From: Candidatus Saganbacteria bacterium
Lineage (GTDB): Bacteria > Margulisbacteria > WOR-1 > O2-12-FULL-45-9
Direction of reading: 5' to 3'
Assembly (NCBI GenBank): GCA_013204645.1
Contig: JABMSE010000112.1
Location: 4 to 64,003, forward strand
Length of the DNA: 64,000 nt
A program made the translations under genes and the position numbers. Below are positions 1 to 64,000 of this stretch, one piece after another (within the stretch, counting starts at the first letter, position 1; every line of letters starts with the position of its first letter). The notes under the pieces are model-generated. The model had not been told where the DNA came from. It saw only the letters and a list, made by a program, of their open reading frames with translations, and did not search any database.

Positions 1-495
1 CCATCCAGATCATAGTTCGTCTTAAATATTCTATCATAAAGGTGTACAACTTTATGAGCCAATATCTCGATTAAGGGATTTCCCATGGTAACAATAATAT
101 TTCCCTTGTTTTTAAGTACCCGATAGGCTTCTAATAATTCTTGATCCCTTTCCTCTTTTGGGATATGATTGATGTTGGCGATAAAAGTTACTGTTTGAAA
201 AGAGGCATTTTCATAGGGAAATACAGTTAAATCACGCACCAAGCACTCTTGTGGCATCCCCGCATAAAGAAAAAGATCAATCCCTTTTCCTTGCCCCTCA
301 AGGAATTCTTTTATAAATCTATTCGTGCCACAACCCACATCTAAACAATATCCCTTAACCTCCCCTGCCACATAATCATATCTCTCACTGGCCAAAGAAG
401 ATAACTGCCACCTATCATCGTAAAAAAGAGTAAGTGCTCGTAGGGGAAAAGTTATAAAATCTACGGTTTTTTGGATAGGGGTTCGTGATTTCATC
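1..495 (-). CDS. Class I SAM-dependent methyltransferase, partial (3' end beyond window start)
   Basis: Reverse-strand translation from the ATG at 495 gives MKSRTPIQKTVDF...GYCLDVGCGTNRF..., carrying the glycine-rich SAM-binding motif (DVGCGTN). The ATG overlaps the stop of the upstream gene (ATGA). The reading frame continues past position 1. Confidence 0.55.
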
Positions 496-1789
496 GTTTT
501 AGGACCACCCTAAATAAATTATAATAAAAGGCTGCTCCAAAGATTGAAAAAAGTATCTCCAGGGGTAAACGGTATCTTAGAGCATCGTCCACCATGAAGC
601 AGGGATATACCAATCCAAAAACTATCAGTAACAAAAGGAAGAAAACATATTCACGTTTCCCCTTAAATAACAAACAATAGATGAAATATATGATTGAGGG
701 AAGAAAGACAAAGAGGTAAATTAATGTTTTTGCTATCTGATGCCGCAAAGAAATGTTGCCCCCCAACGGTCCCCAGAAAGAAAAACTTTTGCTGGCAAAA
801 TTATTTAATAGTTTCGCGGGCTGAGAAAAAATACCCTTTACCCCTTCTTTTGCTAGTTGACCGTCAGCTTGGGCAAATTCTTTGGTGTGAATTAAAGTGT
901 TTAGCTTTTTGTCCTGGTTAGAGCTATAGAGATTTTTATTGCCCGAATAGAATACGTATCCCATCTCTGCATTGACTGGAATAAATCTTTCAAAAACAAT
1001 GTAATTGCGCACAATCCAGGGCATAAAAATAAGACAGGCTACGGCCAGAATGATTAGATATTGACTGATGGCGACATAAAAGTTTTTACAAAGATATAAC
1101 AATCCTATAATGAAAGCGGCTAGATAAGCCAAAAAAACCGATCTGCATAAAATAATTAAGCCAAATAAGGTGCCTAAGATCAAATCCCATTTTAGGTTAA
1201 AAGTTTTTATCTTGCCAATTTGGGAGCAAAGATAGTAGAAGAATAAGACAAGCATAAATATATACAAGGTTTCCATCCAGGCAAAACAGGCAACAAAATT
1301 GTAACTGAAGTTGGCTACCACTAGATAGCCAGCCAGCAGTCCTATTTGTCGGCTCTTAAAAATAATTTGGCCCAGTTCATAAATCAAGTATACGGTGCCC
1401 AAACTTAAAATGAGCTGAAATATAATTAGTGCCATATAGTAATTTGGTTTAAATAGGAAATAAACTATGGCGAGAACAAATGGATAAAGAGGAGGAACAA
1501 AAGCGGTAGGCACCCCCCCTATCCTAAAACCACTAAATTGAGAGAGACTAAGGGCTATACCATTATAAATTCCCTGGTCAGAGTCAAACCATAATTGCTG
1601 GGCAATGGGGGAAAAATGCCAGAGAAATAAGAAGCGCACAATGATAGTAATAAATAAAAGAATTAAAAGAGAATGATTGGCAAAGAAAGTCCCTGCTTTT
1701 TCTCTAAATTTCACTTCAAAATCTCCTGGCTTATTTTTAACACTTGATCTGGTTTGATCAGTTCCATGCACTTCCAAGGGGTAGCACAA
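491..1789 (-). CDS. Integral-membrane GT-C family glycosyltransferase (ArnT/PMT-like)
   Basis: 432-aa ORF with more than 10 predicted hydrophobic helices. The N-terminal region resembles the ArnT/PMT_2 family. The true start is probably an internal Met, because the ORF overlaps the upstream gene by ~80 nt. Confidence 0.45.
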   Translation of the reverse strand: MCYPLEVHGTDQTRSSVKNKPGDFEVKFREKAGTFFANHSLLILLFITIIVRFLFLWHFSPIAQQLWFDSDQGIYNGIALSLSQFSGFRIGGVPTAFVPPLYPFVLAIVYFLFKPNYYMALIIFQLILSLGTVYLIYELGQIIFKSRQIGLLAGYLVVANFSYNFVACFAWMETLYIFMLVLFFYYLCSQIGKIKTFNLKWDLILGTLFGLIILCRSVFLAYLAAFIIGLLYLCKNFYVAISQYLIILAVACLIFMPWIVRNYIVFERFIPVNAEMGYVFYSGNKNLYSSNQDKKLNTLIHTKEFAQADGQLAKEGVKGIFSQPAKLLNNFASKSFSFWGPLGGNISLRHQIAKTLIYLFVFLPSIIYFIYCLLFKGKREYVFFLLLLIVFGLVYPCFMVDDALRYRLPLEILFSIFGAAFYYNLFRVVLKR

Positions 1790-2925
1790 GACGGCGGATA
1801 ATTGGTAATTGGATCAAAATGATTTTTAACACAAGGGGAACACGGGGCCTTTCCCCATAACACAATGTTATCTGGGGAAGAAGAAAAGCTGTCCGGATCA
1901 GAAAAACCAAAAAGAGAAATTACGGGAATATTAAGAGCTAGCGCCAGATGCATTAATCCGGAATCAGTCGTAATAAAAAGTGAGCATTCTCTTAAAATAT
2001 GGGCTGCCTCATTAAGCGTTGTTTTGCCAGCAAGGTTGATCACTTTTTCTTTTTTGTCTATGAGCGCAACTAGTTTTGCCACATGTGCTTGTTCCGGCTT
2101 TGAGCCAAAGAGCACAATAGCCAAATGGTCGTTTTCTAGTAGTTTGTTGGCCACGATAGCAAAGTTTTCTAGCGGCCATATCCCAAGGCCCTTCCAGGTT
2201 GCTGTTTTATTAGGATTAATTCCAATTAGACGGATATTTTTGTCTTTTAGGTCTTTTATTTTTTTTGCCGTTTCTGAGGTGATGGGGTCTGGTTGGATAA
2301 AATAGTTCAGTTCCTGGTTTTTCTTGTCGTCAACTAGTTTTTCCTTGGTTAGTGCTTCGATGACCCTTAAATTCCTTTTTACTGCATTGGTGTAGGGGTT
2401 TTTAGTATTAACTGGTTTAAAACCAATAGCCTCAACCTCGTGATAAGAAGAAAGATACCCTGCTCTATAGCGGGGATGGAGCATTTTTCCAAAGAGATAA
2501 TACTCAAAACAAGATATAAACATAAGGAAAAGATCGAATTTTTGAGCCCTTAGTTTCTTTGCCTCCCTTAGAAAATTGTTTTTTTCTATTGTAATAACCT
2601 CATCTATGTAAGGATTATCACAAAAGAGATCTCTAAATTCTTTTTTTGTAATAATGGTTATCCTAAGATCGGGTTTAAATTGTTTTAGGGCTCGGATGGC
2701 AGGAGTTAACATAAGGGAATCTCCTATGCCGTAAAAAGCTAGGATCAACACCTTTTCTGTCTCTTTTAGCGCTTGAGAAACATTTTTGGAGTTTATAAGA
2801 TAGCCATAATTTATTCTTAATCGAATGGCTCTTGAGATGATCATCCTAAGCATAAAGTCTAATCTCTGAATAAATGGGTTTTGTGAAAAATATAAATTTC
2901 TTAGGGCTAATAAATATTTAAACAT
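1711..2925 (-). CDS. Glycosyltransferase family 9 (ADP-heptose:LPS heptosyltransferase-like)
   Basis: Contains ILAFYGIGDSLMLTPAIRALK and LAGKTTLNEAAHIL...FITTDSGLMHLALALNIPVISLFG, typical of RfaF/RfaC/RfaQ-type heptosyltransferases. Confidence 0.7.
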   Translation of the reverse strand: MFKYLLALRNLYFSQNPFIQRLDFMLRMIISRAIRLRINYGYLINSKNVSQALKETEKVLILAFYGIGDSLMLTPAIRALKQFKPDLRITIITKKEFRDLFCDNPYIDEVITIEKNNFLREAKKLRAQKFDLFLMFISCFEYYLFGKMLHPRYRAGYLSSYHEVEAIGFKPVNTKNPYTNAVKRNLRVIEALTKEKLVDDKKNQELNYFIQPDPITSETAKKIKDLKDKNIRLIGINPNKTATWKGLGIWPLENFAIVANKLLENDHLAIVLFGSKPEQAHVAKLVALIDKKEKVINLAGKTTLNEAAHILRECSLFITTDSGLMHLALALNIPVISLFGFSDPDSFSSSPDNIVLWGKAPCSPCVKNHFDPITNYPPSCATPWKCMELIKPDQVLKISQEILK

Positions 2926-4147
2926 GGTTTTCCTTGGTTTTTCTGTCCCTTCTCATTATTGCTATGGTCGCAACACCTAGAGAAATACCGAGCCACGCAT
3001 AACCAGAAAGATAGAAAGGATGGAATTGAGATAACAATAGAACGCAAACAACCATATAAAAGGTTGCACGCAATAGCAACTGATTTTTAACCTTCCCTTT
3101 TTGGTATTGGAGCTCTCTGTAGCAATAAAACAAAAAAGTAAGCAGCATGAGCATAAAAACTAGCAAGCCCAAAATACCCGCGTCATATAAAATGGTTAAA
3201 AATATGTTAAAGGTAGCAGGCCAACGCATACCCATTCCTATGGCATCGCCCCAGGTACCTATGCCGTTGCCAATAAATGGATGGTTAGCTATCGATTTTA
3301 TCGCTACCTCAACAATGGGGATCCGATCAGCATTACTAGACAGGAATAGTCGCGCAAAAACATTTTCTTGCATAAAAATCCTTTCCCAATATTCGCGCAG
3401 AAAAAAGAAGGCAAACGCCAAGGCTATGAGCGCGGCCGAACTTTTGACTAATAATCTAATCGGTTTCTTGAAATTTACAAAAAGCTCATTAATTACAATT
3501 AATAAAACAAGGGTCACCAAAGCTGCTCTGGAATTTGAAAGTAGTATGCAAGAAATGAGAAAGAGAAGAATGAACCTAGAGAACCAAAGAGACCTTTCTT
3601 TTAATCGCGGATAGAGGGCGATAAAAGCCGAGAAAACAAAAACCAAATAATTACCATACCAAGTTCTTTCTGTAAACCAGGCAGGAGGGCCGGCTAAGTT
3701 AAAGTTCCACCACATAAGATTTATTCCGAAAAACCAGATGGCAATCATCTGAATTATTCCAAAAGCCCCTACTATGAGTCCAGCTAAAAACAAGATCTTA
3801 TAAGCCTTTAGCAAGAAATTGCTTGTATGGACTACGTTTACTACCAGGATATATAATAAAACATCTATCAATATTAGCTTTAGTAACTGGAGAATACTAT
3901 AAGTGACATTACTTGAATTGAATATGGATAAAATATAAGTCATTAAAAACAAAAAGAATACCCAGCCTAAGGGAGTATTGATTGGTTCTCGTTTCATTAA
4001 TTTGTTTAATATTAAAAAGAAAATGCCTATAAAACAAATAATATTCCAGGGGCGTAAGTTAAAAAAGGTATACTGAAAAATATCCAGTGGCATCAATAAA
4101 ATGGTGAACAGCAAAATGTTTTGTAGGGTTAGATGTTTCTTAAGCAT
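2918..4147 (-). CDS. O-antigen ligase / Wzy-type polymerase family membrane protein
   Basis: 409-aa polytopic membrane protein carrying the Wzy_C/O-antigen-ligase signature region (...LSNSRAALVTLVLLIV...) and a large periplasmic loop. Confidence 0.55.
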   Translation of the reverse strand: MLKKHLTLQNILLFTILLMPLDIFQYTFFNLRPWNIICFIGIFFLILNKLMKREPINTPLGWVFFLFLMTYILSIFNSSNVTYSILQLLKLILIDVLLYILVVNVVHTSNFLLKAYKILFLAGLIVGAFGIIQMIAIWFFGINLMWWNFNLAGPPAWFTERTWYGNYLVFVFSAFIALYPRLKERSLWFSRFILLFLISCILLSNSRAALVTLVLLIVINELFVNFKKPIRLLVKSSAALIALAFAFFFLREYWERIFMQENVFARLFLSSNADRIPIVEVAIKSIANHPFIGNGIGTWGDAIGMGMRWPATFNIFLTILYDAGILGLLVFMLMLLTFLFYCYRELQYQKGKVKNQLLLRATFYMVVCVLLLSQFHPFYLSGYAWLGISLGVATIAIMRRDRKTKENHV

Positions 4148-5243
4148 TTTCGATTACCTTTATCCAGGCATTTTCCCAATTCACAATGTTAAATGTTTGG
4201 CGGACTTCCTCAAATTGTTCCTGGCCTAAGTTTTCTCTCTCTTGGAAAACAAATTCCATTGCAATGGCAATAGACTTTTCTTGTACCTCACACTTATAGG
4301 TAGGAAGATCTAATAACCCCTCAATGTTGGTTGAAATGGTGGGTGTTTTACATGCCATGCTTTCAAGCGCAGCTAGAGAGGTCCCCTCCCGGTGGCGGGT
4401 AGGAATCACGGTCATAATCGAAGAGGAGTAAACCTTTGGCATGGCATCGTTTTCAAGATGTCCCAAAAATAGGACCTTCTCTGATAAGCCTAAATCATCA
4501 ATCAATTTTAGCAATAGAGCCACGTATTTATCTTGGCTCGATCCCAGATGACTTCTGCTTCCCACTAGACCCAGCCTGGTTTCAGGGTGTTTTTTGCAAA
4601 ATAAGGCAAATGCTCGCACTGCCAGATCAATTCCCCGCCCATAGGTCAAGTTTCGGGGGACCAAGATTAGGTTTTCCTTTTTAAGCTCCTGGTCTGGCTC
4701 AACTGGTTTAAATTTTTCGCAATCAACACAGTTTGGGATAAACCAGATGCCAGGTCTGATTTCTTCAAAAAACCTTGTCCCAGGTTTAATATCTATGCCT
4801 AATTCCCGTGGCACAAAGGTATCATTGACAACATATTTTGGTGAAAACTTAGAAACAATCTTTGAAATAGCCCTAACCAATTTTCTCTTTATTCCTTTCT
4901 TGTCTGTCCAGATGGCTCCGTGAGAAATAACAATAACATTGCGGTGCCAGAAGACGGGGAAAAAATATTCAGGATAGCTTACAATGATCGCCTTTTGTTT
5001 CAAAAGCTTAAATACATGTCTAAAAAGCATAAGGCTAAAATTTAGCGGCTTAGACAGAAAGGCTATTTTTGGCAAATGAATAATTTCGGCACTCTTATTA
5101 TCTGTGGCAAGCTGAAAAACGGTTGGGTAATAGCCGTGTTTGCCCGCGATCTTAGCTAGATTATCCACATACACTTCGGCACCACCAGTTATGGGTTTAT
5201 ATGAGGAAGCTAAGATGGCTAGTTCTTTTGTAGAAGTGGTCAT
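4140..5243 (-). CDS. Glycosyltransferase family 4 (GT-B, retaining)
   Basis: C-terminal EX7E-type motif (REGTSLAALESMACKTPTISTNIEG) and GT4 domain architecture. Confidence 0.7.
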   Translation of the reverse strand: MTTSTKELAILASSYKPITGGAEVYVDNLAKIAGKHGYYPTVFQLATDNKSAEIIHLPKIAFLSKPLNFSLMLFRHVFKLLKQKAIIVSYPEYFFPVFWHRNVIVISHGAIWTDKKGIKRKLVRAISKIVSKFSPKYVVNDTFVPRELGIDIKPGTRFFEEIRPGIWFIPNCVDCEKFKPVEPDQELKKENLILVPRNLTYGRGIDLAVRAFALFCKKHPETRLGLVGSRSHLGSSQDKYVALLLKLIDDLGLSEKVLFLGHLENDAMPKVYSSSIMTVIPTRHREGTSLAALESMACKTPTISTNIEGLLDLPTYKCEVQEKSIAIAMEFVFQERENLGQEQFEEVRQTFNIVNWENAWIKVIENA

Positions 5244-6196
5244 TTTTTTCGGTCCTTTATATGCTGTTTTAATTCAGCAAGGTGTGAAGTTAGATGGTAT
5301 TTTACTTTCTTAAGTCGAGAATATTGGGGAACCTTGGTGGAGGAAATATTGGGGGGCTTAACTAAAGGTTTGGGCTGAGCCGTCGCTCTCTCCTTTGTCC
5401 ACCATTTGAAATATTCAGAAAAGTTCATAGATTTAATGCCGTCTAAAGAAGCAATACAAGAAAAGATGCAATCTAGCACCTTTCGGTTATAGGAAATATC
5501 ATCGTCATTTGGATGACCATAAAGGATTATGGGTAGGTGGTTGGCATATCTAGCTCTGATATGGTTCTCAAAATAGGCACAGACAGTATCAACGGCAAGT
5601 CTGCTGTAAATAAACGATCCGGTGCAGACGGGGTGAATCGGGATCTGTAAAACAGAAGAGACTTTCCCATTAATTACAGGGTAAAAGGGTGCACAGTCAA
5701 ATGCCAAAGAAAACTCAGAGCTATAAGAATAGCCCAATTCCTCTAAAGCCTTTTGGAAATTTTGGTTCCATTCTCCATAAGGAGCAACCACACCCTTTAC
5801 CCTCCTTTGGACAAATTTTTCAATATAATCTTCAGCTTTCTTTAGGTTAACAAGATTTTCTTTTTGGCTGTTGTATACTTGATGTTTAAAAGCATGGGAT
5901 TGAACTTCTACCAAGGGGTCGGCAACAAGTTCTTTGATTGCATTAGGTGACTCTTTATATCCCTCAATATTTACAAACCAGCTGCTTTTTATCCCGTATT
6001 TCCTGGCACTCTCAAGAAAGAGCTTGTGCCCTTCCTCTAAAAAAATATCTGCGTCAACTCGAAACAAGAAAAGTCCTCTTGCGTCTCTTGGAATTAATGG
6101 TTGATCTGGTAGTGGTGGATTATTTTTGGCAACCCGTTCAGTAACAAAAAATCCATCCGGGGTATAGAAACGCTTTCTAGCTGTTTTATCCCGCAT
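5240..6196 (-). CDS. Polysaccharide deacetylase-like (CE4-like) protein
   Basis: Has FRVDADI (a TFDDG-like Asp motif), SHAFKH (a His motif) and VAPYGEW (RPPYG-like), loosely matching NodB-type deacetylase motifs. The assignment is tentative. Confidence 0.35.
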   Translation of the reverse strand: MRDKTARKRFYTPDGFFVTERVAKNNPPLPDQPLIPRDARGLFLFRVDADIFLEEGHKLFLESARKYGIKSSWFVNIEGYKESPNAIKELVADPLVEVQSHAFKHQVYNSQKENLVNLKKAEDYIEKFVQRRVKGVVAPYGEWNQNFQKALEELGYSYSSEFSLAFDCAPFYPVINGKVSSVLQIPIHPVCTGSFIYSRLAVDTVCAYFENHIRARYANHLPIILYGHPNDDDISYNRKVLDCIFSCIASLDGIKSMNFSEYFKWWTKERATAQPKPLVKPPNISSTKVPQYSRLKKVKYHLTSHLAELKQHIKDRKK

Positions 6197-7088
6197 AGAT
6201 GGTTTGCCCTTCTTTCAACATTGCATCAAGTGTCTTAACTACTTCATTAGTATTTAAAAGATAAGACCATCGTTCCCCTACTTTGATTTCTTTCAATATG
6301 CCCTCTTTTTGGAAATATTTTTTTACTCTTCTTGCAACCCTTCGATCGTGATCAATCCTTGTTTTTGCCAAATCTTCGCGGTGGCAATAAGTTGTGATAA
6401 TCTGGTATTTTCCCTTAGCATCGTTAATGCCGATTCTTATTGGTTTATCACTGTAAACTTTAAGGGGGAAATGCGGATTCAGATCTTCATAGACATGATA
6501 AAAAGTTATGAACTGAGTTGAAACCCCCAAACAAAGGATGTCAGCGTTTAACGCTAATAACTTTTGATAAGGCGAAAAGGCGTCAAATGGTGTTTTTGAG
6601 TTTATATGTTCGCTGACCAGGAATTTAGCTTGTGGACCATAAGCACAAACCGAATGGGTGGGATGACAACTTCGCAAAACACCGGGCCGACGCCTAAAGG
6701 TTTCACTTATCTTTCCTAATCCCGAAGGGCTCCTTTTGCAATCAAAAACTGGTGGCTTGTCAGTAACATAATCCCTCAATACGGGAGGAAACCAGCTAAA
6801 AACCGGTATTACCAAGGTACCATCAGGACCCAATACTTCTAAAATAGCATCGATAACTGTGTTTGCCTCACCTCTAACAAATCCTAACCGCTCCAAAGAA
6901 CTATGAACAAATAAGGTGGATCCCCCTTTCCCCCCCAAACTTCTCAATTTATTGACAATTTCTTCTTTGGGTATCTTTTCAGCAAAAAAGTAATCCCATT
7001 TTCTCCTAGTTCGGGCAGGGAGCTCCAATATGTATTTCCCAAAAGACCTAACACCATAAGGCAGCCTTTTTATAATTTTGTTCATCAC
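6186..7088 (-). CDS. AAC(3)-family (aminoglycoside 3-N-acetyltransferase fold) acyltransferase, likely a sugar N-acyltransferase
   Basis: N-terminal LRSLGGKGGSTLFVHSSLERLGFVRGEANTVIDAILEVLGPDGTLVIPVFSW matches the hallmark region of the AAC(3)/PF02522 family. The gene sits inside the glycan operon. Confidence 0.55.
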   Translation of the reverse strand: MMNKIIKRLPYGVRSFGKYILELPARTRRKWDYFFAEKIPKEEIVNKLRSLGGKGGSTLFVHSSLERLGFVRGEANTVIDAILEVLGPDGTLVIPVFSWFPPVLRDYVTDKPPVFDCKRSPSGLGKISETFRRRPGVLRSCHPTHSVCAYGPQAKFLVSEHINSKTPFDAFSPYQKLLALNADILCLGVSTQFITFYHVYEDLNPHFPLKVYSDKPIRIGINDAKGKYQIITTYCHREDLAKTRIDHDRRVARRVKKYFQKEGILKEIKVGERWSYLLNTNEVVKTLDAMLKEGQTIYAG

Positions 7089-8032
7089 CCTGCTCTCTTA
7101 ACTCCCTCTTTCTTTAGTAATAGCTCTATCATTTGCCTAAAATTAACCGAGGGTACCCAGCCAGTTAATTTTTTTATTTTTCGAGGATTACCAACCAATG
7201 GCTTTCTTTTTTTGCCTATAATGGTTGGCTTTGTTTCGACATAGTCTCTCCAATCTAAACCGGCATAAGCGAAGGCAATTTTGACAAAATCGACCACCCT
7301 ATGTTTTTTACCAGTGGCTATAACAAAATCATCCGCATGCTTGATCTGTAAGGTTTTATACATAGCCCTTACATAGTCGGGAGCATATCCCCAGTCTACT
7401 TCGGCCTGAAGGTTTCCAAGAATTAGTTTTTTTTGTTTTTTTCGTTTAATTTTTGCAACGGCCTTTATTATTTTTTTGCTTACAAATTTATCGTCGCGCA
7501 AGTGGGACTCATGATTAAAAAGAATCCCGGTCGAAGCGAAGATCGCATGTTTTTTGCGATAAAAACGGCAAACATAATAGCCGCTTGCCTTTGTGATCCC
7601 GTAAACGCATTCTGGATTTATTTCTGATTTTTCATTTTTTAAACCAGTGGCGCTTTCCCCAAAAATCCTAGAGGAAGCCGCATAAAATAGTCTAGCCTTT
7701 GGTGCATAGCGCCGCATACCCTCCAGGAAGTAAATTAAGCTGATGGTATTGGTGTTAAAGCTTCGTTTAAATAACAAAAGATTATCTTCTGGGGAGTCTT
7801 GGGAGGAATGGTGATAGGCTGCCAGGTAGTAAATTTCATCTGGCTTAAAAGAGTTAAGAAATTTCAATACTTGACTGGCATCCGAAATATCAACAAAATA
7901 CTTCTTTGAAGGACGAGTACTCAGGCTATAATTGATATCCAATCCTACTAAGCTGTATTTCTTTTCTCTCAGGAATTCATAGAGGAGTCTGCCATCCTGT
8001 CCCTTACAGCCTATTATAACTGCTTTTTTCAT
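7085..8032 (-). CDS. GDP-mannose 4,6-dehydratase-like short-chain dehydrogenase (paralog of gmd)
   Basis: N-terminal Rossmann motif VIIGCKGQDGRLLYEFL. The [11 protein letters not shown] motif is equivalent to the GMD motif [12 protein letters not shown], and the catalytic YxxxK region is present. Confidence 0.55.
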   Translation of the reverse strand: MKKAVIIGCKGQDGRLLYEFLREKKYSLVGLDINYSLSTRPSKKYFVDISDASQVLKFLNSFKPDEIYYLAAYHHSSQDSPEDNLLLFKRSFNTNTISLIYFLEGMRRYAPKARLFYAASSRIFGESATGLKNEKSEINPECVYGITKASGYYVCRFYRKKHAIFASTGILFNHESHLRDDKFVSKKIIKAVAKIKRKKQKKLILGNLQAEVDWGYAPDYVRAMYKTLQIKHADDFVIATGKKHRVVDFVKIAFAYAGLDWRDYVETKPTIIGKKRKPLVGNPRKIKKLTGWVPSVNFRQMIELLLKKEGVKRAG

Positions 8033-9282
8033 TTACTTATAACCTCGGGGATTGGTAAAGGGAAGAAAAGATTCCCTCCCTTTTGCATATATTCCTTTTC
8101 CCTTTTAATGATTCCATCTCTAAAATGCCAAGGTAGGACCATAAAGTAATCGGGTTTCATCGCCCTTGCTTCTCGCTCTGATATGATGGGGATAAGTGTT
8201 CCCGGGGTATAGCAGCCAAACTTGTTTTCATTAACTTCAGCAATGAAAGGTATGTCAGCCGAAGATAGGTTGCAGAATTGCAAAATAACATTCCCTTTTG
8301 TAGAGGCTCCATAGCCAAAAATGGTCTTGTTTTGTTTTTTCGCCTTGCGAATAAATTCTATTAATTGGTTACGGTGTTCTTCTACCCGCTTTTCAAATTC
8401 ACGATAAGGTTTTAAGCTGCCTAAGCCCATTTTTTCTTCTTTATGCATAACCGCATCAACCTTGTCGGTGATTTCCTGGTAAGGCGAATCAACTTTAGCT
8501 ACGGTTAACGAAAAACTTCCTCCATTAATGGGGTTCAATTCCAAGTCAATTATTTTAAAGCCAACCCTATCCATCATCCACTTAATTTGCTTTAAGCGAT
8601 AATATTCCAGATGCTCATGACACACTGTATCATAAGCATTTACCTCCAACATGGTAGGCAAATAACTTTGCTCAAAGGTCCATATTCCGTCTTTGGCTAG
8701 AGTTTGGTGGATTTGGCTAACAAAATCCATTGGGGATTCTAGATCATAGAACATAGCGATAGATGTTATTATTTTGGCCTTTTTTTTGCCAAATTTATTT
8801 TCAACCGTAGCGGCAGAGAAAAACTCAGGAATGAGTTGGATGTGTTCGGGATAATATTTCTTGAATTTGATTCCGGTGGGATCAATTCCGACCGTAAGCT
8901 GCCCTCTTTCGGGATAGGCTTGCAAAAGAGTACTGTCATTGCTACCAATATCGATTATCATATCTTGGGAATCAAGAGAAACAAGCCCGAGTATCTTTTT
9001 GACTTTATTGTGTAAATGCAACACCATAGACTGATTAAGACCAGAACGATAACCATAGTTTTCTCCATACATCTCGGTGTTGTCAAATGAATGCCTTAGT
9101 TGGACCAAACCGCAGTTTTTCCCATTGTTTTCGGAGCATTTCACTAGCTCTAAGGGGCCTGCCGTAAGAGATTGCTCACTGCTTTTTGGAAACACCCCCG
9201 TTAACTTTTGGGTTCCAAGGTCAAGTATTGGCTCCAAATTTTCATTCCCACATATTCGACATTTTTTGATTTCTTTAAACAC
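8029..9282 (-). CDS. SAM-dependent methyltransferase with N-terminal zinc ribbon and C-methyltransferase C-terminal domain (TylCIII/TcaB9-like sugar C-methyltransferase family)
   Basis: N-terminal CRICGN...C zinc-ribbon, followed by a class I methyltransferase core and a C-terminal domain typical of NDP-sugar 3-C-methyltransferases. Confidence 0.55.
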   Translation of the reverse strand: MFKEIKKCRICGNENLEPILDLGTQKLTGVFPKSSEQSLTAGPLELVKCSENNGKNCGLVQLRHSFDNTEMYGENYGYRSGLNQSMVLHLHNKVKKILGLVSLDSQDMIIDIGSNDSTLLQAYPERGQLTVGIDPTGIKFKKYYPEHIQLIPEFFSAATVENKFGKKKAKIITSIAMFYDLESPMDFVSQIHQTLAKDGIWTFEQSYLPTMLEVNAYDTVCHEHLEYYRLKQIKWMMDRVGFKIIDLELNPINGGSFSLTVAKVDSPYQEITDKVDAVMHKEEKMGLGSLKPYREFEKRVEEHRNQLIEFIRKAKKQNKTIFGYGASTKGNVILQFCNLSSADIPFIAEVNENKFGCYTPGTLIPIISEREARAMKPDYFMVLPWHFRDGIIKREKEYMQKGGNLFFPLPIPEVISK

Positions 9283-9304
9283 TTTCTTAATCCCTCCTAA
9301 TTTT

Positions 9305-10462
9305 TTAGGTTTCCTCCCAAATATATTTAAATTTACGGGCCAAATTAGGATAACCTAACTTTTCTCGGCCTTTAAGAATATTATTGCATTGGGTCCGATA
9401 GCGTTCGTGGGGGGAAGTGTTGACTATTTCCAGTACTTTATTTTTGATCTCTTCGTAGGATTCACATAAATAGCCAATATCTCCCAGGACGCTAAAATAG
9501 TAGTCAAATACGGGGTTACGAAGAGCGATAATGGGTTTTACATATGAGAAAGCATCAAAGAGTGCGCCACTAGTAGATAAGCGATAGGATTTGTACAAGT
9601 AAAGGGTATAATGAATTTCACTAATGCGTTGGGCAAATTCAGCCCGGCTCAATATTTTTCTGCTAATGGTTATACTTGTATTTGAATATAAGGCAGCCGG
9701 GATTTTGTCCTTTAGATGACCGATAAGAGTAAATTGGGGGGGGGATTTTACTCTTGCCTTCTCACAGTCGGCAGCTAGTCGAAAAAACAAATCAATACCC
9801 TTAGATACAGTTCCCACCCCTAAGAAAGCAAAACGGACGTTGCTCTTGGGGGGAGTAAAGGTAGGGGTTGGGCAAAAATTGTAAGGAGTATCAATAGAGC
9901 AGATCTTAGTATTTAGGTTAGGGAAATCAAGTTGTAGTTGCTTCTTGATAAATTCGCCTAGCACTAAATAGCTAATTTTATCGCTGTTGCCTACTAGGAA
10001 GACATGGCGAAACCAAAAGAGTAGCGGGTAAATCAAATACCATCTTTTGGGGATTCGCAAGGTTAATTCAAGGATCGAGTGCGGCATTACAATACATCTA
10101 ATATTTTTATAGATTCTCTGCAGTATTTTAATCGAGATTAACCCGGGGCTGGTGGTTGAGCAAAATAATATTTTTTTACTCTTGAGCTTGGAAGCCAGAT
10201 TAAAAATCTTTATGGTTTGAAAAAGAGAGGGAATCATTTTTACAAAATCAGGAGAGTAGCGAGGGGGAATATTAATGGTTATGCCGGTAAGGTTTAAAAC
10301 TTTGAATTGCTTTAGCTTAGAAGTCACATGCTTTAAATGTTCCTTCTCAGCAGCAAAAAATATCTTTTCCTGGGGAAACGCAGATGCTACAACATAGAGC
10401 AAAGCCGAATTTACTTCGGCATGCTCAAACCCTGAGCAATTTGGTTCACAAATAAATATCAT
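9305..10462 (-). CDS. Putative GT-B fold glycosyltransferase
   Basis: C-terminal half is GT1/GT4-like (FLGVGTVSKGIDLFFRL... followed by an E/D-rich sugar-donor-binding region). The N-terminal half is poorly conserved. Confidence 0.35.
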   Translation of the reverse strand: MIFICEPNCSGFEHAEVNSALLYVVASAFPQEKIFFAAEKEHLKHVTSKLKQFKVLNLTGITINIPPRYSPDFVKMIPSLFQTIKIFNLASKLKSKKILFCSTTSPGLISIKILQRIYKNIRCIVMPHSILELTLRIPKRWYLIYPLLFWFRHVFLVGNSDKISYLVLGEFIKKQLQLDFPNLNTKICSIDTPYNFCPTPTFTPPKSNVRFAFLGVGTVSKGIDLFFRLAADCEKARVKSPPQFTLIGHLKDKIPAALYSNTSITISRKILSRAEFAQRISEIHYTLYLYKSYRLSTSGALFDAFSYVKPIIALRNPVFDYYFSVLGDIGYLCESYEEIKNKVLEIVNTSPHERYRTQCNNILKGREKLGYPNLARKFKYIWEET

Positions 10463-11595
10463 GGTTGGTTTTGCCCTACCCCGTCTGCTTTGGACCAGAG
10501 ATTCTGATATTCTAAAACCAGGTTTTTTATGGAACGATTTTTAACAAAAGAATAAGCTGTTTCTATCATCTTATCCGCACTTGGATGGGTTAGATGGAAA
10601 TTAACTTTTTCGGCCAAAGAGCTGGAATTTCCAGCTATTTCAAGCATCTCTTGAGAATGGGGGATTAATTCTAAGTAATCCTTCTTCATAGCATTATCAT
10701 AGATTGCAAAAACTAGACTCTTCTGCGCCATGGCTTCTAATATACCTAAATAACCGGTTACAAAGGCATACTTAAATTGCCTAGCGATTAAAAAGGGATC
10801 CTTTACAAACCCTTTAAACTCAACTTCTAAACCAGTCTCCTCTACCCGCTTTTTAATCTGAGGCATTAAGGGACCGTCCGCACAAATGATTAAGGGAAGC
10901 CGCTTTCCAAATTCATCTCTTAAAATAACCAGCGCTTCAATTATTTCTTTAATACCGGTGTCAAAATTCAGTCTACCAATAAATACGGCGCCCTCTTTTT
11001 TGGGAGCGGATTCTTGTCGGAATAAAATTGATTCGTCAATTCCCCCATAAGTTACTATGTTTGCCCGGGTCCCATACCATTTAACAATAAATTCACCCGC
11101 GCAAATATTACCTCGGGTTAAATATTGGCACAGCTTCCTAATTAAGATTATTTTTTTGCGTGGAGGACACTGACCTTCCCAACCATGAAATGTCATGTAG
11201 TACTCTTTCCAGAAAAGAATAAACCTAAATGGTAGGTACCAGTAATAAAGTGACCCAAAATCATGAAAGTGAATTATATCTGCTGCAAGCAGCAATTTAA
11301 AATGCGTCGCAAAAAACCAATATTTATCCATTATATTAGGATACCTTTTACTCGAGCGTTTCATGCGAAGGATAGTAAAACCGTCTACTTTTTCTTTTTC
11401 AGAAAGTGAGTTCTCTTCATTGTTTTCCGTTACGATAATAAGCTCATTGGTTTTGGCCAAGATTTTGGCAATTTCATGCACGTGCTTTTCCACCCCTCCC
11501 AGAAAGGGGTAAAATCTTGGGCAAATCATCAATATCTTTTTGCTTTTCATTTTGATTTTGCCCCGGACAAAATATCCCGCATTTTCTTTCGCCAA
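10459..11595 (-). CDS. Glycosyltransferase family 4
   Basis: Glyco_trans_4-like N-terminus (KILMICPRFYPFLGGVEKHVHEIAKIL) and a GT4 C-terminal domain. The start is probably the internal Met (MKSKK), given the 49-nt overlap with the upstream gene. Confidence 0.65.
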   Translation of the reverse strand: MAKENAGYFVRGKIKMKSKKILMICPRFYPFLGGVEKHVHEIAKILAKTNELIIVTENNEENSLSEKEKVDGFTILRMKRSSKRYPNIMDKYWFFATHFKLLLAADIIHFHDFGSLYYWYLPFRFILFWKEYYMTFHGWEGQCPPRKKIILIRKLCQYLTRGNICAGEFIVKWYGTRANIVTYGGIDESILFRQESAPKKEGAVFIGRLNFDTGIKEIIEALVILRDEFGKRLPLIICADGPLMPQIKKRVEETGLEVEFKGFVKDPFLIARQFKYAFVTGYLGILEAMAQKSLVFAIYDNAMKKDYLELIPHSQEMLEIAGNSSSLAEKVNFHLTHPSADKMIETAYSFVKNRSIKNLVLEYQNLWSKADGVGQNQP

Positions 11596-12401
11596 CCCAG
11601 ATAGCAGGCCTCTTGTTTGCTTAACTTGGCTTTAGTGTAAATAAAGAAATTACGGTTGAACCAATTGCGAAAGTTTGCCAACTTTATATATTTATCAATT
11701 GTTTTATAATGTTCTAGGTGAATGACCGGCAAGAAATTTAGAGAATTCTGAGTAGCATGGAGGCGATACTTTATTAGGTTCTTATTGATGAGGCCAATTT
11801 TGCTTTTTTCTGCAATCCTAAGCCACATGTCTAAATCAAAGGTGAATTTATACCCCCGATAATCAAACCCGCCGACTGAATCAATTATGTCTTTTCTAAA
11901 CATGGCCGTTGGACACACAAAGAAGCAGGCATGCTTCATCATAAGATTTAAGGTGGTGTTAAAATCGTAAATATTGATTTCGTCAAAAATATCTGGCAGC
12001 TTTGGATCGTCATAGTGACGCCCCGACTGATTGAGGTATTCAACAAAGGCAAAAACCACCCCGACTTCGTGATGTTTATCCATTAGCTTAACTTCTTCTT
12101 CCAAAATTGTTGGGGAATAAATATCATCGGCATGATAGAGTGCTATATATTCACTTGTAGCCAATTCAAGGCATCGGTTCCAGTTTTGCGGACTTCCAAT
12201 GTTTTTATCATTCCTATATAGCTTGATCCTTGGATCTTTTATGGATTCAAGGATTTCAAAAGTCGCATCGGTTGAGCAATTGTCTACAATAACAAACTCA
12301 AAATCCTTATAGCTTTGGTTTAGGATCGAATTAACTGATTCCCCTATATATTTTTCGGTATTGTACACTGGTATACAAACAGAAACCTTAGGCTTTGACA
12401 T
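11547..12401 (-). CDS. Glycosyltransferase family 2
   Basis: [42 protein letters not shown] is a canonical GT2 N-terminal motif, with a DxD present. Confidence 0.7.
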
Positions 12402-13752
12402 TCCCTACAAACTCCTTGATTTTCTCCGTCATATATTTGACTTTATCATCCGTCATCCCAGGATAAACTCCAATCCAAAAAGTATTATTCATAATTAAAT
12501 CCGTGTTAGTAAGCTCCCCAGAAATCCGGTACCCTTTTTTTGCCTTTCGCATTCCATCAAAGGCCGGATGCCGCAGCATATTCCCGGCAAAAAGCATCCG
12601 AGTTTGAATTTTATGTCCTTCTAAAAAATTTACGATTTCCTCGCGACTGAATCCGGCATCTGGTTTTACGGTTAAGAGAAAGCCAAACCAGCTTGGATCC
12701 GAACCGGGAGTTGCGTCACAGAAAATAAACTTATCTGAATACTTATCTAATGCTTTCCTTATAGTTTTGTAGTTCTTCTTTCTGGCAGAAATAAAGCCAG
12801 GTAGCTTATCAAGCTGCGCGCAGCCAATTGCTGCTTGCATGTCCGTAACCTTTAAGTTGAAGCCAAAGTGTGAATAAATGTACTTATGGTCATAGCCAAA
12901 GGGGAGCTCTCCCAGCTGCCATTTAAAGCGCTTTTTGCAGGTATCGTCTTTGCCGCTCGGACACCAGCAATCCCTACCCCAATCGCGGAAGGATTCAACA
13001 ATTCGCTTTAATTTGATATCATTAGTTAGAACCGCACCACCCTCTCCCATGGTCATATGGTGGGGAGGATAGAAGCTGCAAGTAGCCAAATGGCCAAAAG
13101 TACCCGTATATTTTCCCTGGTATTTTGAGCCCAAGGAGTCACAGTTATCTTCTATCAACCAAAGATTATGTTTTTTGCATATTTTTTTTACTTTATCAAT
13201 ATCAAAAGGGTTTCCCAGTGTGTGTGCTAAGATAACCGCTTTGGTTTTTTTGCTTACGGCTTTTTCCAGTTGTTTACAATCAACGTTATAGGAAGGTAGC
13301 GTAACGTCAACAAAAACGGGGATGCACCCATTTTGGATGATTGGTGCAATTGTTGTTGGGAAACCAGCTGCAACTGTTATTACCTCATCGCCTTTTTTTA
13401 GCCTTCTTTTACCCAGCTTAGGAGAGGTTAGCGCTGTGATTGCTAAAAGATTGGCTGACGAGCCTGAATTAGTAAGGCTGCAATATTTAACCCCAATAAA
13501 TTTAGCCAGTCTTTTCTCAAATTCTGCGGCAAACCTTCCAGTAGTTAGCCAAAAATCAAGCGCTGAATCAACCAGATTTATCAACTCTTTTTCATCATAT
13601 ACGCGGCCAGCATAGTTAACCTTGCTCTGTCCAGGAACAAACTTAGGTTCCTTTTTGAGCAGATGAAATCTTTTCACATCCTTTAATATTTTTTTTCTTA
13701 ATTCATCTCTTTGCATAAATCTCCTTTCGTTGGTAAAGTATGGGCATTCCAT
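12388..13752 (-). CDS. ddhC: CDP-6-deoxy-D-xylo-4-hexulose 3-dehydrase (E1; DdhC/RfbH/AscC family)
   Basis: DegT/AHBA-synthase fold. The PLP lysine is replaced by histidine ([13 protein letters not shown]). A [2Fe-2S] motif C-X57-C-X1-C-X7-C is present (NCDSL...[11 protein letters not shown]). The N-terminus resembles RfbH. Confidence 0.75.
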
Positions 13753-14771
13753 AAAACAGTGCGGTAAATCGCGTCCTTTAAGCCAATGGTTTGTTTTAAA
13801 TTAAGTTCAGCTAAAACGCGCCCAACTGCGGGAACATACCGAGAAGGTGGTTGTTGGGAAAGGGGTTGCTTAGCAATTTTAATTTCCATTGGTTTTTTAA
13901 AAACCTTGGCTACAACTTTCGCTAAATCGGAAATAGTGATAGCATCGTCTGCGCCAACGTTATAGGCGCGACATGATTTTCCTTTTAAAAGGATCGTCCA
14001 TAACCAGATAGCCAAATCAGCCGCGTAAAGATAAGATCGATAAGGAGTTCCATCACCATTCACCTTAATAGGTCCGCCTTCCAATCCATCCCGGATAAAG
14101 TTTCCAATGGCATAATGAATATCTAAGGGTAGATAGGGACCAACAAAGACAAAACAGCGAGCAATCTTAGTCTTAAGACCATACTTGCTTGAATAATATG
14201 AACAGAGAAATTCTGCAGCTCGTTTGCTTTCTCCCCAAGCAGAGCCCGGATTAGTTGGGTCAGGTGCTCCGCAATAGTCTTCCAGGGTATGAGTCATATT
14301 AGCTGGCTGTTTACCGTAAACGGCCCCGGAACTGGTTAGAAGAAAGTTTTTCGCCCCGCACTTAACGGCAAAATCTAGGATATGCCGGGTTCCAGCAACC
14401 ACTGTATCAAATTTAGTCAAAGGATCTTCACTATTAAAGGTAGCTCTAGCTGAGGTAGCAGCAGCATGAATGATGTAGGAAAACTCTCCAGGGGGGAAAT
14501 CAAAATCCCTAATGTCTCCGACATGAAACTGGATGGCTGGATTAGATGCCAGGTGTGGCACCTTTTTTACGAATGCGTTAGGGTTTCTGGTTAGAACCAC
14601 GGCGGAGGCGTTAAGATTTAAATTTTTATTTGCCCAGGCAAAACTTTCCAGGAGCCAACAGCCAAAAAAACCAGTTCCACCAGTAATAAACAAGCGCTTT
14701 CCCCGCAGATCTTCCCAAAGGCCCTGGGTGTGTTTTATTATATGGTTCAAGTCATCAGTAAGTGGATTCAT
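13698..14771 (-). CDS. NAD(P)-dependent epimerase/dehydratase (SDR) family, NDP-sugar reductase/epimerase
   Basis: Rossmann motif [16 protein letters not shown] and a YxxxK catalytic region. Its position next to ddhC suggests a CDP-sugar 4-reductase (paratose-synthase/YerF-like). The start is probably an internal Met. Confidence 0.55.
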
Positions 14772-15865
14772 GGTCGATAAAGTTGTCTTTCCTCCCGTTT
14801 GATAAAATCTTCCTTGGTAAATACTTCGTTATAGGGCACTGGCAAAGGCTTTCCATATACTTTTTTGGCCTCATATTCTTCGATAAATTCTCTATCTTCA
14901 GCAATAAAACAGGTGTCACAATATTTGCCAAAAAACTTGATATTTAAGCCCCTGTCAATGATATCTTTCAGGGGTTCTTCAAAAAAGTTCCCTAAAGAAA
15001 CATGGATATAAGGGCACGGCAATACGTCACCATATTTAGTGATCGAAACCATCCTTTTGACCGCTATACACCCCAGGTCAAGGCCATAAGACGGGGTCAA
15101 ATGGGTAAACACATTATATTTGCTCTCCAGCCCCCTTAAATAATCCATGTCATCTTTGTTAATAAGTACATCATAATTACCTTCCCATTCTCCTACAGGT
15201 TTGGCATAGGTAACAAATACCCCTACTCCTTTGCCATTAAGAAACGTCAGAAAATCAACAAATTCCTGTGATCTGATCCTTTGTTTTGTCACGACGGTCT
15301 GAATAATAATGTTCAGACCTGCTTTCTGTGCCGCATCAATAGCTCTTAAGCACCTTTCATGTGATCCTGGTTTGCGCCTGAACGCGTCATGATCTTCCAC
15401 GGAAAGACTGTCAAAACTCAGCTGGACCTTATCTACCCCTATTTCTTTGAGGTGTTTTGCCCTTTTTTCATCTAAATTCCATCCATTGGTATCAGAAGTT
15501 ATGTAAAATTTGGCAGGATCTATGGCTGCGACAATATCATCAAAATCCGGAAATACCAATGGTTCACCGCCAGTGATCACTATATGTGCAAGACCCATTT
15601 CGTCTGCTTGCCGTGCAAGCTCTTTCACGCTTTCAGGGGTAAAAAATCTGTTCGGATCCTTTCCTCTTAATCTGGTTATATCACAATGCTGGCAGGCAAA
15701 ATTGCATTTATAATCATATTGAAATTGAAGAATAGCTATACTTTCTCCATTTTTAATCTTTTCTTCAAATTTCATGATCTTCTGGTAAACATGCGGCTTT
15801 TCATTTTTAAGCAGGTTTCTCTTCTCTTTTTCGCTTGATCTCACCTTTTCTTGCAGACTTGACAT
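14768..15865 (-). CDS. Radical SAM protein with C-terminal auxiliary Cys cluster
   Basis: CNFACQHC (CX3CX2C) radical-SAM motif and the GGEPL SAM-binding motif. Extra cysteines near the C-terminus (CPYIHV..., CDTC) are suggestive of a SPASM/twitch-like domain. Confidence 0.6.
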   Translation of the reverse strand: MSSLQEKVRSSEKEKRNLLKNEKPHVYQKIMKFEEKIKNGESIAILQFQYDYKCNFACQHCDITRLRGKDPNRFFTPESVKELARQADEMGLAHIVITGGEPLVFPDFDDIVAAIDPAKFYITSDTNGWNLDEKRAKHLKEIGVDKVQLSFDSLSVEDHDAFRRKPGSHERCLRAIDAAQKAGLNIIIQTVVTKQRIRSQEFVDFLTFLNGKGVGVFVTYAKPVGEWEGNYDVLINKDDMDYLRGLESKYNVFTHLTPSYGLDLGCIAVKRMVSITKYGDVLPCPYIHVSLGNFFEEPLKDIIDRGLNIKFFGKYCDTCFIAEDREFIEEYEAKKVYGKPLPVPYNEVFTKEDFIKREERQLYRP

Positions 15866-15897
15866 AATAATTGCCTCCTTATCAGTAGATCAGTAGT

Positions 15898-17082
15898 TTA
15901 TTCCCTTATTTCCAGCCCAAAATCTCTCAATATAGCAATCTTAATATTTGGATCATAATTTTGCCGTATGATCTTCGTCACTTCATCAGAGTAACTGGCT
16001 GCCATAACAATGACGGCATCAACCGGTTCTTTTTTTAGTGTTTCGGGAGAAACTATAGGGATATGTGTGGCTGGCGTGTATTTTCCCTGCTTAAATGTTG
16101 CCGAATCAACCACATATTTGATCTTACCCGCTAGATTGGCCAAAGCAATAATTGCTAGCGCTTGATGCCCTGCACCCCAGATAGCGACATTTTTATTGCT
16201 AAAACGGCAAAGATATTCTTGGATTTCATTCGTAATCTTAATCTGGTAATCATGAAAATGTGAGAGGTCCAATTTTTTAGTTGCTTTGAGCGAGTCCACC
16301 ACCGAGGAATGAGCAAAAGGTCCTTTCCTAACAACGAAAGAAAGAATGTAGTCATGCCATACCGCATTGCATTCAATAATCTCAAAACCATTAAGTTTTA
16401 AGGCCGTAGTCAATGTATCTTTAGTAAAATAAAATAGATGATCAGAAATAAATTCGGAAAAAAGTTTTTTTTCAACGATCATATCAAAATTAGGTACCTC
16501 AACTAACCCTACCGCTTCATCGGCTAAATTATCGCGGATTCCTCTAAGCGCTGAATTTGGATCAGGTAAATGTTCAAAATAATTCATAATGAAAAAAGCA
16601 GCAAATGGTGCCCTTTTTAGCTGGTAAGTACCACTATCAATAAACCCTTTTGAGACATTTAACCCCTCCTTTTTGCAGAGTTCCACGGATTCTTCTAAAT
16701 GTTCCAGGCCGTAGGCATCGGCACCTGCTTGCTGCATAATAGAAAGATATTCTCCGCGACCACAGCCTATTTCCAGAACCTTTTTGCCTTTGAGTGAATA
16801 TTTATCCACAAATTCTCTAAATTGCCCAACGCGAAAGCTTTTCATTTCATCGGAAAAAGCTGCTGCGCGTATAACGTCTTTATAATAAGGAACTGGAGGA
16901 CTGCTTAATTGTACTAGCCCACAACCAGAGCATTGGTAGATAGTGAGACTTTCTCCGTGCTCGTTTTTGAGATTGCCTTTCTCTGGTAGAAACTGGGCGG
17001 CTTTGGGCATATTGTCAAATTGCAGCAAAGGCCCTTTAAAAAAAACATTGCCGCAAACTCTGCATTTTTCTTGTTTTTTCAT
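15898..17082 (-). CDS. Second zinc-ribbon SAM-dependent methyltransferase (sugar C-methyltransferase family paralog)
   Basis: CRVCGN...CSGCG zinc ribbon, with an EIGCGRGEYL SAM motif. The architecture matches the 8029..9282 gene. Confidence 0.55.
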   Translation of the reverse strand: MKKQEKCRVCGNVFFKGPLLQFDNMPKAAQFLPEKGNLKNEHGESLTIYQCSGCGLVQLSSPPVPYYKDVIRAAAFSDEMKSFRVGQFREFVDKYSLKGKKVLEIGCGRGEYLSIMQQAGADAYGLEHLEESVELCKKEGLNVSKGFIDSGTYQLKRAPFAAFFIMNYFEHLPDPNSALRGIRDNLADEAVGLVEVPNFDMIVEKKLFSEFISDHLFYFTKDTLTTALKLNGFEIIECNAVWHDYILSFVVRKGPFAHSSVVDSLKATKKLDLSHFHDYQIKITNEIQEYLCRFSNKNVAIWGAGHQALAIIALANLAGKIKYVVDSATFKQGKYTPATHIPIVSPETLKKEPVDAVIVMAASYSDEVTKIIRQNYDPNIKIAILRDFGLEIRE

Positions 17083-17105
17083 GCGATTCTAATTAACCTC
17101 ACAGA

Positions 17106-18908
17106 TTAATCTATATTTTCTTTGGAGATTGCCATATTATTCTTCAGTTCTTGCTCATCTAAGAAAGGCCACAGGTCTTCCAGAGGTTTTGATACCATTG
17201 AACCATCAGAAAGTTTCATTGATGACAGCCTTGGGGCCATTTGCAGGTCAGGATCGATCATTACTTCACAAACAACCGGGCCTTCCATCTTAAGAACATT
17301 AAGAACATCTTCTCGTAAATTATTCTGGTGCGAGATCTTTGCTGTTTTAATCCTATAGGCAGAGGCGATCTTTATGGTGTCTGGCAGAGTTAATCCGCTT
17401 GAAGGGTCACAACAGACCAGGCGTCCATCAAAAAATCGCTTATGCGTATTCCTGATGGCTGCGTAGCCGTAATTATTAAGAACAAAAAGTTTTATCGGGA
17501 TATTCAGCCTCTTTAACGTTTCCAGCTCCTGAATGTTGTGCTGGAGGCCTCCATCGCCAATAAGACAAACTGTTCTTTTTTTACCGCTGGCAAGACAAGC
17601 ACCTATACTTTGCGGAAGGCCAAAGCCCATTGAGCCCAAACCGGGCGAATTAAGGACCCGTTGCCCTTTTTTAACCTTAAAGGCCTGTGGAGTTATTTCA
17701 GCAGCGCTTCCCGAGCTTTCCGGCACAAGCACATCATCTGCGGTGAGCAACTCTGAAAGCGTTTCGACCAGGGCATATGTGTTCACGTATTTCGCCGGCT
17801 TTAAATATTCCTTGAGTATCACGGGATATTTTGTTTTCCATTCCCTGCATTTTGCTATCCAGGCTGACCTGTCTTTTGGTTTTACAAGGGCCAATTTACT
17901 GATGAATTCCTCTAAAAATGCTTTAGCGTCACATATCAATGGGATATCAATTTTCGTTTTAATTTTTCTGATCTCATTTTCATCAATATCTACAATAACT
18001 TTCCTGGCACCGCGCGCAAAGTTTTCATAACTATGCCCTACCTGGGGACGGTCCAGACGAGCACCAATAACTAATATAAGATCAGCATTTTGTTGGACGA
18101 AATTAGCAGCCCTTGAAGCAATAGATCCTGGCCTGCCAAAATAGAGATCGCTGTCTTCAGGTAAAATATCCATAAATCTCCAGGTCGACAACACGGGTAT
18201 TTTTAATGTTTCAATAACTTTTAAAAATGCATCATTTGCTCCGGCCAGACGTATGCCCCTACCCGCCAGGATCACAGGACGCTGGGCATTGTTAAAAAGA
18301 GATATGATATCTTCTGTCAAAGAATGAAAATTGTTGTTTTTTCGCTTTTCTTTTGAAGGAGTAAATCCTTTTAATTTATTCTTATCAATTATTGCTGCCT
18401 GCACATCTAACGGAATGTCTATCCATACAGGTCCGGGACGTCCGCTATTAGCAAGATAAACAGCTTTTTCCAGATGGTAGCGGATATTTTCAGGTTCAAG
18501 CACTGTAACAGCGTATTTAGTGATCGGCTTGACCAGTGAAACGATATCCACTTCCTGGATGCCTATCTGGCGAACGCCTGTCCCGGAAAGCAGGTCTTTT
18601 CGTTTGGTCTGGCCGGATAAGAGCAACAATGGCGTGGAATCGATCCAAGCGGCAGCTACTCCTGTTATTGTATTGGTAGCGCCAGGACCGGTGGTAACAA
18701 GCGCCGCTGCAATATTGCCATTGTATTGGGCATAACCGTCCGCAGCGATCACTGCTGCCTGTTCATGAAGGCACCCAATAAACTCTATCTTCTTGTTGGT
18801 GCCTATGGAATCGACCAGGTGCATACAGCCTCCGCCAGGCAGCATAAAAACGTGCTTTACTTTAAGTTCAGTAATAAAGTTAATAACATAATCTGATAAT
18901 TTCATCAT
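17106..18908 (-). CDS. Thiamine-pyrophosphate-dependent enzyme (acetolactate-synthase-like; YerE-like candidate sugar C-branching enzyme)
   Basis: N-terminal TPP_enzyme_N region (HVFMLPGGGCMHLVDSIG) and a C-terminal TPP-binding GDG...N motif (IGDGGLQHNIQELETL). 600 aa. Lies in a CDP-dideoxyhexose context. Confidence 0.65.
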   Translation of the reverse strand: MMKLSDYVINFITELKVKHVFMLPGGGCMHLVDSIGTNKKIEFIGCLHEQAAVIAADGYAQYNGNIAAALVTTGPGATNTITGVAAAWIDSTPLLLLSGQTKRKDLLSGTGVRQIGIQEVDIVSLVKPITKYAVTVLEPENIRYHLEKAVYLANSGRPGPVWIDIPLDVQAAIIDKNKLKGFTPSKEKRKNNNFHSLTEDIISLFNNAQRPVILAGRGIRLAGANDAFLKVIETLKIPVLSTWRFMDILPEDSDLYFGRPGSIASRAANFVQQNADLILVIGARLDRPQVGHSYENFARGARKVIVDIDENEIRKIKTKIDIPLICDAKAFLEEFISKLALVKPKDRSAWIAKCREWKTKYPVILKEYLKPAKYVNTYALVETLSELLTADDVLVPESSGSAAEITPQAFKVKKGQRVLNSPGLGSMGFGLPQSIGACLASGKKRTVCLIGDGGLQHNIQELETLKRLNIPIKLFVLNNYGYAAIRNTHKRFFDGRLVCCDPSSGLTLPDTIKIASAYRIKTAKISHQNNLREDVLNVLKMEGPVVCEVMIDPDLQMAPRLSSMKLSDGSMVSKPLEDLWPFLDEQELKNNMAISKENID

Positions 18909-19480
18909 TAAGAAATCCCTGCTAAGGCCTCTTTGAGCGTCATTTTATTTTTATTCCATGGCCTTGGTATTACAATGCCTTTTACCCCTGCATTTTTAGC
19001 CAATGATACATTATCCGAATTGTCTTCTACCAACAGATCAACTTTTTGTATCCATTTCAAGTAATCACCCTTATCATTATCATATTGCGGTATTTGCTCT
19101 CCGGCTCTCTTTGAAGGAACAAAGTGGAATGTCCTGATCCAAGGGCCAAAATTCCTTATCACCCACTGGGCTGAAAGATGAGCCGCGCTAAGCGGAACCG
19201 CTGTCAGGGCAATATGGCGGAAATTATTCCCATTTTCTCTGAACCATCCCAATACTTCTTTTATAGGAGCCATCTGCTCATACTTTCCCGATAATCGGAA
19301 CTCATCCAAAGATCGCGAATATTCTTCTATATCAGTATTTAACAGCCTGTTTGGAGGATTTTCACTGATATTCTCATAGTTTATTTTACAGGCCGGATGG
19401 TCCGGTTGCCATTTCTCTTTAAACCAGGTCAGCATTAAATCATTTAGGACGTCGTCTACGTCCCAAGCAATGGTTTTCAC
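18908..19480 (-). CDS. HAD-superfamily hydrolase/phosphatase
   Basis: N-terminal motif I, WDVDDVL (DxDxV). ~190 aa, nucleotidase-like HAD fold. Confidence 0.45.
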   Translation of the reverse strand: MKTIAWDVDDVLNDLMLTWFKEKWQPDHPACKINYENISENPPNRLLNTDIEEYSRSLDEFRLSGKYEQMAPIKEVLGWFRENGNNFRHIALTAVPLSAAHLSAQWVIRNFGPWIRTFHFVPSKRAGEQIPQYDNDKGDYLKWIQKVDLLVEDNSDNVSLAKNAGVKGIVIPRPWNKNKMTLKEALAGIS

Positions 19481-19491
19481 CTAGTCCCTCC

Positions 19492-21003
19492 TTAAGCATC
19501 CAGCCAATAAGATATGGCTGTTTTACGCTGCTTATTTTTTGCAATTTCGGGATCGGTGTAGAATGAATCATCCCTATGATGGGTGGATGAAATTTCCTCA
19601 ATTATCGCCCCGGTTTTACTGCTAAAAATGTGTTTGGTGCCCCTTTCTACAACCACAATATCCCCAGGGTTACCTCTGCTCTTCTTTCCATCCATCACAA
19701 ACTCAACATCGCCATGTAAGACATGGAAGGTTTCCTCTTTTTTATGGTGATATTGTTCTGGATGGCTTTGTCCTGGTACCAAGACAATCAACTTTTTGCA
19801 GTATTCCCGATTAATAAAATTAATTAAAGTACAACCTACTTCGCTGAAACGATCAACCCCATAATGGTGAGATATTTCAAGATCAAGCATCCCTGGAACA
19901 TTTACCTGACCATCCTGCAGAACTTTCTTGACCTGCTTAACAATGCTATAGATCTTTTCGCGATTATCGGTTCGACTAACCGAACAAAAGAGTACTGGTT
20001 TATTAGCTGCGATGTCCTCCTTGGCCGTGAACTCAATATATTTTGAAAAATCATTAGCTGTAATCTGATTGTCAATGGTTGGAATAGCCAGAAAGGTATC
20101 AGCTAAAGTAATGTGTTCACCTTTTTTTAGGGCTCTCTTTGCAAAAATCCCTCGCCTTAGTGCTTTTAAACTAGCAGTTTCGGCAGCGGGGAATTCTAAT
20201 CTCTTGTTCTCTACTCCACACATTTCGTAGGCTTGCTTGGCGCTCTTTAACCATTCCTTTACTTGAGCTGGGGTACTGGAATAGGCGTTGATTTTATATT
20301 TATCAGTTGGGACAGCAACATGTCTTTCAAGAATGCTGGCCCCTTTAGCAATTGCCATTTTAGCCGCAGCAAAATTATCAGGATTCTCGTGGGTTGAATA
20401 GCCAATAGCAACATCGGGATAGCGTTCTTTAAATAAGCTAATCTGATTAAGTTCAAGGCTTTCATTAGGCGTTGGGTAAGCGGCTACACAATGCATCAGT
20501 GCAAACATTTTGTCTCGATGCTTAAAAAATGACACTACCTTGTCAATATCTTCCAAGGAGGCCCCTGCAGTTGAAGCAATGATTGGCTTATTGGTTTTGG
20601 CAATCCGTTCTAAAAGTGGCCAATCGGAAAAAGAACAACTAGCGATTTTAATAATATCAAAATTATGCTTTTCAATCAGATCAACCGAGGCCTCATCAAA
20701 TGGAGTACAAACAGCAACAAATCCGGCCTTAATAACCTCCTCTTTTAAGCGTAAAAAATCAGCTCGAGAAAGCTTGGTCTCGCTGAAACGTTTAACATAT
20801 TTAATGTCCTTTCGATCTTTAAACTCCGGGTGGATGAATGTATCAAGTTGACGATATTGGAACTTAAAAGCGAATTTAAAATCGAATCCAGCACAGACAT
20901 CTTTTATCTCATTGATTACTTTTAATCCGTGTTCAACATCTCCCATGTGGTTGTTAGCCATCTCAAAAATGAACAATTTATTGAAGCGATTCCTTTTCAT
21001 CAT
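19492..21003 (-). CDS. NeuB-family (sialic/nonulosonic acid synthase-like) PEP-condensing enzyme fused to a C-terminal cupin domain
   Basis: N-terminal FIFEMANNHMGDVEHGLKVINE resembles NeuB/PseI. The TIM-barrel and SAF regions are present. The C-terminal ~110 aa show a cupin pattern (QSHPEQYHHKKEETFHVLHGDVEFVMDG). Confidence 0.6.
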   Translation of the reverse strand: MMKRNRFNKLFIFEMANNHMGDVEHGLKVINEIKDVCAGFDFKFAFKFQYRQLDTFIHPEFKDRKDIKYVKRFSETKLSRADFLRLKEEVIKAGFVAVCTPFDEASVDLIEKHNFDIIKIASCSFSDWPLLERIAKTNKPIIASTAGASLEDIDKVVSFFKHRDKMFALMHCVAAYPTPNESLELNQISLFKERYPDVAIGYSTHENPDNFAAAKMAIAKGASILERHVAVPTDKYKINAYSSTPAQVKEWLKSAKQAYEMCGVENKRLEFPAAETASLKALRRGIFAKRALKKGEHITLADTFLAIPTIDNQITANDFSKYIEFTAKEDIAANKPVLFCSVSRTDNREKIYSIVKQVKKVLQDGQVNVPGMLDLEISHHYGVDRFSEVGCTLINFINREYCKKLIVLVPGQSHPEQYHHKKEETFHVLHGDVEFVMDGKKSRGNPGDIVVVERGTKHIFSSKTGAIIEEISSTHHRDDSFYTDPEIAKNKQRKTAISYWLDA

Positions 21004-21761
21004 AATACCTCCATATAATTATCTCGGACTGCCCGAGTATTTTTGTGAATTCGTTTGGCTTGTTTTTCTGCTGTATTCCTTTCTTTTAAGGTTTGGTAAA
21101 TTGCTGCATCAAAATGAACCAGTAATAGGCGATCGGCTTTAGCTTTTTTGGCGATTTTAGCTGCTGTAGTTGGATCAAGATGTGGCCATCCTTCTTCTTG
21201 TATCCCTACTTTCATGGCACACTCGGCAATTAATAGATTTGCATTCTTAGCTAATTTAGCTGCGTTTGGACACGGACCTGTATCTGGAACATAAGCAAGA
21301 ATCTTGTTGCCAAACCGCAAACGAAAACCCAGACAAGGTACAGGATGCCTGAGCACGAGAGCGTTTTCCATGAAAGGAAGGTGTTTGTTTCTACCAGCTA
21401 TTTCAATAATGCGCGTTTTAAATGGTAGCTTGTTTAAGGCCAAGGTGAAATCTTTATTTACAATCGTTTTTAATATCTTTTTGCTACCTTTACGAATACA
21501 AATATTGAGTCCTTGAGGAAATCTAAACTTTGCCAAAATGTGCAAACCAATTATATGATCAAGATGAAAATGGCTTAAAAACAGATAAATTGGCTTATTG
21601 CTTTTGATATATTGATCAAGCTTATAAATTCCGTTGCCAGCATCGAGCACCACGTATTCATTGGCCGTTTCAATTAGAATGCAGATAGTGTTGCCGGTAG
21701 CTGTGTCATACCAACCATTGGTTCCCAGGAAAATGATTTTTATTTTATCTTGTTTTTTCAT
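21000..21761 (-). CDS. MBL-fold metallo-hydrolase
   Basis: HxHxDH motif (LSHFHLDHIIGLH) and a downstream His/Asp ligand pattern. Confidence 0.6.
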   Translation of the reverse strand: MKKQDKIKIIFLGTNGWYDTATGNTICILIETANEYVVLDAGNGIYKLDQYIKSNKPIYLFLSHFHLDHIIGLHILAKFRFPQGLNICIRKGSKKILKTIVNKDFTLALNKLPFKTRIIEIAGRNKHLPFMENALVLRHPVPCLGFRLRFGNKILAYVPDTGPCPNAAKLAKNANLLIAECAMKVGIQEEGWPHLDPTTAAKIAKKAKADRLLLVHFDAAIYQTLKERNTAEKQAKRIHKNTRAVRDNYMEVL

Positions 21762-22824
21762 AGTTTTTTATTTGGGCAAAACAGGTGTTTCTCAAATTTT
21801 TCTTCTCCTTATAAGCTTTTGTCCATTCAACAATTTCATCTAAGGTTTGGTTAATATTCCATTTTGGTTCCCATCCCAGAACTTTTCTGGCCTTTGACGA
21901 GTCCAAACTTAGATACGTGGTCTCATGAGGATGATTCCCCTTAGCGATTTCAAAGGAGGCTGTGTTTCCCCACTTTTTACAGAGTTTATTAACAACCCAT
22001 TCCACTGTCCTTGCATCCTGATTATTCGGACCAAAATTCCAAGCACCAGCATATTGTAAACCATGCTTGTAAAGCCTTTCGGCCAGCATTAAGTAGCCAG
22101 AAAGTGGCTCTAAAACATGCTGCCAGGGCCTAACTGCTTTGGGGTTTCGCACCCGAATTTTTCGTCCCTTCAAAATAGCCCTAACAAAGTCTGGTACTAA
22201 TCGGTCATTGGCCCAATCACCACCGCCAATTACATTTCCGGCCCGGGCCGAAGCTACATTCATGCCATATGAACAACGATAAGCAGTGGTTACTATTTCA
22301 GAGCAAGCTTTGCTGCTCGAATATGGATCATATCCCCCCAAAGGCTCATCTTCACGATAACCTCTCCTCTGCTCCCTATTTTCATAAACCTTATCGGTTG
22401 TAACGTTAAGTATGGCCTTGACCCTTCCTTGCTGTCTTGCTATCTCTAACAGATTAACTGTTCCCATTACATTGGTAGAATAGGTTTCGACTGGAATTTT
22501 ATAGGAATCACGCACAATTGGCTGTGCTGCCATATGGATAATGATTTCGGGCCGAGCTTTTATAATTGCTTGACTTAACGCTTTTTTATCCCTTATATCA
22601 GCTATAGTGGAATTTACAAGCTGATCAATCTGACAAAGGTTATATAAATTTGGCTTAGTATGCGGAACGAGAGCGTAGCCCGCAACCTTCGCTCCTAATA
22701 AATAAAGCCACAGGCTAAGCCATGAACCCTTAAAGCCTGTATGGCCGGTTATAAAAACTCTTTTGTTTTTCCAAAACTTATTCATTAAGCCCAAACCTTC
22801 CATGGAGCTTTGCCCGCGTTCCAA
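21745..22824 (-). CDS. ddhB: CDP-glucose 4,6-dehydratase
   Basis: FWKNKRVFITGHTGFKGSWLSLWL is a hallmark of the RfbG/DdhB N-terminus. SDR fold with YxxxK. Confidence 0.75.
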   Translation of the reverse strand: MERGQSSMEGLGLMNKFWKNKRVFITGHTGFKGSWLSLWLYLLGAKVAGYALVPHTKPNLYNLCQIDQLVNSTIADIRDKKALSQAIIKARPEIIIHMAAQPIVRDSYKIPVETYSTNVMGTVNLLEIARQQGRVKAILNVTTDKVYENREQRRGYREDEPLGGYDPYSSSKACSEIVTTAYRCSYGMNVASARAGNVIGGGDWANDRLVPDFVRAILKGRKIRVRNPKAVRPWQHVLEPLSGYLMLAERLYKHGLQYAGAWNFGPNNQDARTVEWVVNKLCKKWGNTASFEIAKGNHPHETTYLSLDSSKARKVLGWEPKWNINQTLDEIVEWTKAYKEKKNLRNTCFAQIKNYEKTR

Positions 22825-23570
22825 AGCTCATTAAGTAGTAAGAAGTCGCGGTAGGTATCCATGCAGTGCCAATAATTGTCCAAAGGATACATAGCCATTT
22901 GCTGCTTTTTGACCAGTGTTTCCAAGGGCTCTCGTTCTAGAGTACAATCTTCATCAACAGAGAGATAATCAAAAAGCTCGCGTTTAAACACAAAAAAACC
23001 ACCGTTTATAAATCCTTCCGATACTGAAGGTTTTTCGTTAAAAGTGGTTACCAGGGTGTCGTGGACTGAAAGTTCGCCAAACCTGGAAGGTGGTCGCACT
23101 CCGGTCATGGTTGCAATTTTGCCATGAGAACGATGAAAGGCTATAAGAGCATTAATATCAATATTAGCTACTCCATCCCCATAGGTGAGCAAAAATTCCT
23201 TGTCATTTCCAATATATGGCTTAACTTGGGCAACTCTGCTTCCGGTCATGGCCTTTTGGCCGGTATTTATAAAAGTAATATTCCAGTCTTCAAGATTAGC
23301 TTTGCTGTGATGAATAATACGTTCAGATTTAGAGCGCAGACTCAAAGTGAAATCATTAGATAATTCTTCAAACTTTAAAAAATAATCTTTTATCATGTCT
23401 CCTTTATATCCCAGACAAAGAATGAAATCTTTGTGTCCAAAATGGGAATAGGTCTTCATGATATGCCATAAAATAGGCATCCCTCCAACCGGCACCAAAG
23501 GTTTGGGACGATATTCGGTTTCTTCCTTTAATCGCGTACCTTGACCACCGCAAAGTATAACTACTTTCAT
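22785..23570 (-). CDS. ddhA: Glucose-1-phosphate cytidylyltransferase
   Basis: MKVVILCGGQGTRLKEETEYRPKPLVPVGGMPILWHIM is a canonical RfbF/DdhA N-terminus. Confidence 0.8.
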   Translation of the reverse strand: MKVVILCGGQGTRLKEETEYRPKPLVPVGGMPILWHIMKTYSHFGHKDFILCLGYKGDMIKDYFLKFEELSNDFTLSLRSKSERIIHHSKANLEDWNITFINTGQKAMTGSRVAQVKPYIGNDKEFLLTYGDGVANIDINALIAFHRSHGKIATMTGVRPPSRFGELSVHDTLVTTFNEKPSVSEGFINGGFFVFKRELFDYLSVDEDCTLEREPLETLVKKQQMAMYPLDNYWHCMDTYRDFLLLNELWNAGKAPWKVWA

Positions 23571-24610
23571 ATAATAACCCTCCCATTTTTCAGTTTGATC
23601 TTTGAAAATATATCGCTGTATCTTTTGTCCCAGGTATGTTCGCGCATGGTTCTTTCGTATCCGGCCCTGGCGATCTTTTCCCTTTCTTCATCATGGGAAA
23701 GGTAATATTTGATCTTGTCGATCATTTCTTCTATCGTATCAAATGTTTCTATTTCCTTACCTAGTTCATAATAGTGTTCAAGATCAGCATCGTGGCTGCT
23801 TAAGAGGAACGCACCGCAGGCGGGGACTTCAAAATGGCGCCCCTTCATCTGCGATCTTATTCCGTGGGAATTTTGCGAGAGGTTTAAATTGATTTTACTT
23901 TTGTTAAATACCGCAAGCATCATATCATGGCTTATCATTCCGGTATCGAATTTTAGGATATCTAAGAAAACTTTCTTCATCAGACGGTTCCATTTTTTCT
24001 TGAGTAAAGTGGTCTTCCAGCCATTCCCAAAGGTTGAAATATTTATTCCTTTTTCAATCACTGCCTTAATGATGTCCCGGCGGACACCATGCGGCTGGCC
24101 AACAAATGAAACATCCAAGCTGCGGGGAATATCCATTTTCTTATAAACGTGTTGGTTAGCAGCAAATTGGGAGAGGATAATATTGTTGTAACCAATTTTT
24201 TTGTATTTCTTAATGGCAGAGTGATCAGTGGTTATACAATAATCAAAATTAAAACAGTAGTCTTTAGAAAAGGAATCAAAGCGCCACTGATCATCGCAAA
24301 ACCAGTGAAGGGTTGTGGTGGCAGTTTTGTATTTAATGTAAAGAAGAGTCTCATTGGATACCAGTCCGTCAAAGTCACCGTAAAGCATTATATCTGGTTT
24401 TTCTTTTTCTACAATATTAATTATCTGCTCGTTGTTCCTGGCTCTTTTATCCAGATTTCCGAAATCACATATATCGAAATGCAAATAATCAATGTCGTCC
24501 ATTCTTGATAATGACAAATGGTTATTGTAGTATCCATAACCTAACCCAAAATCTTTTGAATTATAATCATAAACCAGATCAAGATATAATAATTTTATTT
24601 TTTTTGCCAT
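23567..24610 (-). CDS. CgeB-like glycosyltransferase (Glyco_trans_1_2 family)
   Basis: C-terminal GRHFEVPACGAFLLSSHDADLEHYYELGKEIETFDTIEEMIDKIKYYLSHDEEREKIARAGYERTMREHTW matches the CgeB/YkvP family. Confidence 0.5.
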   Translation of the reverse strand: MAKKIKLLYLDLVYDYNSKDFGLGYGYYNNHLSLSRMDDIDYLHFDICDFGNLDKRARNNEQIINIVEKEKPDIMLYGDFDGLVSNETLLYIKYKTATTTLHWFCDDQWRFDSFSKDYCFNFDYCITTDHSAIKKYKKIGYNNIILSQFAANQHVYKKMDIPRSLDVSFVGQPHGVRRDIIKAVIEKGINISTFGNGWKTTLLKKKWNRLMKKVFLDILKFDTGMISHDMMLAVFNKSKINLNLSQNSHGIRSQMKGRHFEVPACGAFLLSSHDADLEHYYELGKEIETFDTIEEMIDKIKYYLSHDEEREKIARAGYERTMREHTWDKRYSDIFSKIKLKNGRVII

Positions 24611-24625
24611 TTTGGATAGTTAACT

Positions 24626-25801
24626 TTAATCTTTCTTTAAACAATTACCCAGTAATTTCAGCTCTGCTTGACTTAGCTCAGGATAGTTTCCAAAGTAAAA
24701 ACCACAATCATGAATAAAATCTGCTCCTGGCAGATTAAAATGCCTTTTAACGTATTTAGGAAAGAAGGGTTGCCGCTGTAGGTTCCCTGCAATCATGGGA
24801 CGAATTTCCACGCCAGCTTTTGAAAATCGCATGCAATATTTCTCTTTTAGCTCTGGAGTTTTACAAATAACCGGGAAAGCAAAACTAGAAAGCCGGGAAA
24901 GGTGGGCCGAATCTAGTTCGACTAGATTTGGATTATCTCTTGCAATGCTGGCCAAGAATTTATAATTAGCTTCTCGTTTTGCAATATTCTTTTCTATAAA
25001 CTGTAGTTGATAACGGCCTAAAAAACCCGTAATCTCTGTTGGCCGAAAATTAAAGCCTAAATCGTAAAAAGCATATTTCGCTTCAAAATCACTTCTGATT
25101 CCAAATTTCTTTCTCCATTTTGCTTGTTGGGAAGGAGAAAGGTTGCGGTCCCAACCGTTTGCTCGAACAATGCGAAGCATTTCGGAAAGTTCAGGGTCAT
25201 CAGTGCAGACCATTCCTCCCTCAATAGAGGACATATGGTGGGCTACAAAAAAGGAAAAAGTTGCTGCCAGCCCGAAATTACCTGCTTTACCAGATGGCAA
25301 TTCCGTTCCCAGTGACTCGCAGTTGTCTTCCAGTAAAATTATCCCCCGCTGCCTGCAGATTTCTCTTATCTTTTCTAGATCACCGGCAAACCCTAATGCA
25401 TTAGTGATGAACACAGCTTGCAATCTTTCCGATTCCAAAGTTTTTTCTAGGTTACCAGACATGACATTTAATGTACGCAGATCACAATCAATGGGTATTG
25501 GCGAAAGCCCTAATTGGATGATTGGCATAACGTTAGTTGACCAAGTCAGCGCTGAAAAGCCAATTTTATCTCCATCCTTTAGTCGCCCTATGTTCTTTAG
25601 CGACTGCAACAGCGCCAAATTAGCACTGCCTCCACTATTGACCAAAATAGCTTCATCGCGCTCTTGAAACTTAGAGAAGGCTTTCTCAAATTGTGAACAC
25701 TGCGTACCCATGCTGAAACGGGAGGATTGCAATATGAACTCTGCCAACGCTTTTCTTGTTTCCTCCTCATTTAAAAAAGTGGTTTTCATTAAGGGGATCA
25801 T
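24626..25801 (-). CDS. DegT/DnrJ/EryC1/StrS-family PLP-dependent NDP-sugar aminotransferase
   Basis: ILVNSGGSANLALL, plus a conserved Lys-containing region (the SFFVAHHMSSIEGG context) and a C-terminal domain typical of sugar aminotransferases. Confidence 0.7.
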   Translation of the reverse strand: MIPLMKTTFLNEEETRKALAEFILQSSRFSMGTQCSQFEKAFSKFQERDEAILVNSGGSANLALLQSLKNIGRLKDGDKIGFSALTWSTNVMPIIQLGLSPIPIDCDLRTLNVMSGNLEKTLESERLQAVFITNALGFAGDLEKIREICRQRGIILLEDNCESLGTELPSGKAGNFGLAATFSFFVAHHMSSIEGGMVCTDDPELSEMLRIVRANGWDRNLSPSQQAKWRKKFGIRSDFEAKYAFYDLGFNFRPTEITGFLGRYQLQFIEKNIAKREANYKFLASIARDNPNLVELDSAHLSRLSSFAFPVICKTPELKEKYCMRFSKAGVEIRPMIAGNLQRQPFFPKYVKRHFNLPGADFIHDCGFYFGNYPELSQAELKLLGNCLKKD

Positions 25802-26742
25802 CCTTTTTTCGCCTCCTCTTTTTTCTGGCGATAGAGGCTTATCATTTCATCTAATCCTTGACTTAAGGATATCTGGGGAGCAAAGCCCATGCTGCTGATT
25901 TTAGAAATATCCAGACATTTTTTGAGCATTCCATCTGGTTTTGATTTGTCCCATAAAATCTCTCCCCTGAACCCGGTTTTTTGAGCAATGAGTTCTGCCA
26001 GTTCCTTAATAGAAATATCCCTTCCCCACCCCACATTTATAATATCGCTGGAGTTAAGCTTATCCATTAAAAAAAGAAGGGCTCGGGCAAGATCATCAAC
26101 GTGCATAAACTCACGTCGCGCAACCCCTGTCCCCCAAAGTGTAATTTGATTTTTTTGTTCGTCGACGGCATCCACAAAGCGTTTTACCAGGGCCGATAGA
26201 ACGTGACTTTTAGCCAGGTCAAAATGGTCATTGGGGCCATATAAATTGCAGGGCATCGGACAAATGCTTTTTAGGCCGTATTGGAAATTAAGGTATTTGG
26301 CTAATTTTAAGCCGGCTATCTTTGCTAGAGCATAACCCTCATTAGTTGGTTCCAGTAATCCGGTCATCAGATATTCTTCTTTCATAGGTTGGGGACACTC
26401 TTTTGGATAAATACATGAACTTCCCAGAACACATACCTTCTTAACTTTAGACTGTAGAGCTTGGTATAAAACATTATTTTGTATCATGAGATTGTCATAT
26501 AAGAAATCCGCTGGGTAATCTTGGTTGGCTTTTATCCCCCCTACCCGGGCGGCGGCGAGAAGAACATAGGCAGGATTTTCCTTTTTAAAAAAATGCTCTA
26601 CACTTTCTTTTATGCGAAGGTCTATTTCGTCTATATCCACAGCAATAATGTCTTTATAACCCTCCTTAGTCAGTAATCGTAAAATGGCTGAGCCTAACAT
26701 CCCCTTAGCACCCAAGACACAGACTTTTTCCTCTTTCCTCAT
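25798..26742 (-). CDS. GDP-L-fucose synthase-like NAD-dependent epimerase/reductase (fcl paralog)
   Basis: VCVLGAKGMLGSAILRLL Rossmann motif and an overall Fcl/WcaG-like pattern (...NLYGPNDHFD...). Confidence 0.6.
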   Translation of the reverse strand: MRKEEKVCVLGAKGMLGSAILRLLTKEGYKDIIAVDIDEIDLRIKESVEHFFKKENPAYVLLAAARVGGIKANQDYPADFLYDNLMIQNNVLYQALQSKVKKVCVLGSSCIYPKECPQPMKEEYLMTGLLEPTNEGYALAKIAGLKLAKYLNFQYGLKSICPMPCNLYGPNDHFDLAKSHVLSALVKRFVDAVDEQKNQITLWGTGVARREFMHVDDLARALLFLMDKLNSSDIINVGWGRDISIKELAELIAQKTGFRGEILWDKSKPDGMLKKCLDISKISSMGFAPQISLSQGLDEMISLYRQKKEEAKKG

Positions 26743-26761
26743 AGCAACGCTCCCTTGTTCA

Positions 26762-28202
26762 TTAAAGAGACTCCTTTAGCCATTTTCGAGCAAACAGATA
26801 TTGCCCTAGCATAAAATATGCTCCTAAAATAAAAAGAAAAACAAAATTCCAATAATAAGCCCTAAGGCTCATGGCAAAATAAAATACAAAAACTAGAAGC
26901 ATCGGCAAACAAAATAAAGAGGCTTTAAGGGTTCTTTGTAAAGGGAATTTTATGGGTACGATCTTTTTTATTTCTGCGCGCAAAACAACCAGACCAATCA
27001 AGCCGCCTAAAACTAGGGCTGATGCTACCCCTACGTATAGATTCCAGCCGGGCAAGTAATAGATGAGTCCAACCACCACGACTGCTGAAATCAGACCGGG
27101 TAGGATAAGAGATTTGGTTTTATATTCAGCATGTGCGGCCAAAGAATAAACCGACGAAATAATGCGTAAGGCTTCTACCAGCGCACCAAAAAAGATTAAA
27201 TAGCTAAAAGGCCAGTAAAGAGAAGCAACTAAAATTCTGGATAAGAATATGCTGCTGCAGCCAATAAAAACAAGCATCATTAGGAGGGCAGGTAAAAAGG
27301 CCCCCCCCAAAGCATTCCAAGCAGCAACCCGTTTATCAACCTCTGGAGAACTAATATTGTTATAATAAATAGGATGGTAGAACTGGTTAAAGAGGGTTTC
27401 AAAAGCCACGGTTAATTGCATCCCTATGTTGAGATTGATAAAAAATATACCTAAGGTTTCTAGCCCAAATTTATATTGAAGGATAAAACGATAACCTTGA
27501 GTTTGTACCCAATAGAAAAGTACGGCTAAAGATAGGGGCAGCGAAAAGTTTAAGGCACCTCGAAACTTGGCGAAAGAGAAATTTATTTTTGTTTCTTCGG
27601 GTACCTCTGATTGGCGGCTAATCTTAAAGAGAATATATAATGCTGCCACAGCAATAATAAATTGGGCAATAAAACCGCCTAGCATCCAGAACTCTGCTGT
27701 CCTAGCAAAAGCTAGGGTAAGGAGCGCAGAAGATAATATACCTATCCAGCCGGCTAGATTGCTTAGGATTACAAAGGTAAAACGTCGCTTGAAGAGATTA
27801 ATATATCCTATAAAAGAAGAAAAGAGGGCAGCAACAAATATCCCTAAGAAAATAATGGTAGCAAACCAAAGGTTCGTAGCCCCTTCAGCAAGCGGAATAA
27901 ATAATTTTAGCAAAAATAATACAAAAAGTGCAAAAAGTGCAACCAAAAAAACATAAATAATATAATAGATCAGATTTATTTTTAGTAATCCCTTTTTTTC
28001 CCAGCCGATAATCTGTCGGTTAACGTAGTTTCCTATCGGGCTAATCATAAAGAGGCCAAAAAATCCCAAGATGGTCATGAAAATTGCCATGCGTCCGATC
28101 TCAGCGGGTAAGAGTATGGTGGTTAAAACGCGTACGATGACAAATGCTACCAGCATGGAAGCAATTCTTCCCACAACTAAAACAAAGGCGTCGAATTGAT
28201 TT

Positions 28203-28210
<8 letters not shown>
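26762..28210 (-). CDS. Wzx-type O-unit flippase (MOP superfamily polysaccharide biosynthesis protein)
   Basis: 482 aa with ~12-14 hydrophobic helices and an N-terminal PolyS_synth-like pattern. Confidence 0.55.
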
Positions 28211-30198
<1,988 letters not shown>

Positions 30199-30207
30199 TT
30201 ATTGAAA

Positions 30208-31224
30208 TTATCTCTTGCTAAGAGTTTTTAGGTCGAATTCTACCATTTTCCTAATTAGATCCGGAAACTTGGTTTTGGGAGACCATCCCAGATTATTTTT
30301 GGCTTTGCTGGCATCTCCGACTAACACACATACTTCGGTGGGTCGGAGGTAGCGGGAATCGAGCTCAACCAAGATTTCACCGCTTTTTTGATCAATCCCT
30401 TTTTCATTTAAACCTTTGCCTTTCCATGCTAGATTAATGCCTATGATTGAAAAAGCATACTCACAGAGTTCGCGAATGGTGTGCGTTTCCCCTGTAGCAA
30501 TAACATAATCTTCAGGCTTATCTTGCTGAAGCATTAACCACATAGCCTCGACAAACTCCGGGGCATAACCCCAATCTCTTTTTGCATCTAAGTTCCCCAA
30601 TACCAACTTCTCCTGCTGTCCATGCTTGATCTTAGCTACTGCAGTAGTCACTTTGCGGGTTACAAAGGTTTTACCTCTTCTTTCGGATTCGTGGTTAAAG
30701 AGTATTCCGTTACAAGCAAAAAGTTTGTAGGCCTCACGATAATTTGCCGTAATCCAATAAGCATACAGTTTTGCGGCACCATAAGGACTGCGGGGGGCAA
30801 ACGCTGTTTTTTCGTTCTGGGGGGCAGTTTCTGGGATGCCTCCAAAGATTTCACTGGTGGAGGCTTGATAGAATTTAGCTTTTAGCTTAGTTTCGCGAAT
30901 AGCATCTAAAATCCTAAGGGTTCCAATTCCATCAACTTCTGCAGTATACTCCGGAACCTCAAAAGATACTGCCACATGCGATTGCGCGGCTAAATTATAT
31001 ATTTCATCCGGCTCAATTTTTTCTAAAAGTCGGTTAAGGCTAGAAGAGTCAGTTAAATCGCTATAATAGGTTTTTAGTTGATCAAAGACATGGTCTATGC
31101 GCTCGGTTGTAAATACGCTTGACCTTCTTAAAGTTCCATGAACTTCATACCCCTTGGAAAGCAAAAGCTCGGCTAAATATGATCCATCTTGTCCCCCAAT
31201 CCCGGTTATAAAAGCTTTTTTCAT
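30208..31224 (-). CDS. gmd: GDP-mannose 4,6-dehydratase
   Basis: [30 protein letters not shown] and [12 protein letters not shown] are near-identical to canonical Gmd motifs. Preceded by an AAGGAGG Shine-Dalgarno sequence. Confidence 0.85.
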
Positions 31225-31289
31225 CGAATCAACTCCTCCTTACTATCCAAAATGGCTGTAAGATTTACAAAAAAACGCAGTGGATAGAT

Positions 31290-32216
31290 TTAATTTTTTA
31301 TTCTTTTCTCAGTTTTATGCCAATAATCCAAAAAGAATGCTACGAAAACACCAGAGAAAAACCCAAGAAACAATCCAATTAGCAAATTCAATTTTACTCT
31401 TGGTTTAACCGGCTTTTGGGGTGCAACAGCCATATCGATTATGGAAAAAGGTGGGATTTCTTTGGATTCCTCGAGTTTCACCGCTTCATACTCTTTCCGG
31501 AGCATTATATAAACCGAGTTTTGGATTTCAAGTTCCCTAGCCAACCTGGCCACCTCAATCCCCTGGACGCTAGATAAAGAGTTCACCTCACCCGGGGAAA
31601 AGGGAATTAACAGTGTAAAATTTTTATATTTTTGCTCAGCATTTTTTAATTCCTTTTCTATGCGGGGAAACTGGCTTTCAATATATTCCTTTTTTTTACG
31701 CGCTTGAGTATAATTTGATTTATTCCAATAGTCAGATAAGGCTTTAATATAGGCATTAGAAACATCCGCAGCTAGTTTTGGATCCGGCGCCCAAACCTTG
31801 ACTTCTACCAGGTTGCCATTGGATTTTGGTTTTTTAAGCATGCCCTGCACCGCGCCAGACAAATCATGCTCGCTAAGGTGGGGCTTATCCCAACCTTTGA
31901 CCCTATCCCTTAATTGCAAATCGTTTAAAACTCGATTAGCAACAGCTTTGCTCTGCAATAATTCAGTAAGATCACCTAAATTGCTGCCTCCAGAAGGTAA
32001 ATTTATTCCAGCTAACCCGGCCAAACTCGCGAAGCCGGATAAAGAGTTGCCTCCACCGGATTTGAAAAGGATGGTTGTCTTTGCCTCATAAAGAGAAGCC
32101 TGCCTAAGGGTGTAAAGAAAAGCCGCAACCGTAAGGCCCAGAGTAATCAAGAGAATAACCAACCAGTATTTTTTGATCACACCAAGATATTCACGTAAAT
32201 TTATTTCATCATCCAT
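31290..32216 (-). CDS. Wzz-type chain-length determinant / polysaccharide co-polymerase
   Basis: N-terminal Wzz motif (LREYLGVIKKYWLVILLITLGLTVAAFLY), a coiled-coil periplasmic region and a C-terminal transmembrane helix. Confidence 0.6.
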   Translation of the reverse strand: MDDEINLREYLGVIKKYWLVILLITLGLTVAAFLYTLRQASLYEAKTTILFKSGGGNSLSGFASLAGLAGINLPSGGSNLGDLTELLQSKAVANRVLNDLQLRDRVKGWDKPHLSEHDLSGAVQGMLKKPKSNGNLVEVKVWAPDPKLAADVSNAYIKALSDYWNKSNYTQARKKKEYIESQFPRIEKELKNAEQKYKNFTLLIPFSPGEVNSLSSVQGIEVARLARELEIQNSVYIMLRKEYEAVKLEESKEIPPFSIIDMAVAPQKPVKPRVKLNLLIGLFLGFFSGVFVAFFLDYWHKTEKRIKN

Positions 32217-32229
32217 AATTTATCCTCCA

Positions 32230-33273
32230 TTATCTAGTTACTAGAGTATTATAAAGCGCAATCCCGGTAAAAATCATAGCTGCGAGGCTTCCAAAATCTG
32301 AAAAATAAAAGAACTTTCCTGGAACATTTATGACATCGCCAGCTAAAATTCCAATATCGTTTTGAGATAGGCCTTTGTAGAGGATTTTAGATGCATCTAT
32401 GTAAGAACTTTTTGGAGATGCCCCTTCTATATAACGCGTGACTGAAACTCTGGCTAAGTTTGCCCTGGTAGAGGGTCCCCCAGCAATATTGATGTAATCA
32501 GAAAGGGTCTGTCCTGGGACGTAGCCATAGGTTCCTGAATTCCCTACTTCTCCGTAAACATACACATAGGATCTAATGGCCGGCACAGAAATAATATCAC
32601 CGTATTCCAGCCTCACATTCTGGCGGGCATCATTTTCCAGAAAAACTTCATATAAGACCAATTTAAAGTTGTGGTACGTACCATCAGCTGATTTTCTCTT
32701 AAGATAAACAAAATCATTAAGGTCAGATCCACCCTTGGCCATTCCAACTTGTTTTAATATATCCGCTATCCTGGTTCCGTCATAAACCTCATATAACCCC
32801 GGATCATCTATCTGTCCGGTGACATAAACGTTGATTCTTTTAGGAATCACTAGCAGCAAAGAAAAATTAAGGCTTTCTTTGTACTTGGCCTTTATTTGTT
32901 TAAGGATCACAGCCTTGGCATCCTTTAAGCTTAAACCCGCAAGCATAATTTCGCCAATGTTTGGGAAATAAATCTCACCTTGAGGATTAATCAGCAATGT
33001 ATAATCAAGGATCAGGGCGTTATTAGCAACAATTAGATGGGCTTCCATTTGATCGCCTGGACCAAGGATATAATTTTCGGAAATCGCGACCTGCGGAACA
33101 GCATTGGCAGAAGTTCCTTGAGGAACCGATATGATAGGTACATTTTTAACAGGTGTGCTAACGGGAGAGAGACTGAGCTGGGAAGCGGCTATGCAAGGCG
33201 CAAAAATCTGTAATAAGAAGCTCAAAAAAACAATCACCGTTGTAATACGAAGCATCATAAACCTCCTAGTCAC
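32230..33273 (-). CDS. Wza-like polysaccharide export protein (Poly_export + SLBB domains)
   Basis: Signal peptide, a Poly_export motif (ILGPGDQMEAHLIV) and repeated SLBB-like segments. Confidence 0.65.
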   Translation of the reverse strand: MTRRFMMLRITTVIVFLSFLLQIFAPCIAASQLSLSPVSTPVKNVPIISVPQGTSANAVPQVAISENYILGPGDQMEAHLIVANNALILDYTLLINPQGEIYFPNIGEIMLAGLSLKDAKAVILKQIKAKYKESLNFSLLLVIPKRINVYVTGQIDDPGLYEVYDGTRIADILKQVGMAKGGSDLNDFVYLKRKSADGTYHNFKLVLYEVFLENDARQNVRLEYGDIISVPAIRSYVYVYGEVGNSGTYGYVPGQTLSDYINIAGGPSTRANLARVSVTRYIEGASPKSSYIDASKILYKGLSQNDIGILAGDVINVPGKFFYFSDFGSLAAMIFTGIALYNTLVTR

Positions 33274-33514
33274 TTATTTTCTCCAAACGCTGTTTCACCT
33301 TTTCGCGAACCCCCAAATAAGCATCAGTTACTTTTTGCTCTAAGTTTGGGCTAACCAAATGGAGTATTTCCTTGCCTAAAATACGGTACTGACCACCCAC
33401 CTTATAGGCATGCAAAACACCCTTTTTGATTAGGCGCAGAAAAGTGGATTGCGAAATCTTTAGGAGGGCCTTTGTTTCTTCGGATGTATAGATCTCATTC
33501 TCTCTAATTTCCAT
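33266..33514 (-). CDS. Excisionase/MerR-type helix-turn-helix DNA-binding protein (putative locus regulator)
   Basis: 82 aa. ETKALLKISQSTFLRLIKKGVLHAYKVGGQYRI matches the HTH_17/excisionase-family fold. Sits at the head of the co-directional gene array. Confidence 0.55.
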   Translation of the reverse strand: MEIRENEIYTSEETKALLKISQSTFLRLIKKGVLHAYKVGGQYRILGKEILHLVSPNLEQKVTDAYLGVREKVKQRLEKISD

Positions 33515-33524
33515 GGTGAGCTAA

Positions 33525-33552
33525 ATTATACCATTATATGGAGTGTTGTCAA
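33525..33552 (-). promoter_or_regulatory. Consensus sigma70-type promoter (TTGACA-N16-TATAAT) driving the HTH gene and glycan locus; near-leaderless
   Basis: On the minus strand, TTGACA is the reverse complement of 33547-33552 and TATAAT is the reverse complement of 33525-33530. The spacer is 16 nt. The predicted start codon at 33512-33514 lies only ~10 nt downstream of the -10 element. Confidence 0.5.
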
Positions 33553-33683
33553 GTTGTTTTCTTCTATGTCAAGATATGTCAAAAGATGTCACCGCGAGCG
33601 GTTCTGTGCCTGGCACAGCTTGTCAGCCCCCCCCCTTTTTTCATGGTGGTTGTCGCGGCTTAAATTATGTATAATATGGTTGA

Positions 33684-34711
33684 TGGTAAGATTACTTGCT
33701 ACGTTGCTAATATTGTTTGCCTTTCAGTTCCCGGGTTTTTGCCAGGAAATAAATGTCCCTTTTAAGCCAATGAAAGAGACTTCCTATTTTGATTCCCCCC
33801 AAGTGATGATTGATTCAATTGAGTATGATACCCTAATTTTAAGCCTAAACATGAAGTCAAAAGATAATGTAAAAATTCTATGGACCAATTCCTTTAGTCG
33901 GACATTTAATTTATCCAAAAGCATTGCTTTTCGAGCTAAACCCGGGCAGCATAAGTATTACTTTGATCTCCCAAGACAAAATCCGCTCTGGCTCGGCTGG
34001 ATAACCAAACTTATTCTCTACCCGGAGAAAGGCCAGGAGAATATCCGCTTTGCCCAGGCTGTTCTAGTTAAAGGCAATTTCTTTACTAGGATACTTTCAG
34101 CCTGGCAAGAATTTGGGGGTCCCAAAGGAAGGATTATTGAAGGGTATTCCATAAATAATATGCAAACCAGTCGGATCTTTGGAAAACCACTTAAAATTTA
34201 TATCTATATCATTATTATTTTGTTAGGTTTGTTTTCCTTCCTATATCATCTCTTTAAGAGCAAAAGTCTTGCTTTTTCATGGCATAATTGCGGCAAAATT
34301 GTAATCTTGACATCCATTGCCTTTTGGGTATTGCTAACACTTAATAATCTTGTCAATCAGTATAATCAACTTAAATTAGATTTTGCTGTGTATAATTTTA
34401 AATCCTTGTCGGAAAAAAGGGCAGCGCTAGTGGGAACCGATTTCTATAATTTTTTGATGTTCTGCCAAGAAAATATTCCTCAAAGAGCTACCGTTAAAAC
34501 CCTTTATTCCGGAGCGCTTTCCGATTATTCTCGCGGCCAAACTACCTTTTACTTATATCCGCTCGATTTTTTCGCGCAATCTCCTGATTTCATTATTGCT
34601 TATCGATATGCTGAACCAGCAAAAGAAGTATTAGCCGAAAATAAAGATTTTTCCTTGTATAAACAATATTCCAACCAAGGGTATATTTTAAAAAAACGGA
34701 GGAATAAATGA
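33684..34711 (+). CDS. Hypothetical secreted/membrane protein
   Basis: The ORF track starts at 33554, but the first Met followed by a signal-peptide-like sequence is at 33684 (MVRLLATLLILFAFQFPGFC), and a TGTATAAT extended -10-like element sits just upstream. The protein has two further hydrophobic helices and no recognisable family. Confidence 0.35.
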
Positions 34712-35856
34712 ATCAACCAAATATTGATCTCTCCATTGTAATGCCCTGCTTAAATGAAGAAGCAACCATTGCTGCTTGTATAAGATCCGCTAAGGAAGGC
34801 ATCAAAACCACCGGACTTACCGGTGAAATCGTTGTGGTTGACAATGGATCAAATGATAAATCAGTTGAAATTGCCAAATCTTTAGGTGCAAAAGTGGTTT
34901 ATGAACCCCAAAAAGGATACGGGAATGCGTACAAAAAGGGATTCGAGGAAGCATGCGGCAAATATTTAATTATGGGTGACTCAGATAATACCTATGATTT
35001 TTCAAAGCTAAAACCCTTTATCGATAAATTAAAAAAAGGGGCAGACGTTGTGATGGGTTCACGCCTAAAAGGAAAAGTTATGCCAGGGGCTATGCCCATC
35101 CTCCACCAATACTTTGGGACCCCCTTCCTGGCCGCTCTCTTGAACTTGTTTTTTAGAACCGGTATTTCGGATCCAAATTGCGGCATGCGCGGCCTGACCA
35201 AAGATGCCTTTAATAAAATGAAACTTCAATCAGGGGGTATGGAATTTGCCTCTGAAATGATTGATAATGCCCGAAGAGAACGCCTCCAAATAGTTGAAGT
35301 CCCAATTAATTATTATCCTCGAGAAGGTGAGTCTAAACTCAGGACTTTTCACGACGGATGGCGCCATCTACGTTTTATGTTAGTGAATAGCCCAACTTAT
35401 TTATTTATCGTTCCTGGGATTATACTACTTGTCATTGGCTTATTCCTATTGCTCACCATTTTGCCCGGCCCTTTTCGTTTTGGGAAGTTCAGTTTGGACA
35501 TCCACTTTATGGTTTTGGGCAGTGCTTTAGCCATTTTAGGCACCCAAATAATTAGTATCGGGCTTTTTGCCAAATGCTATGCTTACATTGAAGGGGCTGG
35601 TTTCCCAGATGATTTTATTACGGCTTTCACCAAATATTTTAGCCTTGAGCGTGGAATTTACACTGGCGGCATAATCTTCTTAATTGGGTTTATTATAAAT
35701 CTTTATATCTTGATCAAGTGGTTGGGAGCTGGTATGGGGGCGCTAGCTGAGGTGCGTACATCTTTGTTTGCTTTGACTTTAGTAATTATTGGCTTGCAGA
35801 TAGTCTTCTCATCATTTTTTATCAGCATTCTTTTGCTAAAGAAAGGCAAAGAATAA
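34708..35856 (+). CDS. GT2 glycosyltransferase, polyprenol-phosphate sugar synthase-like (DPM1/ArnC/GtrB-type) with C-terminal TM helices
   Basis: LSIVMPCLNEEATIAACIRSAKEGIK...EIVVVDNGSNDKS GT2 motif. The C-terminal ~120 aa are hydrophobic. Confidence 0.7.
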   Translation: MNQPNIDLSIVMPCLNEEATIAACIRSAKEGIKTTGLTGEIVVVDNGSNDKSVEIAKSLGAKVVYEPQKGYGNAYKKGFEEACGKYLIMGDSDNTYDFSKLKPFIDKLKKGADVVMGSRLKGKVMPGAMPILHQYFGTPFLAALLNLFFRTGISDPNCGMRGLTKDAFNKMKLQSGGMEFASEMIDNARRERLQIVEVPINYYPREGESKLRTFHDGWRHLRFMLVNSPTYLFIVPGIILLVIGLFLLLTILPGPFRFGKFSLDIHFMVLGSALAILGTQIISIGLFAKCYAYIEGAGFPDDFITAFTKYFSLERGIYTGGIIFLIGFIINLYILIKWLGAGMGALAEVRTSLFALTLVIIGLQIVFSSFFISILLLKKGKE

Positions 35857-35857
35857 A

Positions 35858-37282
35858 GTGGTAATTTTAAAACTAATTGGCGCCACCGTCTTTCCGACCG
35901 TTCTGGGGCTATCTTTTGTTAATCTCTTTTTAAACCACAAAAAAGACATTAATATTTTTGAGCGGCTAGCTTTTGGCTTCTTAGCTGGGATGATGCTTTT
36001 AGTTTTAGAGATGCTCTTGCTTTCTCAGCTAAAAATTGCCTTTTCCCTACTTTTCTTGACCCTACCCTGGATTCCCTTAATAGTTATCGGGCTGTACTTT
36101 GGTTATAAAAATAGCCTCTTTTCGCTAGAGTTTAAACTCAATAGGCTGAAGCTTCCCAGACTTACCCCCCCAGGTCTATCTAGCGCTTTCACTGTGCGAA
36201 AGTCCGCCGAAGTCCCCACGAAACATCGGGACGAAGGCGGATTGAATTGGATTGAAATAGCCCTAATCTTGTTTATCTGCTTTGAAGTCTTTTTTGTTTT
36301 CTCGTCTACCCTAATCAAGCCAGTAGTTACCTGTGATGCTTGGAGTAACTATTCCTGGCGGGGGAAAATGTTTTTTATTGAGAAAACCTCGATTGTCAAA
36401 AACACCGCTCAAACTGGCCACCCCTTATATAACTGTCTTAATCAAACCTGGGTTTTTATGTGCTTAAATGACTGGAATGATCTACTAGGTAAAATTTTCT
36501 ATCCCTTATATTATTTATCTTTGCTAGTAATATTTTACTTTACGGTTTCGCGCAAGCAAACTCGCTTTTTTAGTTTACTGGCAACGGCTATGCTCGCCAG
36601 CCTTCCTTTTTTAATCTATCATGCCAGTACCGCCTATGCGGATTTCCCCTTAGCTACTTATTATTTTGCGGGGATATCGCTTCTCTTTCTCTTTTTTAAT
36701 AGGCCCAAAATAAATTATTTGCTCTTAGCTGCTTTATTTTTACTTAGTACAGCTACTATCAAAAACGAGGCTTACTTTTACCTATTTATGACCTTTATCG
36801 TCTTTGCTGCCACAATTTTTATGGGTAAATTTAAAGAAGTAAAGGGAATAAAATCCATCCGTATCACAACCATTGCTTTAGCTCTTTTGGGCACAGCTTT
36901 TATGACTTATAAGATATTCTTCTCTTCCCACGAGGCGCTGCGCTATGCCCCTACCCTAGATTTCACAAGAGTATGGCCGCTGCTTTTAGTTTTCACAGAT
37001 TACTTGTTTGTCCGGGGAAACTTCAGTATTGTTTGGTTCCTCCTAATTCTTTTGCTCATTTTCAATTTCAAGAAACTCAAAAACAACTTCAATCTAAGCT
37101 TACTAGCACTGGTTCTTTTAAACTTATTTGGATTAATGGCTTATTATTTTGTCTTAGAGCAAACTATGTTTGATTGGCTTTTCTATGTTACCCCGGCGGT
37201 TCGCAATATTTTGCAATTTATGCCCATTGTGCTACTTTTAGTTGGCAATTTGCTGGTGATTAAAAATAAAAATGAAGCTTAG
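35858..37282 (+). CDS. Polytopic integral membrane protein (possible GT-C-type glycosyltransferase partner)
   Basis: 474 aa with more than 10 hydrophobic helices. Translationally coupled to the preceding polyprenol-P-sugar synthase-like GT2, since its start overlaps that gene's stop. Confidence 0.4.
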   Translation: MVILKLIGATVFPTVLGLSFVNLFLNHKKDINIFERLAFGFLAGMMLLVLEMLLLSQLKIAFSLLFLTLPWIPLIVIGLYFGYKNSLFSLEFKLNRLKLPRLTPPGLSSAFTVRKSAEVPTKHRDEGGLNWIEIALILFICFEVFFVFSSTLIKPVVTCDAWSNYSWRGKMFFIEKTSIVKNTAQTGHPLYNCLNQTWVFMCLNDWNDLLGKIFYPLYYLSLLVIFYFTVSRKQTRFFSLLATAMLASLPFLIYHASTAYADFPLATYYFAGISLLFLFFNRPKINYLLLAALFLLSTATIKNEAYFYLFMTFIVFAATIFMGKFKEVKGIKSIRITTIALALLGTAFMTYKIFFSSHEALRYAPTLDFTRVWPLLLVFTDYLFVRGNFSIVWFLLILLLIFNFKKLKNNFNLSLLALVLLNLFGLMAYYFVLEQTMFDWLFYVTPAVRNILQFMPIVLLLVGNLLVIKNKNEA

Positions 37283-38144
37283 CATTATAATCGTAAATTA
37301 TAACGACAAGGAATTAACCCTCAATCTCCTTAAATCAATCTACAGAAATACCCAAGAAAAAGATTTTGAAACAATCGTTGTGGACAACAATTCGAAAGAT
37401 AACAGCATTTCAGCCATAAAATCCAGCTACCCAGCAGTAAATATTATTGCCAATTCCAAAAACCGGGGTTTCCCCCCCGCTGTCAATCAAGGGATTAAAT
37501 TAAGTAATGGTGACTATATTCTACTCCTTAATCCGGATATTAATATCTCCCCGGGAGCCATTGATTCGCTGCTTAAGTTTATGGAGCAACACGTAAAAGC
37601 CGGGGCAGCTGGGTGCAAAATAGTAAACTTGGATGGATCAATACAATTGTCTGGTAAAAGCTTCCCAAACCCACTAGTCATGCTCTTTGTAACCTTAAAT
37701 TTTCACAAGCTGTTTCCCAATAATCCTATAACACGAAAATACTATCATTCTTCAGATTACAGTAAAACCCATCAGGTTCAACACCTTATGGCATCCTGTT
37801 TAATGGTGAAAAAATCAGTAATTGATAAAGTAGGTTTGATGGATGAAAACTTTTTCCTCTATTGTGATGATGTAGATTGGTGTTTTCGCATCCATAACGC
37901 TGGCTATGAAATTTGGTATATTGCCGACACAGAAGTTACCCATGCTAAGGGAGAAACAACTAAAAGGGAAAGCTATCGCGGCATAATTGAATATCACAAG
38001 AGCGCTTGGTATTTCTACAAAAAATATTATTATAAGCGTTACCCTAAAATATTAAGTTTCGTTTTTTATGTGGGGCTAGGAATAAGAAAATATTGGTTCC
38101 TCGCCGCCAATTTCTTGCGCAGAGATAAAAGGGTTAGATATTAA
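37272..38144 (+). CDS. Glycosyltransferase family 2
   Basis: LSIIIVNYNDKELTLNLLKSIYRN...ETIVVDNNSKDNS canonical GT2 motif. Confidence 0.7.
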   Translation: MKLSIIIVNYNDKELTLNLLKSIYRNTQEKDFETIVVDNNSKDNSISAIKSSYPAVNIIANSKNRGFPPAVNQGIKLSNGDYILLLNPDINISPGAIDSLLKFMEQHVKAGAAGCKIVNLDGSIQLSGKSFPNPLVMLFVTLNFHKLFPNNPITRKYYHSSDYSKTHQVQHLMASCLMVKKSVIDKVGLMDENFFLYCDDVDWCFRIHNAGYEIWYIADTEVTHAKGETTKRESYRGIIEYHKSAWYFYKKYYYKRYPKILSFVFYVGLGIRKYWFLAANFLRRDKRVRY

Positions 38145-38550
38145 GGTTTCTCTTGCTGACACGGAATGAAAAATGTTTGTGGCCAAAATAGGTGCCTACC
38201 ACAATTACAATCATCACTATCCCTTGACCAACAATCGGAGTAACAGCAAAAAATTCTACTAAAACGGGTAAGAGAATAAGGTTTAAGGCAATCGCCCCCC
38301 CATAAATGACATAAAAACGCAGATACTCTTTCAAATAATTGCCCCTAGTCCTGAAAACAAAGATCTTATAGCCAATATAAGCGTTGGTGATTGCCAAAAT
38401 ATTACTGATAACGACCAAAATCATATAATTAATCTTTTTGGCCAAGAGAAAATAGAGGGCAACAAAAACAAGATAGCCAAAAAGCGTGTTCCATAAGCCA
38501 ACCAGCAAATACCAGATTTTATCACGATGCTTGGTGTAGAATCTTTTCAT
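38134..38550 (-). CDS. GtrA-family small membrane protein
   Basis: 138 aa with four hydrophobic helices. N-terminal KIWYLLVGLWNTLFGYLVFVALY is typical of GtrA. Confidence 0.6.
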   Translation of the reverse strand: MKRFYTKHRDKIWYLLVGLWNTLFGYLVFVALYFLLAKKINYMILVVISNILAITNAYIGYKIFVFRTRGNYLKEYLRFYVIYGGAIALNLILLPVLVEFFAVTPIVGQGIVMIVIVVGTYFGHKHFSFRVSKRNLNI

Positions 38551-38555
38551 GAGCC

Positions 38556-39482
38556 CTAGAAATTAATTCTTTCCTTTTCAATAACCAGAGGGCGCCTGAG
38601 CACCTGGGTGTGGATTGAACCGATGTATTCGCCGAGAATTCCTATAAAGAAAAGCTGGACCGAAGCAAAGAAAAAGAAACCAATAACCAATGGGGCAATA
38701 CCAACCGAAAACCTTTCCCAAAACATCAATTTATAAATAAAATAGCCGAGGGCAATCAAAATACAAATTACCGAAAGGCCAAAACCCAGCATGGTGGCTA
38801 ACCGCAAAGGTACCCTTGAATGGTTGGTGATACCCAGCATGGCCATATCATATAAAGTGTAAAAATTGTTTTTTGTCCGTCCCCTCTTCCGTTTGGGTTG
38901 AATATATTCAATCTCGGCAATATTAAATCCAACATCTGAAATCAATCCGCGGAAATAAGGGTAAGGATCATCCGTTTCTTTTAAAATATCAATTACGCTT
39001 TTATCATACAACCCAAAACCAGTAAAACCAGAAATGAGTCTTATTTCCGAAAGTCCTCCAATCAGACGGTAGAAAAGCTTGCGCACCGAAAACATCAATA
39101 GAAATTCGTGACTTTGTTTTTTTACTCCCACAACGATTTTAAAGCCCTCTTCCCATTTTTTTATGAAATCAACGATCATTGCTGGCGGATCTTGAAAATC
39201 AGAAGACAAAGAAATAGCTGCGTCTCCTTTGGCTTGCAGTAAAGCGTAAAAAGGGGATCGGATATGGCCAAAATTACGGGTGTTAACAATAATCTTGACA
39301 TTTTTATCCTTTTTCGCAATTTGTTTCAATATCTCTAGGCTGCGGTCAGAAGAAGCATTATCAATAAAAATATGTTCATAATTGTAAGGTTGGTTAGCCA
39401 AAACCTGTTTTACTTGCTGGTATATTTCCTCAATATTAGCTTCTTCGTTATAACAAGGTGTGACAATACTGATTAATTTCAT
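38556..39482 (-). CDS. GT2 polyprenol-phosphate glycosyltransferase (GtrB/DPM1-like)
   Basis: KLISIVTPCYNEEANIEEIYQQV, IDNASSDRS, and two C-terminal TM helices. Confidence 0.7.
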   Translation of the reverse strand: MKLISIVTPCYNEEANIEEIYQQVKQVLANQPYNYEHIFIDNASSDRSLEILKQIAKKDKNVKIIVNTRNFGHIRSPFYALLQAKGDAAISLSSDFQDPPAMIVDFIKKWEEGFKIVVGVKKQSHEFLLMFSVRKLFYRLIGGLSEIRLISGFTGFGLYDKSVIDILKETDDPYPYFRGLISDVGFNIAEIEYIQPKRKRGRTKNNFYTLYDMAMLGITNHSRVPLRLATMLGFGLSVICILIALGYFIYKLMFWERFSVGIAPLVIGFFFFASVQLFFIGILGEYIGSIHTQVLRRPLVIEKERINF

Positions 39483-39558
39483 AGTAGCCCCTATGTTTAG
39501 TACCTTTATTTTACCATACTATGTGGCTTTGCAAAGTAAATTAAAGGCAATCCGGAAA

Positions 39559-39673
39559 AAGGTAAGAATTTATTGTTTTCTTCTCGCTGCGGAACTCGCC
39601 CTTCGCTCCTCACTTTGTTCCTCGCTCGGGCTCAAACAGTCCTCGCTGCGAAAAAACAATAAATTCTTACCTT
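39559..39673. repeat. 21-bp perfect inverted repeat flanking a 73-nt GC-rich spacer (MITE-like / large stem-loop RNA element)
   Basis: AAGGTAAGAATTTATTGTTTT at 39559-39579 is the exact reverse complement of 39653-39673. The spacer contains about five CTCGCT-like motifs (four exact CTCGCT). The element is flanked by an A5 run on the left and a T7 run on the right. Confidence 0.6.
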
Positions 39674-41181
39674 ATTTTTTTATACAGCCTCACCCTTACC
39701 CGATACGAACCAGGCTGATGCCTTTTAATTGGCAATTTGGAAACCAGTGTTTCCTCGTAAGGAATATATTTTTGTTCGTTTTTGAGCGTGTAGTTTTCTT
39801 CCAAAGCGGCTTTGATTCTATCAATATAACCCGGAGGAAAAGCCCGGTCATCATGAATATTAGTTACAAACCATATTCTTTCTGGCTTTTCATCTGCCAG
39901 GTTAATTTTTACTTCCTCAAGATCAAATATGGGGGCATTGACATGTCCGGTTATGTTCAAATAATAATTCAGCAGCCGATAAACCACAAAATGGTTGCTA
40001 GAAAGTATGCTATCGCCTTTTCGATATTGCTCCTTAATTGAGGTGGCCACATCTCTCCATGGCTCTATCTGGTTAGAATTATGATAACTAACCAAATTAA
40101 AATAGTTATGGATGGAATAAGCCTGTAGCAATATAATCACTAAAATGACTCCACATCTCAAACTGACCTTTTTAACTCGAACAATCGAATAGCCTATTAA
40201 AAGCAGATAAAAAGGCAAAGTTATTATCAAAAACTTCGGCATCGTTGGCGCAAGGAACAATACCGAAAAGAGAATGGGAAAAAGACACAAGATCAACAAA
40301 TAAACGATCCTTTTATCCGGAAGCCGTTTGAGGTTCCATAAAAAGAGAAAGCCAAACACTATGGCAGCTGGGAGAACGATCATCAAATTCCACGGAGCAA
40401 CTGTTTCCCCCAAGGATAGAACGAAAAAAACCAGGGGGAGCTTTAAATACCAGGGGAAAACCGAAAAAGCCATATCGGAAGTACCAGAAATCACTGCAGA
40501 AAAATTTACGAATAACATCGCAATATAAGCTGGGAGTGCCAACGCCCCGACTAAAATTTGCAGAGTTAAAATGTGAAGAAATGTAGATGTCTTTTTTTCT
40601 TGCCAGAGAGAAAATACTAAGTAAATAAATTGTGCGGCAATGATAAGGGATCCATAAATATGGGTCATGACCAGTAGAAATGAAGCCACAAAATAAGCGG
40701 TCGAGACCAATAGATTTCGTTTACCCGATACTAAATTCCAAAAATAAAAGCTTGAAAGGATTGACAAAAGCAGGAGGAGCCCATACATTCGGATTTCCTG
40801 TGAATGCATTAAGGCCAAGGGAGATATTGCAAGTAAAAGCATGCTGACCAACGCGGTTTTATCGTCAAAGATCTTTCGGGCAAAGAAAAAGAAAGCGATT
40901 ATACTTGATAAGCCAATTAAAATTGATAATAAGCGCAAGATATACTCCCCTACCCCAAAAAGTTTTGTCCAAGCTGATAATAAAATGAAATAAACTGGCA
41001 GGTGCGAATCTTTTATTAGATTAAGGGTGGCTAGACCTATCGGATCGGAACTTACCTCCTGGGCCAAATAAAAACTATGGGTTTCATCCCCCCATAAGCT
41101 CCTAAAAATAGGATTATAAAAGCGAAGAGCTGATGCGAAAATGAGAATAAGCAAAAACCAAATTAAAGTTTTCCTATTCAT
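39667..41181 (-). CDS. GT-C family glycosyltransferase (ArnT/PMT_2-like, polyprenol-P-sugar dependent)
   Basis: N-terminus LIWFLLILIFASALRFYNPIFRSLWGDETHSFYLAQ resembles ArnT/PMT. 504 aa with many TM helices. Follows the GtrA/GtrB pair. Confidence 0.6.
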   Translation of the reverse strand: MNRKTLIWFLLILIFASALRFYNPIFRSLWGDETHSFYLAQEVSSDPIGLATLNLIKDSHLPVYFILLSAWTKLFGVGEYILRLLSILIGLSSIIAFFFFARKIFDDKTALVSMLLLAISPLALMHSQEIRMYGLLLLLSILSSFYFWNLVSGKRNLLVSTAYFVASFLLVMTHIYGSLIIAAQFIYLVFSLWQEKKTSTFLHILTLQILVGALALPAYIAMLFVNFSAVISGTSDMAFSVFPWYLKLPLVFFVLSLGETVAPWNLMIVLPAAIVFGFLFLWNLKRLPDKRIVYLLILCLFPILFSVLFLAPTMPKFLIITLPFYLLLIGYSIVRVKKVSLRCGVILVIILLQAYSIHNYFNLVSYHNSNQIEPWRDVATSIKEQYRKGDSILSSNHFVVYRLLNYYLNITGHVNAPIFDLEEVKINLADEKPERIWFVTNIHDDRAFPPGYIDRIKAALEENYTLKNEQKYIPYEETLVSKLPIKRHQPGSYRVRVRLYKKIR

Positions 41182-42092
41182 TTTTCAAACTTCCCAGCTG
41201 ACCCCATACCATACTTTCCCCTTAAAAAATCGAAAAGTGCAAAGTAGGTGGCCTTAATACTTGCCAAGTTTCCAGCTGCCAGCGATCCAATAATAGAATA
41301 GATTGGAAAAATCATAAAATTCAATATGAGGGCAAGCCCTTGATGCGTCTTTTTAAAAAACAAAAGATTGTTTCGAGTTCTAAAATAAGTATAGAAAGGT
41401 GAAAACTTTCCTCCCATGGAAGCGGCAAATTTATGGTAAATTTTTGCTTGGGGAACAACCGCTATTTTGTAGCCGGCCTTTGTGGCTCGCAGGCAAAAAT
41501 CAACATCCTCATAATTATTGAAATAATCTGGGTCAAGTAGCCCTATTTTTTTGAAAACCTTAAAGCCAACAAGCATGCAACAACCTGAGACCCATTCAGT
41601 TTCTGCTATTTTGTTGATTTGGCCAACATCATCTTCTTGGTAATACTGGTGGAAGGGCTTTCTAATGACAGGAAGAAAGGCTCCTCCGCCAAACCAGATT
41701 TTTGCTTTGTCCTGATATGATAGAATTTTAGGGGAAACGACGCCAATTTGATCATCGTCTTTAAGTGTATCCACTAAATTGGCTAAAAAATCAGAGGCAA
41801 CTACGGTATCGTTGTTTAACAGCAGAATCATTTCTACACCATCATTTAAGGCGGCCTCAATGCCAACATTATTTCCCGCTGCAAAACCTATATTCTCATG
41901 GTTTTTGATCAGTTTTATCTCAGGGAATTTTTCCTTTAGTCTGTCTCCTGAACCATCATTTGACCCATTATCAACGACAATTATGTGGTAGTTATCATAC
42001 TGTAATTTTCCCAATGAGCTCAAACATTCTTGGCTATCAGCCTCACCATTCCAGTTAAGAATAATTATTGCTACGCGGGGGGGGTTGGGCAT
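41178..42092 (-). CDS. Glycosyltransferase family 2
   Basis: VAIIILNWNGEADSQECLSSL...IIVVDNGSNDGS GT2 motif. Confidence 0.7.
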   Translation of the reverse strand: MPNPPRVAIIILNWNGEADSQECLSSLGKLQYDNYHIIVVDNGSNDGSGDRLKEKFPEIKLIKNHENIGFAAGNNVGIEAALNDGVEMILLLNNDTVVASDFLANLVDTLKDDDQIGVVSPKILSYQDKAKIWFGGGAFLPVIRKPFHQYYQEDDVGQINKIAETEWVSGCCMLVGFKVFKKIGLLDPDYFNNYEDVDFCLRATKAGYKIAVVPQAKIYHKFAASMGGKFSPFYTYFRTRNNLLFFKKTHQGLALILNFMIFPIYSIIGSLAAGNLASIKATYFALFDFLRGKYGMGSAGKFEK

Positions 42093-43573
42093 TTTCCGAC
42101 TACCTCATAAATAAAGTTAAAAATGAATTTTCTTTCAACCAATAGCATAGATCCACCATATATTGTCAAGAAAATAAACATAACAATCAACGGTTTGATC
42201 AGGCCAGAAAGATTATTTAACAAAGGTAAAAACAAAAGGGATGCTACGAAAGCAACGAAAGTTAGGGCTAAAGGACGAATAAAATTTGGCCAAAAGCTCG
42301 GTTTAAGTATGCGCCGGGCCCAAAAAATAGAAAAGGAAGCAGCAGAAATCTCGGCAATGATGGTGGCAATTGCTGCTCCAACAAAACTAAAGGGAGGGAT
42401 CAATACAAAATTAAAAAAGATGTTAACCCCTGCTCCTATTGCTCCAGCCCATAAAAACATTTTATATCTGCCGGCCGCTATCAAGATGGTTATACTGTAA
42501 ATGCTTCCTATCGCAATTACTATGAGATTCCAAACTAGAAAACGCAAAGCTGTTGCCCCCGGTAAATATTCCGGGCCATAGAGGAGCACAATAAGGGAAG
42601 GAGCAGCAATAAATACGGCCGCTACAGCTGGGATGACGACTAATAGGGTTAAACGCAAGTATTTATCAATGAATAATTTGGCTCTGCCAAGATCAGTGTT
42701 GATCTTAGCTATGGCAGTTGGCAAGACAGTTGCTTGCCAGAGGGCAAATATACCAACTAAGATATTAAAAAGTTGATAAGCTGCATTATAATAGCCCACG
42801 ACTTCTTGATTGTGGATTATACCCAGCATAATTATATCTAGACTGCCGTAGATCTGAATTAGAATAATAGACGCCCCTAAAGGTATGGCTTTTTTATAAA
42901 TCTCAAACCAGGTCTTAGGTGTAATGGCTTTAAGGTTCGTTATAAGTAAACGTCTAAAAAGCAGTGCCACCAGGCAAAGGGAAACAAGAATACCGACGAT
43001 GAACTGGACGGCTGGAGCAATGAGTAGATCTTGCGGCCCTCTCACCAAAAACACAACTAGAGCAAAGGATAACGCTGAAAAAACCACTCTTGCCACTGCC
43101 ATGTATTCCATCTTTTCAATTCCCTGAAAGACCCACTCTGTATTCAATGCCCGATAAAATACAGCCAGAAAGGTTATCAAAAATAACCAGCGGAGGTAGA
43201 GGTCCATCGGGATGAGCAATATAATAAAGAAGCAAATAAAATACACCAGGCAGGCAATAATCAATCGGACGGCGAGAATATTAACGAGTACGGTAGCTGC
43301 TTGGCTTTTTTCCTTTGCAATCTCACGGGTGCCAAATAGCGAAAGGCCTGAATCAACCAGCAAAACCAAATAAATAAGAAAGGCCTGAACAAAAGAGTAA
43401 GTGCCGTAAACTGCAACGTGAAGAGTCCGTGCCAAATAAATTATGAGAAGAAAATTGAGCGTACCCGAGATCACACTTCCCACAAAAAGCCAGGAAAAAT
43501 TCTTTGCGATCCTTTTGGTTGCGCTTTGCGTCATTTTATTTACCCCAAAACTTAATCGAGTTAATGAGCTCAT
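42071..43573 (-). CDS. Wzx/MOP-family polysaccharide flippase (second copy)
   Basis: ~14 hydrophobic helices and a PolyS_synth-type N-terminus (KNFSWLFVGSVISGTLNFLLIIYLARTL). The likely start is the internal Met (MTQSATKR). Confidence 0.55.
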   Translation of the reverse strand: MSSLTRLSFGVNKMTQSATKRIAKNFSWLFVGSVISGTLNFLLIIYLARTLHVAVYGTYSFVQAFLIYLVLLVDSGLSLFGTREIAKEKSQAATVLVNILAVRLIIACLVYFICFFIILLIPMDLYLRWLFLITFLAVFYRALNTEWVFQGIEKMEYMAVARVVFSALSFALVVFLVRGPQDLLIAPAVQFIVGILVSLCLVALLFRRLLITNLKAITPKTWFEIYKKAIPLGASIILIQIYGSLDIIMLGIIHNQEVVGYYNAAYQLFNILVGIFALWQATVLPTAIAKINTDLGRAKLFIDKYLRLTLLVVIPAVAAVFIAAPSLIVLLYGPEYLPGATALRFLVWNLIVIAIGSIYSITILIAAGRYKMFLWAGAIGAGVNIFFNFVLIPPFSFVGAAIATIIAEISAASFSIFWARRILKPSFWPNFIRPLALTFVAFVASLLFLPLLNNLSGLIKPLIVMFIFLTIYGGSMLLVERKFIFNFIYEVVGKCPTPPA

Positions 43574-44537
43574 ACAAACTAGCTAAGTGACGCCTGAAAT
43601 ATTGCGCTGCGAAAAAAGGGATGGGCAAAAGTGCAATCAATAACAATAAAGTATTATTTAAGTTTGTCACCTTAGGAAAAGAAGGCCGGTGTTTGAGATA
43701 AAGCTTAAAATTATAATAGTTTAAGAGACGAAAACCAACAAAATAAAACAGGCTGAATAATCGGCTTTTTACTCCATGATCAAGTAGGCACCGAGCTTTT
43801 GCCCGAGGGGTATAACTTGCCGGCAAATCGTTAATCGCCCGAGACCATCTTGTAATCCAGATGTCAAAGACGCTCGGAAACCATAATGGCATTTCATAAT
43901 CCACATTATAAACCAACGCATCAGGTAGCCATAAAACCTTAAATTCTCTGCCAGCTAAATAATTAAAAATTACTGAATGCTGCAAGAAGTTGGTGTCATA
44001 ATATTTATCAAACTCGGCCTCTTTAATCATTTTATGGCTGAATACCAGACAGCTGGCCCAGGTCATGTGCCACCCGATCTCAGCTAGCAATCTATTTTGG
44101 TCGGTAAAAATAAGTGAGGAGGAATGGTCTTGTACACGACCAGAAACCTCCTCCATCTTCCCTTTGAGTTTTCCTCCATTCACCACTACTAAGGCATAAT
44201 CTTTCTCGTCAAGGATGGCAAGCATTTTTAAAATGGCATCTGGGGTAAGCCGATTATCATCACATAATAACCAGGAATATTTCGCGTGGGATAATTTTAA
44301 AACCTTGGCAAAATTAGCATCCGTCCCCAGGTTTTCATTATTTCTAAAATATCTAATGTTGTTATAACGTGTCTGAAACTCGGAAACAACCTTGGGGGTT
44401 TCATCACTTGAGGCATTATCTGAAACATAGATGGCTAGATTTTGTTTTGCAACCAAAGGTAATAGATGTTCTAGGCAACCTCTGAGATGTGTAGCACGGT
44501 TATAGGTTGGGATACAAATTGCCAGGCAATCATTCAT
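43536..44537 (-). CDS. Glycosyltransferase family 2
   Basis: LAICIPTYNRATHLRGCLEHL...YVSDNASSDET GT2 motif. Confidence 0.65.
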   Translation of the reverse strand: MNDCLAICIPTYNRATHLRGCLEHLLPLVAKQNLAIYVSDNASSDETPKVVSEFQTRYNNIRYFRNNENLGTDANFAKVLKLSHAKYSWLLCDDNRLTPDAILKMLAILDEKDYALVVVNGGKLKGKMEEVSGRVQDHSSSLIFTDQNRLLAEIGWHMTWASCLVFSHKMIKEAEFDKYYDTNFLQHSVIFNYLAGREFKVLWLPDALVYNVDYEMPLWFPSVFDIWITRWSRAINDLPASYTPRAKARCLLDHGVKSRLFSLFYFVGFRLLNYYNFKLYLKHRPSFPKVTNLNNTLLLLIALLPIPFFAAQYFRRHLASLYELINSIKFWGK

Positions 44538-44549
44538 TTGTGTTGACCC

Positions 44550-45518
44550 CTATGCCAAAACAAGCTTCTTCCACCACTCCTGGTTGTTATAATACCAGCG
44601 AATTGTTTGGGAAAGGCCCTCCTTGAGTTGCGTTGTGGGTGCCCAGCCCAATTTTTTTATTTTCGAACAATCAAGCGCATATCTTCTATCGTGGCCTAGG
44701 CGATCCTTAACATATTTTATTAAATCTTTCGGCTTACCCAGTTCATCTAAAATCATTCGGGTTATAGCTATATTTTCTTCTTCGTTGTCTGCTCCGATAT
44801 TATAGATCTCCCCTACCACCCCTTTTCGTAAAACTAAATCAATGGCCTCACAATTATCCATAACATACAGCCAATCCCGCACGTTTTTACCATCGCCCTA
44901 CAAAGGCAATTTCTTATCCTGCAAGGCATTAGTTATAAAGAGGGGGATGATCTTTTCGGGATACTGTAAAGGCCCATAATTATTAGAAGAACGGGTGATA
45001 ATGGCTGGTAAATTGTAGGTCTTAAAATAAGCACGAACCAGGAGATCTCCTCCTGCCTTGGAGGCTGAATAAGGGGAATTGGGAGACAAATTCGATTCCT
45101 CTGTGAAAGAGCCTTTTTCAATGCTACCATACACTTCATCGGTTGAGATGTGGATATAACGGCCAATATTATTCTTTTTAACAGCCTCAAGCAATATATG
45201 CGTGCCAAAAACATCCGTTTGCACAAAAGAGCCCGCAGATACAATTGAGCGGTCAACATGCGTTTCAGCAGCAAAATTGACGATGGCATCGATTTTAGGC
45301 AACAAACTCAAGGCTTTGTCAACGGCACCTGAATCAGAAATGTCACCCTTAAAAAACCTATAGCGTGGCTCCTTTTCTAGGTCGGAAAGATTAGAAAGAT
45401 TGCCGGCATAGGTTAAATTGTCAAAATTGAGTATTTCATCTTCGGGATAGTTAGAAAGAATATAGTGGATAAAATTGCTGCCAATAAATCCGGCACCACC
45501 AGTAACAAGAAGCTTCAC
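44550..45518 (-). pseudogene. rfbB: dTDP-glucose 4,6-dehydratase interrupted by an in-frame TAG
   Basis: The N-terminal ORF (44898..45518) and the C-terminal ORF (44550..44882) are in the same frame. The only break is a TAG at 44898-44900, replacing the conserved Tyr of the ...LP(I/L)YGDG(K)NVRDWLYV motif. This is a one-nucleotide change, TAT to TAG. Confidence 0.7.
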
Positions 45519-46234
45519 AGCTTAACCCTTCCTTCAGCCAGCAAGGTTGCCCGCTCCAATGATTCAAAGGTTCCAGCATCTGTCCACCAACCGCTTAAAA
45601 GATCATAGGTCAAGAGCCCCTTCTTCATATAGCAACGATTAACATCGGAAATTTCAAGTTCCCCCCGAGCCGAAGGCTTAAGCTTTGAAATAACATCAAA
45701 AACACAATTGTCATAGAAGTAGATCCCCGTAACAACAAACTTGCTTTTAGGTTTTTTGGGTTTTTCCTCAATGGAGACAATTTTACCGTCAGATAACTCA
45801 ACCACGCCAAATCTTTGTGGATCAGAGACCTCTTTGACCAAAACTCGTGCTCCGGTTTTTTGTTTAATAAAAGCATCTACAAAGGATTTAAGGTTATCTT
45901 CAAATATATTATCTCCTAAAAGCACGGCAATTTGATCATTTCCTGCAAAATTCCTAGCCAGTCCCAGAGCTTGCGCAATACCACCGGCTTCATCCTGAAC
46001 CTTATAGGTAAATCGACACTTAAAATCTTTGCCACTGCCTAAAAGGGCAACAATGTCGCCCATATGCTCAACTCCGGTTACAATCATAATATCTTCTATT
46101 CCAATCTGGAGCATCTTTTCAATTGAGTGAAAAATCATCGGTTTTCTTCCTACCGGAAGAAGATGTTTATTGGTTACTTTGGTCAAAGGATGCAGGCGCG
46201 AACCCGTACCCCCCGCCAGAATTATGCCTTTCAT
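45515..46234 (-). CDS. rfbA: Glucose-1-phosphate thymidylyltransferase-like sugar nucleotidyltransferase (short form)
   Basis: [34 protein letters not shown] is a canonical RmlA-type N-terminus. 239 aa. Confidence 0.7.
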
Positions 46235-46950
46235 TTACTCAAAACCTCTTTTTGCTTCTTAATCAACTTATTAATACCCAGACTTGCTAGATCAAGCATT
46301 TCATCTAAATGTTTCCTAGAAAAAGGCTCGCCCTCAGCTGTTCCCTGCACCTCAACAAATTTGCCTGATTCAGTCATCACCACATTCATATCCACCTCGG
46401 CGACAACATCTTCCACATAGGGTAAATCCACCATGCAAACCCCACCCACAATTCCAACACTAATTGCGGCACTATTTTCACGAATTGGGTTTTCATTGAT
46501 GATTCCAGCTTTTAATAAGTAAGAAACCGCGTCACAAAGTGCCACAAAAGAACCTGTAATCGCCGCAGTGCGGGTTCCCCCATCTGCCTGAATTACATCT
46601 GCGTCAACATAAATGCTACGCTCTCCAAGTTTTTTCATGTCAAAAATAGCACGCAGGGATCGACCGATCAAACGCTGAATCTCATGGGTGCGTCCCCGTG
46701 CCTTGCCATGACTGTGTTCACGATTACTGCGGTTAACTGTAGCACGGGGGATCATGGCATATTCTGCTGTCACCCAACCCAAACCACTTCCCTTCCTATG
46801 ATTTGGAACGTTCTCTACGACGGAAGCAGTACAAATCACTTTGGTATTTCCCATTTCAATTAAAACCGAGCCTTCAGGGTATTTCAAATAATTACGGGTG
46901 ATTTTTATTGGTCGGATCTGTTTGTTGGATCTTTTATCTGCTCGGCTCAT
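46231..46950 (-). CDS. rph: Ribonuclease PH
   Basis: [33 protein letters not shown]...; full-length RNase PH pattern. Confidence 0.85.
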
Positions 46951-47393
46951 TTATTTCCCTCCGAACCCGGTGTTTTGGCCAAACGGTCACGCCCAGCCTT
47001 TATGGTACGCAAGATCCGCGTTGAAGTAGCCTCAAGGTTTGATAAAATTTCATCTGCATACTTATCCGCACCGTCACGTATTTCCTTTGCCATTTGATAG
47101 GCCTGCTGAAGGACTTCTACGGCTTTTGAATCCCCGGACGAACTATCAGTAACGTCCCTTGAGCTAGCCGACCCACGGGCTGGCGTGGCTCCCTGCCCTA
47201 TCTCTGGCGAAGAACTCGCGTTACTCACAATGGCATCCTTGGCAAAACCTCCTCCTCCCTGAATAACCAAACGCATCTTATCTATAACCGCTAAAATTCT
47301 ATCTTCATTAATTACAACCTTCTTGGTAAGTGGGATTTTTGCTCCATCCAAAATCATTGATTCTAGTGTATCCAATAAGCCTAAAATTTCCAT
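46947..47393 (-). CDS. Hypothetical protein with low-complexity Ser/Gly-rich centre
   Basis: 148-aa ORF translationally coupled to rph. No confident family match. The C-terminal helix ([20 protein letters not shown]) is amphipathic. Confidence 0.3.
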
Positions 47394-47405
47394 AACCGTC
47401 CCTCC

Positions 47406-47879
47406 TTAAATTTTAATTTTTAGTTTTTGACATATCGCAGGAGGAACAAGCTCTGATACGTCCCCCCCAAAATGAGCAATTTGTTTTACAAAACTTGAAG
47501 AAAGATAGGAATATTTATAATCTGTCATAAAGAAAATGGTCTCAATATTTGGTGCCATTTTACGGTTAGTAAGTGCCATTTGAAACTCATAATCAAAATC
47601 AGAAACCGCCCGTAGACCCCTTACTATTATGTTCGCCTTCTTTTTCTTTGCATAATCCACCAATAATCCATCAAAGCTATCAACCACTACATTCCTGTCT
47701 TTTTTGAGCGATGCTTTTAACATATCCACACGATCATCTAAAGAAAATTTTGGGGTTTTATCCGGGTTTCTGATAACAGCTACGATCACTTTATCAAAGA
47801 GGGTGGCCGCCCGCGAAATTATATCAATATGGCCATTTGTAACTGGATCAAAACTACCGGGATAAATTGCTACTTTCAT
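47406..47879 (-). CDS. coaD: Phosphopantetheine adenylyltransferase
   Basis: MKVAIYPGSFDPVTNGHIDII... is a canonical CoaD sequence. Confidence 0.85.
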   Translation of the reverse strand: MKVAIYPGSFDPVTNGHIDIISRAATLFDKVIVAVIRNPDKTPKFSLDDRVDMLKASLKKDRNVVVDSFDGLLVDYAKKKKANIIVRGLRAVSDFDYEFQMALTNRKMAPNIETIFFMTDYKYSYLSSSFVKQIAHFGGDVSELVPPAICQKLKIKI

Positions 47880-48414
47880 AAAATGTCAGCTCCGTCTCGC
47901 CGTATTTCACACTACGAAAAACTACAAGCTTTTCATACTGGTCTTGGATCTTGTGCTGTCTGCGATGTTCTGCGACTACGATGCCCCGCTCGTTTAACAA
48001 ACTACCATCTGACAACTCGGCTAAAACCTTCTCTAAATTGGGGCTGTCGTATGGAGCACCAATGAATATTATATCAAATTTTGCGCCCTTTCGCTTTAAT
48101 ATTCGCAAAGCTCTCAAAACATCCAAAGCATAAACTTCTGCGCGATCAGAAAAGGAACAGAGCTCTAGATTTTCCCTTATAACCCGCACGGTTTTTTTGT
48201 CTAATTCAACGAAAATTGAAAGGGTAGCTCCCCTCGATAAGGCTTCAATTCCAACCGCCCCACTGCCAGCAAAAAGGTCAAGAAAATAACAATCGCAAAT
48301 CCTGTTTTGCAAAATATTAAAGAGGGCTTCTTTAACCTGATCAGAAAGGGGGCGAGTTTTCCCTTTAGGTGAGTTTAATTTTTTTCCTTTGGCTTTCCCA
48401 GATATTACACGCAC
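47854..48414 (-). CDS. rsmD: 16S rRNA (guanine966-N2)-methyltransferase RsmD
   Basis: GKTRPLSDQVKEALFNIL...DLFAGSGAVGIEALSRGA matches RsmD signature motifs. The start is probably an internal Met, because the ORF overlaps the recG 3' end. Confidence 0.75.
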   Translation of the reverse strand: MRVISGKAKGKKLNSPKGKTRPLSDQVKEALFNILQNRICDCYFLDLFAGSGAVGIEALSRGATLSIFVELDKKTVRVIRENLELCSFSDRAEVYALDVLRALRILKRKGAKFDIIFIGAPYDSPNLEKVLAELSDGSLLNERGIVVAEHRRQHKIQDQYEKLVVFRSVKYGETELTFYESSNLSR

Positions 48415-50419
48415 ATTCTAAATCTGTGGCAACTAAATCCATCGCCACAGCCCTTGCAGCTTTAAGCACTTTTTCGTCTCTAATTATATCAGCTACCCTA
48501 AAGTTTGGCAAACCACTCTGGCGGGTGCCATAGAAATCACCAGGGCCGCGAAGTTTAAGGTCTACTTCAGCAAGATAGAAGCCATCCACCGAATCAAGCA
48601 TCGCCTTAACGCGAGTCTTGGCCTCCTCGGAAGCTATCTTTGCAATCAAAAAACAAAAAGATTGCTTAGATCCCCTTCCAATGCGGCCGCGCAGCTGATG
48701 AAGCTGGGCGAGCCCAAAGCGCTCGGCATGCTCAATAACCATAACCGTAGCATTGGGGATATCAATGCCGACTTCAATTACCGTGGTTGAAACCAGGATA
48801 TGAATCTTACCTTGGCTAAATTGTTTCATTATACGATCTTTTTCTTCACCCTTTAATCTTCCATGCAGCAACCCTACCCGATACTCGGGGAAGATTTCTT
48901 TTTGCAAGCGCGCGGCTTCGTCCATAGCAGCTTTGATGCCTCGACGTTGCTCGGCATCAATCCTGAGCGCTGTCGAAGGATTGAAGTCGATCTTTTCCGA
49001 TTCTGAAACTAAGGGGCAGACCACAAAAACTTGTTGTCCTTCCGCTACTTTTTGACGCATAAACTCGTAAGCACTTCTGCGCCTGTTTTCTGGCACAAAA
49101 TGAGTCTTAATCGGTGTTCTACCCGGGGGCATCTCATCAATTACTGATCGATCAAAATCCCCATAAAGGGTTAAGGCCATGGAGCGAGGAATCGGAGTAG
49201 CTGTTATAGCCAGAACATCTGGAGAGAGGCCCTTTTTTACCAATGCCTTCCTTTGCAGAACTCCAAAGCGGTGTTGTTCATCAATAATTACCAACCCCAA
49301 GCGGTCAAAGTTAACTTTTTCCTGTATCAGTCTATGGGTTCCGATAAACAAATTAGTTATATCTTTTTTGCTGCTAGTTGTCCGTTTTTTAGTAGAACTC
49401 GTCATGAGTTTGGTTGTAACTTTTGAGCCCTTAAGTAGCTTGGTTAACTTTGTGTAATGTTGTTGGGCTAAAATTTCCGTCGGCGCCATGAAAGCTACCT
49501 GATAACCATTATTTACGGCAACCAAAGCTGCCAAAGTTGCCACAATTGTCTTTCCTGATCCCACATCCCCCTGCAGCAGACGATTCATGGGTTGGGGTTT
49601 TCCCATATCCGACAAGATATCCGCTAAAACCTGCTCTTGGGCAGATGTCAGGGTAAAAGGCAAAGTATCTGAAAAGGATTTTAAGCTCTTTTGATCAATT
49701 TGGTAGGCAATACCCTTTTCTCTTTTAATCTTTCTCTTACATAAACCAAGGCCTAATTGAAAAACAAAGAAGTCATCAAAAATAAGTCTTTTGCGCGCCT
49801 CGGAAATGTCCGACATGGAATTTGGAAAATGCAGGGTTTTAATAGCTGTTTCTAAATCGATAAGCCCTTCTTTTCGCTTAATGTCTTCAGGCAGAAAATC
49901 CACGACGTCTGCCAAGCAATTATCCAGGGCCTCCCGGATAATACCTCTCATTTTTTTAGGATACAAACCTTGGGTTAGGGGATAAAGAGGAACAATTTTT
50001 ATATTATCCCCGGTATCAACTTCAAAATCACGCACTATAACTTGAAGGGACTTATCAAAGTCCGAATATTCCACTCTCCCTGACAGGATTAACCTCATTC
50101 CCTTGCGAAAAAGCCTACTTAAAAAGGGCTGATTAAACCAAACTGCCTGAATTGAACCGGAAAGATCAGAGAGTATAACCTTTATCACCGAGAAGCGGTT
50201 ACGCGTTAATTGGGGGTTAACCTGTGAAATTTGCCCTTTAACAATTTCAAAATTGGCCGGACGAAGATCAGAAATGGGCTTTATATGACTGCGGTCCTCG
50301 TAATCGCGTGGGAAGTAATAGATGAGATCTTCGACAGTTTCCACTCCCAACTTTTTAAGAATTTTTGCCAATTTAGGGCCAACGCCCTTAAGGTACTGTA
50401 CCGACATTATAATTGTCAT
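48365..50419 (-). CDS. recG: ATP-dependent DNA helicase RecG
   Basis: Wedge domain plus DEQH-box helicase motifs (GDVGSGKT, IIDEQHRFG) and a C-terminal helicase domain. 684 aa. Confidence 0.85.
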   Translation of the reverse strand: MTIIMSVQYLKGVGPKLAKILKKLGVETVEDLIYYFPRDYEDRSHIKPISDLRPANFEIVKGQISQVNPQLTRNRFSVIKVILSDLSGSIQAVWFNQPFLSRLFRKGMRLILSGRVEYSDFDKSLQVIVRDFEVDTGDNIKIVPLYPLTQGLYPKKMRGIIREALDNCLADVVDFLPEDIKRKEGLIDLETAIKTLHFPNSMSDISEARKRLIFDDFFVFQLGLGLCKRKIKREKGIAYQIDQKSLKSFSDTLPFTLTSAQEQVLADILSDMGKPQPMNRLLQGDVGSGKTIVATLAALVAVNNGYQVAFMAPTEILAQQHYTKLTKLLKGSKVTTKLMTSSTKKRTTSSKKDITNLFIGTHRLIQEKVNFDRLGLVIIDEQHRFGVLQRKALVKKGLSPDVLAITATPIPRSMALTLYGDFDRSVIDEMPPGRTPIKTHFVPENRRRSAYEFMRQKVAEGQQVFVVCPLVSESEKIDFNPSTALRIDAEQRRGIKAAMDEAARLQKEIFPEYRVGLLHGRLKGEEKDRIMKQFSQGKIHILVSTTVIEVGIDIPNATVMVIEHAERFGLAQLHQLRGRIGRGSKQSFCFLIAKIASEEAKTRVKAMLDSVDGFYLAEVDLKLRGPGDFYGTRQSGLPNFRVADIIRDEKVLKAARAVAMDLVATDLECACNIWESQRKKIKLT

Positions 50420-50450
50420 TTTATCACACTTATGTTATACTACAAATGTC

Positions 50451-50642
50451 ATGAGTAAAAAATGTTTTATTTGCAGAAAAAAAGCACAAAGGGGCAATAA
50501 TGTGTCCCATAGTAACCGGCGTACCTTGCGCACCTGGAACCCAAATATTCAAAAAGTTAACATCCTGGTAGAAGGCAAAAAGAAGAAAGAATACGTTTGC
50601 ACTAAATGCCTGAAGGCTGGAAAAGTCAAAAAAGCTCTCTAA
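50451..50642 (+). CDS. rpmB: 50S ribosomal protein L28
   Basis: MSKKCFICRKKAQRGNNVSHSNRRTLRTWNPNIQKVNILVEGKKKKEYVCTKCLKAGKV matches the L28 family. The ATG is at 50451. Confidence 0.75.
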   Translation: MSKKCFICRKKAQRGNNVSHSNRRTLRTWNPNIQKVNILVEGKKKKEYVCTKCLKAGKVKKAL

Positions 50643-51119
50643 CTAATCACGATCCTCATGTTTAAAGCGCTCGGTTGCAATTTCATCCATAAACTTCGTC
50701 TCCAGATCTAACATTAACTTGTTAAATTCCCCAAGTTTTCTCTCGCGATGCTTTTCGATTATTTTCTTATCCTTCATGGAAGCAATTAATTGGGCTCGCT
50801 GTTCCTCAAGTTTCTTGCTTGCCTCAATTACCTTTTCCACCTGTTTATCGAGATCATCCTTTAGGACTTCGAGATGTGCTTTTCTTCTTAAAACCTTAGT
50901 GAAGTCTGAAATAGGACTTTTTTTTCTGAAAACTTGGCGTAGGTCTTCTTCTTTTCCCTTTTTTTCCGTATCAATTCGGCCTTCTTCTTCTTTTTCGCTA
51001 AGATAGGTCCTTTGCTTATCGGCAAATTTTTCCTGTTCTTTTTTCTCTTTGATGGCTCGAACTTTTAACACAGATTCAAGATCGTATTCAAATTTCTTAC
51101 CCGGCTTAGGCTTTGCCAT
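50643..51119 (-). CDS. fliJ: Flagellar export chaperone FliJ-like coiled-coil protein
   Basis: ~158-aa charged coiled-coil protein immediately downstream of fliI. The N-terminus FEYDLESVLKVRAIKEKKEQEKF fits the FliJ pattern. Confidence 0.5.
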   Translation of the reverse strand: MAKPKPGKKFEYDLESVLKVRAIKEKKEQEKFADKQRTYLSEKEEEGRIDTEKKGKEEDLRQVFRKKSPISDFTKVLRRKAHLEVLKDDLDKQVEKVIEASKKLEEQRAQLIASMKDKKIIEKHRERKLGEFNKLMLDLETKFMDEIATERFKHEDRD

Positions 51120-51131
51120 GATCGTCCCCTT

Positions 51132-52442
51132 TTAAGAAAAGATACCAATTAAGCGCTTGACCGTTTCCTCAAATTTAACTTGTTCAAAGGTCCCTTGTTT
51201 TAAGAAAGTATTTACCTGATCAATTTTTGATAGTGCGTAGTCAATTTTGGGATTACTCCCCTTAACATAGGCCCCGATATTGATTAAATCTTCAGCTTCA
51301 GCATAACGGGCTAAAACTTCCCTTAGTTTTCCGGCTGCTTGCTTCTGTTCGTCAGATACAAGATTGGTCATTAGCCGCGATACACTGGGCGGAACATCAA
51401 TAGCTGGATAATGATTGCGTGCCGCAAGATCGCGCGACAGCATAATGTGTCCATCTAAAATTGAGCGGGAATGGTCTGAAATAGGCTCGTTAAAATCATC
51501 CCCTTCAACCAAAATGGTATAAAAAGCTGTAATCGTACCAACTGTAGAGGTCCCAGAACGCTCCATAAGCCTGGGCAAAAGCGCAAAAACTGAAGGGGTA
51601 TACCCTTTAGTGGTGGGCGGCTCCCCAGCCGCTAGCCCTATTTCGCGCTGGGCCATGGCAAAACGAGTAACCGAGTCCATCATCAAAATCACCGTCTTAT
51701 TTTGATTGCGAAAGTATTCTGCAATAGCTGTGGCAACAAAAGCCGCCTTCAGACGAATCAAGGGTGGTTGATCAGAAGTTGCTGCAACCACAACCGATTT
51801 TTTCAAACCTTCTTCTCCTAAGGATTCTTCAATAAAATCACGAACCTCCCTGCCCCGCTCCCCAACCAAGGCAATCACGTTAACGTCTGCTTCAGCATTT
51901 CTAGCAACCATTCCCATTATGGTTGATTTTCCCACCCCAGAGCCAGCAAAAATTCCAATGCGCTGTCCTTGACCTAGGGTCAACATGCCGTCAATGGCGC
52001 GAATCCCAACCCTTATAACCTCGGTTATACGCGGACGTTTAACCGGATCGGGGGGGTCGGCATCCAAGGGACAATCAACTCCGCCGGAAATAGCACCCTT
52101 ACCATCTACTGGCTGCCCCAAACCATTAAGGACGCGGCCCAAAACATCCTCGCTTACTCTTACCATAAGAGGCTTACCTGCTGCTACTACTTGTGAACCA
52201 GGAGAAATCCCAGAAGTGGAACCAAGGGGCATAAGGAGTACACGCTTTTCGCGAAACCCAACCACCTCAGCTAAAGATTCTCGATTTTCTTTTTCAAGAC
52301 GGATAGAACAAATATCCCCCACCGAAACCCCCCCCACCTGGGCCTCAATAATCAATCCCACCACCTGCACTACTTTTCCAATAACCCGTACTAGGTCGGC
52401 TCTTTCAATTGCTTTATGATATTTTTCAAAATCAATTTCCAT
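51132..52442 (-). CDS. fliI: Flagellum-specific ATPase FliI
   Basis: Walker A GIFAGSGVGKST; the conserved FliI/T3SS ATPase core is present throughout. Confidence 0.85.
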   Translation of the reverse strand: MEIDFEKYHKAIERADLVRVIGKVVQVVGLIIEAQVGGVSVGDICSIRLEKENRESLAEVVGFREKRVLLMPLGSTSGISPGSQVVAAGKPLMVRVSEDVLGRVLNGLGQPVDGKGAISGGVDCPLDADPPDPVKRPRITEVIRVGIRAIDGMLTLGQGQRIGIFAGSGVGKSTIMGMVARNAEADVNVIALVGERGREVRDFIEESLGEEGLKKSVVVAATSDQPPLIRLKAAFVATAIAEYFRNQNKTVILMMDSVTRFAMAQREIGLAAGEPPTTKGYTPSVFALLPRLMERSGTSTVGTITAFYTILVEGDDFNEPISDHSRSILDGHIMLSRDLAARNHYPAIDVPPSVSRLMTNLVSDEQKQAAGKLREVLARYAEAEDLINIGAYVKGSNPKIDYALSKIDQVNTFLKQGTFEQVKFEETVKRLIGIFS

Positions 52443-52448
52443 TTTTTT

Positions 52449-53129
52449 TTAGGACGTGGCTTCCTCAGAAGATATCTTATTGAGGGATTCTTCAATAGAT
52501 TGTATTTTAGTAGAAATCTTGGCATCCACAAAGCCGAGATTAGTTTCGATTAAACATCCACCGGGCTCAATGTTAGGGTCTTCGATCACAGAGAAACTTT
52601 TAACCCCATCTAACATTCCAGCCAAACGATCCTTATAACGCTTTAAATACTCTGCATCCTCGCGATTAACTTTAACAATTATCTGCTCTCGATCCGAAAC
52701 CCGAGAAATAGCCTCGGCAACAATGTTTAAGCAAACATCACGATGCAGAGATACTTCAGAACGAATGACTTGTTCGGCAACTTTTATGGCCAATCTTAAT
52801 ATCTCTTGTTCCGAATCTTTGATAATATTTTTACGCTCCTTAACTGCTTGATTTAGTGTTTCAACGGCTTCCTCAATTTGAGAAGCAGCTTCAGATCGTC
52901 CAGCTTCGCGGCCTGCCTGTTTAGCCTCTTCTCTTATCGAGGAAGCTTCATTCATTGCGGCATCAATAATTTTTTGGGCTTCGTTTTTGGCGCGTGGCAA
53001 ATCGTTTTTTAAAATCGCTTTGCCTATTTTTGGTTTGATAAGTGCTGGCCTCAAAAGAGGAGCCACCGCCTGTCGTTCTATAACTAGCGTTCCCTTATCT
53101 TCAATTTGATCTTTCTTAATTAACGCCAT
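52449..53129 (-). CDS. fliH: Flagellar assembly protein FliH
   Basis: Charged coiled-coil N-terminus and a C-terminal ...PGGCLIETNLGFVDAKISTKIQSIEESL characteristic of FliH. Confidence 0.6.
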   Translation of the reverse strand: MALIKKDQIEDKGTLVIERQAVAPLLRPALIKPKIGKAILKNDLPRAKNEAQKIIDAAMNEASSIREEAKQAGREAGRSEAASQIEEAVETLNQAVKERKNIIKDSEQEILRLAIKVAEQVIRSEVSLHRDVCLNIVAEAISRVSDREQIIVKVNREDAEYLKRYKDRLAGMLDGVKSFSVIEDPNIEPGGCLIETNLGFVDAKISTKIQSIEESLNKISSEEATS

Positions 53130-53131
53130 AA

Positions 53132-53620
53132 CTAAAATATTTTCCCTGCGAATTGTGCTTTCAACTTATTTCCAAGTTTAGCATGCAAAGGGTTTTTATA
53201 AAGTCCTGAAAGAAGCTCAGAAACCACGGCCCGCTCCCGCGGAAGAGAAAGTAGAGCCTCTTCTTTTTGTTGCTCGGTAAAAAGTGATAAAAGAAAAGCA
53301 ATCATCTGCGGCCGCTCATAAACCAGCATAGTATAAGATTTTTTTGGCACTGGAGGGGGTGCCGGGGGCACTTCCCTTTGTTCCAGCTGAGGTGGAACTT
53401 CGCCTGCGTTAGGAAGGGCCAAAAAGCCCTTAAATTCATCCAAAACTTCCGAAAGGGCTTGTGGAGAGGGAGAAGGTAGGTGATTAATGCCTGAAGCAAT
53501 TAGATCGGCTAACTCATCCGGCAAATAACGCAACACCCGGGCCGAGGTATCGGTACCTAAGATTGACAAAAATATCGTGGCCTTTTCTCTTCCAGATAAA
53601 GGCATTACTCTGACAACCAT
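53132..53620 (-). CDS. fliG: FliG-like protein, N-terminal domain only (truncated rotor/switch protein)
   Basis: LSGREKATIFLSILGTDTSARVLRYLPDELADLIASGINHL...ALSEVLDEFKGF matches FliG_N. This is followed by a short segment resembling the start of the middle domain. The ORF is only 162 aa and ends with TAG, 3 nt before the fliH ATG. No C-terminal torque domain is encoded. Confidence 0.55.
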   Translation of the reverse strand: MVVRVMPLSGREKATIFLSILGTDTSARVLRYLPDELADLIASGINHLPSPSPQALSEVLDEFKGFLALPNAGEVPPQLEQREVPPAPPPVPKKSYTMLVYERPQMIAFLLSLFTEQQKEEALLSLPRERAVVSELLSGLYKNPLHAKLGNKLKAQFAGKIF

Positions 53621-55083
53621 TTCCTGAGCATGTCTGCCACGCGCTCAGGATTCCTCTCAGCTGCGTTTTTGATATTTGAAAGCGTTGACAGCTTAGCGCG
53701 ATTTACCGCGGGTTTATCCATCTCATTATCCTCTTCTTCCATTCTCGGTAGTTTATCAACCCGTGATTTTTTCCTTACACTTTTAAAAACCAGGATAATA
53801 ATAAGTATTAGGACTAAGACAATAGACGCAATAATTATATTTCTTATAAGGGGTGAGACAATAAGGGGAAGTTTTTCGGGCTCCGCAGCTAAGGGAAGAA
53901 CTTTTTCCACCTCTATCTGGATAACTTCGGGGGGTGGCGTGGCCAGATGAAAAGGAACCTTCTGCAATACAATCTGGTCACCTCGACTGCGATCATAGCC
54001 AATCGCCGCCGCCACAGCCTTATAGGTAGATTGTTTTAGTTGTGGGGTTAGATCAACACGATTATCGACAAGAATTACAGCTGACAAAGCTTGGATGCTT
54101 AATTCCTCCTTATCCACACCTTGGCCGGTAGCTTTAGTTTCTAACTCTACATTTACTTTTATAACTGCACTGTTAGGGGGATAAAAACGATTTAAAATTT
54201 CTTGAGATTTCCCTGAGAGATTATTTTCTAGTTCCTTTTTTGCCTTTACCACCAGAAGTATCTTTTCCTCAGCGCTGAGAGGCCTTGCAACTGCCGCTTC
54301 GCCTGAAAGGGCGGCGGCCTCAAAAGAGACTTCAACTTTTATTTCTTCCGCACCAAAAACAGCGGTCGAAAGCTCAGAAAGAGAAATCACCTCATCTGAA
54401 GAAATAATTTCAGCAGTGACCAGCATGGGTTCGGCGGTTAAAATTCTGCCCGTACTATCAACTATCGTAACATTTTGCGGCCGAAGGTTTTCTACACTAC
54501 TAGCCACAAGATGGACAATGCCATTTATTTTAGCTGGAGCTATGTAAGTCCCCGGCATTAGGCGCAGAAAGACGGAAGCGGTAACCGGAGCAACGTTTTC
54601 TGCAAAAAGCGGGGTCTCAGGCATAACAATCTGCACACGGGCACTTTGGACTGCTTGTATACTACCAATGGTTCGTGAGAGCTCGCCGGAAATAGCACGA
54701 ATAAGTTGGATACGTCGGTCAAAAGCCGTGGCACCCAGCTTTGTTTCATCAAAAATTTCCCATCCCACAACCCCACCCGCCGGCAGATTTTTTTCCGCCA
54801 AACCCAAACGCGCATCATCTGCCACCTGTTTAGGAACAGCAACTGCCCGCCCCTCATCCTTAATCTCGTAAGGAATCCCTAATTCTTTAAGACGCGCGAT
54901 TACATTAGCCGCATCCTTCAACTCCAGATTGGAATAAATTACAGTATAGCCGGTTTGGCTGCGCGAAAACGGGGAACAACCACGAAAAAGAAAGAACAAT
55001 AGCGCAATAACAATAACGAACCCGACGCCAGCCAGAAGAAGGATGCGTCGAATATCAAAACCTGCTGGAGCTGCTTCTGCCAT
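53605..55083 (-). CDS. fliF: Flagellar M-ring protein FliF
   Basis: N-terminal TM helix, then GYTVIYSNLELKDAANVIARLKELGIPYEI..., a second TM helix near the C-terminus and a FliG-binding tail. Confidence 0.8.
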   Translation of the reverse strand: MAEAAPAGFDIRRILLLAGVGFVIVIALLFFLFRGCSPFSRSQTGYTVIYSNLELKDAANVIARLKELGIPYEIKDEGRAVAVPKQVADDARLGLAEKNLPAGGVVGWEIFDETKLGATAFDRRIQLIRAISGELSRTIGSIQAVQSARVQIVMPETPLFAENVAPVTASVFLRLMPGTYIAPAKINGIVHLVASSVENLRPQNVTIVDSTGRILTAEPMLVTAEIISSDEVISLSELSTAVFGAEEIKVEVSFEAAALSGEAAVARPLSAEEKILLVVKAKKELENNLSGKSQEILNRFYPPNSAVIKVNVELETKATGQGVDKEELSIQALSAVILVDNRVDLTPQLKQSTYKAVAAAIGYDRSRGDQIVLQKVPFHLATPPPEVIQIEVEKVLPLAAEPEKLPLIVSPLIRNIIIASIVLVLILIIILVFKSVRKKSRVDKLPRMEEEDNEMDKPAVNRAKLSTLSNIKNAAERNPERVADMLRKWLSE

Positions 55084-55093
55084 GTTCTACTCC

Positions 55094-55456
55094 TTAAATC
55101 TGCATTTGAATAACTTCTTTAAAAGCTGTCACGGCTGAATTTACCGTGGTAACCGCTAATTGAACCATAATACTCATTTTAGACTGAGCCACCATTACAT
55201 CAGACAATTCTGCTTGGCCGTGTAAATATTTATCGATAAGTTGATTGGCATAAAACTCGGACTGACTAATTCCATTCAATGAATCAATAGCTTTGGATAG
55301 GATATCATCAAAAGGATTACGACTGAGTTTCATTGGGCTGGTGGGTTCTGCTGCCAAGTTAGGAGACGCAACCTCTGGGGCCTGGGCTAAGAAATCATCC
55401 CCTAGAATCTGGGCTAGACTTAAGTCTGCATTAATCGGGTTAATTTGTTCTACCAT
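55094..55456 (-). CDS. fliE: Flagellar hook-basal body protein FliE
   Basis: 120 aa. The C-terminus ...VQLAVTTVNSAVTAFKEVIQMQI fits the FliE signature. Confidence 0.65.
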   Translation of the reverse strand: MVEQINPINADLSLAQILGDDFLAQAPEVASPNLAAEPTSPMKLSRNPFDDILSKAIDSLNGISQSEFYANQLIDKYLHGQAELSDVMVAQSKMSIMVQLAVTTVNSAVTAFKEVIQMQI

Positions 55457-55511
55457 CTTATAATTCTACCTTCATTAGCTTCCCGCGAATGAACTTCGCG
55501 GTTTCCAAAAT

Positions 55512-55949
55512 TTACGGTATTTGCAAAGTATCCTGCATCATTTTCTTTGTCGCATTAAAAGCCGTAATATTGGCCTCGTAAAGCCTTTGTGTGTAGACTA
55601 AGTCTACCATTTCTTCTGACAGATTCACATTGGGTAATTCCACAAACCCTTCAGCATCGGAATCCGGGTGACCCGGTTTATAAATTTTTTGCAAGGGTGT
55701 TGTATCCTCTACCACATCGACAACCTCTACTCCAGCCACACCTCTTGCAAGCCTGTTTTGGGCTATCGCGAGCTCATCGTTAAAGCTAACTGGTTTTTCA
55801 CCCAAAACTGCAATACGACGACGGTAAGGACCACCATAAACGGTGTAGGTAGTATTAACATTAGCTATATTTGAAGCAATTAATTCTAACGTGATACGTT
55901 GCGCAGCAAGACCAGAAACACTGATATCCATAGCTTGATTTAATCCCAT
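55512..55949 (-). CDS. flgC: Flagellar basal-body rod protein FlgC
   Basis: MGLNQAMDISVSGLAAQRITLELIASNIANVNTT... plus a C-terminal ...VDLVYTQRLYEANITAF... rod-protein heptads. Confidence 0.8.
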   Translation of the reverse strand: MGLNQAMDISVSGLAAQRITLELIASNIANVNTTYTVYGGPYRRRIAVLGEKPVSFNDELAIAQNRLARGVAGVEVVDVVEDTTPLQKIYKPGHPDSDAEGFVELPNVNLSEEMVDLVYTQRLYEANITAFNATKKMMQDTLQIP

Positions 55950-55956
55950 GCCTTAA

Positions 55957-56262
55957 CTACCTCCTTCCCTGACTGGTTATATTCTTTAAGACATTTATTT
56001 TGCTGGATAAAAGCTTGATATAACTAGAATATTTTATAGAGTTATCTGCCAGGGCTGCCAGTTCGTCCTCTAAAATAACATCTTTTTTGTCCGACCTCTC
56101 TACCGCACGCATCAGATGCTCATCAAAAGTAAGCGCCGTAAAACCTGGAGTTTTTGCGTTTGCGATATTATGCGAAATCACTTCCTGCCAACGAGTGGAA
56201 ATATCCATGGCCCTTTCAAGCTGATTAAACTGCGCATCAAACATTTCAATCGGTCTAGACAT
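55957..56262 (-). CDS. flgB: Flagellar basal-body rod protein FlgB
   Basis: ERAMDISTRWQEVISHNIANAKTPGF N-terminal rod motif. ~100 aa. Confidence 0.65.
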   Translation of the reverse strand: MSRPIEMFDAQFNQLERAMDISTRWQEVISHNIANAKTPGFTALTFDEHLMRAVERSDKKDVILEDELAALADNSIKYSSYIKLLSSKINVLKNITSQGRR

Positions 56263-56983
56263 GTTTAAGCTTCCCTTGAATTACACTTATAACCTTTGAA
56301 AGCACCCGGCACACCTTGGGGCGCGATAAATCTAGTCGTTTTGCAATCGTTTTCTGATTCAGGCCATTATGATAAAATAGTTTAGCAACTTTTCTTTGCA
56401 GAGGAGGAAGCCCCTCAACAATAACCTTTATCCTATCTTTGAGTTCAGCAAATTCAAATTCAGCGGCGGGGGTAGATTCACTGGGAACCGGAGCCTCAAC
56501 CCCAATGCCTGCCATCTCCTCAACCGAAAGAAGATACATAAGAGCTGAAGCCGAAACAATTTTCTTAATTCTTTTAATAGCTTGTTTAAATTCGCCCTCG
56601 GTTAACTCCTTTTTCTCTAAAAGTTCATCATCCTTTTTTTCCTTTTTGGAGACTACCATAGAGGAGAATCCCCTCTTTGCCAAATCCCTCACCATAACCT
56701 GAACCCGATAAGGAACTGGATTGTAATTTTTAAAGCCATCCAGAATTTCCCCCCTAATGCGATAAGAAGCATAAGTTTCAAACTTAACCCCACGATTTGG
56801 GTCAAAATTCTCCCAGGCCTTCATGAGCCCTACTGTTCCATCCGAAACCAAATCATCATATTCAATATTAGGCGGCAACCCTTTACCCGAAACCATAGAA
56901 GCAATGGAATGGACCAGCGGCATATAGGCCTCAATTGATTTTGGCAAAGGTTTATTCTGTATTTTTTTCTTTAGTTTATTCAT
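56255..56983 (-). CDS. fliA: Sigma-70 family sigma factor, FliA (sigma-28)-like
   Basis: Region 2 (DDLVSDGTVGLMKAWENFDPNRGVKFETYASYRIRGEILD) and a region 4 HTH (QKTIAKRLDLSRPKVCRVLSKVI). ~240 aa. Embedded in the flagellar operon. Confidence 0.65.
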   Translation of the reverse strand: MNKLKKKIQNKPLPKSIEAYMPLVHSIASMVSGKGLPPNIEYDDLVSDGTVGLMKAWENFDPNRGVKFETYASYRIRGEILDGFKNYNPVPYRVQVMVRDLAKRGFSSMVVSKKEKKDDELLEKKELTEGEFKQAIKRIKKIVSASALMYLLSVEEMAGIGVEAPVPSESTPAAEFEFAELKDRIKVIVEGLPPLQRKVAKLFYHNGLNQKTIAKRLDLSRPKVCRVLSKVISVIQGKLKHV

Positions 56984-57312
56984 TTGACTTCAACTGCTTT
57001 AGAAAAAGTTGGAAAAACATTTTCAGCCGAAAAGGTCTTACTTTTTACCAATTCCAAAGCAAGTTTATTCACAAACATATCAGACCCAAAACGCGAACTC
57101 AAAAAATCATTATCTTTGTCATCTCCACTAAAATTAGGCGTCTTAAAGGCCTGCTTAAAAACCTCCCGATAAAAAATCACCATGAATTCATCTTTAATGC
57201 TTTCACGGGCAGCCTGCGTTTGTGCGTGGCTAGCTGCCACAATAATCTCATTCATTTTTCTGGTATCAGGAGAAGATCCCATTTGGCTTAGCGCAGTAAT
57301 TTCCGAAACCAT
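56980..57312 (-). CDS. flgJ: Rod-binding (FlgJ N-terminal-like) protein
   Basis: DEFMVIFYREVFKQAFK resembles the Rod-binding domain consensus (FEamflqqmLksmr). 110 aa. Sits in the expected position directly after flgI. Confidence 0.45.
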   Translation of the reverse strand: MVSEITALSQMGSSPDTRKMNEIIVAASHAQTQAARESIKDEFMVIFYREVFKQAFKTPNFSGDDKDNDFLSSRFGSDMFVNKLALELVKSKTFSAENVFPTFSKAVEVK

Positions 57313-58571
57313 TAAATCACCTCAAGTTCTGCCTTTATGGCACCAGCTCTTTTCATGGCCTGCAAAATAGCAATTAGGTCCTTGGGGGTAGCCCCAATCG
57401 TGTTTAACCCGCGCACTAGTGTTGATAGGGTTGCTCCCCCCTCAACCAAGGTTAACTTTCCTTCGGTTTTCTTTAATTGGGCATTTGAACGTGCAAGGTA
57501 ATAGCTTTCATCCAAAACCGAATCTTGCGTGTACCCTTCCGAAAAAAGAGAAACATTCCCAATGCTTACATCGATTCCCGCATAAGAGACCGCTACCGGA
57601 GAAATCTTCACATTTTCACCAATTACAATCGTTCCAGTACGCTCATTAACCACAATTTTGGCAACTACATCTGGGACAATAGTCAAACTCTCAATACGTG
57701 AGACAAGCTCAACAATATCATCATCATCGGAAATTGGAACGGTAATCGTAGCCGCATCGAGAGCCAAAGCTTCCAAGCCAATCCTTCTAATTGAGGAAAC
57801 CAAGCGACTTGCCGTAGTAAAATCTGGCTCATCCAAAACAATGGTAAGCAACTCCTTATTAGTGATTGAAACCGGCACTTATTTTTCAACCAAGGCCCCC
57901 CCCGGAATTCGGCCAACCGTGGTCTGACCATGTCTAACATATGGAATAGAAGGGGTGGTGGATTCCAGGCCAATTAGGAGGCTACCCTGGGCCACTGCAT
58001 AAACCTCCTCATTAACCCCTTGAAGGGGTGTAATCAATAGGGTTCCGCCTTGAAGAGAAGTTGCATCCCCCATAGACGAAACAGTAACATCCATTTTTTG
58101 CCCTGGCTTTACAAAAGATGGAAGGGTTGCCGTAACCATAACCGCTGCTACATTTCTTGATTTAAAATCAACTGACTGGGGTACAACTCCCATTCTGGAC
58201 AACAAATTGGTCAAGGCCTGCTGGGTAAAACCGGTTTGACTTCGGTCCCCGGTGTTTTTTAGGCCAACCACCAAACCAAATCCCATTAACTGATTATCCC
58301 GTGCTTCTAAGACATGAGCTATATCTTTTACTCTAACGGAGGGGGATTGAGCAGATGCAAAATACTCCGCCTGCGGCGGACAAACTACAAAGTACAAAAT
58401 ACAACCCAAAAACAAAATTTTCTTAATAACTTGTGCCTTGTGCCCTCGTCCTGAGGTCTGGCCCAACATGACTCGGTCCGAAGGATTTGTGCCTTGTAAC
58501 ATTATTTGCTTCCTCCTAAAAGATCCAATTAAAAAGCCGAGTAATCCAACCCGGGGACTCGGTGTCCGCAA
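57312..58571 (-). pseudogene. flgI: Flagellar P-ring protein FlgI interrupted by an in-frame TAA
   Basis: The N-terminal part (57879..58571) and the C-terminal part (57312..57878) are collinear with full-length FlgI and lie in the same frame. A single TAA at 57879-57881 sits where E. coli FlgI has Glu (VERELP; here VEK*VP). Confidence 0.7.
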
Positions 58572-59238
58572 TCACGCCAGTCCCTCTTACGGAAACCTCA
58601 GCATTAGCCACCTGATAGGAATAAACTGTATTCTCGCCACTTAGATCTTTAGGTCGAACAATTCCGCTTACTGTAATCTCTTGCATTTCATCATTTACCT
58701 CGACCTTATGTCGTCCACGAATTTCAAGATTACCATTGGGAAAGACATTTGTAACCCAGGCCGCCACCCGAGCAGAAACATCATTGCTGCGGGTTGTCTC
58801 CCCATCCCCAGTAAATTTATTCGAGACTTGTCCCGTTACCTGGTTGGAGGCTCCAATTATAGGAGCCAAGCGCTGAATAGTATGGGCAAACTGTAGCCCC
58901 AAATCATCCCTGACATTCGTTTTAGTCCTAGCTTTATTCTTAGCACTGGTGTTCTCCATGATAATAACATTTACAATATCTCCCACGCGGTAAGCCTTTT
59001 GGGCGTTGTAAGGTGAAGCACTATTATCATTCCAGACAGAATCTGCTCTCACAGGCAAGATAGAAAAATAAGCTACAAGAGACAAGATACAAAAACCAAA
59101 TAATAACCAATAACCAATATTCAACATCCAAATTGAAGGCCTTTGAAATTTGTTTTTTGGAATTTGCAATTTATTTGAATCTTGTACCTTGTATCTTGTA
59201 TCTTGCATCTTGTGTCTTGTATCTTGTGCGTTTATCAT
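58516..59238 (-). CDS. flgH: Flagellar L-ring protein FlgH
   Basis: ...YRVGDIVNVIIMENTSAKNKAR...GNLEIRGRHKVEVNDEMQEITVSGIVRPKDL... is a canonical FlgH core. The likely true start is the Met at ~59127 (MLNIGYWLLFGFCILSLVAYF signal peptide). The longer ORF reaching 59238 reads through the heptamer array. Confidence 0.75.
   Translation of the reverse strand: MINAQDTRHKMQDTRYKVQDSNKLQIPKNKFQRPSIWMLNIGYWLLFGFCILSLVAYFSILPVRADSVWNDNSASPYNAQKAYRVGDIVNVIIMENTSAKNKARTKTNVRDDLGLQFAHTIQRLAPIIGASNQVTGQVSNKFTGDGETTRSNDVSARVAAWVTNVFPNGNLEIRGRHKVEVNDEMQEITVSGIVRPKDLSGENTVYSYQVANAEVSVRGTGVIADTESPGWITRLFNWIF
59181..59229. repeat. Seven tandem copies of heptanucleotide CTTGTAT (degenerate: CTTGTAC/CTTGCAT/CTTGTGT/CTTGTGC)
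   Basis: Seven contiguous 7-nt units read directly from the sequence. The array lies between the flgA stop (59235) and the flgH signal-peptide Met (~59127). Confidence 0.85.
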
Positions 59239-60041
59239 TTTAACACCACCTCAACTTCTCCTGGGGCAATCAGAATTCCCTCCAGGGTTTTTTTTGTCTC
59301 TTTTTTTCTTACCGTTATCTTGCCACCTATATAGCCATCCATTAAGGCTATCCCGCTCGTTTTCAGCAACAAATTAGGCGCCCTTACGAAAATCGTAACT
59401 GAATCCCCACGCCGGGCTTGCGGAACTTCTTTTATCATCCAAGAAAACACGGTACTATTTTGGGGGATGGTTGTTTTTGCTTCTCGGCCAGAAACTTGAT
59501 CAAAAGAAGTGAAATATTTCTGCGGTAACATTGCAATATCTCTTTTTTCTAAAGCTAGATCGTCTCTTTTTATCTCCTGGCCACGTTTAATTTTTTTCGC
59601 CGCCGCCACAATACCTAAAAAAACCTCAACCTTTGCTCGAATAAAAATGGTGCTTTTATCCTTTCCATCAAAAACCTCGATGGGAAAAATAACATTGCCC
59701 ACCGGCCTAAAATCTTTATAAGTTTCTTTTATTTTTAAATCAGCATTAGGAGACAGACCACGCAAGATATCAAATGCCTTATCTGCCATCCGATAAGTGA
59801 CGGAAATATCCAAACCCGTAAGCTTCGGATCATAGGAAATGACCAAGCCTTCTACGAGTTTGGTAACCTTCTGTTCAGGATTATCCAAGGCAGCAGCTGG
59901 AATCGATAAAATACAAGATACAAGACACAAGATACAATAACCAAATAATATCCGATATCCAATATCCAACATCCAAATTGGAGATTTTTGAAATTTGATT
60001 TTTGAAACTCGTAATTTATTTATATTTTGTATCTTGGTCAT
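59235..60041 (-). CDS. flgA: Flagellar basal-body P-ring formation chaperone FlgA
   Basis: C-terminal SAF/FlgA domain (...GDSVTIFVRAPNLLLKTSGIALMDGYIGGKITVRKK...). The likely start is the Met of MLDIGYRILFGYCILCLVSCILSIPAAA, at ~59972. Confidence 0.65.
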   Translation of the reverse strand: MTKIQNINKLRVSKIKFQKSPIWMLDIGYRILFGYCILCLVSCILSIPAAALDNPEQKVTKLVEGLVISYDPKLTGLDISVTYRMADKAFDILRGLSPNADLKIKETYKDFRPVGNVIFPIEVFDGKDKSTIFIRAKVEVFLGIVAAAKKIKRGQEIKRDDLALEKRDIAMLPQKYFTSFDQVSGREAKTTIPQNSTVFSWMIKEVPQARRGDSVTIFVRAPNLLLKTSGIALMDGYIGGKITVRKKETKKTLEGILIAPGEVEVVLK

Positions 60042-60053
60042 TGTTTCTTTTTC

Positions 60054-60851
60054 TTACTGTTTCATTGCCTCCAAGCTTCTAAGCATACCCTCATAGGATT
60101 GCACAGCCTTGGTCACCGTATCAAAAACTCTTTGCACCATTACCATGCGCATCATTTCAGAGATAACATCAACATTTGATTGCTCTAGAGCATATTGCCG
60201 AATGGTACCAAACCCATCTTCTCCCGGAATACCTACCCATGGTTCACCGGATGCTTCACTTTCCTGGTAAAGATTCTGTCCAATCGTGGTTAACCCAGCG
60301 GAATTAGTGAAACGAACTAAGTCGATTTGTCCGATCTCGGAATAACTAGTTTCATTATTTATCGCCGCATAAACTAAGCCATCAGACTGGATAAGAACCG
60401 AGGTGGTACCCTCGGGAAAAATAATTTGTGGTTCAAGCAAATGGCCATTTGGATCACAGAGGTTGCCATCATTGTCAATGTGCAAATTGCCAGCCCGACC
60501 ATAAGCTAGGGTTGCGTCCGGCATGCCAAACTGTAAAAAGCCATCGCCTTCAATGGCAACATCCAAGGGATTAGAAGTTATATCAATTGAACCTTGCGTA
60601 AAATCAGCCGGGGTAGCAGCTACACGAACTCCAGTTCCATATTCAACATTAACTGGAGGAGCTTCCATTCCGCTCATAGATTCATAGAGCATATCCTTAA
60701 AACTTTTTTCAATGTAAAAAAGGCTCTCCATCTCAGTACGAGATTTTTTAAAAGCAATTGTCTGGGCATTGGCCAAATTGTTGGTAATGGTCAAGATCTC
60801 ATCTTCCATCGCAGAAAGCCCTGTAGCTGCAACATATAAAGGTTGAAACAT
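60054..60851 (-). CDS. flgG: Flagellar basal-body rod protein FlgG
   Basis: MFQPLYVAATGLSAMEDEILTITNNLANAQTIAFKK... plus a C-terminal ...ALEQSNVDVISEMMRMVMVQRVFD... Confidence 0.8.
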   Translation of the reverse strand: MFQPLYVAATGLSAMEDEILTITNNLANAQTIAFKKSRTEMESLFYIEKSFKDMLYESMSGMEAPPVNVEYGTGVRVAATPADFTQGSIDITSNPLDVAIEGDGFLQFGMPDATLAYGRAGNLHIDNDGNLCDPNGHLLEPQIIFPEGTTSVLIQSDGLVYAAINNETSYSEIGQIDLVRFTNSAGLTTIGQNLYQESEASGEPWVGIPGEDGFGTIRQYALEQSNVDVISEMMRMVMVQRVFDTVTKAVQSYEGMLRSLEAMKQ

Positions 60852-60869
60852 TTTACTTACACCTCCAAA

Positions 60870-61604
60870 TTATTTGGTGGAGCCCATTTCCATGGCGCGT
60901 GACAATTCAGTATCCCGGGTTTGAATAATTTTCGTGTTCAAGGTATAAATACGCTCAAGATAAATCATTTCCATCATCTGGTCAATAATATTTACATTAG
61001 ATGCCTCAACGTAGCCCTGAATAACCCGGGGCCTTACAACCTCGTTCAAAACGGCATAGGGATCTCTAAGCTTAAAAATGCTTCCATTCAAAGACTCGAA
61101 TGCTTCCGGATTTTCTGGATTAACTACTAAAATCGTATCAACGGTTACCCCATCCACTTTTATTTCACCTTCCTGCGTAAACTCAACCGAGGATCCAGGA
61201 GGTACAATAATGGGTCCCGCTTGCCCCATCACAGGGAAATTACCGGAAACAGAGAGCAATCTACCCTCCTTATCCAACTGAAACCTCCCATCCCTAGTAT
61301 AACCCTCTCCCCAATCCCCCATTACAACAAAAAAACCAGAGGATCCCAAAGCAAGATCGAGCTGGCTATCAGTTTTAATTAACGCGCCCTGTATAGTATT
61401 ATAAAAAGTACCTTCAACCTGGGGTTTCACAGAAGATAAACGCTGGGTTGCAGCCTCAAGCTCAAGAGGAAATCCACGAATCATTACGTCGGATTTCTTG
61501 AAGCCGGGCACTTCAGAACCAACCATATTATCCATAAGTTTCCTTACTTTTTGATCGGCACTCTCCAGCCCGGCGGTACCAATCTCTAAAATGCGGTCGG
61601 TCAT
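60870..61604 (-). CDS. flgF: Flagellar basal-body rod protein FlgF (FlgG paralog)
   Basis: Rod-protein N- and C-terminal heptads (...IQGYVEASNVNIIDQMMEMIYLERIY...). 244 aa. Immediately upstream of flgG. Confidence 0.7.
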   Translation of the reverse strand: MTDRILEIGTAGLESADQKVRKLMDNMVGSEVPGFKKSDVMIRGFPLELEAATQRLSSVKPQVEGTFYNTIQGALIKTDSQLDLALGSSGFFVVMGDWGEGYTRDGRFQLDKEGRLLSVSGNFPVMGQAGPIIVPPGSSVEFTQEGEIKVDGVTVDTILVVNPENPEAFESLNGSIFKLRDPYAVLNEVVRPRVIQGYVEASNVNIIDQMMEMIYLERIYTLNTKIIQTRDTELSRAMEMGSTK

Positions 61605-61652
61605 TGTGAAATTATTATATGATGTAAGGGGAGCAATGTCAAACGGGAAAAA

Positions 61653-61982
61653 TTAGATCCCTCTCTTCTTCCTTTCCTCTTCCTTCATCCTCCCCACAAC
61701 TTGTTCTCTCTTTTCCGCCATGCGGTCAAGTTTGTAAACAAAGAAAAGAACCTCTGCAACTAAGGTGTAAAGCTCGGGTGGGATTTCCGTATCTAATTCT
61801 AATTTAGTAAGAAGCTTTGCCAGCTCTGGATCTTCGTAGAGGGGGATTTTGTTATCATCTGCAATACGTAAAATCTCATCCGCCACAGGCCCACGTCCAG
61901 TGGCAATCACCAGCGGTGCTTTATCCTGATCAACATCATAACGCAATGCAACTGCAGCTTTTTTGTCGTTTGCTTGTGCCAT
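61653..61982 (-). CDS. FlhB C-terminal-domain-like protein (EscU/YscU/FlhB family, YlqH-like)
   Basis: AVALRYDVDQDKAPLVIATGRGPVADEILRIADDNKIPLYEDPELAKLL...PPELYTLVAEVLFFVYKL matches the FlhB cytoplasmic domain, including the NPxH-region equivalent. 109 aa. Confidence 0.6.
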   Translation of the reverse strand: MAQANDKKAAVALRYDVDQDKAPLVIATGRGPVADEILRIADDNKIPLYEDPELAKLLTKLELDTEIPPELYTLVAEVLFFVYKLDRMAEKREQVVGRMKEEERKKRGI

Positions 61983-61987
61983 TTTAT

Positions 61988-63268
61988 TTACGCCTCAATA
62001 TCAATTTTCTTTAATAAGTCATCAAGCCCGGGAATCATGGGAATCAGATAAGGCCGTATATTACACATTGCCGGATCCACTTTTACCTGGTATCCCGTAA
62101 CCATAAAATTGCGCTCTGCTAATTTTTGCTGGAAGTCGCCAAACTCCTTGGCAATTAATCTGCGACCCTCTTTTCCGTAATTCTTTTCATTATAAACAAA
62201 AATAACATAGACTTTATTGTTTTTTACAATCATGGAAACAACCATTTTTCCCATGTTCTCGGTTTCCATGGACATGACCACTTGGGTATTTTTTGGATCA
62301 ACCGGTGAGTTTTTGCCCTCACCCTCCCGCTTAACCACTATTTCAAGATCCTTGGGAGGATCGGTCATCGTGTTTGGGATTTGATGATAAAGATAATTAA
62401 CTTCTGACCTGCCAGATTGTGAAAGGATGGATTGGGCAAGCAAGTTTTGCAAAACCCCGTCTAATTTTCCCTGAAGCTCGATAAGCGAGGAAGAAAGAGC
62501 TTGGGCAGCGGCACTATTTGCATTAGGGGTTTTGTTCTGAACGCCTGAAAGAAGTGCCTTGAGTGCCCGGACATCAGTAAGCAGATTTTCCCGGCTAATA
62601 GCTGACTTTTCAAAAGATCGTTTGGTTAAACTTTTAAATGTTTCATCTAATTGGGAAAGAAGCGCTCCTAATTGAGAAACCAGATTTGCATTCAATAAAC
62701 CTTTTGCCATCCCTAAGGCAGAGGTTAAATTCCCTGCTGCCTGCTGTAGAGCGATGAGCTGAGAAGCTACTCCTGGGTTTTTTGCAAAATATTGTCCGAG
62801 AACATTTACTGCCTGTGGAGAGTCAATCCCTTTCATTATGAGAAGAACAGCTGCTTCCTGCATAGCCTGGGACTTATTAGTACCTTGTAACATGTTCATG
62901 ATTTTAACCAGATTTGCACGGGAAAGTTCTAGCCCATTGCGCAACATGAGCGAAGATAATTTTGTAATAAAATTATTGGGTTCAATCTGCATATTTAACA
63001 GATGGGCACGGATATCCTCAACCGTTAGAGGCCGCGTAATAGATGGTGCAGGTTTTGGTGGAGCAGCTGGTGCTCCGGGCGCAGTCGGGGTGGTAGGAGC
63101 AACTTCTCCTGGCTTAGTCGGCGTTACGCGAGGCGGAACACCTCTCACGCCACCCATGGTTTGAGCAGTTTGAGCTGATTGAACCGGGGTTCCAGTTGGT
63201 TTACCAGTTGGCCAAATAGGCCTACTTTCGGGATGTATTCCCCCTGATCCTACGGGGACTTCCGCCAT
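61988..63268 (-). CDS. Putative flagellar hook-length control protein (FliK-like), Pro/Ala-rich N-terminus
   Basis: N-terminus is Pro/Thr/Ala-rich and low-complexity. The centre is Gln/Ser/Leu-rich. The C-terminal ~100 aa (LEIVVKREGEGKN...VVSMIVKNNKVYVIFVYNEKNYGKEGRRL) resemble the Flg_hook domain. Adjacent to the FlhB-C-like gene. Preceded by an AGGAGGG Shine-Dalgarno sequence. Confidence 0.35.
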   Translation of the reverse strand: MAEVPVGSGGIHPESRPIWPTGKPTGTPVQSAQTAQTMGGVRGVPPRVTPTKPGEVAPTTPTAPGAPAAPPKPAPSITRPLTVEDIRAHLLNMQIEPNNFITKLSSLMLRNGLELSRANLVKIMNMLQGTNKSQAMQEAAVLLIMKGIDSPQAVNVLGQYFAKNPGVASQLIALQQAAGNLTSALGMAKGLLNANLVSQLGALLSQLDETFKSLTKRSFEKSAISRENLLTDVRALKALLSGVQNKTPNANSAAAQALSSSLIELQGKLDGVLQNLLAQSILSQSGRSEVNYLYHQIPNTMTDPPKDLEIVVKREGEGKNSPVDPKNTQVVMSMETENMGKMVVSMIVKNNKVYVIFVYNEKNYGKEGRRLIAKEFGDFQQKLAERNFMVTGYQVKVDPAMCNIRPYLIPMIPGLDDLLKKIDIEA

Positions 63269-63362
63269 AATAATACCCTCCTACCTAATATATCGGTATT
63301 TAGAGGGAAAAACTTGCATTCTCCTATGCCCTACGGGCTTCGGAGAACAAGCTACCTTGAGG

Positions 63363-64000
63363 CTACTTTTTCTCCCTTTTTTCCTTTTTCTCACCTTCGG
63401 CAGGTTTTGCTTTTTCAGCAGCCGGAGCAGCACCTGGAGGTGCTTTTTCTTTGACCCCTTCTTCGGCTACCGCACCTTCTCCTTCTGCAGCAGCAGCGGC
63501 AGCTGCGGCTTCTTCTGGGGTTAGCGGAGGCGGTGCTACTACTTCTTCTTTGGTTGGAGGCGAAACAGTGGCAACCATATCCGCTTTATCCGCCAAAATC
63601 TCTACCTTCTTAGAAACCGATAAATCGGAAACATACAAGGATTGATTAATTGCCAGAGTGGAAACATCTATCTCAAACTTATCCGGAATATCGCCCGGCA
63701 AACATTTGAGCTCAATCTCGCGCAATCCCTGAACCAAAACCCCACCTTCTTCTTTTACCCCAATAGGAATACCTTTAAACTCAACAGGTACCTTGGTTTT
63801 TATTATTTCATCCATGATTATATGCATCAGATCAAGATGGATTATTTCATCAGTTAAAGGATTTCTTTGCACATTATGGGTAATTACCGGAACGGGCTTA
63901 AGTTTGCCGTCGGCACTTAACTTTAAGCTGAAAATAAGATTATGCCCAGCCTCAGATTGCAGAACCTTTTTATTGAATTCTTTTAGATTAAGAGTTATGG
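63363..64000 (-). CDS. rplY: 50S ribosomal protein L25 / general stress protein Ctc, partial (5' end beyond window)
   Basis: The reverse-strand frame is open to the window edge (...ITLNLKEFNKKVLQSEAGHNLIFSLKLSADGKLKPVPVITHNVQRNPLTDEIIHLDL...EGGVLVQGLREIELKCLPGDIP...). This matches the L25/Ctc family. Ala/Glu/Lys/Pro-rich low-complexity C-terminal tail. Confidence 0.7.
   Translation of the reverse strand, partial: ITLNLKEFNKKVLQSEAGHNLIFSLKLSADGKLKPVPVITHNVQRNPLTDEIIHLDLMHIIMDEIIKTKVPVEFKGIPIGVKEEGGVLVQGLREIELKCLPGDIPDKFEIDVSTLAINQSLYVSDLSVSKKVEILADKADMVATVSPPTKEEVVAPPPLTPEEAAAAAAAAEGEGAVAEEGVKEKAPPGAAPAAEKAKPAEGEKKEKREKK

Follow-up and report, generated by a model that had tools for sequence, protein, structure and literature searches.

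The locus lies in a 64,000-nucleotide stretch of a Candidatus Saganbacteria bacterium genome (GCA_013204645.1, JABMSE010000112.1:4-64003), referred to here as the window. Positions ~500 to 46,000 hold a tightly packed polysaccharide-synthesis cluster (~46 kb), followed by housekeeping and flagellar genes. Genes elsewhere in the cluster overlap or abut, and the 184-nt gap at 39483-39666 is its only sizeable same-strand gap. It carries a long hairpin whose flanking genes are both encoded on the minus strand. Upstream on that strand are wzx, a GT2 gene and a GT-C-fold glycosyltransferase gene; downstream are a gtrB-like gene and a gtrA-like gene, with a promoter-like site between hairpin and gtrB (Table 1). 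The C-terminus of the GT-C protein aligns to its very end with seven homologues and is complete, so the element did not truncate the gene and truncation by insertion is ruled out. On its far side, gtrA overlaps a second, convergent GT2 gene (plus strand, 37272-38144) by 11 nt at 38134-38144, with no terminator between the two, and these converging operons must read into each other.

Table 1. Features of the hairpin locus, in window coordinates
Feature	Position	Strand	Remarks
gtrA-like gene (PF04138)	38134-38550	-	Last gene in the minus-strand unit
gtrB-like polyprenyl-phosphate glycosyltransferase gene (PF00535)	38556-39482	-	Downstream gene
Promoter-like TTTGCA-16 nt-TAAAAT	39508-39535	-	Putative; upstream TG (TGnTAAAAT); between hairpin and gtrB
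Whole hairpin, 24-nt arms at 96%	39556-39676	-	Predicted most stable structure among intergenic gaps of the window
U5 tract in sense RNA	39556-39560	-	Immediately 3' of the GG...CC stem base; terminator tail score 3.76
Left arm of perfect 21-nt inverted repeat, AAGGTAAGAATTTATTGTTTT	39559-39579		3' half of the outer stem in sense (minus-strand) RNA
Core, 73 nt, non-palindromic	39580-39652	-	60% GC, purine-rich on the minus strand, no TA dinucleotide
Right arm of inverted repeat	39653-39673		Holds the GT-C gene stop TAA, 39667-39669
T7 tract after hairpin, antisense direction	39675-39681	+	Tail score 4.12
GT-C-fold glycosyltransferase gene, 504 aa (PF13231 PMT_2)	39667-41181	-	Upstream gene; complete C-terminus …RLYKKIR* in comparison with homologues

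Other parts of the window show features of their own. A dTDP-glucose/GDP-mannose dehydratase-like ORF (44538-45518) is only 206 aa long, covers profile positions 1-209 of 332 and is followed by a 360-nt ORF-poor gap; the gene is therefore probably truncated or frameshifted. The flgI gene (flagellar P-ring, 57312-58571, minus strand) is split by an in-frame TAA at 57879-57881 (…GALVEK*VPVSIT…), which could reflect pseudogene formation, a nonsense allele or a sequencing error. A fliG-like ORF (53132-53620) of only 162 aa matches the N-terminal and middle domains only and may be a frameshift or a truncated gene. Between fliF and a sigma-factor gene, 1171 nt (55084-56254) hold no ORF of at least 150 aa and no Rfam match. 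Inverted repeats of CAAGATACAAGA-like words occur at 59070-59227 and 59914-60036 (23 nt at 87%, 18 nt at 83% and 17 nt at 82%) and lie within the flgH and flgA ORFs or at their ends.

The hairpin consists of two 21-nt arms, complementary at 21 of 21 positions, and a 73-nt spacer, together a 115-bp unit. Extension of the arms to 24 nt introduces one mismatch (96%). This is the longest inverted repeat in the 64-kb window. Across 40 simulated windows generated with a first-order Markov model at the size and composition of the real one, the longest perfect inverted repeat within 200 nt measured 12-16 nt. Because the simulated windows reach at most 16 nt against 21 nt here, the arms are not a chance occurrence, and the inverted repeat is real and non-random. 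On the plus strand the hairpin is preceded by an A5 run, the last two bases of which belong to the left arm, and in antisense RNA it is followed by A-U7. The anatomy set out in the earlier note was reproduced in these respects: the perfect 21-bp terminal inverted repeats, the sizes of spacer and unit, the intergenic location within the 184-nt gap, the flanking A5 and T7 runs, the overlap of the right arm with the GT-C stop codon, and a spacer that is GC-rich at 60% compared with 40% for the contig and window.

Composition, rather than repetition, characterizes the core. The plus strand is 67% pyrimidine (C29 T20 G15 A9), making the core purine-rich as sense RNA. The same note had described a CTCGCT repeat with four exact units; the core contains three (39583, 39621 and 39642). 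A hexamer present three times occurs in 13% of dinucleotide shuffles of the core, six CTCGCT copies at no more than one mismatch occur in 33%, and TRF reports no tandem repeat in the core. Shuffles and TRF thus argue against a real repeat, which is rejected in favor of a composition effect, and the true property of the core is its strand asymmetry. Three GAGGA-type motifs are present in the core, one of them within the predicted apical loop.

Folding predictions indicate a strong structure on the sense strand. Minus-strand RNA from 39545-39690 (146 nt) has a predicted folding energy of -55.3 kcal/mol with a z-score of -6.0. The antisense RNA of the element reaches -45 kcal/mol (z -5.7), and its single-stranded DNA has a z-score of -6.7. 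The predicted fold is by far the most stable among all intergenic gaps in the window. In sense RNA it forms a rod of ~45 bp, in which a perfect AU-rich outer stem of 21-24 bp is continued by an imperfect GC-rich inner stem. Folded alone, the core yields -26.1 kcal/mol (z -2.7) as minus-strand RNA and -16.8 kcal/mol (z -0.8) as plus-strand RNA; it is thus predicted to fold better than its shuffles on the sense strand only. The sense and antisense U-tail scores (Table 1) compare with 3.87 for a canonical-looking terminator at ~63.3 kb. A consensus scan for intrinsic terminators did not call the element because its stem and interior exceed the limits of the scan. Rfam matched nothing in the whole window at its gathering threshold; relaxed to E<=10 for 39400-39800, it gave only two eukaryotic snoRNA chance matches.

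The element locus is also present in a JGI contig (L001), which differs from the window by one mismatch in 3358 nt, and in the Logan assembly of SRR28106056 (contigs L002 and L003). The hairpin is therefore not an artefact of a single assembly. The three assemblies carrying it are at least 99.9% identical, show it in the same orientation and may stem from one population. The sole difference between window and JGI contig is at position 39544, where the window has A and both L001 and L003 have T. With the T allele, the minus strand reads a perfect TATAAT in place of TTTAAT, 11 nt after the hairpin, with a weak -35 sequence, TTCTTA, 17 nt upstream in the hairpin arm. The polymorphism may be a promoter-creating change at the edge of the element. 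L001 and L003 both end at window position ~38465-38470 inside gtrA, and the shared ends suggest strain heterogeneity there.

Further copies were sought in several collections. Neither a second copy nor a solo arm was found in the 64-kb window at up to 3 mismatches. A scan of 185,579 GTDB species-representative genomes (a set without the host MAG) with an arm/core junction 20-mer gave six chance matches only; all fall within coding DNA (Pantoea, Erwinia, Lewinella and a Poseidoniaceae archaeon), and similarity ends where the 20-mer ends. JGI metagenome contigs from samples other than that holding L001 were searched with a degenerate 23-mer that fits the element at either end. The one match (L014, 186-208) ends at the pattern ends, has no partner arm and corresponds to about the chance expectation. 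Scans of IMG/VR with a core piece and an arm piece returned no matches, and blastn against plasmids and phages returned nothing meaningful. A six-frame chimera of the element, meant to catch copies read through by gene callers, found nothing among 5.8 billion protein clusters at E<=10. Exact-protein look-ups of gtrA and the upstream GT2, aimed at strains with an empty site, yielded nothing new. No transposase, recombinase or intI was seen among the scanned ORFs of the window.

The neighborhood of the hairpin differs among relatives. In GT-C orthologues at 56-67% identity, an NTP-transferase gene follows 20-37 nt after the GT-C gene and the element is absent. Four WOR-1 loci (L019-L022) share the order GT2, GT-C, gtrB, gtrA with the window and have an unrelated 88-nt AT-rich gap in place of the element. 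The closest gtrBA relative, an ENA contig (L015), is 89% identical over 1322 nt (129-1450 against window 38162-39483), and also lacks the element. Its homology ends one base before the gtrB ATG; the upstream 129 nt are unrelated to the window, with an alignment score within the shuffle range. An apparent resemblance of this upstream sequence to the core (GA-rich, TGTTTTGAG…CGAGC) likewise scored within the shuffle distribution and was discarded. A pair resembling the promoter-like site of the window, TTGCAA … TGATAAAAT, precedes gtrB in L015. Different genes precede gtrBA in L016 and L019, and across relatives these are GT-C, an epimerase and an unknown gene. Since homology with L015 stops at the gtrB ATG and the sequence upstream is unrelated, gtrBA appears to be a shuffled module that recombines at its start codon. 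The whole intergenic region, including the element, likewise appears specific to this lineage. For an empty-site comparison, the available relatives are distant (GT-C at no more than 67% amino acid identity), lack the element and differ in neighbors or gap.

Our leading interpretation, held tentatively at just short of an even chance, is that the hairpin marks a transcription-unit boundary, where it would serve as a terminator or insulator and probably as an RNase III site. The order of stop codon, hairpin, U-tract, promoter-like site and gene, along with the predicted fold strength and sense-strand bias, points to a boundary element acting at the RNA level. The element would be transcribed at the 3' end of the minus-strand wzx, GT2 and GT-C message and fold into a rod. 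With the GT-C stop codon at its start and U5 directly after it, the element would most likely terminate or strongly attenuate transcription leaving the GT-C operon, and it could protect or stabilize the 3' end of that transcript. Its perfect duplex of more than 20 bp would be the kind of substrate cut by RNase III. Expression of gtrB-gtrA would then come mainly from their own promoter, 20-50 nt beyond the hairpin, and on the plus strand the stem with A-U7 could halt antisense transcripts arriving from the convergent plus-strand operon. Sequence anatomy, computed fold, position and absence from the relatives compared are direct results; termination, RNase III processing and promoter use are steps we infer by analogy. 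SPRITE and Correia elements provide documented cases of terminator-like elements with long stems next to CDS 3' ends and of such hairpins being cut by RNase III (PMC3049150, PMC10969869, PMC2649163). As for its origin, the element may have arisen by a MITE-like insertion or as a palindrome formed in situ.

Certain properties speak against a boundary function. The stem is AU-rich, spans 21 bp or more and encloses 73 nt, and the sense U-tract has only 5 residues. In typical intrinsic terminators the stem is GC-rich and 5-14 bp long and the loop measures 3-8 nt; a short GC-rich stem of this kind is lacking here, and U-tracts are present as U5 in the sense and A-U7 in the antisense direction. The L019 junction (GT-C, 88-nt gap, gtrB) manages without any such hairpin, which is therefore dispensable. 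A terminator role alone also does not explain the non-palindromic, GC-rich and purine-rich core. The earlier proposal of a terminator with a large structured loop is consistent with the anatomy, given the start at the stop codon, the U-tracts on both strands and the promoter-like site beyond, although the element is far removed from canonical form and the scan did not call it.

One further observation bears on the origin of the hairpin. The contigs L002 and L003 of the Logan k=31 assembly stop at 39594 and 39638, leaving a 43-nt hole (39595-39637) centered exactly on the center of the hairpin. Such breaks occur at the edge of sequence present more than once in a sample; the inverted repeat itself is too short to cause this one. 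Inversion between the arms predicts a break at the arm ends, and deletion between internal 9-nt direct repeats, CTCGCTGCG, predicts 39591/39642; neither agrees with 39594/39638, and both causes were rejected. This leaves other causes: the inner 15 nt of the arms may recur in further copies or variants, the apical 43 nt may differ between alleles, or fragments containing the hairpin may have been lost where coverage was low.

The break enters the next explanation, that the element is a MITE copy moved in trans by a transposase encoded elsewhere, its terminator or processing effect being a by-product. We regard this as possible though rather unlikely, and a MITE origin is compatible with boundary-element function. 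The MITE option in the earlier note is matched by the architecture, in which perfect terminal inverted repeats enclose a short non-coding core (below the usual limit of ~300 bp) that is non-palindromic and foreign to the host in composition. A length of 115 bp with 21-nt arms is of the order seen in RUP (~107 bp) and in Correia elements (PMC3049150, PMC10969869). The element is missing from the equivalent junction of every relative compared, and a position right after a stop codon is a tolerated site. Counting inward from arm position 7, the Logan break falls after exactly 30 nt (k-1) on both sides, which is no more than a hint of further copies. TA dinucleotides lie just outside that position, and a TA target-site duplication would be conceivable only with the true ends of the element there. 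A mobile unit beginning there would, however, leave 4-6 further complementary bases outside it unexplained, and a conserved TA duplication would displace the Logan break by 2 nt. Beyond the arms, whether taken as 21 or 24 nt, there is no direct repeat (CCGGAAA… against …ATTTTTT). The option is further weakened by the lack of a second copy or solo arm in the window, by the chance matches alone that came from the GTDB, JGI, IMG/VR, plasmid, phage and six-frame searches, and by the lack of a transposase among the scanned ORFs. Some MITEs do occur at one copy per genome, such as MITEAba12 (PMC10969869).

The palindrome may instead have been made in place, by template switching or as a recombination scar joining gtrBA to the GT-C operon, with no selected function; this is improbable. 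Its location exactly at the module junction, where relatives have unrelated sequence, is what such a scar would show. Its restriction to one population, with three assemblies at least 99.9% identical, and the lack of detectable conservation among the relatives compared favor the same origin. A 21/21 repeat at a stop codon, with U-tracts on both sides and a promoter-like site after it, nevertheless looks organized, and the predicted sense-strand specificity of core folding is not in keeping with a scar.

A quite improbable alternative is a small structured RNA or protein-binding cis-element, for example one whose purine-rich GGA/SD-like core, presented by a long stem, controls gtrBA or titrates a regulator. 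A GC-rich island in AT-rich intergenic DNA is a classic sign of structured RNA, and the hairpin forms such an island; its core is predicted to beat its shuffles on the sense strand only, and one of its three GAGGA-type motifs falls in the predicted apical loop. Against this, the element precedes the promoter-like site and would thus lie outside a gtrB 5' UTR, and the closest gtrBA relative has no element. Rfam gave nothing at E<=10 beyond the eukaryotic snoRNA chance matches, no homologue appeared in any collection searched, and a perfect 21-bp AU stem is atypical of riboswitches. The promoter-like site between hairpin and gtrB, the element-free L015 and the empty Rfam result likewise disfavor the earlier suggestion of a riboregulator for the gtrAB-like genes. 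Very improbably, the hairpin is the first member seen of a Saganbacteria-specific mobile-hairpin family or a lineage-specific structured RNA, in which the purine-rich GGA/SD-like core would be functional (for example by binding a regulator) and the apical 43 nt would vary between strains, explaining the symmetric break.

We give almost no credence to an inverton, a DNA switch flipped by a site-specific recombinase that would phase-vary surface glycosylation. Inverted repeats of ~20 bp around a short segment in a polysaccharide locus are the classic setting, which this locus resembles, and one sample has an assembly break inside the element. The core, however, has no TA dinucleotide and so cannot supply a -10 box whichever way it faces; the promoter-like site sits beyond the arms, the orientation is identical in all assemblies, and no recombinase occurs among the scanned window ORFs. 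The Logan contigs also run 15 nt past the arms, where an inversion would break at the arm ends. An invertible promoter was consequently rejected for want of a core -10 box, a second orientation and an invertase among the scanned ORFs. An integron attC site is defined by R''/R' core sites, imperfect pairing with extrahelical bases and an integron context; here the RYYYAAC … GTTRRRY motifs are absent, pairing is perfect and no intI is found among the scanned ORFs, and attC was likewise discarded.

Overall, the feature is of an ordinary type: a long hairpin in an intergenic position at the boundary of an operon, which may descend from a small mobile element. If the boundary reading holds, it represents a local detail of operon structure, by which GT-C operon expression is separated from gtrBA in one uncultured Saganbacteria population. 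If further genomic copies exist, they would define a MITE or terminator-like repeat family in this phylum, which is sister to Cyanobacteria and for which, to our knowledge, no such repeats have been described. Such copies would also serve as a marker, both in strain typing and at recombination junctions of surface-polysaccharide loci.

The hairpin resembles a canonical Rho-independent terminator in lying directly after a stop codon and in having a GG/CC stem base and a U-tract, here on both strands and hence bidirectional in form; it is unlike one in being a 115-nt rod with an AU-rich outer stem. As an extragenic hairpin between co-oriented genes it is similar to REP/REPIN sequences that stabilize mRNA within operons, and like them it could block 3'-5' decay and uncouple the expression of upstream and downstream genes. 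REPINs differ in being fully palindromic, highly repeated and associated with RAYT transposases, whereas the core here is non-palindromic and neither repeats nor a RAYT were seen in the window.

In Neisseria, Correia elements form mRNA hairpins that RNase III binds or cleaves, and promoters can arise from the element ends (PMC2649163, PMC10969869). Promoter creation has a putative counterpart here, in that the sole polymorphism among the assemblies makes the perfect TATAAT near the hairpin edge. Both Correia elements and RUP of pneumococcus share with the hairpin a size of ~100-150 bp, terminal inverted repeats, a core and an intergenic position beside genes. Those families, whose cores are conserved, are known by copy numbers above 100, by target-site duplications (TA or other) and by a candidate parent IS (PMC2649163, PMC10969869, PMC3049150); no counterpart of these features emerged for the hairpin in the sequences searched. 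SPRITE, which combines an 18-bp duplex with a U-rich tract, is found preferentially near the 3' ends of CDSs, and a terminator role has been proposed for it (PMC3049150). It matches the hairpin in being small and intergenic, in lying near a CDS 3' end and in having a long duplex (18 bp compared with 21-24 bp here) followed by a U-rich tract, and a target-site duplication is not established for either. SPRITE, on the other hand, occurs 30 times per genome, is AT-rich over its whole length and has terminal repeats of only AAAA/TTTT, whereas the hairpin has one known copy, a GC-rich 73-nt core and perfect 21-nt arms, and the two sequences are dissimilar.

What the first reader, a model, noticed from the sequence alone, without database searches (positions are those of the whole stretch)
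53132..53620. FliG reduced to its FliF-binding N-terminal domain (162 aa); no torque-generating C-terminal domain encoded between fliF and fliH
The fliF-fliG-fliH spacing leaves no room for the ~330-aa FliG. The ORF ends at a TAG 3 nt before the fliH ATG, and fliF overlaps its start. The conserved FliG_N motif is present, but the ARM-M domain is partial and the C-terminal MotA-interacting domain is absent. A rotor lacking FliG-C cannot couple to stators. This could be a non-rotating secretion-only basal body, a split FliG with the C-terminal part encoded elsewhere, or gene decay (see the flgI stop).
Basis: partly seen in the sequence, partly recalled or inferred. Interest (0 to 1): 0.6.

Follow-up and report, generated by a model that had tools for sequence, protein, structure and literature searches.

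The report
Conserved FliG lacking its torque domain
The flagellar rotor protein FliG in this bacterium (candidate phylum Margulisbacteria, Saganbacteria/WOR-1 type) is a conserved half-size version that keeps the parts that dock onto the membrane ring and the cytoplasmic ring but lacks the part that receives torque from the motor. This points to a flagellum-like machine that probably does not rotate.

Summary
A 162-aa ORF (more likely 157 aa, starting at Met6) fills the whole gap between fliF and fliH, and it has no FliG C-terminal domain.

It is not decay. More than 100 independent loci from Margulisbacteria (Saganbacteria/WOR-1, marine lineages, Riflemargulisbacteria) have the same fliF–fliG–fliH arrangement, with FliG of 148–195 aa. 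The gene is under purifying selection (dN/dS 0.27) and ends with any of the three stop codons.

It is more than the N-terminal domain. It consists of the first four helices of FliG_N (the FliF-binding part), a proline-rich linker that replaces the second half of FliG_N, and a complete middle domain with the EHPQ motif kept as ERPQ. It stops just before the Gly-Gly hinge.

No FliG_C was found in 1.54 Mb of fetched DNA. A published KO table lists no FliG, FliM, FliL, FlgK/L, FliD or FlhF/G in 26 Saganbacteria genomes, while the export gate, FliN, rod, L/P rings and hook are listed.

Most likely this FliG is an adaptor between the MS ring and a cytoplasmic platform in a non-rotating, flagellum-derived basal body and hook. 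Whether motAB are present, and what the rest of this genome contains, could not be checked.

The flgI stop is a private point mutation and is unrelated.

The parts
53132..53620 (-). Short fliG. 162 aa from the first ATG; most likely 157 aa from Met6 (ATG 53603-53605). TAG stop at 53132-53134.
   Evidence: An identical 157-aa protein (P0001) is present in public data.
53423..53599 (-). FliG N-terminal four-helix unit (residues 8-66), the predicted FliF C-tail binding module.
   Evidence: Pfam FliG_N 8-64. The PDB profile aligns it to 5tdy_B residues 6-69. Foldseek versus 5tdy_D gives rmsd 1.7 A over 61 columns. It is the most conserved segment, dN/dS 0.15.
53336..53422 (-). Proline-rich, disordered, length-variable linker (residues 67-95) that replaces the second half of canonical FliG_N.
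   Evidence: pLDDT below 50 for residues 69-85. Variable in A1 and A3. About 30-40 canonical residues are missing here. dN/dS 0.55.
53141..53335 (-). FliG middle (ARM_M) domain, residues 96-160, with the motif Y-E-R-P-Q (residues 101-105). It ends just before the canonical Gly-Gly hinge.
   Evidence: Foldseek versus the FliG_M chains of FliG-FliM complexes 4qrm_D, 4fq0_C and 3soh_B: rmsd 1.5-1.8 A. Alignment A2. pLDDT 82-90. dN/dS 0.30.
53605..55083 (-). fliF (MS ring, 492 aa). Its C-terminal tail ...NPERVADMLRKWLSE is the expected FliG_N docking peptide.
   Evidence: Pfam YscJ_FliF and YscJ_FliF_C. TIGR00206 at 200.9 bits. Tail motif nPe..A.lLk.WL.e is at least 90% conserved in 92 loci.
50643..53129 (-). 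fliH (52449-53129), fliI (51132-52442) and fliJ (50643-51119): the export ATPase complex.
   Evidence: Pfam FliH; ATP-synt_ab plus T3SS_ATPase_C; FliJ.
55094..56262 (-). fliE (55094-55456), flgC (55512-55949) and flgB (55957-56262): proximal rod.
   Evidence: FliE. Rod-protein Pfam hits for the syntenic genes of relatives. BLAST labels.
56255..56983 (-). FliA/WhiG-type sigma factor embedded in the cluster.
   Evidence: Pfam Sigma70_r2 and r4. TIGR02479 FliA_WhiG at 135 bits, below the cut-off but the best hit. Present in all loci.
56980..57312 (-). 110-aa ORF, possibly a FlgJ N-terminal (rod-cap) relative.
   Evidence: No Pfam hit. Only a weak NCBIfam match to the FlgJ-type model PRK12708, E 0.01. 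Conserved position in relatives.
57312..58571 (-). flgI (P ring), interrupted by an in-frame TAA at 57879-57881.
   Evidence: The two halves match FlgI profile positions 1-153 and 156-343. The TAA replaces a Glu conserved in 32 of 33 relatives. flgI is intact (355-480 aa) in the relatives' loci.
58516..61604 (-). flgH (58516-59238), flgA (59235-60041), flgG (60054-60851) and flgF-like (60870-61604): L ring, P-ring chaperone and distal rod.
   Evidence: Pfam FlgH, ChapFlgA, LlgE_F_G_D1 and Flg_bbr_C.
61653..63268 (-). FlhB C-terminal-domain-only protein (61653-61982) and a FliK-like protein (61988-63268).
   Evidence: Pfam Bac_export_2 positions 257-335; weak Flg_hook hit. TIGR00789 flhB_rel. 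A UniRef name for a relative reads 'hook-length control protein-like C-terminal domain'.

Best explanation
The ORF is a genuine, ancient, selectively maintained short FliG found across Margulisbacteria. It has three parts:
- the first ARM unit of FliG_N, which should still clamp the conserved C-terminal tail of FliF;
- a flexible proline-rich tether;
- a complete middle domain, the module that in canonical motors holds the FliM/FliN ring.

Everything from the Gly-Gly hinge onward is absent: helix_MC, ARM_C and the C-terminal bundle with the charged torque helix that contacts MotA.

The protein can therefore work only as a 1:1 adaptor hanging a cytoplasmic FliN-type platform (and through it FliH/FliI/FliJ) under the MS ring. 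It cannot form the ARM_M/ARM_C-stacked FliG ring, and it cannot receive torque.

In the Saganbacteria/WOR-1 lineage, to which the window belongs, it is part of a reduced flagellar gene set. That set keeps the export gate, ATPase complex, MS ring, rod, L/P rings, hook and a FliA-like sigma factor. It lacks detectable FliM, FliL, hook-filament junction proteins, the filament cap and FlhF/G. The machine is most likely a non-rotating, flagellum-derived basal body and hook used for export or as a surface structure.

Shown: domain content, conservation, synteny, and absence of FliG_C near the locus.
From the literature: the gene inventory of Saganbacteria.
Inferred: FliF and FliN-platform binding, non-rotation, and function.
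For: Domain anatomy:
- Pfam FliG_N and FliG_M only.
- The profile aligns collinearly to Salmonella FliG residues 3-147 with an internal deletion.
- The AF2 model has two helical domains joined by a disordered linker.
- Foldseek matches 5tdy FliG_N (rmsd 1.7 A) and the FliG_M chains of FliG-FliM complexes (rmsd 1.5-1.8 A).
- Alignment with canonical FliGs shows termination just before the hinge.

Conservation:
- The best 120 hits listed (of 248 significant) are all 141-168 aa.
- About 57 clusters at 50% identity are short forms that rank ahead of the first full-length FliG.
- 35 GTDB species and 67 metagenome loci share identical synteny.
- 102 complete ORFs measure 148-195 aa.
- TAA, TAG and TGA are all used as the stop.
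- dN/dS is 0.27 overall: 0.15 in the N domain, 0.30 in the M domain.
- The FliF tail motif is conserved.

No FliG_C:
- The local HMM hits only the canonical control in 1.54 Mb.

Inventory:
- PMC6349859 Supplementary Data 2 gives, for 26 Saganbacteria genomes, no KO-level FliG, FliM, FliL, FlgK, FlgL, FliD, FlhF or FlhG.
- The same table lists FlhA/B, FliOPQR, FliN, FliF, the rod proteins, FlgH/I and FlgE as present.
Against: - The window covers only 64 kb of its genome. The second flagellar locus (flhA, fliPQR, fliN, flgE) was never seen directly.
- motA and motB are not in the published table.
- The table's 'N/A' means no hit by the authors' KEGG-derived HMMs. The short FliG itself was missed that way, so a divergent FliM or a stand-alone FliG_C could also have been missed.
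- The ERPQ motif is almost invariant, which implies a conserved partner of the FliM_M type. That sits uneasily with 'FliM absent'.
- Riflemargulisbacteria carry the same short FliG together with a full motility and chemotaxis gene set, so a short FliG does not by itself prove non-motility.
- L/P rings and a FliK-like protein are what a rotating flagellum needs too.
Confidence: 0.55

Rival explanations
1. The motor still rotates. The torque domain is supplied in trans by a second gene elsewhere in the genome, either a canonical FliG paralogue or a stand-alone FliG_MC/FliG_C. The short FliG is then an accessory or anchoring subunit, in the way spirochaetes carry FliG1 and FliG2.
For: - Riflemargulisbacteria have the same short FliG (P0163), yet the published table gives them 'reliable' K02410 calls and a full motility set.
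- P0163 scores no better on a full-length FliG model (30.6 bits) than the Saganbacteria proteins that received no KO call (33.7-39.7 bits). A second, canonical FliG therefore probably exists in that class.
- The rest of the window's genome is unseen.
Against: - No K02410 call in any of 26 Saganbacteria genomes. Curated complete assemblies of this group exist, but whether they are among those 26 was not checked.
- No FliG_C in 1.54 Mb around 109 loci.
- The canonical FliGs nearest to the short-family profile come from unrelated phyla.
- FliM, FliL and the filament genes are also uncalled in Saganbacteria.
Confidence: 0.17
2. The short-FliG cluster is one of two flagellar-type systems that were present in the Margulisbacteria ancestor. 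It is a specialised paralogous machine that coexists with a canonical flagellum in Riflemargulisbacteria and is the only one left in Saganbacteria. This refines the best explanation rather than contradicting it.
For: - The cluster (basal-body genes, FliA-like sigma, short FliG) keeps the same order from Riflemargulisbacteria to Saganbacteria, at only about 26% FliG identity.
- KO evidence suggests a separate canonical FliG plus FliM, FliL and FlhF/G in Riflemargulisbacteria only.
Against: - Gene copy numbers (two fliF, two fliI, two flhA) were never seen.
- One flagellum with two FliG paralogues explains the same data with fewer genes.
Confidence: 0.2
3. The rotor is driven through a new interface: stators or another motor act on something other than FliG_C.
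For: Only indirect. L/P rings (bushings), a hook and a FliK-like ruler are all kept under selection.
Against: There is no candidate protein and no precedent. FliL and FliM are uncalled. Nothing conserved and unexplained sits in the cluster apart from a 110-aa FlgJ-like ORF.
Confidence: 0.05
4. The ORF is a pseudogene, a truncation by mutation, or an assembly artefact of this contig.
For: Two private in-frame stops lie in the same 64 kb: flgI TAA, and rfbB TAG at 44898-44900.
Against: - The same short length occurs in more than 100 loci.
- Purifying selection, three different stop codons and tight coupling to fliF and fliH all argue for a working gene.
- The identical protein is found on three contigs.
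Confidence: 0.02

Closest known systems
Canonical FliG (TIGR00207; Pfam FliG_N + FliG_M + FliG_C), for example Salmonella, Thermotoga and Aquifex FliG (PDB 8umd, 5tdy, 4qrm, 3hjl)
   Same: - Encoded between fliF and fliH.
- The N-terminal helices match the FliF_C-binding module.
- The middle domain matches the FliM-binding ARM_M, with E-x-P-Q retained.
- It aligns collinearly to canonical residues about 1-190.
   Different: - About half the length.
- The second half of FliG_N is replaced by a Pro-rich linker.
- No helix_MC, ARM_C or torque-helix domain.
- The Arg of the EHPQR motif is Glu/Asp in the short family.
- It scores 36.6 bits against a 226.7-bit cut-off.
Reduced flagellar basal bodies of non-motile bacteria: Buchnera aphidicola (PMC8109811) and the Lysobacter enzymogenes flagellar T3SS (PMC7688988)
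   Same: Basal-body, rod, ring, hook and export genes are kept. Motility and filament functions appear lost. Export is the proposed function.
   Different: - Buchnera keeps a full-size FliG (38 kDa), FliM and FliN.
- In Lysobacter the authors found no fliG or fliM homologue with their queries and could not rule out divergent ones.
- Here the rotor protein itself has been remodelled, and the state is ancient, widespread across the phylum and found in free-living groundwater and sediment bacteria.
Injectisome (non-flagellar T3SS) adaptor SctK between the inner-membrane ring and the SctQ pods; origin of the injectisome from the flagellum (Abby & Rocha 2012, PMC3459982)
   Same: Functional analogy only: a small adaptor that links the membrane ring to a FliN/SctQ-type sorting platform in a non-rotating T3SS that descends from a flagellum.
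   Different: - No homology to SctK was tested or claimed.
- This system keeps flagellar rod, L/P-ring and hook genes, and no secretin or needle genes were seen in the cluster.
Paired FliG paralogues (FliG1/FliG2 of Borrelia and other spirochaetes; from my own knowledge)
   Same: In Riflemargulisbacteria there may be two FliG homologues with different roles in one cell.
   Different: Both spirochaete paralogues are full length and have the C-terminal domain.

Membership tests
FliG (flagellar rotor/switch protein) | N-terminal domain that binds the FliF C-terminal tail (PF14842) | tested here: met
   - PF14842 at 40.1 bits (cut-off 25), but only profile positions 2-58 of 104.
- Matches 5tdy FliG_N at rmsd 1.7 A over 61 columns.
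- The FliF tail motif is conserved.
- Binding itself was not tested.
FliG (flagellar rotor/switch protein) | Middle ARM_M domain with the EHPQR FliM-binding motif (PF14841) | tested here: inconclusive
   - PF14841 at 40.3 bits (cut-off 25).
- Fold matches the FliG_M chains of FliG-FliM complexes at 1.5-1.8 A.
- E102 is invariant in the A1 and A2 alignments and at least 90% conserved in A3; P104 and Q105 are invariant in A1.
- The Arg-equivalent position is Glu/Asp.
FliG (flagellar rotor/switch protein) | C-terminal domain with the charged torque helix that contacts MotA (PF01706) | tested here: not met
   No PF01706 hit. The ORF ends before the hinge. The local FliG_C HMM finds nothing in the window or in 109 related loci.
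FliG (flagellar rotor/switch protein) | Whole-protein equivalog score (TIGR00207 at or above 226.7 bits) | tested here: not met
   36.6 bits. Relatives score 21-40 bits; the canonical control P0177 scores 291 bits.
FliG (flagellar rotor/switch protein) | Gene position between fliF and fliH, translationally coupled | tested here: met
   TAATG overlap with fliF and a 2-nt gap to fliH. The order is the same in more than 100 loci.
Reduced, non-motile flagellar T3SS/basal-body systems (Buchnera type) | Basal body, rod, rings and export ATPase retained | tested here: met
   fliE/F/H/I/J, flgB/C/F/G/A/H/I and a fliK-like gene are in the window.
Reduced, non-motile flagellar T3SS/basal-body systems (Buchnera type) | Loss of flagellin, stator (motAB) and switch genes genome-wide | not testable with these tools
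   - Only 64 kb of this genome is available.
- The published KO table shows no FliM, FliL, FlgK/L or FliD in 26 Saganbacteria genomes.
- That table omits MotA/B, and FliC is uncalled in all 46 genomes, including the Riflemargulisbacteria that the paper describes as motile by polar flagella, so FliC is uninformative.
Injectisome SctK-type adaptor | Sequence or structural homology to SctK/OrgA/YscK | not tested
   No SctK entry appeared among the Foldseek PDB matches. The comparison is functional analogy only.

The most novel reading that the evidence does not exclude
Margulisbacteria carry an ancient flagellum-derived machine whose rotor protein was cut down to a FliF-to-platform adaptor. It would be a naturally non-rotating 'flagellar' T3SS with rod, L/P rings and hook. 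It stands alone in Saganbacteria and perhaps sits alongside a canonical flagellum in Riflemargulisbacteria. That would make it an independent route from flagellum to secretion or appendage device, distinct from the injectisome and found in free-living bacteria.
Probability: 0.45. Interest if true: 0.8.

Novelty: new variant of a known kind. Interest (0 to 1): 0.62.

Why it matters
FliG_C is the only known rotor surface that receives torque from the MotAB stators. A widespread lineage that keeps FliG but has deleted exactly that surface, under purifying selection, is a natural experiment on two questions: what the rest of FliG and the basal body do without rotation, and how flagella are converted into other machines (the injectisome question).

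It also has practical consequences:
- These proteins fall below the FliG cut-off that NCBI's annotation uses (TIGR00207), and they got no K02410 call from the KEGG-derived HMMs used in the 2019 study.
- Named NCBI copies are annotated 'hypothetical protein'.
- The 2019 study does not discuss Saganbacteria flagellar genes at all. [quoted passage not shown]
- The short protein is a compact, testable FliF_C/FliG_N/FliG_M module for structural work.

Tried and rejected
1. Stop-codon read-through or recoding of the fliG TAG. Rejected: read-through meets a TAA after four codons, and relatives end at the same point with TAA (30), TAG (4) or TGA (3).

2. A natural FliF–FliG fusion in L016. It is an artefact of an N-run in the scaffold.

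3. Reaching the second flagellar locus (flhA, fliPQR, fliN, flgE, possible motAB/fliM).
   - Flanks of 109 loci were labelled by BLAST against the window's proteins.
   - Atypical neighbours were scanned with Pfam. Only housekeeping genes turned up.
   - Walks upstream of L25 and fliK in a 1.58-Mb contig and in Riflemargulisbacteria found mreBCD/PBP2 and LPS genes.
   - All capped look-ups are now used.

4. The window itself. Positions 1-22.8 kb and 38-48 kb were scanned with Pfam and hold glycan-biosynthesis and housekeeping genes, with no flagellar genes. Positions 22.8-38 kb were not scanned with Pfam; they were covered only by the FliG_C HMM.

5. Pattern search with the very divergent alignment A3 failed because it had no conserved stretch. 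The profile search with A5 scored only 8 proteins.

6. The afdb50 fold library was not available.

7. Taxonomy of the canonical FliGs closest to the short family. They come from mixed phyla (Armatimonadota, Nitrospirota, Bacillota), so they give no hint of a Margulisbacteria canonical paralogue.

8. The 351-aa protein and the HEAT-repeat protein next to the Riflemargulisbacteria cluster. Neither resembles FliM or FliG_C.

9. Literature. No paper in the library links FliG with Margulisbacteria, Saganbacteria or WOR-1.

Full report
**1. The observation**

The minus-strand ORF 53132..53620 encodes 162 aa. It lies between fliF (53605..55083) and fliH (52449..53129).
- It ends in TAG, two bases before the fliH ATG.
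- fliF ends in TAA at 53605-53607. This overlaps the second in-frame ATG of the ORF (Met6, 53603-53605) as TAATG.
- Every relative starts at that position, and an identical 157-aa protein is in public data (P0001). The real product is therefore most likely 157 aa.
- Pfam finds FliG_N (40.1 bits) and FliG_M (40.3 bits) and no FliG_C.

**2. Surroundings**

All of these genes are on the minus strand:
- L25, then a FliK-like gene and a FlhB-C-terminal-domain-only gene;
- flgF, flgG, flgA, flgH, flgI;
- a 110-aa ORF with a weak FlgJ-like match;
- a FliA/WhiG-type sigma factor;
- flgB, flgC, fliE, fliF, short fliG, fliH, fliI, fliJ;
- then L28 and recG.

The rest of the window that was scanned (1-22.8 kb and 38-48 kb) encodes glycan and nonulosonic-acid biosynthesis and housekeeping genes. 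Positions 22.8-38 kb were not scanned with Pfam. No fliM, fliN, motAB, flhA or fliPQR was found in the parts of the window that were scanned.

**3. What the protein is made of**

A profile of the family aligns collinearly to Salmonella FliG residues 3-147, with about 30 residues missing in the middle. It also aligns to the Thermotoga FliG_N chain of the FliF_C:FliG_N complex.

The AlphaFold model (mean pLDDT 73.5) shows:
- four helices at residues 10-64;
- a disordered stretch at residues 69-85;
- five helices at residues 97-156, with pLDDT 82-90.

Foldseek matches the first domain to 5tdy FliG_N (rmsd 1.7 A over 61 columns). It matches the second to the FliG_M chains of three FliG-FliM complexes (4qrm, 4fq0, 3soh; rmsd 1.5-1.8 A).

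Aligned with canonical FliGs, the short proteins stop exactly where the Gly-Gly hinge and helix_MC begin. EHPQ is kept as ERPQ: invariant in close relatives, with E102 at least 90% conserved across the deepest alignment. The Arg of the EHPQR motif is Glu/Asp.

So the protein is not 'the N-terminal domain'. It is half of FliG_N, a tether, and a full middle domain.

**4. It is conserved, not decayed**

- The 120 best database hits listed (of 248 significant) are all 141-168 aa. Where named, they come from Margulisbacteria, WOR-1 or Saganbacteria.
- In a library clustered at 50% identity, about 57 clusters of 140-190-aa proteins come before the first full-length FliG, at E 1.9e-11.
- 35 GTDB species genomes and 67 metagenome contigs show the same gene order. 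So do very divergent members at 26-37% identity.
- 102 complete ORFs are 148-195 aa, median 159.
- The stop is TAA, TAG or TGA in different genomes.
- Nei-Gojobori dN/dS over 127 pairs is 0.27 overall: 0.15 for the N domain, 0.55 for the linker, 0.30 for the M domain.
- The FliF C-terminal tail (nPe..A.lLk.WL.e), which in known motors is the FliG_N docking peptide (my own knowledge of FliF), is at least 90% conserved in 92 loci.

**5. No torque domain nearby**

I built an HMM from the C-terminal 135 residues of 40 canonical FliGs and searched six-frame translations of the window and 109 loci (1.54 Mb). It hits only the canonical control locus L005.

**6. The rest of the flagellar inventory**

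I could not reach the second flagellar locus with the capped tools.

Supplementary Data 2 of Matheus Carnevali et al. 2019 (PMC6349859) tabulates KO calls for 46 genomes.

| Group | Called | No KO-level call |
|---|---|---|
| 26 Saganbacteria genomes | FlhA, FlhB, FliH/I/J, FliO/P/Q/R, FliN/FliY, FliF, FliE, FlgB/C/G, FlgH/I/A, FlgE, FliA | FliG, FliM, FliL, FliK, FlgK, FlgL, FliD, FlgM/N, FlhF/G, FliW |
| Riflemargulisbacteria | All of these, including FliM, plus FliG ('reliable' in 3 of 5 genomes, 'check_length' in the other 2) | — |

- MotA and MotB are not in the table.
- FliC is uncalled in all 46 genomes, so it is uninformative.
- The paper does not discuss this pattern. [quoted passage not shown]
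- Caveat: 'N/A' means no hit by the authors' KEGG-derived HMMs. The short FliG itself was missed, so divergent proteins may have been missed too.

**7. Riflemargulisbacteria**

The same cluster, with a 181-aa FliG (P0163), is present in the Rifle aquifer genome GCA_003242895.1.

On the full-length FliG model TIGR00207:

| Protein | Bits |
|---|---|
| P0163 (Riflemargulisbacteria) | 30.6 |
| Saganbacteria short FliGs | 33.7-39.7 |
| The window's protein | 36.6 |
| Canonical control P0177 | 291 |

The Saganbacteria proteins received no K02410 call. The 'reliable' FliG calls in Riflemargulisbacteria therefore most likely refer to a second, canonical FliG. This is an inference.

It suggests that the short-FliG cluster is old, pre-dating the split of these classes. 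It may coexist with canonical motor genes in one class and stand alone in the window's class.

**8. Mechanism proposed**

The short FliG binds the FliF tail through its N domain. Through a flexible tether it presents ARM_M, which holds a FliN-type platform for FliH/I/J docking.

Without ARM_C it cannot form the ARM_M/ARM_C-stacked ring. Without the torque helix it cannot couple to MotA. Both points rest on established knowledge of C-ring structures such as 8umd and 8wiw.

The machine is then a non-rotating basal body and hook, used for export or as a surface structure. Confidence is about 0.55. The main rival is a torque domain supplied in trans, at about 0.17.

**9. Side issue: the flgI stop**

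- TAA at 57879-57881 replaces a Glu conserved in 32 of 33 relatives (GAA->TAA).
- A second private stop, TAG at 44898-44900, replaces the Tyr of the LPxYGDG motif of the dTDP-glucose 4,6-dehydratase.
- Both genes are intact in relatives.

These are either errors or private mutations of this contig. They say nothing about fliG.

**10. Novelty**

No paper in the library links FliG with this phylum. NCBI's FliG model (TIGR00207) scores the protein far below its cut-off, and named NCBI copies are labelled 'hypothetical protein'.

Reduced flagellar systems are known in Buchnera and Lysobacter. Buchnera keeps a full-size FliG.

I rate this a new variant of a known kind, with interest 0.62.

Noticed in passing
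window 57879-57881 (within flgI, 57312-58571, minus strand): An in-frame TAA replaces a Glu that is conserved in 32 of 33 relatives (GAA->TAA). flgI is intact in the relatives' loci. This is a private nonsense change or a sequencing error in this contig.
   Followed up: yes
window 44898-44900 (rfbB-like dehydratase, 44550-45518, minus strand): A second private in-frame stop: TAG replaces the Tyr of the conserved LPxYGDG motif and splits a dTDP-glucose 4,6-dehydratase that is 337 aa and intact in relatives. Two nonsense substitutions in 64 kb suggest either base-call errors or a variant population.
   Followed up: partly
window 56255-56983 (minus strand): A FliA/WhiG-type sigma factor gene sits inside the basal-body cluster. 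Its end overlaps the start of flgB. It is conserved at this position in more than 100 loci. It scores below NCBIfam's FliA cut-off (135 versus 189.6 bits).
   Followed up: partly
window 61653-61982 and 61988-63268 (minus strand): A stand-alone FlhB C-terminal-domain protein (flhB_rel/YlqH-like) always follows a divergent FliK-like gene at the head of the cluster. The FliK-like protein has only a weak Flg_hook hit and gets no FliK KO call in Saganbacteria genomes.
   Followed up: partly
window 1-47000, e.g. NeuB 19492-21003, O-antigen ligase 2918-4147, C-methyltransferases 8029-9282 and 15898-17082, radical SAM 14768-15865: A glycan-biosynthesis region of roughly 45 kb lies next to the flagellar cluster. 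It includes nonulosonic-acid synthase, several 4,6-dehydratase/epimerase paralogues, sugar C-methyltransferases and an aminoglycoside-N-acetyltransferase-like gene. ORFs 9305-10462 and 18908-19480 have no Pfam hit. Positions 22.8-38 kb were not scanned.
   Followed up: partly
L110 13631-15602 (Riflemargulisbacteria, QKMY01000031.1); also L109, L111, L112: In Riflemargulisbacteria the cluster is followed by a CheY-like receiver protein, a 174-aa HEAT-repeat protein and a 351-aa protein with no detectable family. An aspartate decarboxylase (panD) gene is inserted between flgA and flgH.
   Followed up: partly
L114 (Candidatus Termititenax persephonae, BGZO01000007.1) and L115: In Termititenax and a relative only fliK-like, flhB_rel and one rod gene remain together. 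The rest of the cluster is replaced by unrelated genes, so the system seems broken up in this ectosymbiotic lineage.
   Followed up: no
L116 20788-21248 (ENA k141_1273465): A further Margulisbacteria-like lineage has three rod-gene paralogues and a FliG called as 227 aa, longer than the 148-195 aa seen elsewhere. The locus ends before its C-terminus, so its domain content is unknown.
   Followed up: no
PMC6349859 Supplementary Data 2, compared with loci L008, L018, L035, L038: The published KO table lists FliG as absent from all 26 Saganbacteria genomes, although WOR-1/Saganbacteria genomes carry this short FliG. KO-level and equivalog-level annotation systematically misses it, so presence/absence tables for this phylum under-report divergent flagellar genes.
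   Followed up: yes

Follow-up and report, generated by a model that had tools for sequence, protein, structure and literature searches.

A premature ochre codon in flgI of a Candidatus Saganbacteria metagenome contig, probably a recent strain-level knockout allele

In Salmonella and E. coli mutants of flgA, flgH or flgI, flagellar assembly stops at the rod stage. FlgI is the flagellar P-ring protein, and in solved P-ring structures it forms a 26-mer ring. In-frame stop codons have a second context in uncultivated bacteria, in which genetic codes 4 and 25 read TGA as an amino acid. Here we analyze a 64,000-nucleotide stretch of DNA (hereafter the window) from a Candidatus Saganbacteria bacterium, which comprises nearly all of a 64,029-bp MAG contig (JABMSE010000112.1) whose proteins are deposited as NQT30054 to NQT30076. 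In this window flgI lies next to flgH and flgA (matched by the FlgI, FlgH and ChapFlgA profiles), an order that is kept in the comparison loci L006, L007 and L008, and its reading frame is interrupted by one TAA codon. The features of the gene, in window coordinates, are as follows.

57312-58502, minus strand: flgI (flagellar P-ring protein), 396 aa if read through, with a stop as codon 208
57879-57881, minus strand: ochre TAA in flgI, at the position of Glu-208 (GAA in other assemblies), from a G-to-T change at window base 57881
57879-58502, minus strand: FlgI N-terminal ORF, 207 aa including the predicted signal peptide, deposited as NQT30073.1
57312-57878, minus strand: FlgI C-terminal remnant, 188 codons, covering positions 156-343 of the Pfam FlgI profile
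58350-58502, minus strand: predicted Sec signal peptide region of FlgI, assigned by eye from the translation

The six-frame ORF list contains two minus-strand stretches, 57879-58571 and 57312-57878, that abut in the same frame, and the minus-strand translation of 57312-58571 reads ...GRIPGGALVEK*VPVSITNKELL... across the junction. Pfam PF02119 aligns to the upstream ORF over profile positions 1-153 of 343 (E 5.7e-61) and to the downstream ORF over positions 156-343 of 343 (E 9.4e-46). The two halves are collinear, as the original prediction had stated, and flgI is one gene interrupted by one codon. That prediction had placed the gene at 57312-58571; the position of the stop is correct, but the start is not. 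The true start is almost certainly ATG 58502 and not TTG 58571. The ATG has an AGGAGG 9 nt upstream, and the same start is called on an intact allele described below.

On inspection of the translation, the FlgI N-terminus shows an n-region of basic character (KAQVIKK), a hydrophobic core (ILFLGCILYFVVC) and a motif of the cleavage type, ASA/QS. This predicted signal region lines up with N-termini of relatives that are hydrophobic but variable and immediately precede the conserved SPxVRIKDIA. The C-terminal remnant, which opens with GTG immediately after the TAA, lacks a signal peptide, and the sequence 5′ of the remnant shows no Shine-Dalgarno sequence at a useful distance from that GTG. The gene's own terminator (57312-57314) is also TAA and shares bases with the next gene's ATG (TAATG). 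The interrupted allele is already present in the public record: a protein entry (P0124) matches the 207-aa fragment exactly and is recorded on one contig only across the whole protein collection.

We compared the window protein with 25 FlgI proteins from Margulisbacteria and Saganbacteria that are 60-79% identical to it. The column occupied by the stop is Glu in 25/25 relatives, and the solved Vibrio-type P-ring proteins also have Glu at this position (VEREVP), in agreement with the originally predicted interruption at a conserved Glu. The matches to these solved proteins extend over residues 49-396, with E values of 4.8e-72 to 7.9e-69. The closest homologues come from Candidatus Margulisbacteria, WOR-1 and Saganbacteria, with a best BLASTP identity of 80%. 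The best 120 homologues, all at 80% identity or less, range from 322 to 400 aa (nearly all at least 340 aa), and none of them is split. The C-terminal half, past the stop, shares 68% identity with the relatives, vs 66% for the relatives among themselves, so that by this comparison it appears to have undergone no measurable decay or extra divergence.

A look-up of the 110-aa gene downstream of flgI recovered two further contigs that span the stop, L002 (JGI 3300032738, 1790 bp) and L003 (Logan SRR28106056, 1442 bp). These correspond to window 56922-58711 and 56922-58363, respectively, and align without gaps, with mismatches at 57881 and 58118 only. Base 57881 is G in both contigs, giving GAA (Glu), and T in the window, giving TAA; the one-base change from GAA to TAA that the original prediction had assumed is therefore seen directly against two otherwise near-identical contigs. 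L002 encodes an intact 396-aa FlgI at the same coordinates as the window gene. A 36-mer pattern across the stop, with N at the variable base, matches L002 and L003 and gave 0 matches in metagenome and genome collections, which lack the L002 and L003 samples. Exact-product look-ups of the C-terminal ORF, FlgH, the N-terminal ORF, the sigma factor and the RfbB N-terminal fragment returned no record, likely because of GTG or alternative starts or because the source contig is excluded. Two further differences lie upstream of the stop.

58118, minus strand: Pro129Ser in flgI, private to the window contig (C, CCT in L002 and L003; T, TCT in the window)
59700, minus strand: synonymous Val difference in flgA (GTG in the window; GTT in L009 from JGI 3300032738 and in L010 from Logan SRR28106056)

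Residue 129 of FlgI is Pro in 23/25 and Ala in 2/25 relatives; none (0/25) has the Ser of the window. Four contigs of JGI 3300032738 (L004, L001, L002 and L009) tile window 41806-63166, or 21.4 kb, and over this length there are four real differences (44898, 57881, 58118 and 59700), corresponding to ~99.98% nucleotide identity. Three of the four fall within 1.8 kb (57881-59700), with 237 bp between 57881 and 58118, and at these three positions the Logan contigs L003 and L010 side with the JGI contigs against the window. L001 (11.7 kb) has zero differences to the window, as does the rest of L009 (3.5 kb). A fifth mismatch, at 45181 against L004, was discounted, as it is covered by a 29-nt fold-back artefact with which that contig terminates.

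We note some features of these assemblies in their own right. Positions 1-29 of L004 are an inverted copy of sequence ~200 bp along the same contig (window 44976-45004, plus strand), a hairpin or fold-back artefact. The JGI 3300032738 contigs break at window 56922-56925, 45186-45194 and 58703-58711. The Logan contig L003 stops at 56922 as well. A break base shared by two independent assemblies suggests that more than low coverage is involved, such as a branch point due to a strain variant or a repeated k-mer.

The second nonsense site that had been predicted in the window, in rfbB, also exists.

44550-45518, minus strand: rfbB (dTDP-glucose 4,6-dehydratase), with TAG at 44898-44900 replacing the Tyr of LPLYGDG

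Solved dehydratases carry LPLYGDG or IPIYGTG at this position. L004 (JGI 3300032738) has TAT (Tyr) at the site, and L005, from a different sample (JGI 3300032608), has TAG. L005 carries three further nonsynonymous transversions downstream of the stop, at window 44806, 44787 and 44742 (within 65 bp), one of which places Asn at a conserved hydrophobic position of GE(I/V)YNIG. The rfbB TAG is thus independently replicated on at least two haplotypes, and the L005 haplotype seems to be decaying further, a pattern that fits a real, segregating, decaying pseudogene allele. Systematic error, which had been offered as a cause of the paired stops, does not account for rfbB, since the TAG appears again in the assembly of another sample. 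Nonsense alleles do segregate in this population, and such loss-of-function polymorphism at rfbB makes a real flgI stop more credible a priori.

The rfbB gene belongs to a ~45-kb surface-polysaccharide cluster (window 1-45500), almost all on the minus strand, that adjoins the flagellar cluster. It includes glycosyltransferases of families 1, 2, 4 and 9, a DegT-type aminotransferase, NDP-sugar dehydratases and epimerases, nucleotidyl transferases and a Wzx-like flippase.

The original prediction also described fliG as truncated. The relevant features are these.

53132-53620, minus strand: short FliG, 162 aa, the lineage-typical form and not a truncation
L006 14786-15253 and L008 14886-15344: short FliG counterparts, between fliF and fliH

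The FliG encoded on L001 is identical to that of the window. A WOR-1 genome encodes a FliG of 155 aa and a further Saganbacteria genome one of 152 aa, in both cases within the order fliF - fliG - fliH, and the three proteins share 60-65% identity (75% mean column identity). A database search returned at least 120 protein clusters of short FliG, 141-168 aa in length and 57-72% identical, and the named clusters are all from the Margulisbacteria phylum. The window protein has a match to the FliG N domain and a weaker one to the beginning of the middle domain; the short form has a conserved YERPQ that resembles the EHPQ motif, and it lacks the C-terminal torque-generating domain. A FliG of ~150-165 aa, invariably located between fliF and fliH, is thus the conserved norm across Margulisbacteria, WOR-1 and Saganbacteria and is under clear constraint. 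Literature searches turned up no description of this short form and no helpful papers on flagella of Saganbacteria or Margulisbacteria or on the JGI and SRA sample identifiers.

Elsewhere in the window, the fliK-like, flhB-C-like, flgF, flgG, flgA, flgH, sigma factor, flgB, flgC, fliE, fliF, fliH, fliI and fliJ genes are full length, and the flagellar gene order is that of relatives.

Two small genes of the cluster are without a Pfam match in the window, namely a 110-aa gene after flgI (56980-57312, minus strand) and a 101-aa gene before flgC (55957-56262, minus strand). L006 and L008 encode counterparts of both genes, 99-106 aa long, and the L008 counterpart of the 101-aa gene has a weak Flg_bb_rod match. 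By this similarity the 101-aa gene may be a short FlgB, and the 110-aa protein could be a FlgJ-like rod cap or another lineage-specific flagellar component.

The 5′ ends of flgH and flgA are covered by a 141-nt direct repeat, whose copies (81% identity) are located at window 59064-59204 and 59909-60049. It contains runs of CAAGATA-type heptamers and internal inverted arms, and it encodes similar N-terminal segments of the flgH and flgA products (…KFQRPSIWMLNIGYWLLFGFCILSLV and …KFQKSPIWMLDIGYRILFGYCILCLV). The repeat is either a small palindromic repeat element or the result of gene conversion between two signal-peptide regions, and the true starts of flgH and flgA may be internal ATGs.

Several explanations of the flgI stop can be weighed against these data. 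We favor, as the probable one, a very recent knockout allele, created by a G-to-T change on the coding strand and private to the strain of the MAG, in a species that normally has an intact FlgI. The clustering of three differences, together with the agreement of two independent datasets against the window, has the look of a linked haplotype and not of scattered errors, and by the Pro129Ser change (237 bp upstream of the stop) and the silent flgA difference (1.8 kb from it) the flgA-flgI segment is recognizable as a haplotype of its own. That the contig is continuous over 64 kb, with its other genes intact, argues against a generally poor assembly. An error of consensus, sequencing or assembly, by which the true codon is GAA and both the TAA and the TCT at 58118 stem from low coverage, mis-corrected reads or a mixed-strain consensus, strikes us as unlikely, though it is the main rival reading. 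The TAA allele is found on one contig only, while two other datasets that are ~99.9% identical carry GAA and CCT; both private coding differences are damaging and fall in one gene, with no further decay, and the population's other assemblies are fragmented and contain artefacts such as the L004 fold-back. However, three errors within 1.8 kb beside the error-free 11.7 kb of L001 and 3.5 kb of L009 would be unusual for a continuous 64-kb contig, one of the three differences is silent, as natural variation predicts, and the sister stop in rfbB is replicated in another sample. Nor were indels or frameshift-split genes seen in the window, and a six-frame scan of the 64 kb identified flgI and rfbB as the only genes broken by a single in-frame stop. 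(Four overlapping ORF pairs that looked suspicious were considered as frameshift halves and rejected, each representing separate complete genes or distinct domains.) Clustering of three differences in 1.8 kb is weakly significant, at a probability of ~0.08 by a rough scan-statistic estimate not computed by a tool, and a local coverage dip could be an alternative source of it. Nonsense changes make up 2/4 of the differences vs 4.2% expected for random substitutions (P ~0.01, biased because the regions were picked for their stops), an excess that may point to artefact rather than selection. A broader variant of the knockout reading, that both nonsense alleles are real and reflect ongoing selection for loss of the flagellum and of dTDP-rhamnose polysaccharide (e.g., imposed by phages or grazers whose receptors are surface structures), with knockout and intact alleles coexisting at ~99.98% identity, is speculative, and we consider it rather improbable.

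Two further explanations fare much worse. The original prediction had proposed that the flagellar apparatus is decaying or repurposed, with the flgI stop and the short fliG as symptoms. An interrupted flgI and a FliG without its torque domain would be in keeping with long-term decay, but we regard this as very unlikely: the short FliG is phylum-wide, constrained and of the same length in at least 120 clusters, every other flagellar gene of the window is full length and in the order of relatives, the flgI lesion is one base away from an intact conspecific allele, and the C-terminal half of the window FlgI is as similar to relatives as these are to one another. Taken together, the conserved short FliG, the intact neighbors and the conspecific GAA refute decay as the explanation of the stop; a phylum-wide unusual motor, separate from the stop, is possible. 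The stop could instead be tolerated or programmed, through a suppressor tRNA, an altered code or a two-piece gene with TAA-GTG stop-start coupling. Here the GTG that directly abuts the TAA makes reinitiation conceivable, and there are two nonsense sites within 64 kb. However, of the window's 66 non-nested ORFs with 100 aa or more (flgI TAA and rfbB TAG included), TAA terminates 37, TGA 17 and TAG 12, so all three stops are in use, TAA is the commonest, and it also ends flgI. The flgI and rfbB sites differ in both the stop codon and the residue replaced (Glu vs Tyr), near-identical contigs carry sense codons at both, and in the 64 kb there is one gene-interrupting in-frame TAA. Scans of the window found no tRNA gene and no Rfam element. 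A split gene is at odds with the undivided FlgI of the best 120 relatives, with the single 396-aa ORF of the conspecific allele, and with the C-terminal piece, which has neither a signal peptide nor a well-placed Shine-Dalgarno sequence. By these comparisons, recoding, suppression and the split gene appear to be effectively excluded, and the suggestion of suppression in the original prediction is not supported.

Returning to the knockout allele, we infer that the TAA is present in cells, beyond the consensus alone, and that it causes loss of function, along the following lines. The allele would be carried by the strain that dominates the MAG contig. Translation would stop after 207 residues, or ~157 of ~345 mature residues, yielding a truncated precursor that lacks the C-terminal 188 residues of the P-ring protein; if real, this would be a null allele. 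Reinitiation at the GTG would yield a C-terminal piece that lacks a signal peptide and so could not reach the periplasm, the site of P-ring assembly. By analogy with the Salmonella and E. coli flgI mutants, no LP ring would form, and assembly would halt at the rod, leaving the cell without flagella. Lost translational coupling could also reduce expression of the downstream genes.

Whether an ordinary strain-level knockout or a consensus error, the flgI stop is of very little consequence beyond annotation quality. In practice, the public FlgI fragments (NQT30073.1 and its neighbor) should be read as one interrupted gene, and the MAG is not usable as an argument for Saganbacteria without a P ring or with a non-standard code. 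Should the allele be real, it would be a modest instance of loss-of-function polymorphism among surface-structure genes in an uncultivated lineage. The phylum-wide short FliG poses the more interesting question, one about the flagellar motor of this lineage.

Among known systems, stop-codon reassignment as in codes 4 and 25 bears a superficial likeness to this locus, in that an in-frame stop interrupts a conserved gene. It differs in that the codon here is TAA, the main terminator of the window, at one site in 64 kb where conspecific contigs have GAA. Consensus errors and strain-mixture artefacts of MAGs are closer, as contig-private substitutions break a conserved gene for which other assemblies show the expected codon; in contrast to such errors, the differences here are clustered and one is silent, there are no indels, the contig is long and clean, and the rfbB stop is replicated. 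Strain-level pseudogenes of surface structures (flagella, O-antigen and rhamnose pathways) offer a further parallel, drawn here from two genes in one 64-kb window: the flgI and rfbB stops segregate against intact alleles at ~99.98% identity, and one rfbB haplotype has accumulated extra nonsynonymous changes past its stop. Finally, flgI nonsense nulls of Salmonella enterica and E. coli differ from the present case, which is a metagenome contig of an uncultivated Saganbacteria lineage with an unusual short FliG, known from sequence only. The likeness lies in the lesion itself, since in each the stop removes the C-terminal half of a Sec-exported P-ring protein, and neither an LP ring nor an external flagellum would be expected.

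Follow-up and report, generated by a model that had tools for sequence, protein, structure and literature searches.

The STRR sequences of Cyanobacteria, of which Saganbacteria are a sister lineage, are tandem repeats of heptamers, and in Neisseria coding CTCTT repeats are located within the signal-peptide region of opa. In-frame palindromes, above all the Rickettsia palindromic elements (RPEs), are known as well; to our knowledge, none with arms encoding both halves of a signal peptide has been described. RPEs are MITE-like repeats residing in-frame in ORFs (reviewed in PMC10969869), and direct TAACTGA repeats are localized upstream of start codons in Beggiatoaceae (PMC4679880). Here, we analyzed a flagellar gene cluster in which two cassettes, at the 5' ends of flgA and flgH, probably belong to a dispersed family of AT-rich repeats that form hairpins (RPE-, REP- or MITE-like) and were taken up in-frame by both genes.

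The window, i.e., the whole 64-kb stretch of a Candidatus Saganbacteria contig that was analyzed, carries flgF-flgG-flgA-flgH-flgI, all on the minus strand. The flgG gene (60054-60851; Pfam rod domains) is the 5' neighbour of flgA (59235-60041; P-ring chaperone; Pfam ChapFlgA, 3e-26), whose ATG is placed 12 nt past the flgG stop and lacks a ribosome-binding site; an internal ATG is present at 59972-59970. In flgH (58516-59238; L-ring; Pfam FlgH, 5e-50; 240 aa in the NCBI annotation), the ancestral GAGGTGGTG ribosome-binding site and the ATG (59238) overlap the flgA stop, and a second, in-frame ATG without a ribosome-binding site is found inside the gene at 59127-59125. The last gene, flgI (57312-58502; P-ring), has an AGGAGG ribosome-binding site and matches Pfam FlgI over profile positions 1-153 and 156-343, its reading frame being broken by an in-frame TAA (57879-57881).

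A duplicated core upstream of flgH and flgA, reported in the initial annotation, is real and larger than was claimed there: the two cassettes form a 141-nt direct repeat of 81% identity (59064-59204 vs. 59909-60049), the longest direct repeat within the window. Each cassette is, moreover, one imperfect palindrome, and no other of such size was found in the 64 kb. Copy A, the flgA cassette (59909-60051, minus strand), is palindromic between 59915 and 60049 around a centre near 59982, with 42 Watson-Crick pairs in 63 positions; its A/C-rich 5' arm (ca. 59987-60049) holds the flgA ATG (60041-60039) and its G/T-rich 3' arm (ca. 59915-59977) encodes the signal-peptide core. Copy H, the flgH cassette (59064-59232, minus strand), has its palindrome at 59070-59204, centred near 59137 (44 of 63 pairs), with an expanded heptamer array in the 5' arm and the signal-peptide core encoded by the 3' arm (59070-59133). 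Besides the direct repeat and the palindromes, both copies are supported by predicted RNA folds (-41.2 kcal/mol, z = -4.7 for copy A; -43.6 kcal/mol, z = -4.4 for copy H) and by nhmmer matches (59911-60049, E = 3.6e-33, and 59068-59205, E = 3.3e-34, respectively). The composition of the arms is strongly skewed, with 53-55% A in the 5' arms and 51-58% T plus 19-22% G in the 3' arms. As both cassettes are base-for-base identical in two further assemblies (JGI 3300032738 and Logan SRR28106056), they are no assembly artefact. The palindromy of the whole cassettes had been overlooked in the initial annotation.

The tandem heptamers described there between flgA and the flgH signal peptide, as well as those in inverse orientation at flgA, were recovered by TRF analysis. 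The array in the 5' arm of copy H (59175-59227, minus strand; TTGTATC x7.6, 84% matches, score 78) has the highest TRF score of any tandem repeat in the window; on the gene strand its unit is ACAAGAT, and it encodes QDTRHKMQDTRYKVQD if the start at 59238 is used. This array is degenerate, with a perfect run of at most 18 nt (about 2.6 units). In both copies the coding arm contains merely about three imperfect units: the 3' arm of copy A carries ATACAAG x3.9 (59911-59937, minus strand; score 47), read on the gene strand as ATCTTGT and encoding CILCLVSCIL, and the 3' arm of copy H carries about three imperfect ATCTTGT-type units (59070-59092, minus strand), which form an inverted repeat and encode CILSLV, the inverse heptamers noted earlier being present at 59077-59092. 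The paired arms thus differ in the number of units (7.6 vs. about 3 in copy H, about 1.5 vs. 3.9 in copy A), which indicates that the arrays changed their length in the past. Beyond the cassettes, the heptamers occur in the window at the rate expected from composition (4-11 occurrences vs. about 6 expected per strand). Repeat numbers were compared between three assemblies representing two haplotypes, and those of the second haplotype (L001/L002, sharing a SNP at 59700) were identical, with 0 gaps; likewise, no length variants were present among FlgH and FlgA proteins clustered at 90% identity.

The gene frame has 0 stops through both cassettes, vs. 1-4 in each of the two remaining same-strand frames (1 and 4 in the case of the flgH cassette). 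It should be stressed that arms that are A/C-rich and then G/T-rich on either strand make the element intrinsically poor in stop codons, and for this reason the open frame is weak evidence for translation. In this frame, the 5' arm, presumably translated from the upstream ATG, encodes a K/Q/N/T-rich N-terminal extension, and the 3' arm encodes a hydrophobic core; judging from sequence, these segments match the n-region and h-region of a Sec signal peptide. The predicted signal peptide of FlgH has a net charge of about +5, followed by WLLFGFCILSLVAYFSIL and then by VRA and DSVWN, with a predicted cleavage between VRA and DS that places the mature start at 59043; that of FlgA has a charge of about +6, followed by ILFGYCILCLVSCILSI and a predicted cleavage between AAA and LD. 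The mature domains of both proteins align with homologues. The translations FGFCILSLV and FGYCILCLVSCIL given in the initial annotation are correct, and the CIL motif in FlgH and FlgA results from translation of the ATCTTGT units. That CIL-rich signal peptides might be a genome-wide artefact, as was considered there, is not borne out, since among the 14 window ORFs with an N-terminal hydrophobic segment just three (FlgH, FlgA, and FlgI) have the motif.

The cassette, composed of a leader and a signal peptide, had been ascribed to three genes. This stands for flgA and flgH; in contrast, the leader of flgI, about 53 nt longer than that of the closest relative (L054) in the alignment, falls outside the element family, as it has no hairpin (RNA fold z = -0.2, not better than shuffles) and no nhmmer profile match, and its heptamer copies (58380-58404 and 58430-58444; TRF scores 36 and 30) resemble about 30 other chance-level rows. 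The sigma-28 motif CCGATAT (59952-59958) had to be abandoned as well. A sigma-28 (FliA) promoter would combine a GCCGATAA-like -10 box with a TAAA -35 box, both ahead of the gene and in its direction of transcription, and the motif exists on the plus strand only, antisense to flgA and inside signal-peptide codons. A scan with a sigma-70-type consensus gave no enrichment of promoter-like sites (2 vs. 4.6 expected).

FlgH of L054 is 87% identical to that of the window, and the two share the start GAGGTGGT.TTAAAATGA, with the ribosome-binding site and ATG retained. In L054 this protein has a plain 28-residue signal peptide, relative to which the window shows a net gain of 111 nt (37 codons), despite which the mature domains are collinear; the copy H element is missing at the L054 flgH, L054 itself gives no profile match, and the element is an insertion relative to L054. 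In the case of flgA, the ATG lies within the conserved 5' end of the element (CAATGACCAAGATACAA), and an identical junction is found in another relative (L017). Among 34 species representatives of Saganbacteria and Margulisbacteria, the mature start usually lies 55-80 nt past the previous stop, and enlarged leaders that fold into strong hairpins are encountered sporadically, at flgA, flgH or flgI. The feature common to the relatives is a hairpin made of an A/C arm and a G/T arm, the tandem repeats being often missing.

A search of 1.13 Mb of fetched DNA with an nhmmer profile built from seven elements revealed 41 near-full copies in Saganbacteria, Margulisbacteria, and Patescibacteria, a count that is not an unbiased census, since most family members were fetched by searching for the heptamer itself, which also means that the homology of the outer arms is partly built in. 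The element is about 100-170 nt long and consists of degenerate heptamers with CAA every 7 nt (ACAAGAT, ACAAACA, AATTCCA), followed by their inverted complement with TTG every 7 nt. Matches not used as seeds reached E = 1e-17 to 1e-26 (L071, L059, L069, L060, L109, L151, and L169), and at least four copies were found in the 5-kb contig of L059; this organism has two copies within the 64-kb window. In the loci fetched by FlgH homology, all seven profile matches (7/7) fall at the 5' ends of flgA, flgH or flgI, and one locus retrieved by FlgH homology alone (L008), likewise not a seed, has a match at its flgH. Other copies are intergenic (L175, L069, L107, and L176, where the copy lies between pilMN and the next gene), directly upstream of start codons (L151 and L063) or in-frame, i.e., in a GlgA-like enzyme (L089) and at one site of Patescibacteria O-antigen-ligase proteins (L128, L062, and L150), where they replace a loop and the beginning of a membrane helix. 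The element is AT-rich in every host, with a GC content of 19-44% vs. 33-65% in the hosts. The 5' terminus CAAT(A/G)ACCAAGATACAAG is conserved in the window flgA, L017, L175, L176, and L071, and its inverted complement, CTTGTATCTTGGTTATT, closes some copies at the 3' end (L071 and L059).

As in MITEs, terminal inverted repeats are present, the whole element being one inverted repeat, and the dispersed copies show presence/absence polymorphism (41 copies, with the flgH copy missing in L054). No consistent direct repeat that could represent a target-site duplication, nor any other sign of mobility, was found at the flanks of 20 copies, whose ends are fuzzy because of the heptamer arrays; the distribution of the copies suggests that the element is mobile. 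When the cassette peptide was run with HMMER against 1.84 billion proteins, 32 matches were obtained, several of which are short ORFs reading through element copies (e.g., P0142, ...QDTRYKQIPKSKFQYWILVFDHWLLFGYCFLVIVSC), and the remaining ones mostly cover the heptamer-coded stretch alone. In Rfam 15 nothing exceeded the threshold, the hits being plant miRNA-precursor hairpins (27 bits vs. a gathering score of 130).

According to the reading that we favour, one copy of the repeat would have been inserted right behind the flgH start codon, adding the net 37 codons and replacing the old hydrophobic core, and its sister copy would have settled at flgA, to which it would have supplied the ATG itself, so that the signal-peptide cores of both pre-proteins would be encoded by the element. 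Read in frame, such an element would give a Lys/Gln/Asn/Thr-rich polar stretch followed by a hydrophobic one or, alternatively, a loop and a membrane helix. By analogy with ERIC, REP or BIME hairpins inside operons, the mRNA hairpin may slow or couple translation. Judging from the data so far, the heptamer arrays are part of how the element is built and drift in length over evolutionary time, rather than resembling a switch.

That the placement recurs at exactly the three flagellar genes with Sec-exported products might alternatively be due to selection for a regulatory role. In such a scenario, which we consider rather unlikely as a substitute for the repeat, the flgG/flgA and flgA/flgH junctions would carry a dedicated cis-regulatory mRNA hairpin, selected for a post-transcriptional function and setting translational coupling, the speed of ribosomes at the signal peptide or RNase III processing, with the number of heptamers tuning the length of the stem, i.e., a rheostat like the Haemophilus hmw1A 5'-UTR; this would be compatible with an origin from a repeat element. 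Each of the three genes for Sec-exported proteins indeed shows recurrent hairpins, differing in sequence, in several lineages, the stem base often includes a paired start codon (L011, L004, L007, and the window flgA), the complementarity of arms is 65-70% within an element vs. 37-39% between elements, and there is a published precedent for a long hairpin that is processed by RNase III and has a heptamer repeat as one of its arms (PMC12721329). In all 12 gene-associated hairpins the sense fold equalled or surpassed the antisense one in stability, surpassing it in 11, and G.U mismatches were more numerous than A.C mismatches (28 vs. 16 in total; 9 vs. 0 within the window), but the G.U bias is explicable also by protein-level selection on the hydrophobic arm. 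Against a dedicated function speak the scarcity of covariation in the conserved outer stem of the family consensus fold, Rfam matches that all remain below threshold, and the presence of the same element in unrelated contexts, even inside enzymes. Furthermore, most relatives, including L054, have plain 55-80 nt leaders without any hairpin, which is therefore not needed for flagellar assembly.

The phase-variable contingency locus proposed in the initial annotation, in which slipped-strand changes in the heptamers would shift the frame and turn FlgH or FlgA on and off, is now highly improbable. The 7-nt unit is not a multiple of three and the off-frames of the flgH cassette carry stops, so that gain or loss of one unit in the 5' array would cut short the protein initiated at 59238; the unequal arms speak for a past change in length, and switches built on coding repeats within a signal peptide are known (the CTCTT of Neisseria opa). 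However, known heptamer switches have long perfect tracts, with at least 11 units in hmw in nature (PMC12721329), whereas the array has 84% matches and about 2.6 perfect units at most; the counts are identical in two haplotypes from three assemblies, the protein clusters lack length variants, and the hairpins of relatives often lack tandem repeats. The in-frame internal ATG (59127) past the long array could, moreover, buffer frameshifts, and flagellar ring and chaperone proteins are untypical targets. We attach a similarly slight probability to a purely local origin, i.e., an inverted duplication of the gene's own signal-peptide sequence and a gene conversion between flgA and flgH, with no repeat family involved. 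The signal-peptide DNA of L054 aligns loosely with the 3' arm in the window (CAATTTGGA... and further), neither of the two window copies has a closer relative than the other one (81%), and arms match far better within than between elements. Nevertheless, it is contradicted by profile matches as strong as E = 1e-26 between genes, within unrelated genes, and in members of other phyla, by the termini CAAT(A/G)ACCAAGATACAAG and CTTGTATCTTGGTTATT common to copies in several contexts, by the AT-richness of the element even in hosts with a GC content of 60-65%, and by the lack of a profile match in L054.

If the absorbed-repeat reading is true, the case for a flagellar phase-variation switch is removed. 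It would also explain why many proteins of candidate phyla have a K/Q/N/T-rich extension at the N-terminus and hydrophobic cores of the LVIG, CIL or WSL type, offer a concrete route for creating or swapping export signals and membrane segments, and give a warning for annotation, as short "hypothetical proteins" such as P0142 and P0150 would be repeat read-throughs. A bolder and, in our opinion, doubtful proposal is that the element acts as a portable donor of signal peptides and membrane anchors, which would repeatedly have given new N-termini to proteins exported by Saganbacteria, Margulisbacteria, and Patescibacteria. Being nearly stop-free and encoding, on either strand, a positively charged polar stretch and then a hydrophobic one, it could create or replace an export signal by a single insertion at a 5' end, or add a loop and a helix when inserted into a membrane protein, and the hairpin formed in the mRNA would, in addition, link translation to that of the upstream gene. 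Repeat elements would thereby provide a mechanism by which targeting signals arise de novo and are exchanged.

Among the described systems, the repeats of opa resemble those analyzed here in being short, with a unit that is not a multiple of three, and in encoding the hydrophobic signal-peptide core, but the tracts in opa are long and perfect, have been shown to vary, lack both an inverted counterpart and a hairpin, and belong to genes of surface antigens, not of a flagellar ring. In the 5'-UTR of H. influenzae hmw1A, the (ATCTTTC)n array (PMC12721329) is likewise the left arm of a long RNA hairpin located at or upstream of the 5' end of a gene whose product is exported; however, it requires at least 11 near-perfect units and varies in length within populations (vs. 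7.6 degenerate units and no variation seen here), and its right arm is a G-rich non-repeat instead of an inverted, coding array. STRR and TAACTGA repeats share with the present arrays the 7-nt units, short arrays, many loci per genome, frequent location upstream of start codons, patchy phylogenetic distribution, and a mechanism of mobility that is not known, and TTGGTCA-type (STRR2-like) units were found in leaders of relatives (flgA of L011). Those repeats are mostly direct, whereas here inverted pairs of another unit sequence form one hairpin and are partly translated. ERIC/IRU, REP/BIME, and REPIN sequences (PMC3116915) are, like this family, dispersed imperfect palindromes (about 30-130 nt), often located between genes of one operon and transcribed as hairpins, and many copies of the present family are intergenic too; they differ in termini and sequence, and the element described here extends into coding sequence, to which it contributes a start codon and a signal peptide. 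Compared with RPEs, the element resides in hosts of another phylum (Saganbacteria, Margulisbacteria, and Patescibacteria), is built from inverted heptamer arrays, and yields a polar and then hydrophobic product at signal peptides or loop-to-membrane-helix transitions, while RPEs occupy surface loops of soluble enzymes. Nonetheless, by analogy the RPEs appear to be a close parallel, as they are also palindromic, multi-copy, about 100-150 bp long, and in-frame in unrelated protein-coding genes, whose products gain a peptide segment without being destroyed, and an in-frame palindrome in an otherwise intact protein is exactly what was found in flgH, in the O-antigen-ligase proteins (L128, L062, and L150), and in the GlgA-like enzyme (L089).

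On the gene strand (minus), each of the two cassettes, one at the 5' end of flgA (59909-60051) and one at the 5' end of flgH (59064-59232), forms a single long imperfect palindrome. Scanning the full 64 kb for ungapped palindromes gave exactly two such structures, at 59070-59204 and 59915-60049, with 44 and 42 Watson-Crick pairs out of 63, respectively. Their RNA folds are single hairpins (-43.6 kcal/mol, z = -4.4, at flgH; -41.2 kcal/mol, z = -4.7, at flgA), equalled by none of the shuffled sequences. The heptamer arrays reported between flgA and the flgH signal peptide and at flgA in the initial annotation were recovered by TRF as TTGTATC x7.6 (59175-59227; with a score of 78, the top tandem repeat of the window) and ATACAAG x3.9 (59911-59937), and the duplicated core that it described upstream of both genes is present as the longest direct repeat of the window (59064-59204 versus 59909-60049; 141 nt, 81% identity). 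Outside both cassettes, the heptamer frequency equals the base-composition expectation. The best other short-range inverted repeat of the window lies at 39556-39579/39653-39676 (24 nt, 96% complementary, arms 73 nt apart).

The sequence feature is real. An assembly artefact was rejected, since both cassettes are reproduced without a gap in two further public assemblies, JGI 3300032738 (4,464 nt) and Logan SRR28106056 (1,253 nt). Both carry the same synonymous SNP at 59700, which separates them from the window, and thus stand for a second haplotype, in which the repeat numbers are unchanged.

The arms differ in composition, being rich in A and C on the 5' side (53-55% A) and in G and T on the 3' side (51-58% T, 19-22% G). 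Translated in the gene frame, the 5' arm gives a Lys/Gln/Asn/Thr-rich segment whose net charge is about +5 to +6, and the 3' arm codes for the hydrophobic core of the signal peptide, i.e., WLLFGFCILSLVAYF in FlgH and ILFGYCILCLVSCIL in FlgA, in which "CIL" (TGT-ATC-TTG) is translated from ATCTTGT units. The core is followed by VRA|DS (FlgH) or AAA|LD (FlgA) and then by the conserved mature domains. Across either cassette there is no stop in the gene frame and there are one to four in the other two same-strand frames. A CsrA-like GGAUGU occurs at the internal ATGs and is confined to the two window copies.

The cassette had been proposed to be shared by three genes, which holds for flgA and flgH; flgI was rejected as a third copy of the element. 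Its "arrays" correspond to TRF rows scoring 36 and 30, no better than about 30 other rows, its leader does not fold better than shuffles (z = -0.2), and the element profile gives no match there. The flgI leader (58445-58502) contains approximately 53 nt (ATGTTACAAGGCACAAATCCTTCGGACCGAGTCATGTTGGGCCAGACC...) without a counterpart in the close relative L054, which are not A/C-rich and form no hairpin. The CCGATAT motif, previously read as sigma-28-like, sits on the plus strand, antisense to the genes, and promoter-like sites were not enriched in a promoter and terminator scan of the region.

The window comes from a Candidatus Saganbacteria MAG, and both cassettes belong to a long minus-strand flagellar operon (fliK-like, flhB-C-like, flgF, flgG, flgA, flgH, flgI), which continues after flgI with a 110-aa ORF, a FliA-like sigma factor, flgB, flgC, fliE, fliF ... 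fliH, fliI, and fliJ. Within flgI, an in-frame TAA (57879-57881, minus; ...GGALVEK*VPVSITNKE...) splits the gene without a frameshift, and the two halves align to positions 1-153 and 156-343 of the Pfam FlgI profile. A pseudogene, an error of the MAG consensus or readthrough could account for this stop, the window assembly being the sole one that covers this position. The scan for internal in-frame stops in the 64-kb window gave only one more, a TAG at 44898-44900 in the gene of an RmlB-like dTDP-glucose 4,6-dehydratase (44550-45518, minus), where the family residue is Tyr (...KKLPL*GDGKNVRDWLYV...). Two such stops in 64 kb may point to a question of suppression or of assembly quality.

For the comparative analysis, 34 species-level representatives of Saganbacteria and Margulisbacteria were retrieved via FlgH (L numbers denote fetched loci of relatives or metagenomes). 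The order flgF-flgG-flgA-flgH-flgI was found in 34/34. The span from the preceding stop to the first mature codon is usually 55-80 nt, i.e., a plain signal peptide, with sporadic enlargement to 100-220 nt accompanied by strong hairpins (z < -3.5) at flgA (the window, L007, L017), flgH (the window, L005, L007), and flgI (L007, L008, L011, L031, L036). In every A/C-to-G/T leader the 5' arm begins at the ATG or close to it, and the 3' arm makes up the h-region; since the flgI of L011 has no internal ATG, its whole hairpin must be translated.

The nearest available relative, L054 (ENA ERZ24794671; FlgH 87% identical, about 85% at the DNA level), is collinear with the window across the 3' end of flgA and the common start GAGGTGGT(G/A)TTAAAATGA, beyond which the signal peptide of its flgH is a plain one of 28 residues (MKLQFGRLAIGICLLFVVWSLGFSSAFG). 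After the common start, the window has a net 111 nt (37 codons) more, which makes the flgH cassette a recent in-frame gain. It was gained behind a ribosome-binding site and an ATG that are unchanged relative to L054, which favours translation of flgH from 59238; the NCBI annotation, whose NQT30074.1 is 100% identical to the FlgH ORF, likewise starts there. The flgA ATG, which has no ribosome-binding site, lies inside the conserved end of the element (CAATGACCAAGATACAA), 12 nt past the stop of flgG, and the flgA junction of L017 is the same.

Two further palindromes were observed among the relatives. A different, GC-rich nested palindrome (CCCTCACCCC...CCCCTCTCCCAGAGGGAGAGGGG...) occupies the flgA leader of L007 (3095-3303) and the flgI leader of L008 (4552-4774), both Saganbacteria, in frame between the start codon and the h-region (fold z = -7.2 and -6.7), and translates to ...PSPSPRGRG...; it thus represents a second repeat family at the same landing site. 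The other, CCCCACACT.AAGTGTGGGGAATATTAT...CCCCA.ACTT.AGT..GGGG, which looks REP-like, is conserved between two different genomes of Saganbacteria/WOR-1, L005 (5165-5233) and L016 (1201-1265), at sites distant from flgA, flgH, and flgI.

The flgA and flgH cassettes belong to a family with dispersed copies. Scanning metagenomes for CAAGATACAAGAYACAAG yielded at least 120 contigs; among the listed matches, lone arrays predominate, and a subset consists of hairpins of the A/C-then-G/T type. In most of the 80 loci examined, one array stands alone with no inverted counterpart, frequently near the end of its contig. The 50-residue cassette peptide gave 0 candidates in a word-indexed protein search, which was uninformative. 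The exhaustive HMMER search against 1.84 billion proteins gave 32 matches, of which several are short ORFs reading through element copies (the database proteins P0142 and P0150, with KQIPKSKFQ...WLLFGYCFL, on whose contigs the element lies between genes) and the remaining ones mostly share only the heptamer-coded stretch. An nhmmer profile built on seven elements detected 41 near-full-length copies in 1.13 Mb of fetched DNA, with non-seed E-values as low as 1e-26 and more than one copy on several contigs. These include matches in L008, L007, L011, L004, and L031, loci retrieved via FlgH and not via the heptamer, and in the FlgH-fetched loci 7/7 matches are located at the 5' end of one of the three genes flgA, flgH, and flgI.

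Other copies are intergenic, N-terminal (L171) or directly upstream of start codons (ahcY-like in L151, pyrE-like in L063). In-frame internal copies occur at the same site in three O-antigen-ligase proteins (L128:2939-4360, L062:7986-9536, and L150:3215-4558), where they replace a Lys/Asn-rich loop and the beginning of a membrane helix. The protein of L128 matches a Patescibacteria entry at 100% identity, and those of its homologs that lack the insert have about 430 aa versus 470. Additional KFQISNF- and KKDTRYKMQD-type stretches upstream in the L062 ligase suggest several insertions in one protein. The element (GC 19-44%) is AT-rich in host DNA of 33% or 65% GC alike. In the family alignment, CAA recurs at 7-nt intervals along the 5' arm, as does TTG along the 3' arm, so the element is an inverted pair of degenerate heptamer arrays. 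At the flanks of 20 inspected copies, whose ends are blurred by the heptamer arrays, neither a recognizable target-site duplication nor a transposase was found, and the distribution of the copies is what suggests mobility. At L059:2300-5057 (Ga0180007_10022135), at least four copies in 5 kb and a 74-nt heptamer array point to a source genome in which the family is very abundant and where a mobilizing enzyme might be sought.

To the initial annotation the region looked like a contingency locus, i.e., a phase-variable arrangement acting on flagellar ring and chaperone proteins. The design would permit switching, given the 7-nt unit and the stops in the off-frames, and the unequal arrays of the two arms imply that lengths changed over evolutionary time. 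However, the tracts are degenerate (the longest perfect run is about 2.6 units), repeat counts, compared on assemblies, agree between the two haplotypes, the FlgH and FlgA protein clusters contain no length variants, frameshifts could be buffered by the internal ATG, and the hairpin occurs in relatives without tandem repeats. Phase variation is thus unsupported.

The analysis establishes how the hairpin is built, its membership in the family, the gain at flgH relative to L054, the in-frame state, and the fact that the h-region consists of element sequence. The A/C arm would be translated as an extended n-region, and in-frame copies would persist only in proteins that require a switch from polar to hydrophobic residues; where an operon has no gaps, such positions would be the sole tolerated landing sites. 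The mRNA hairpin may also modulate or couple translation. There are hints that RNA-level structure matters: in 12/12 gene-associated hairpins the sense strand folds no less stably than the antisense strand, G.U mismatches outnumber A.C ones (28 versus 16 overall, 9 versus 0 in the window), and arms match at 65-70% within elements versus 37-39% between them, in a centre-registered, only suggestive comparison adopted because the inner arms vary too much in length for an RNAalifold alignment. Protein-level selection on the hydrophobic arm and the alignment register could produce these effects, and RNAalifold on 23 elements recovered the conserved outer stem alone, with almost no covariation.

The cassettes gave no Rfam match above threshold, and our literature searches, whose incomplete coverage makes this weak evidence of novelty, found no account of a heptamer-palindrome element with one arm coding for each half of a signal peptide. 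They look like a previously undescribed variant of already known kinds of elements, the closest of which include RPEs, i.e., in-frame palindromic MITE-like elements (PMC10969869), ERIC, REP, and REPIN palindromes inside operons (PMC3116915), and heptamer repeats known from Cyanobacteria and Beggiatoaceae (PMC4679880). Should a rheostat be present at these loci, its nearest functional analogue would be the heptamer switch of Haemophilus hmw1A, with at least 11 units and an RNase III-processed hairpin (PMC12721329).
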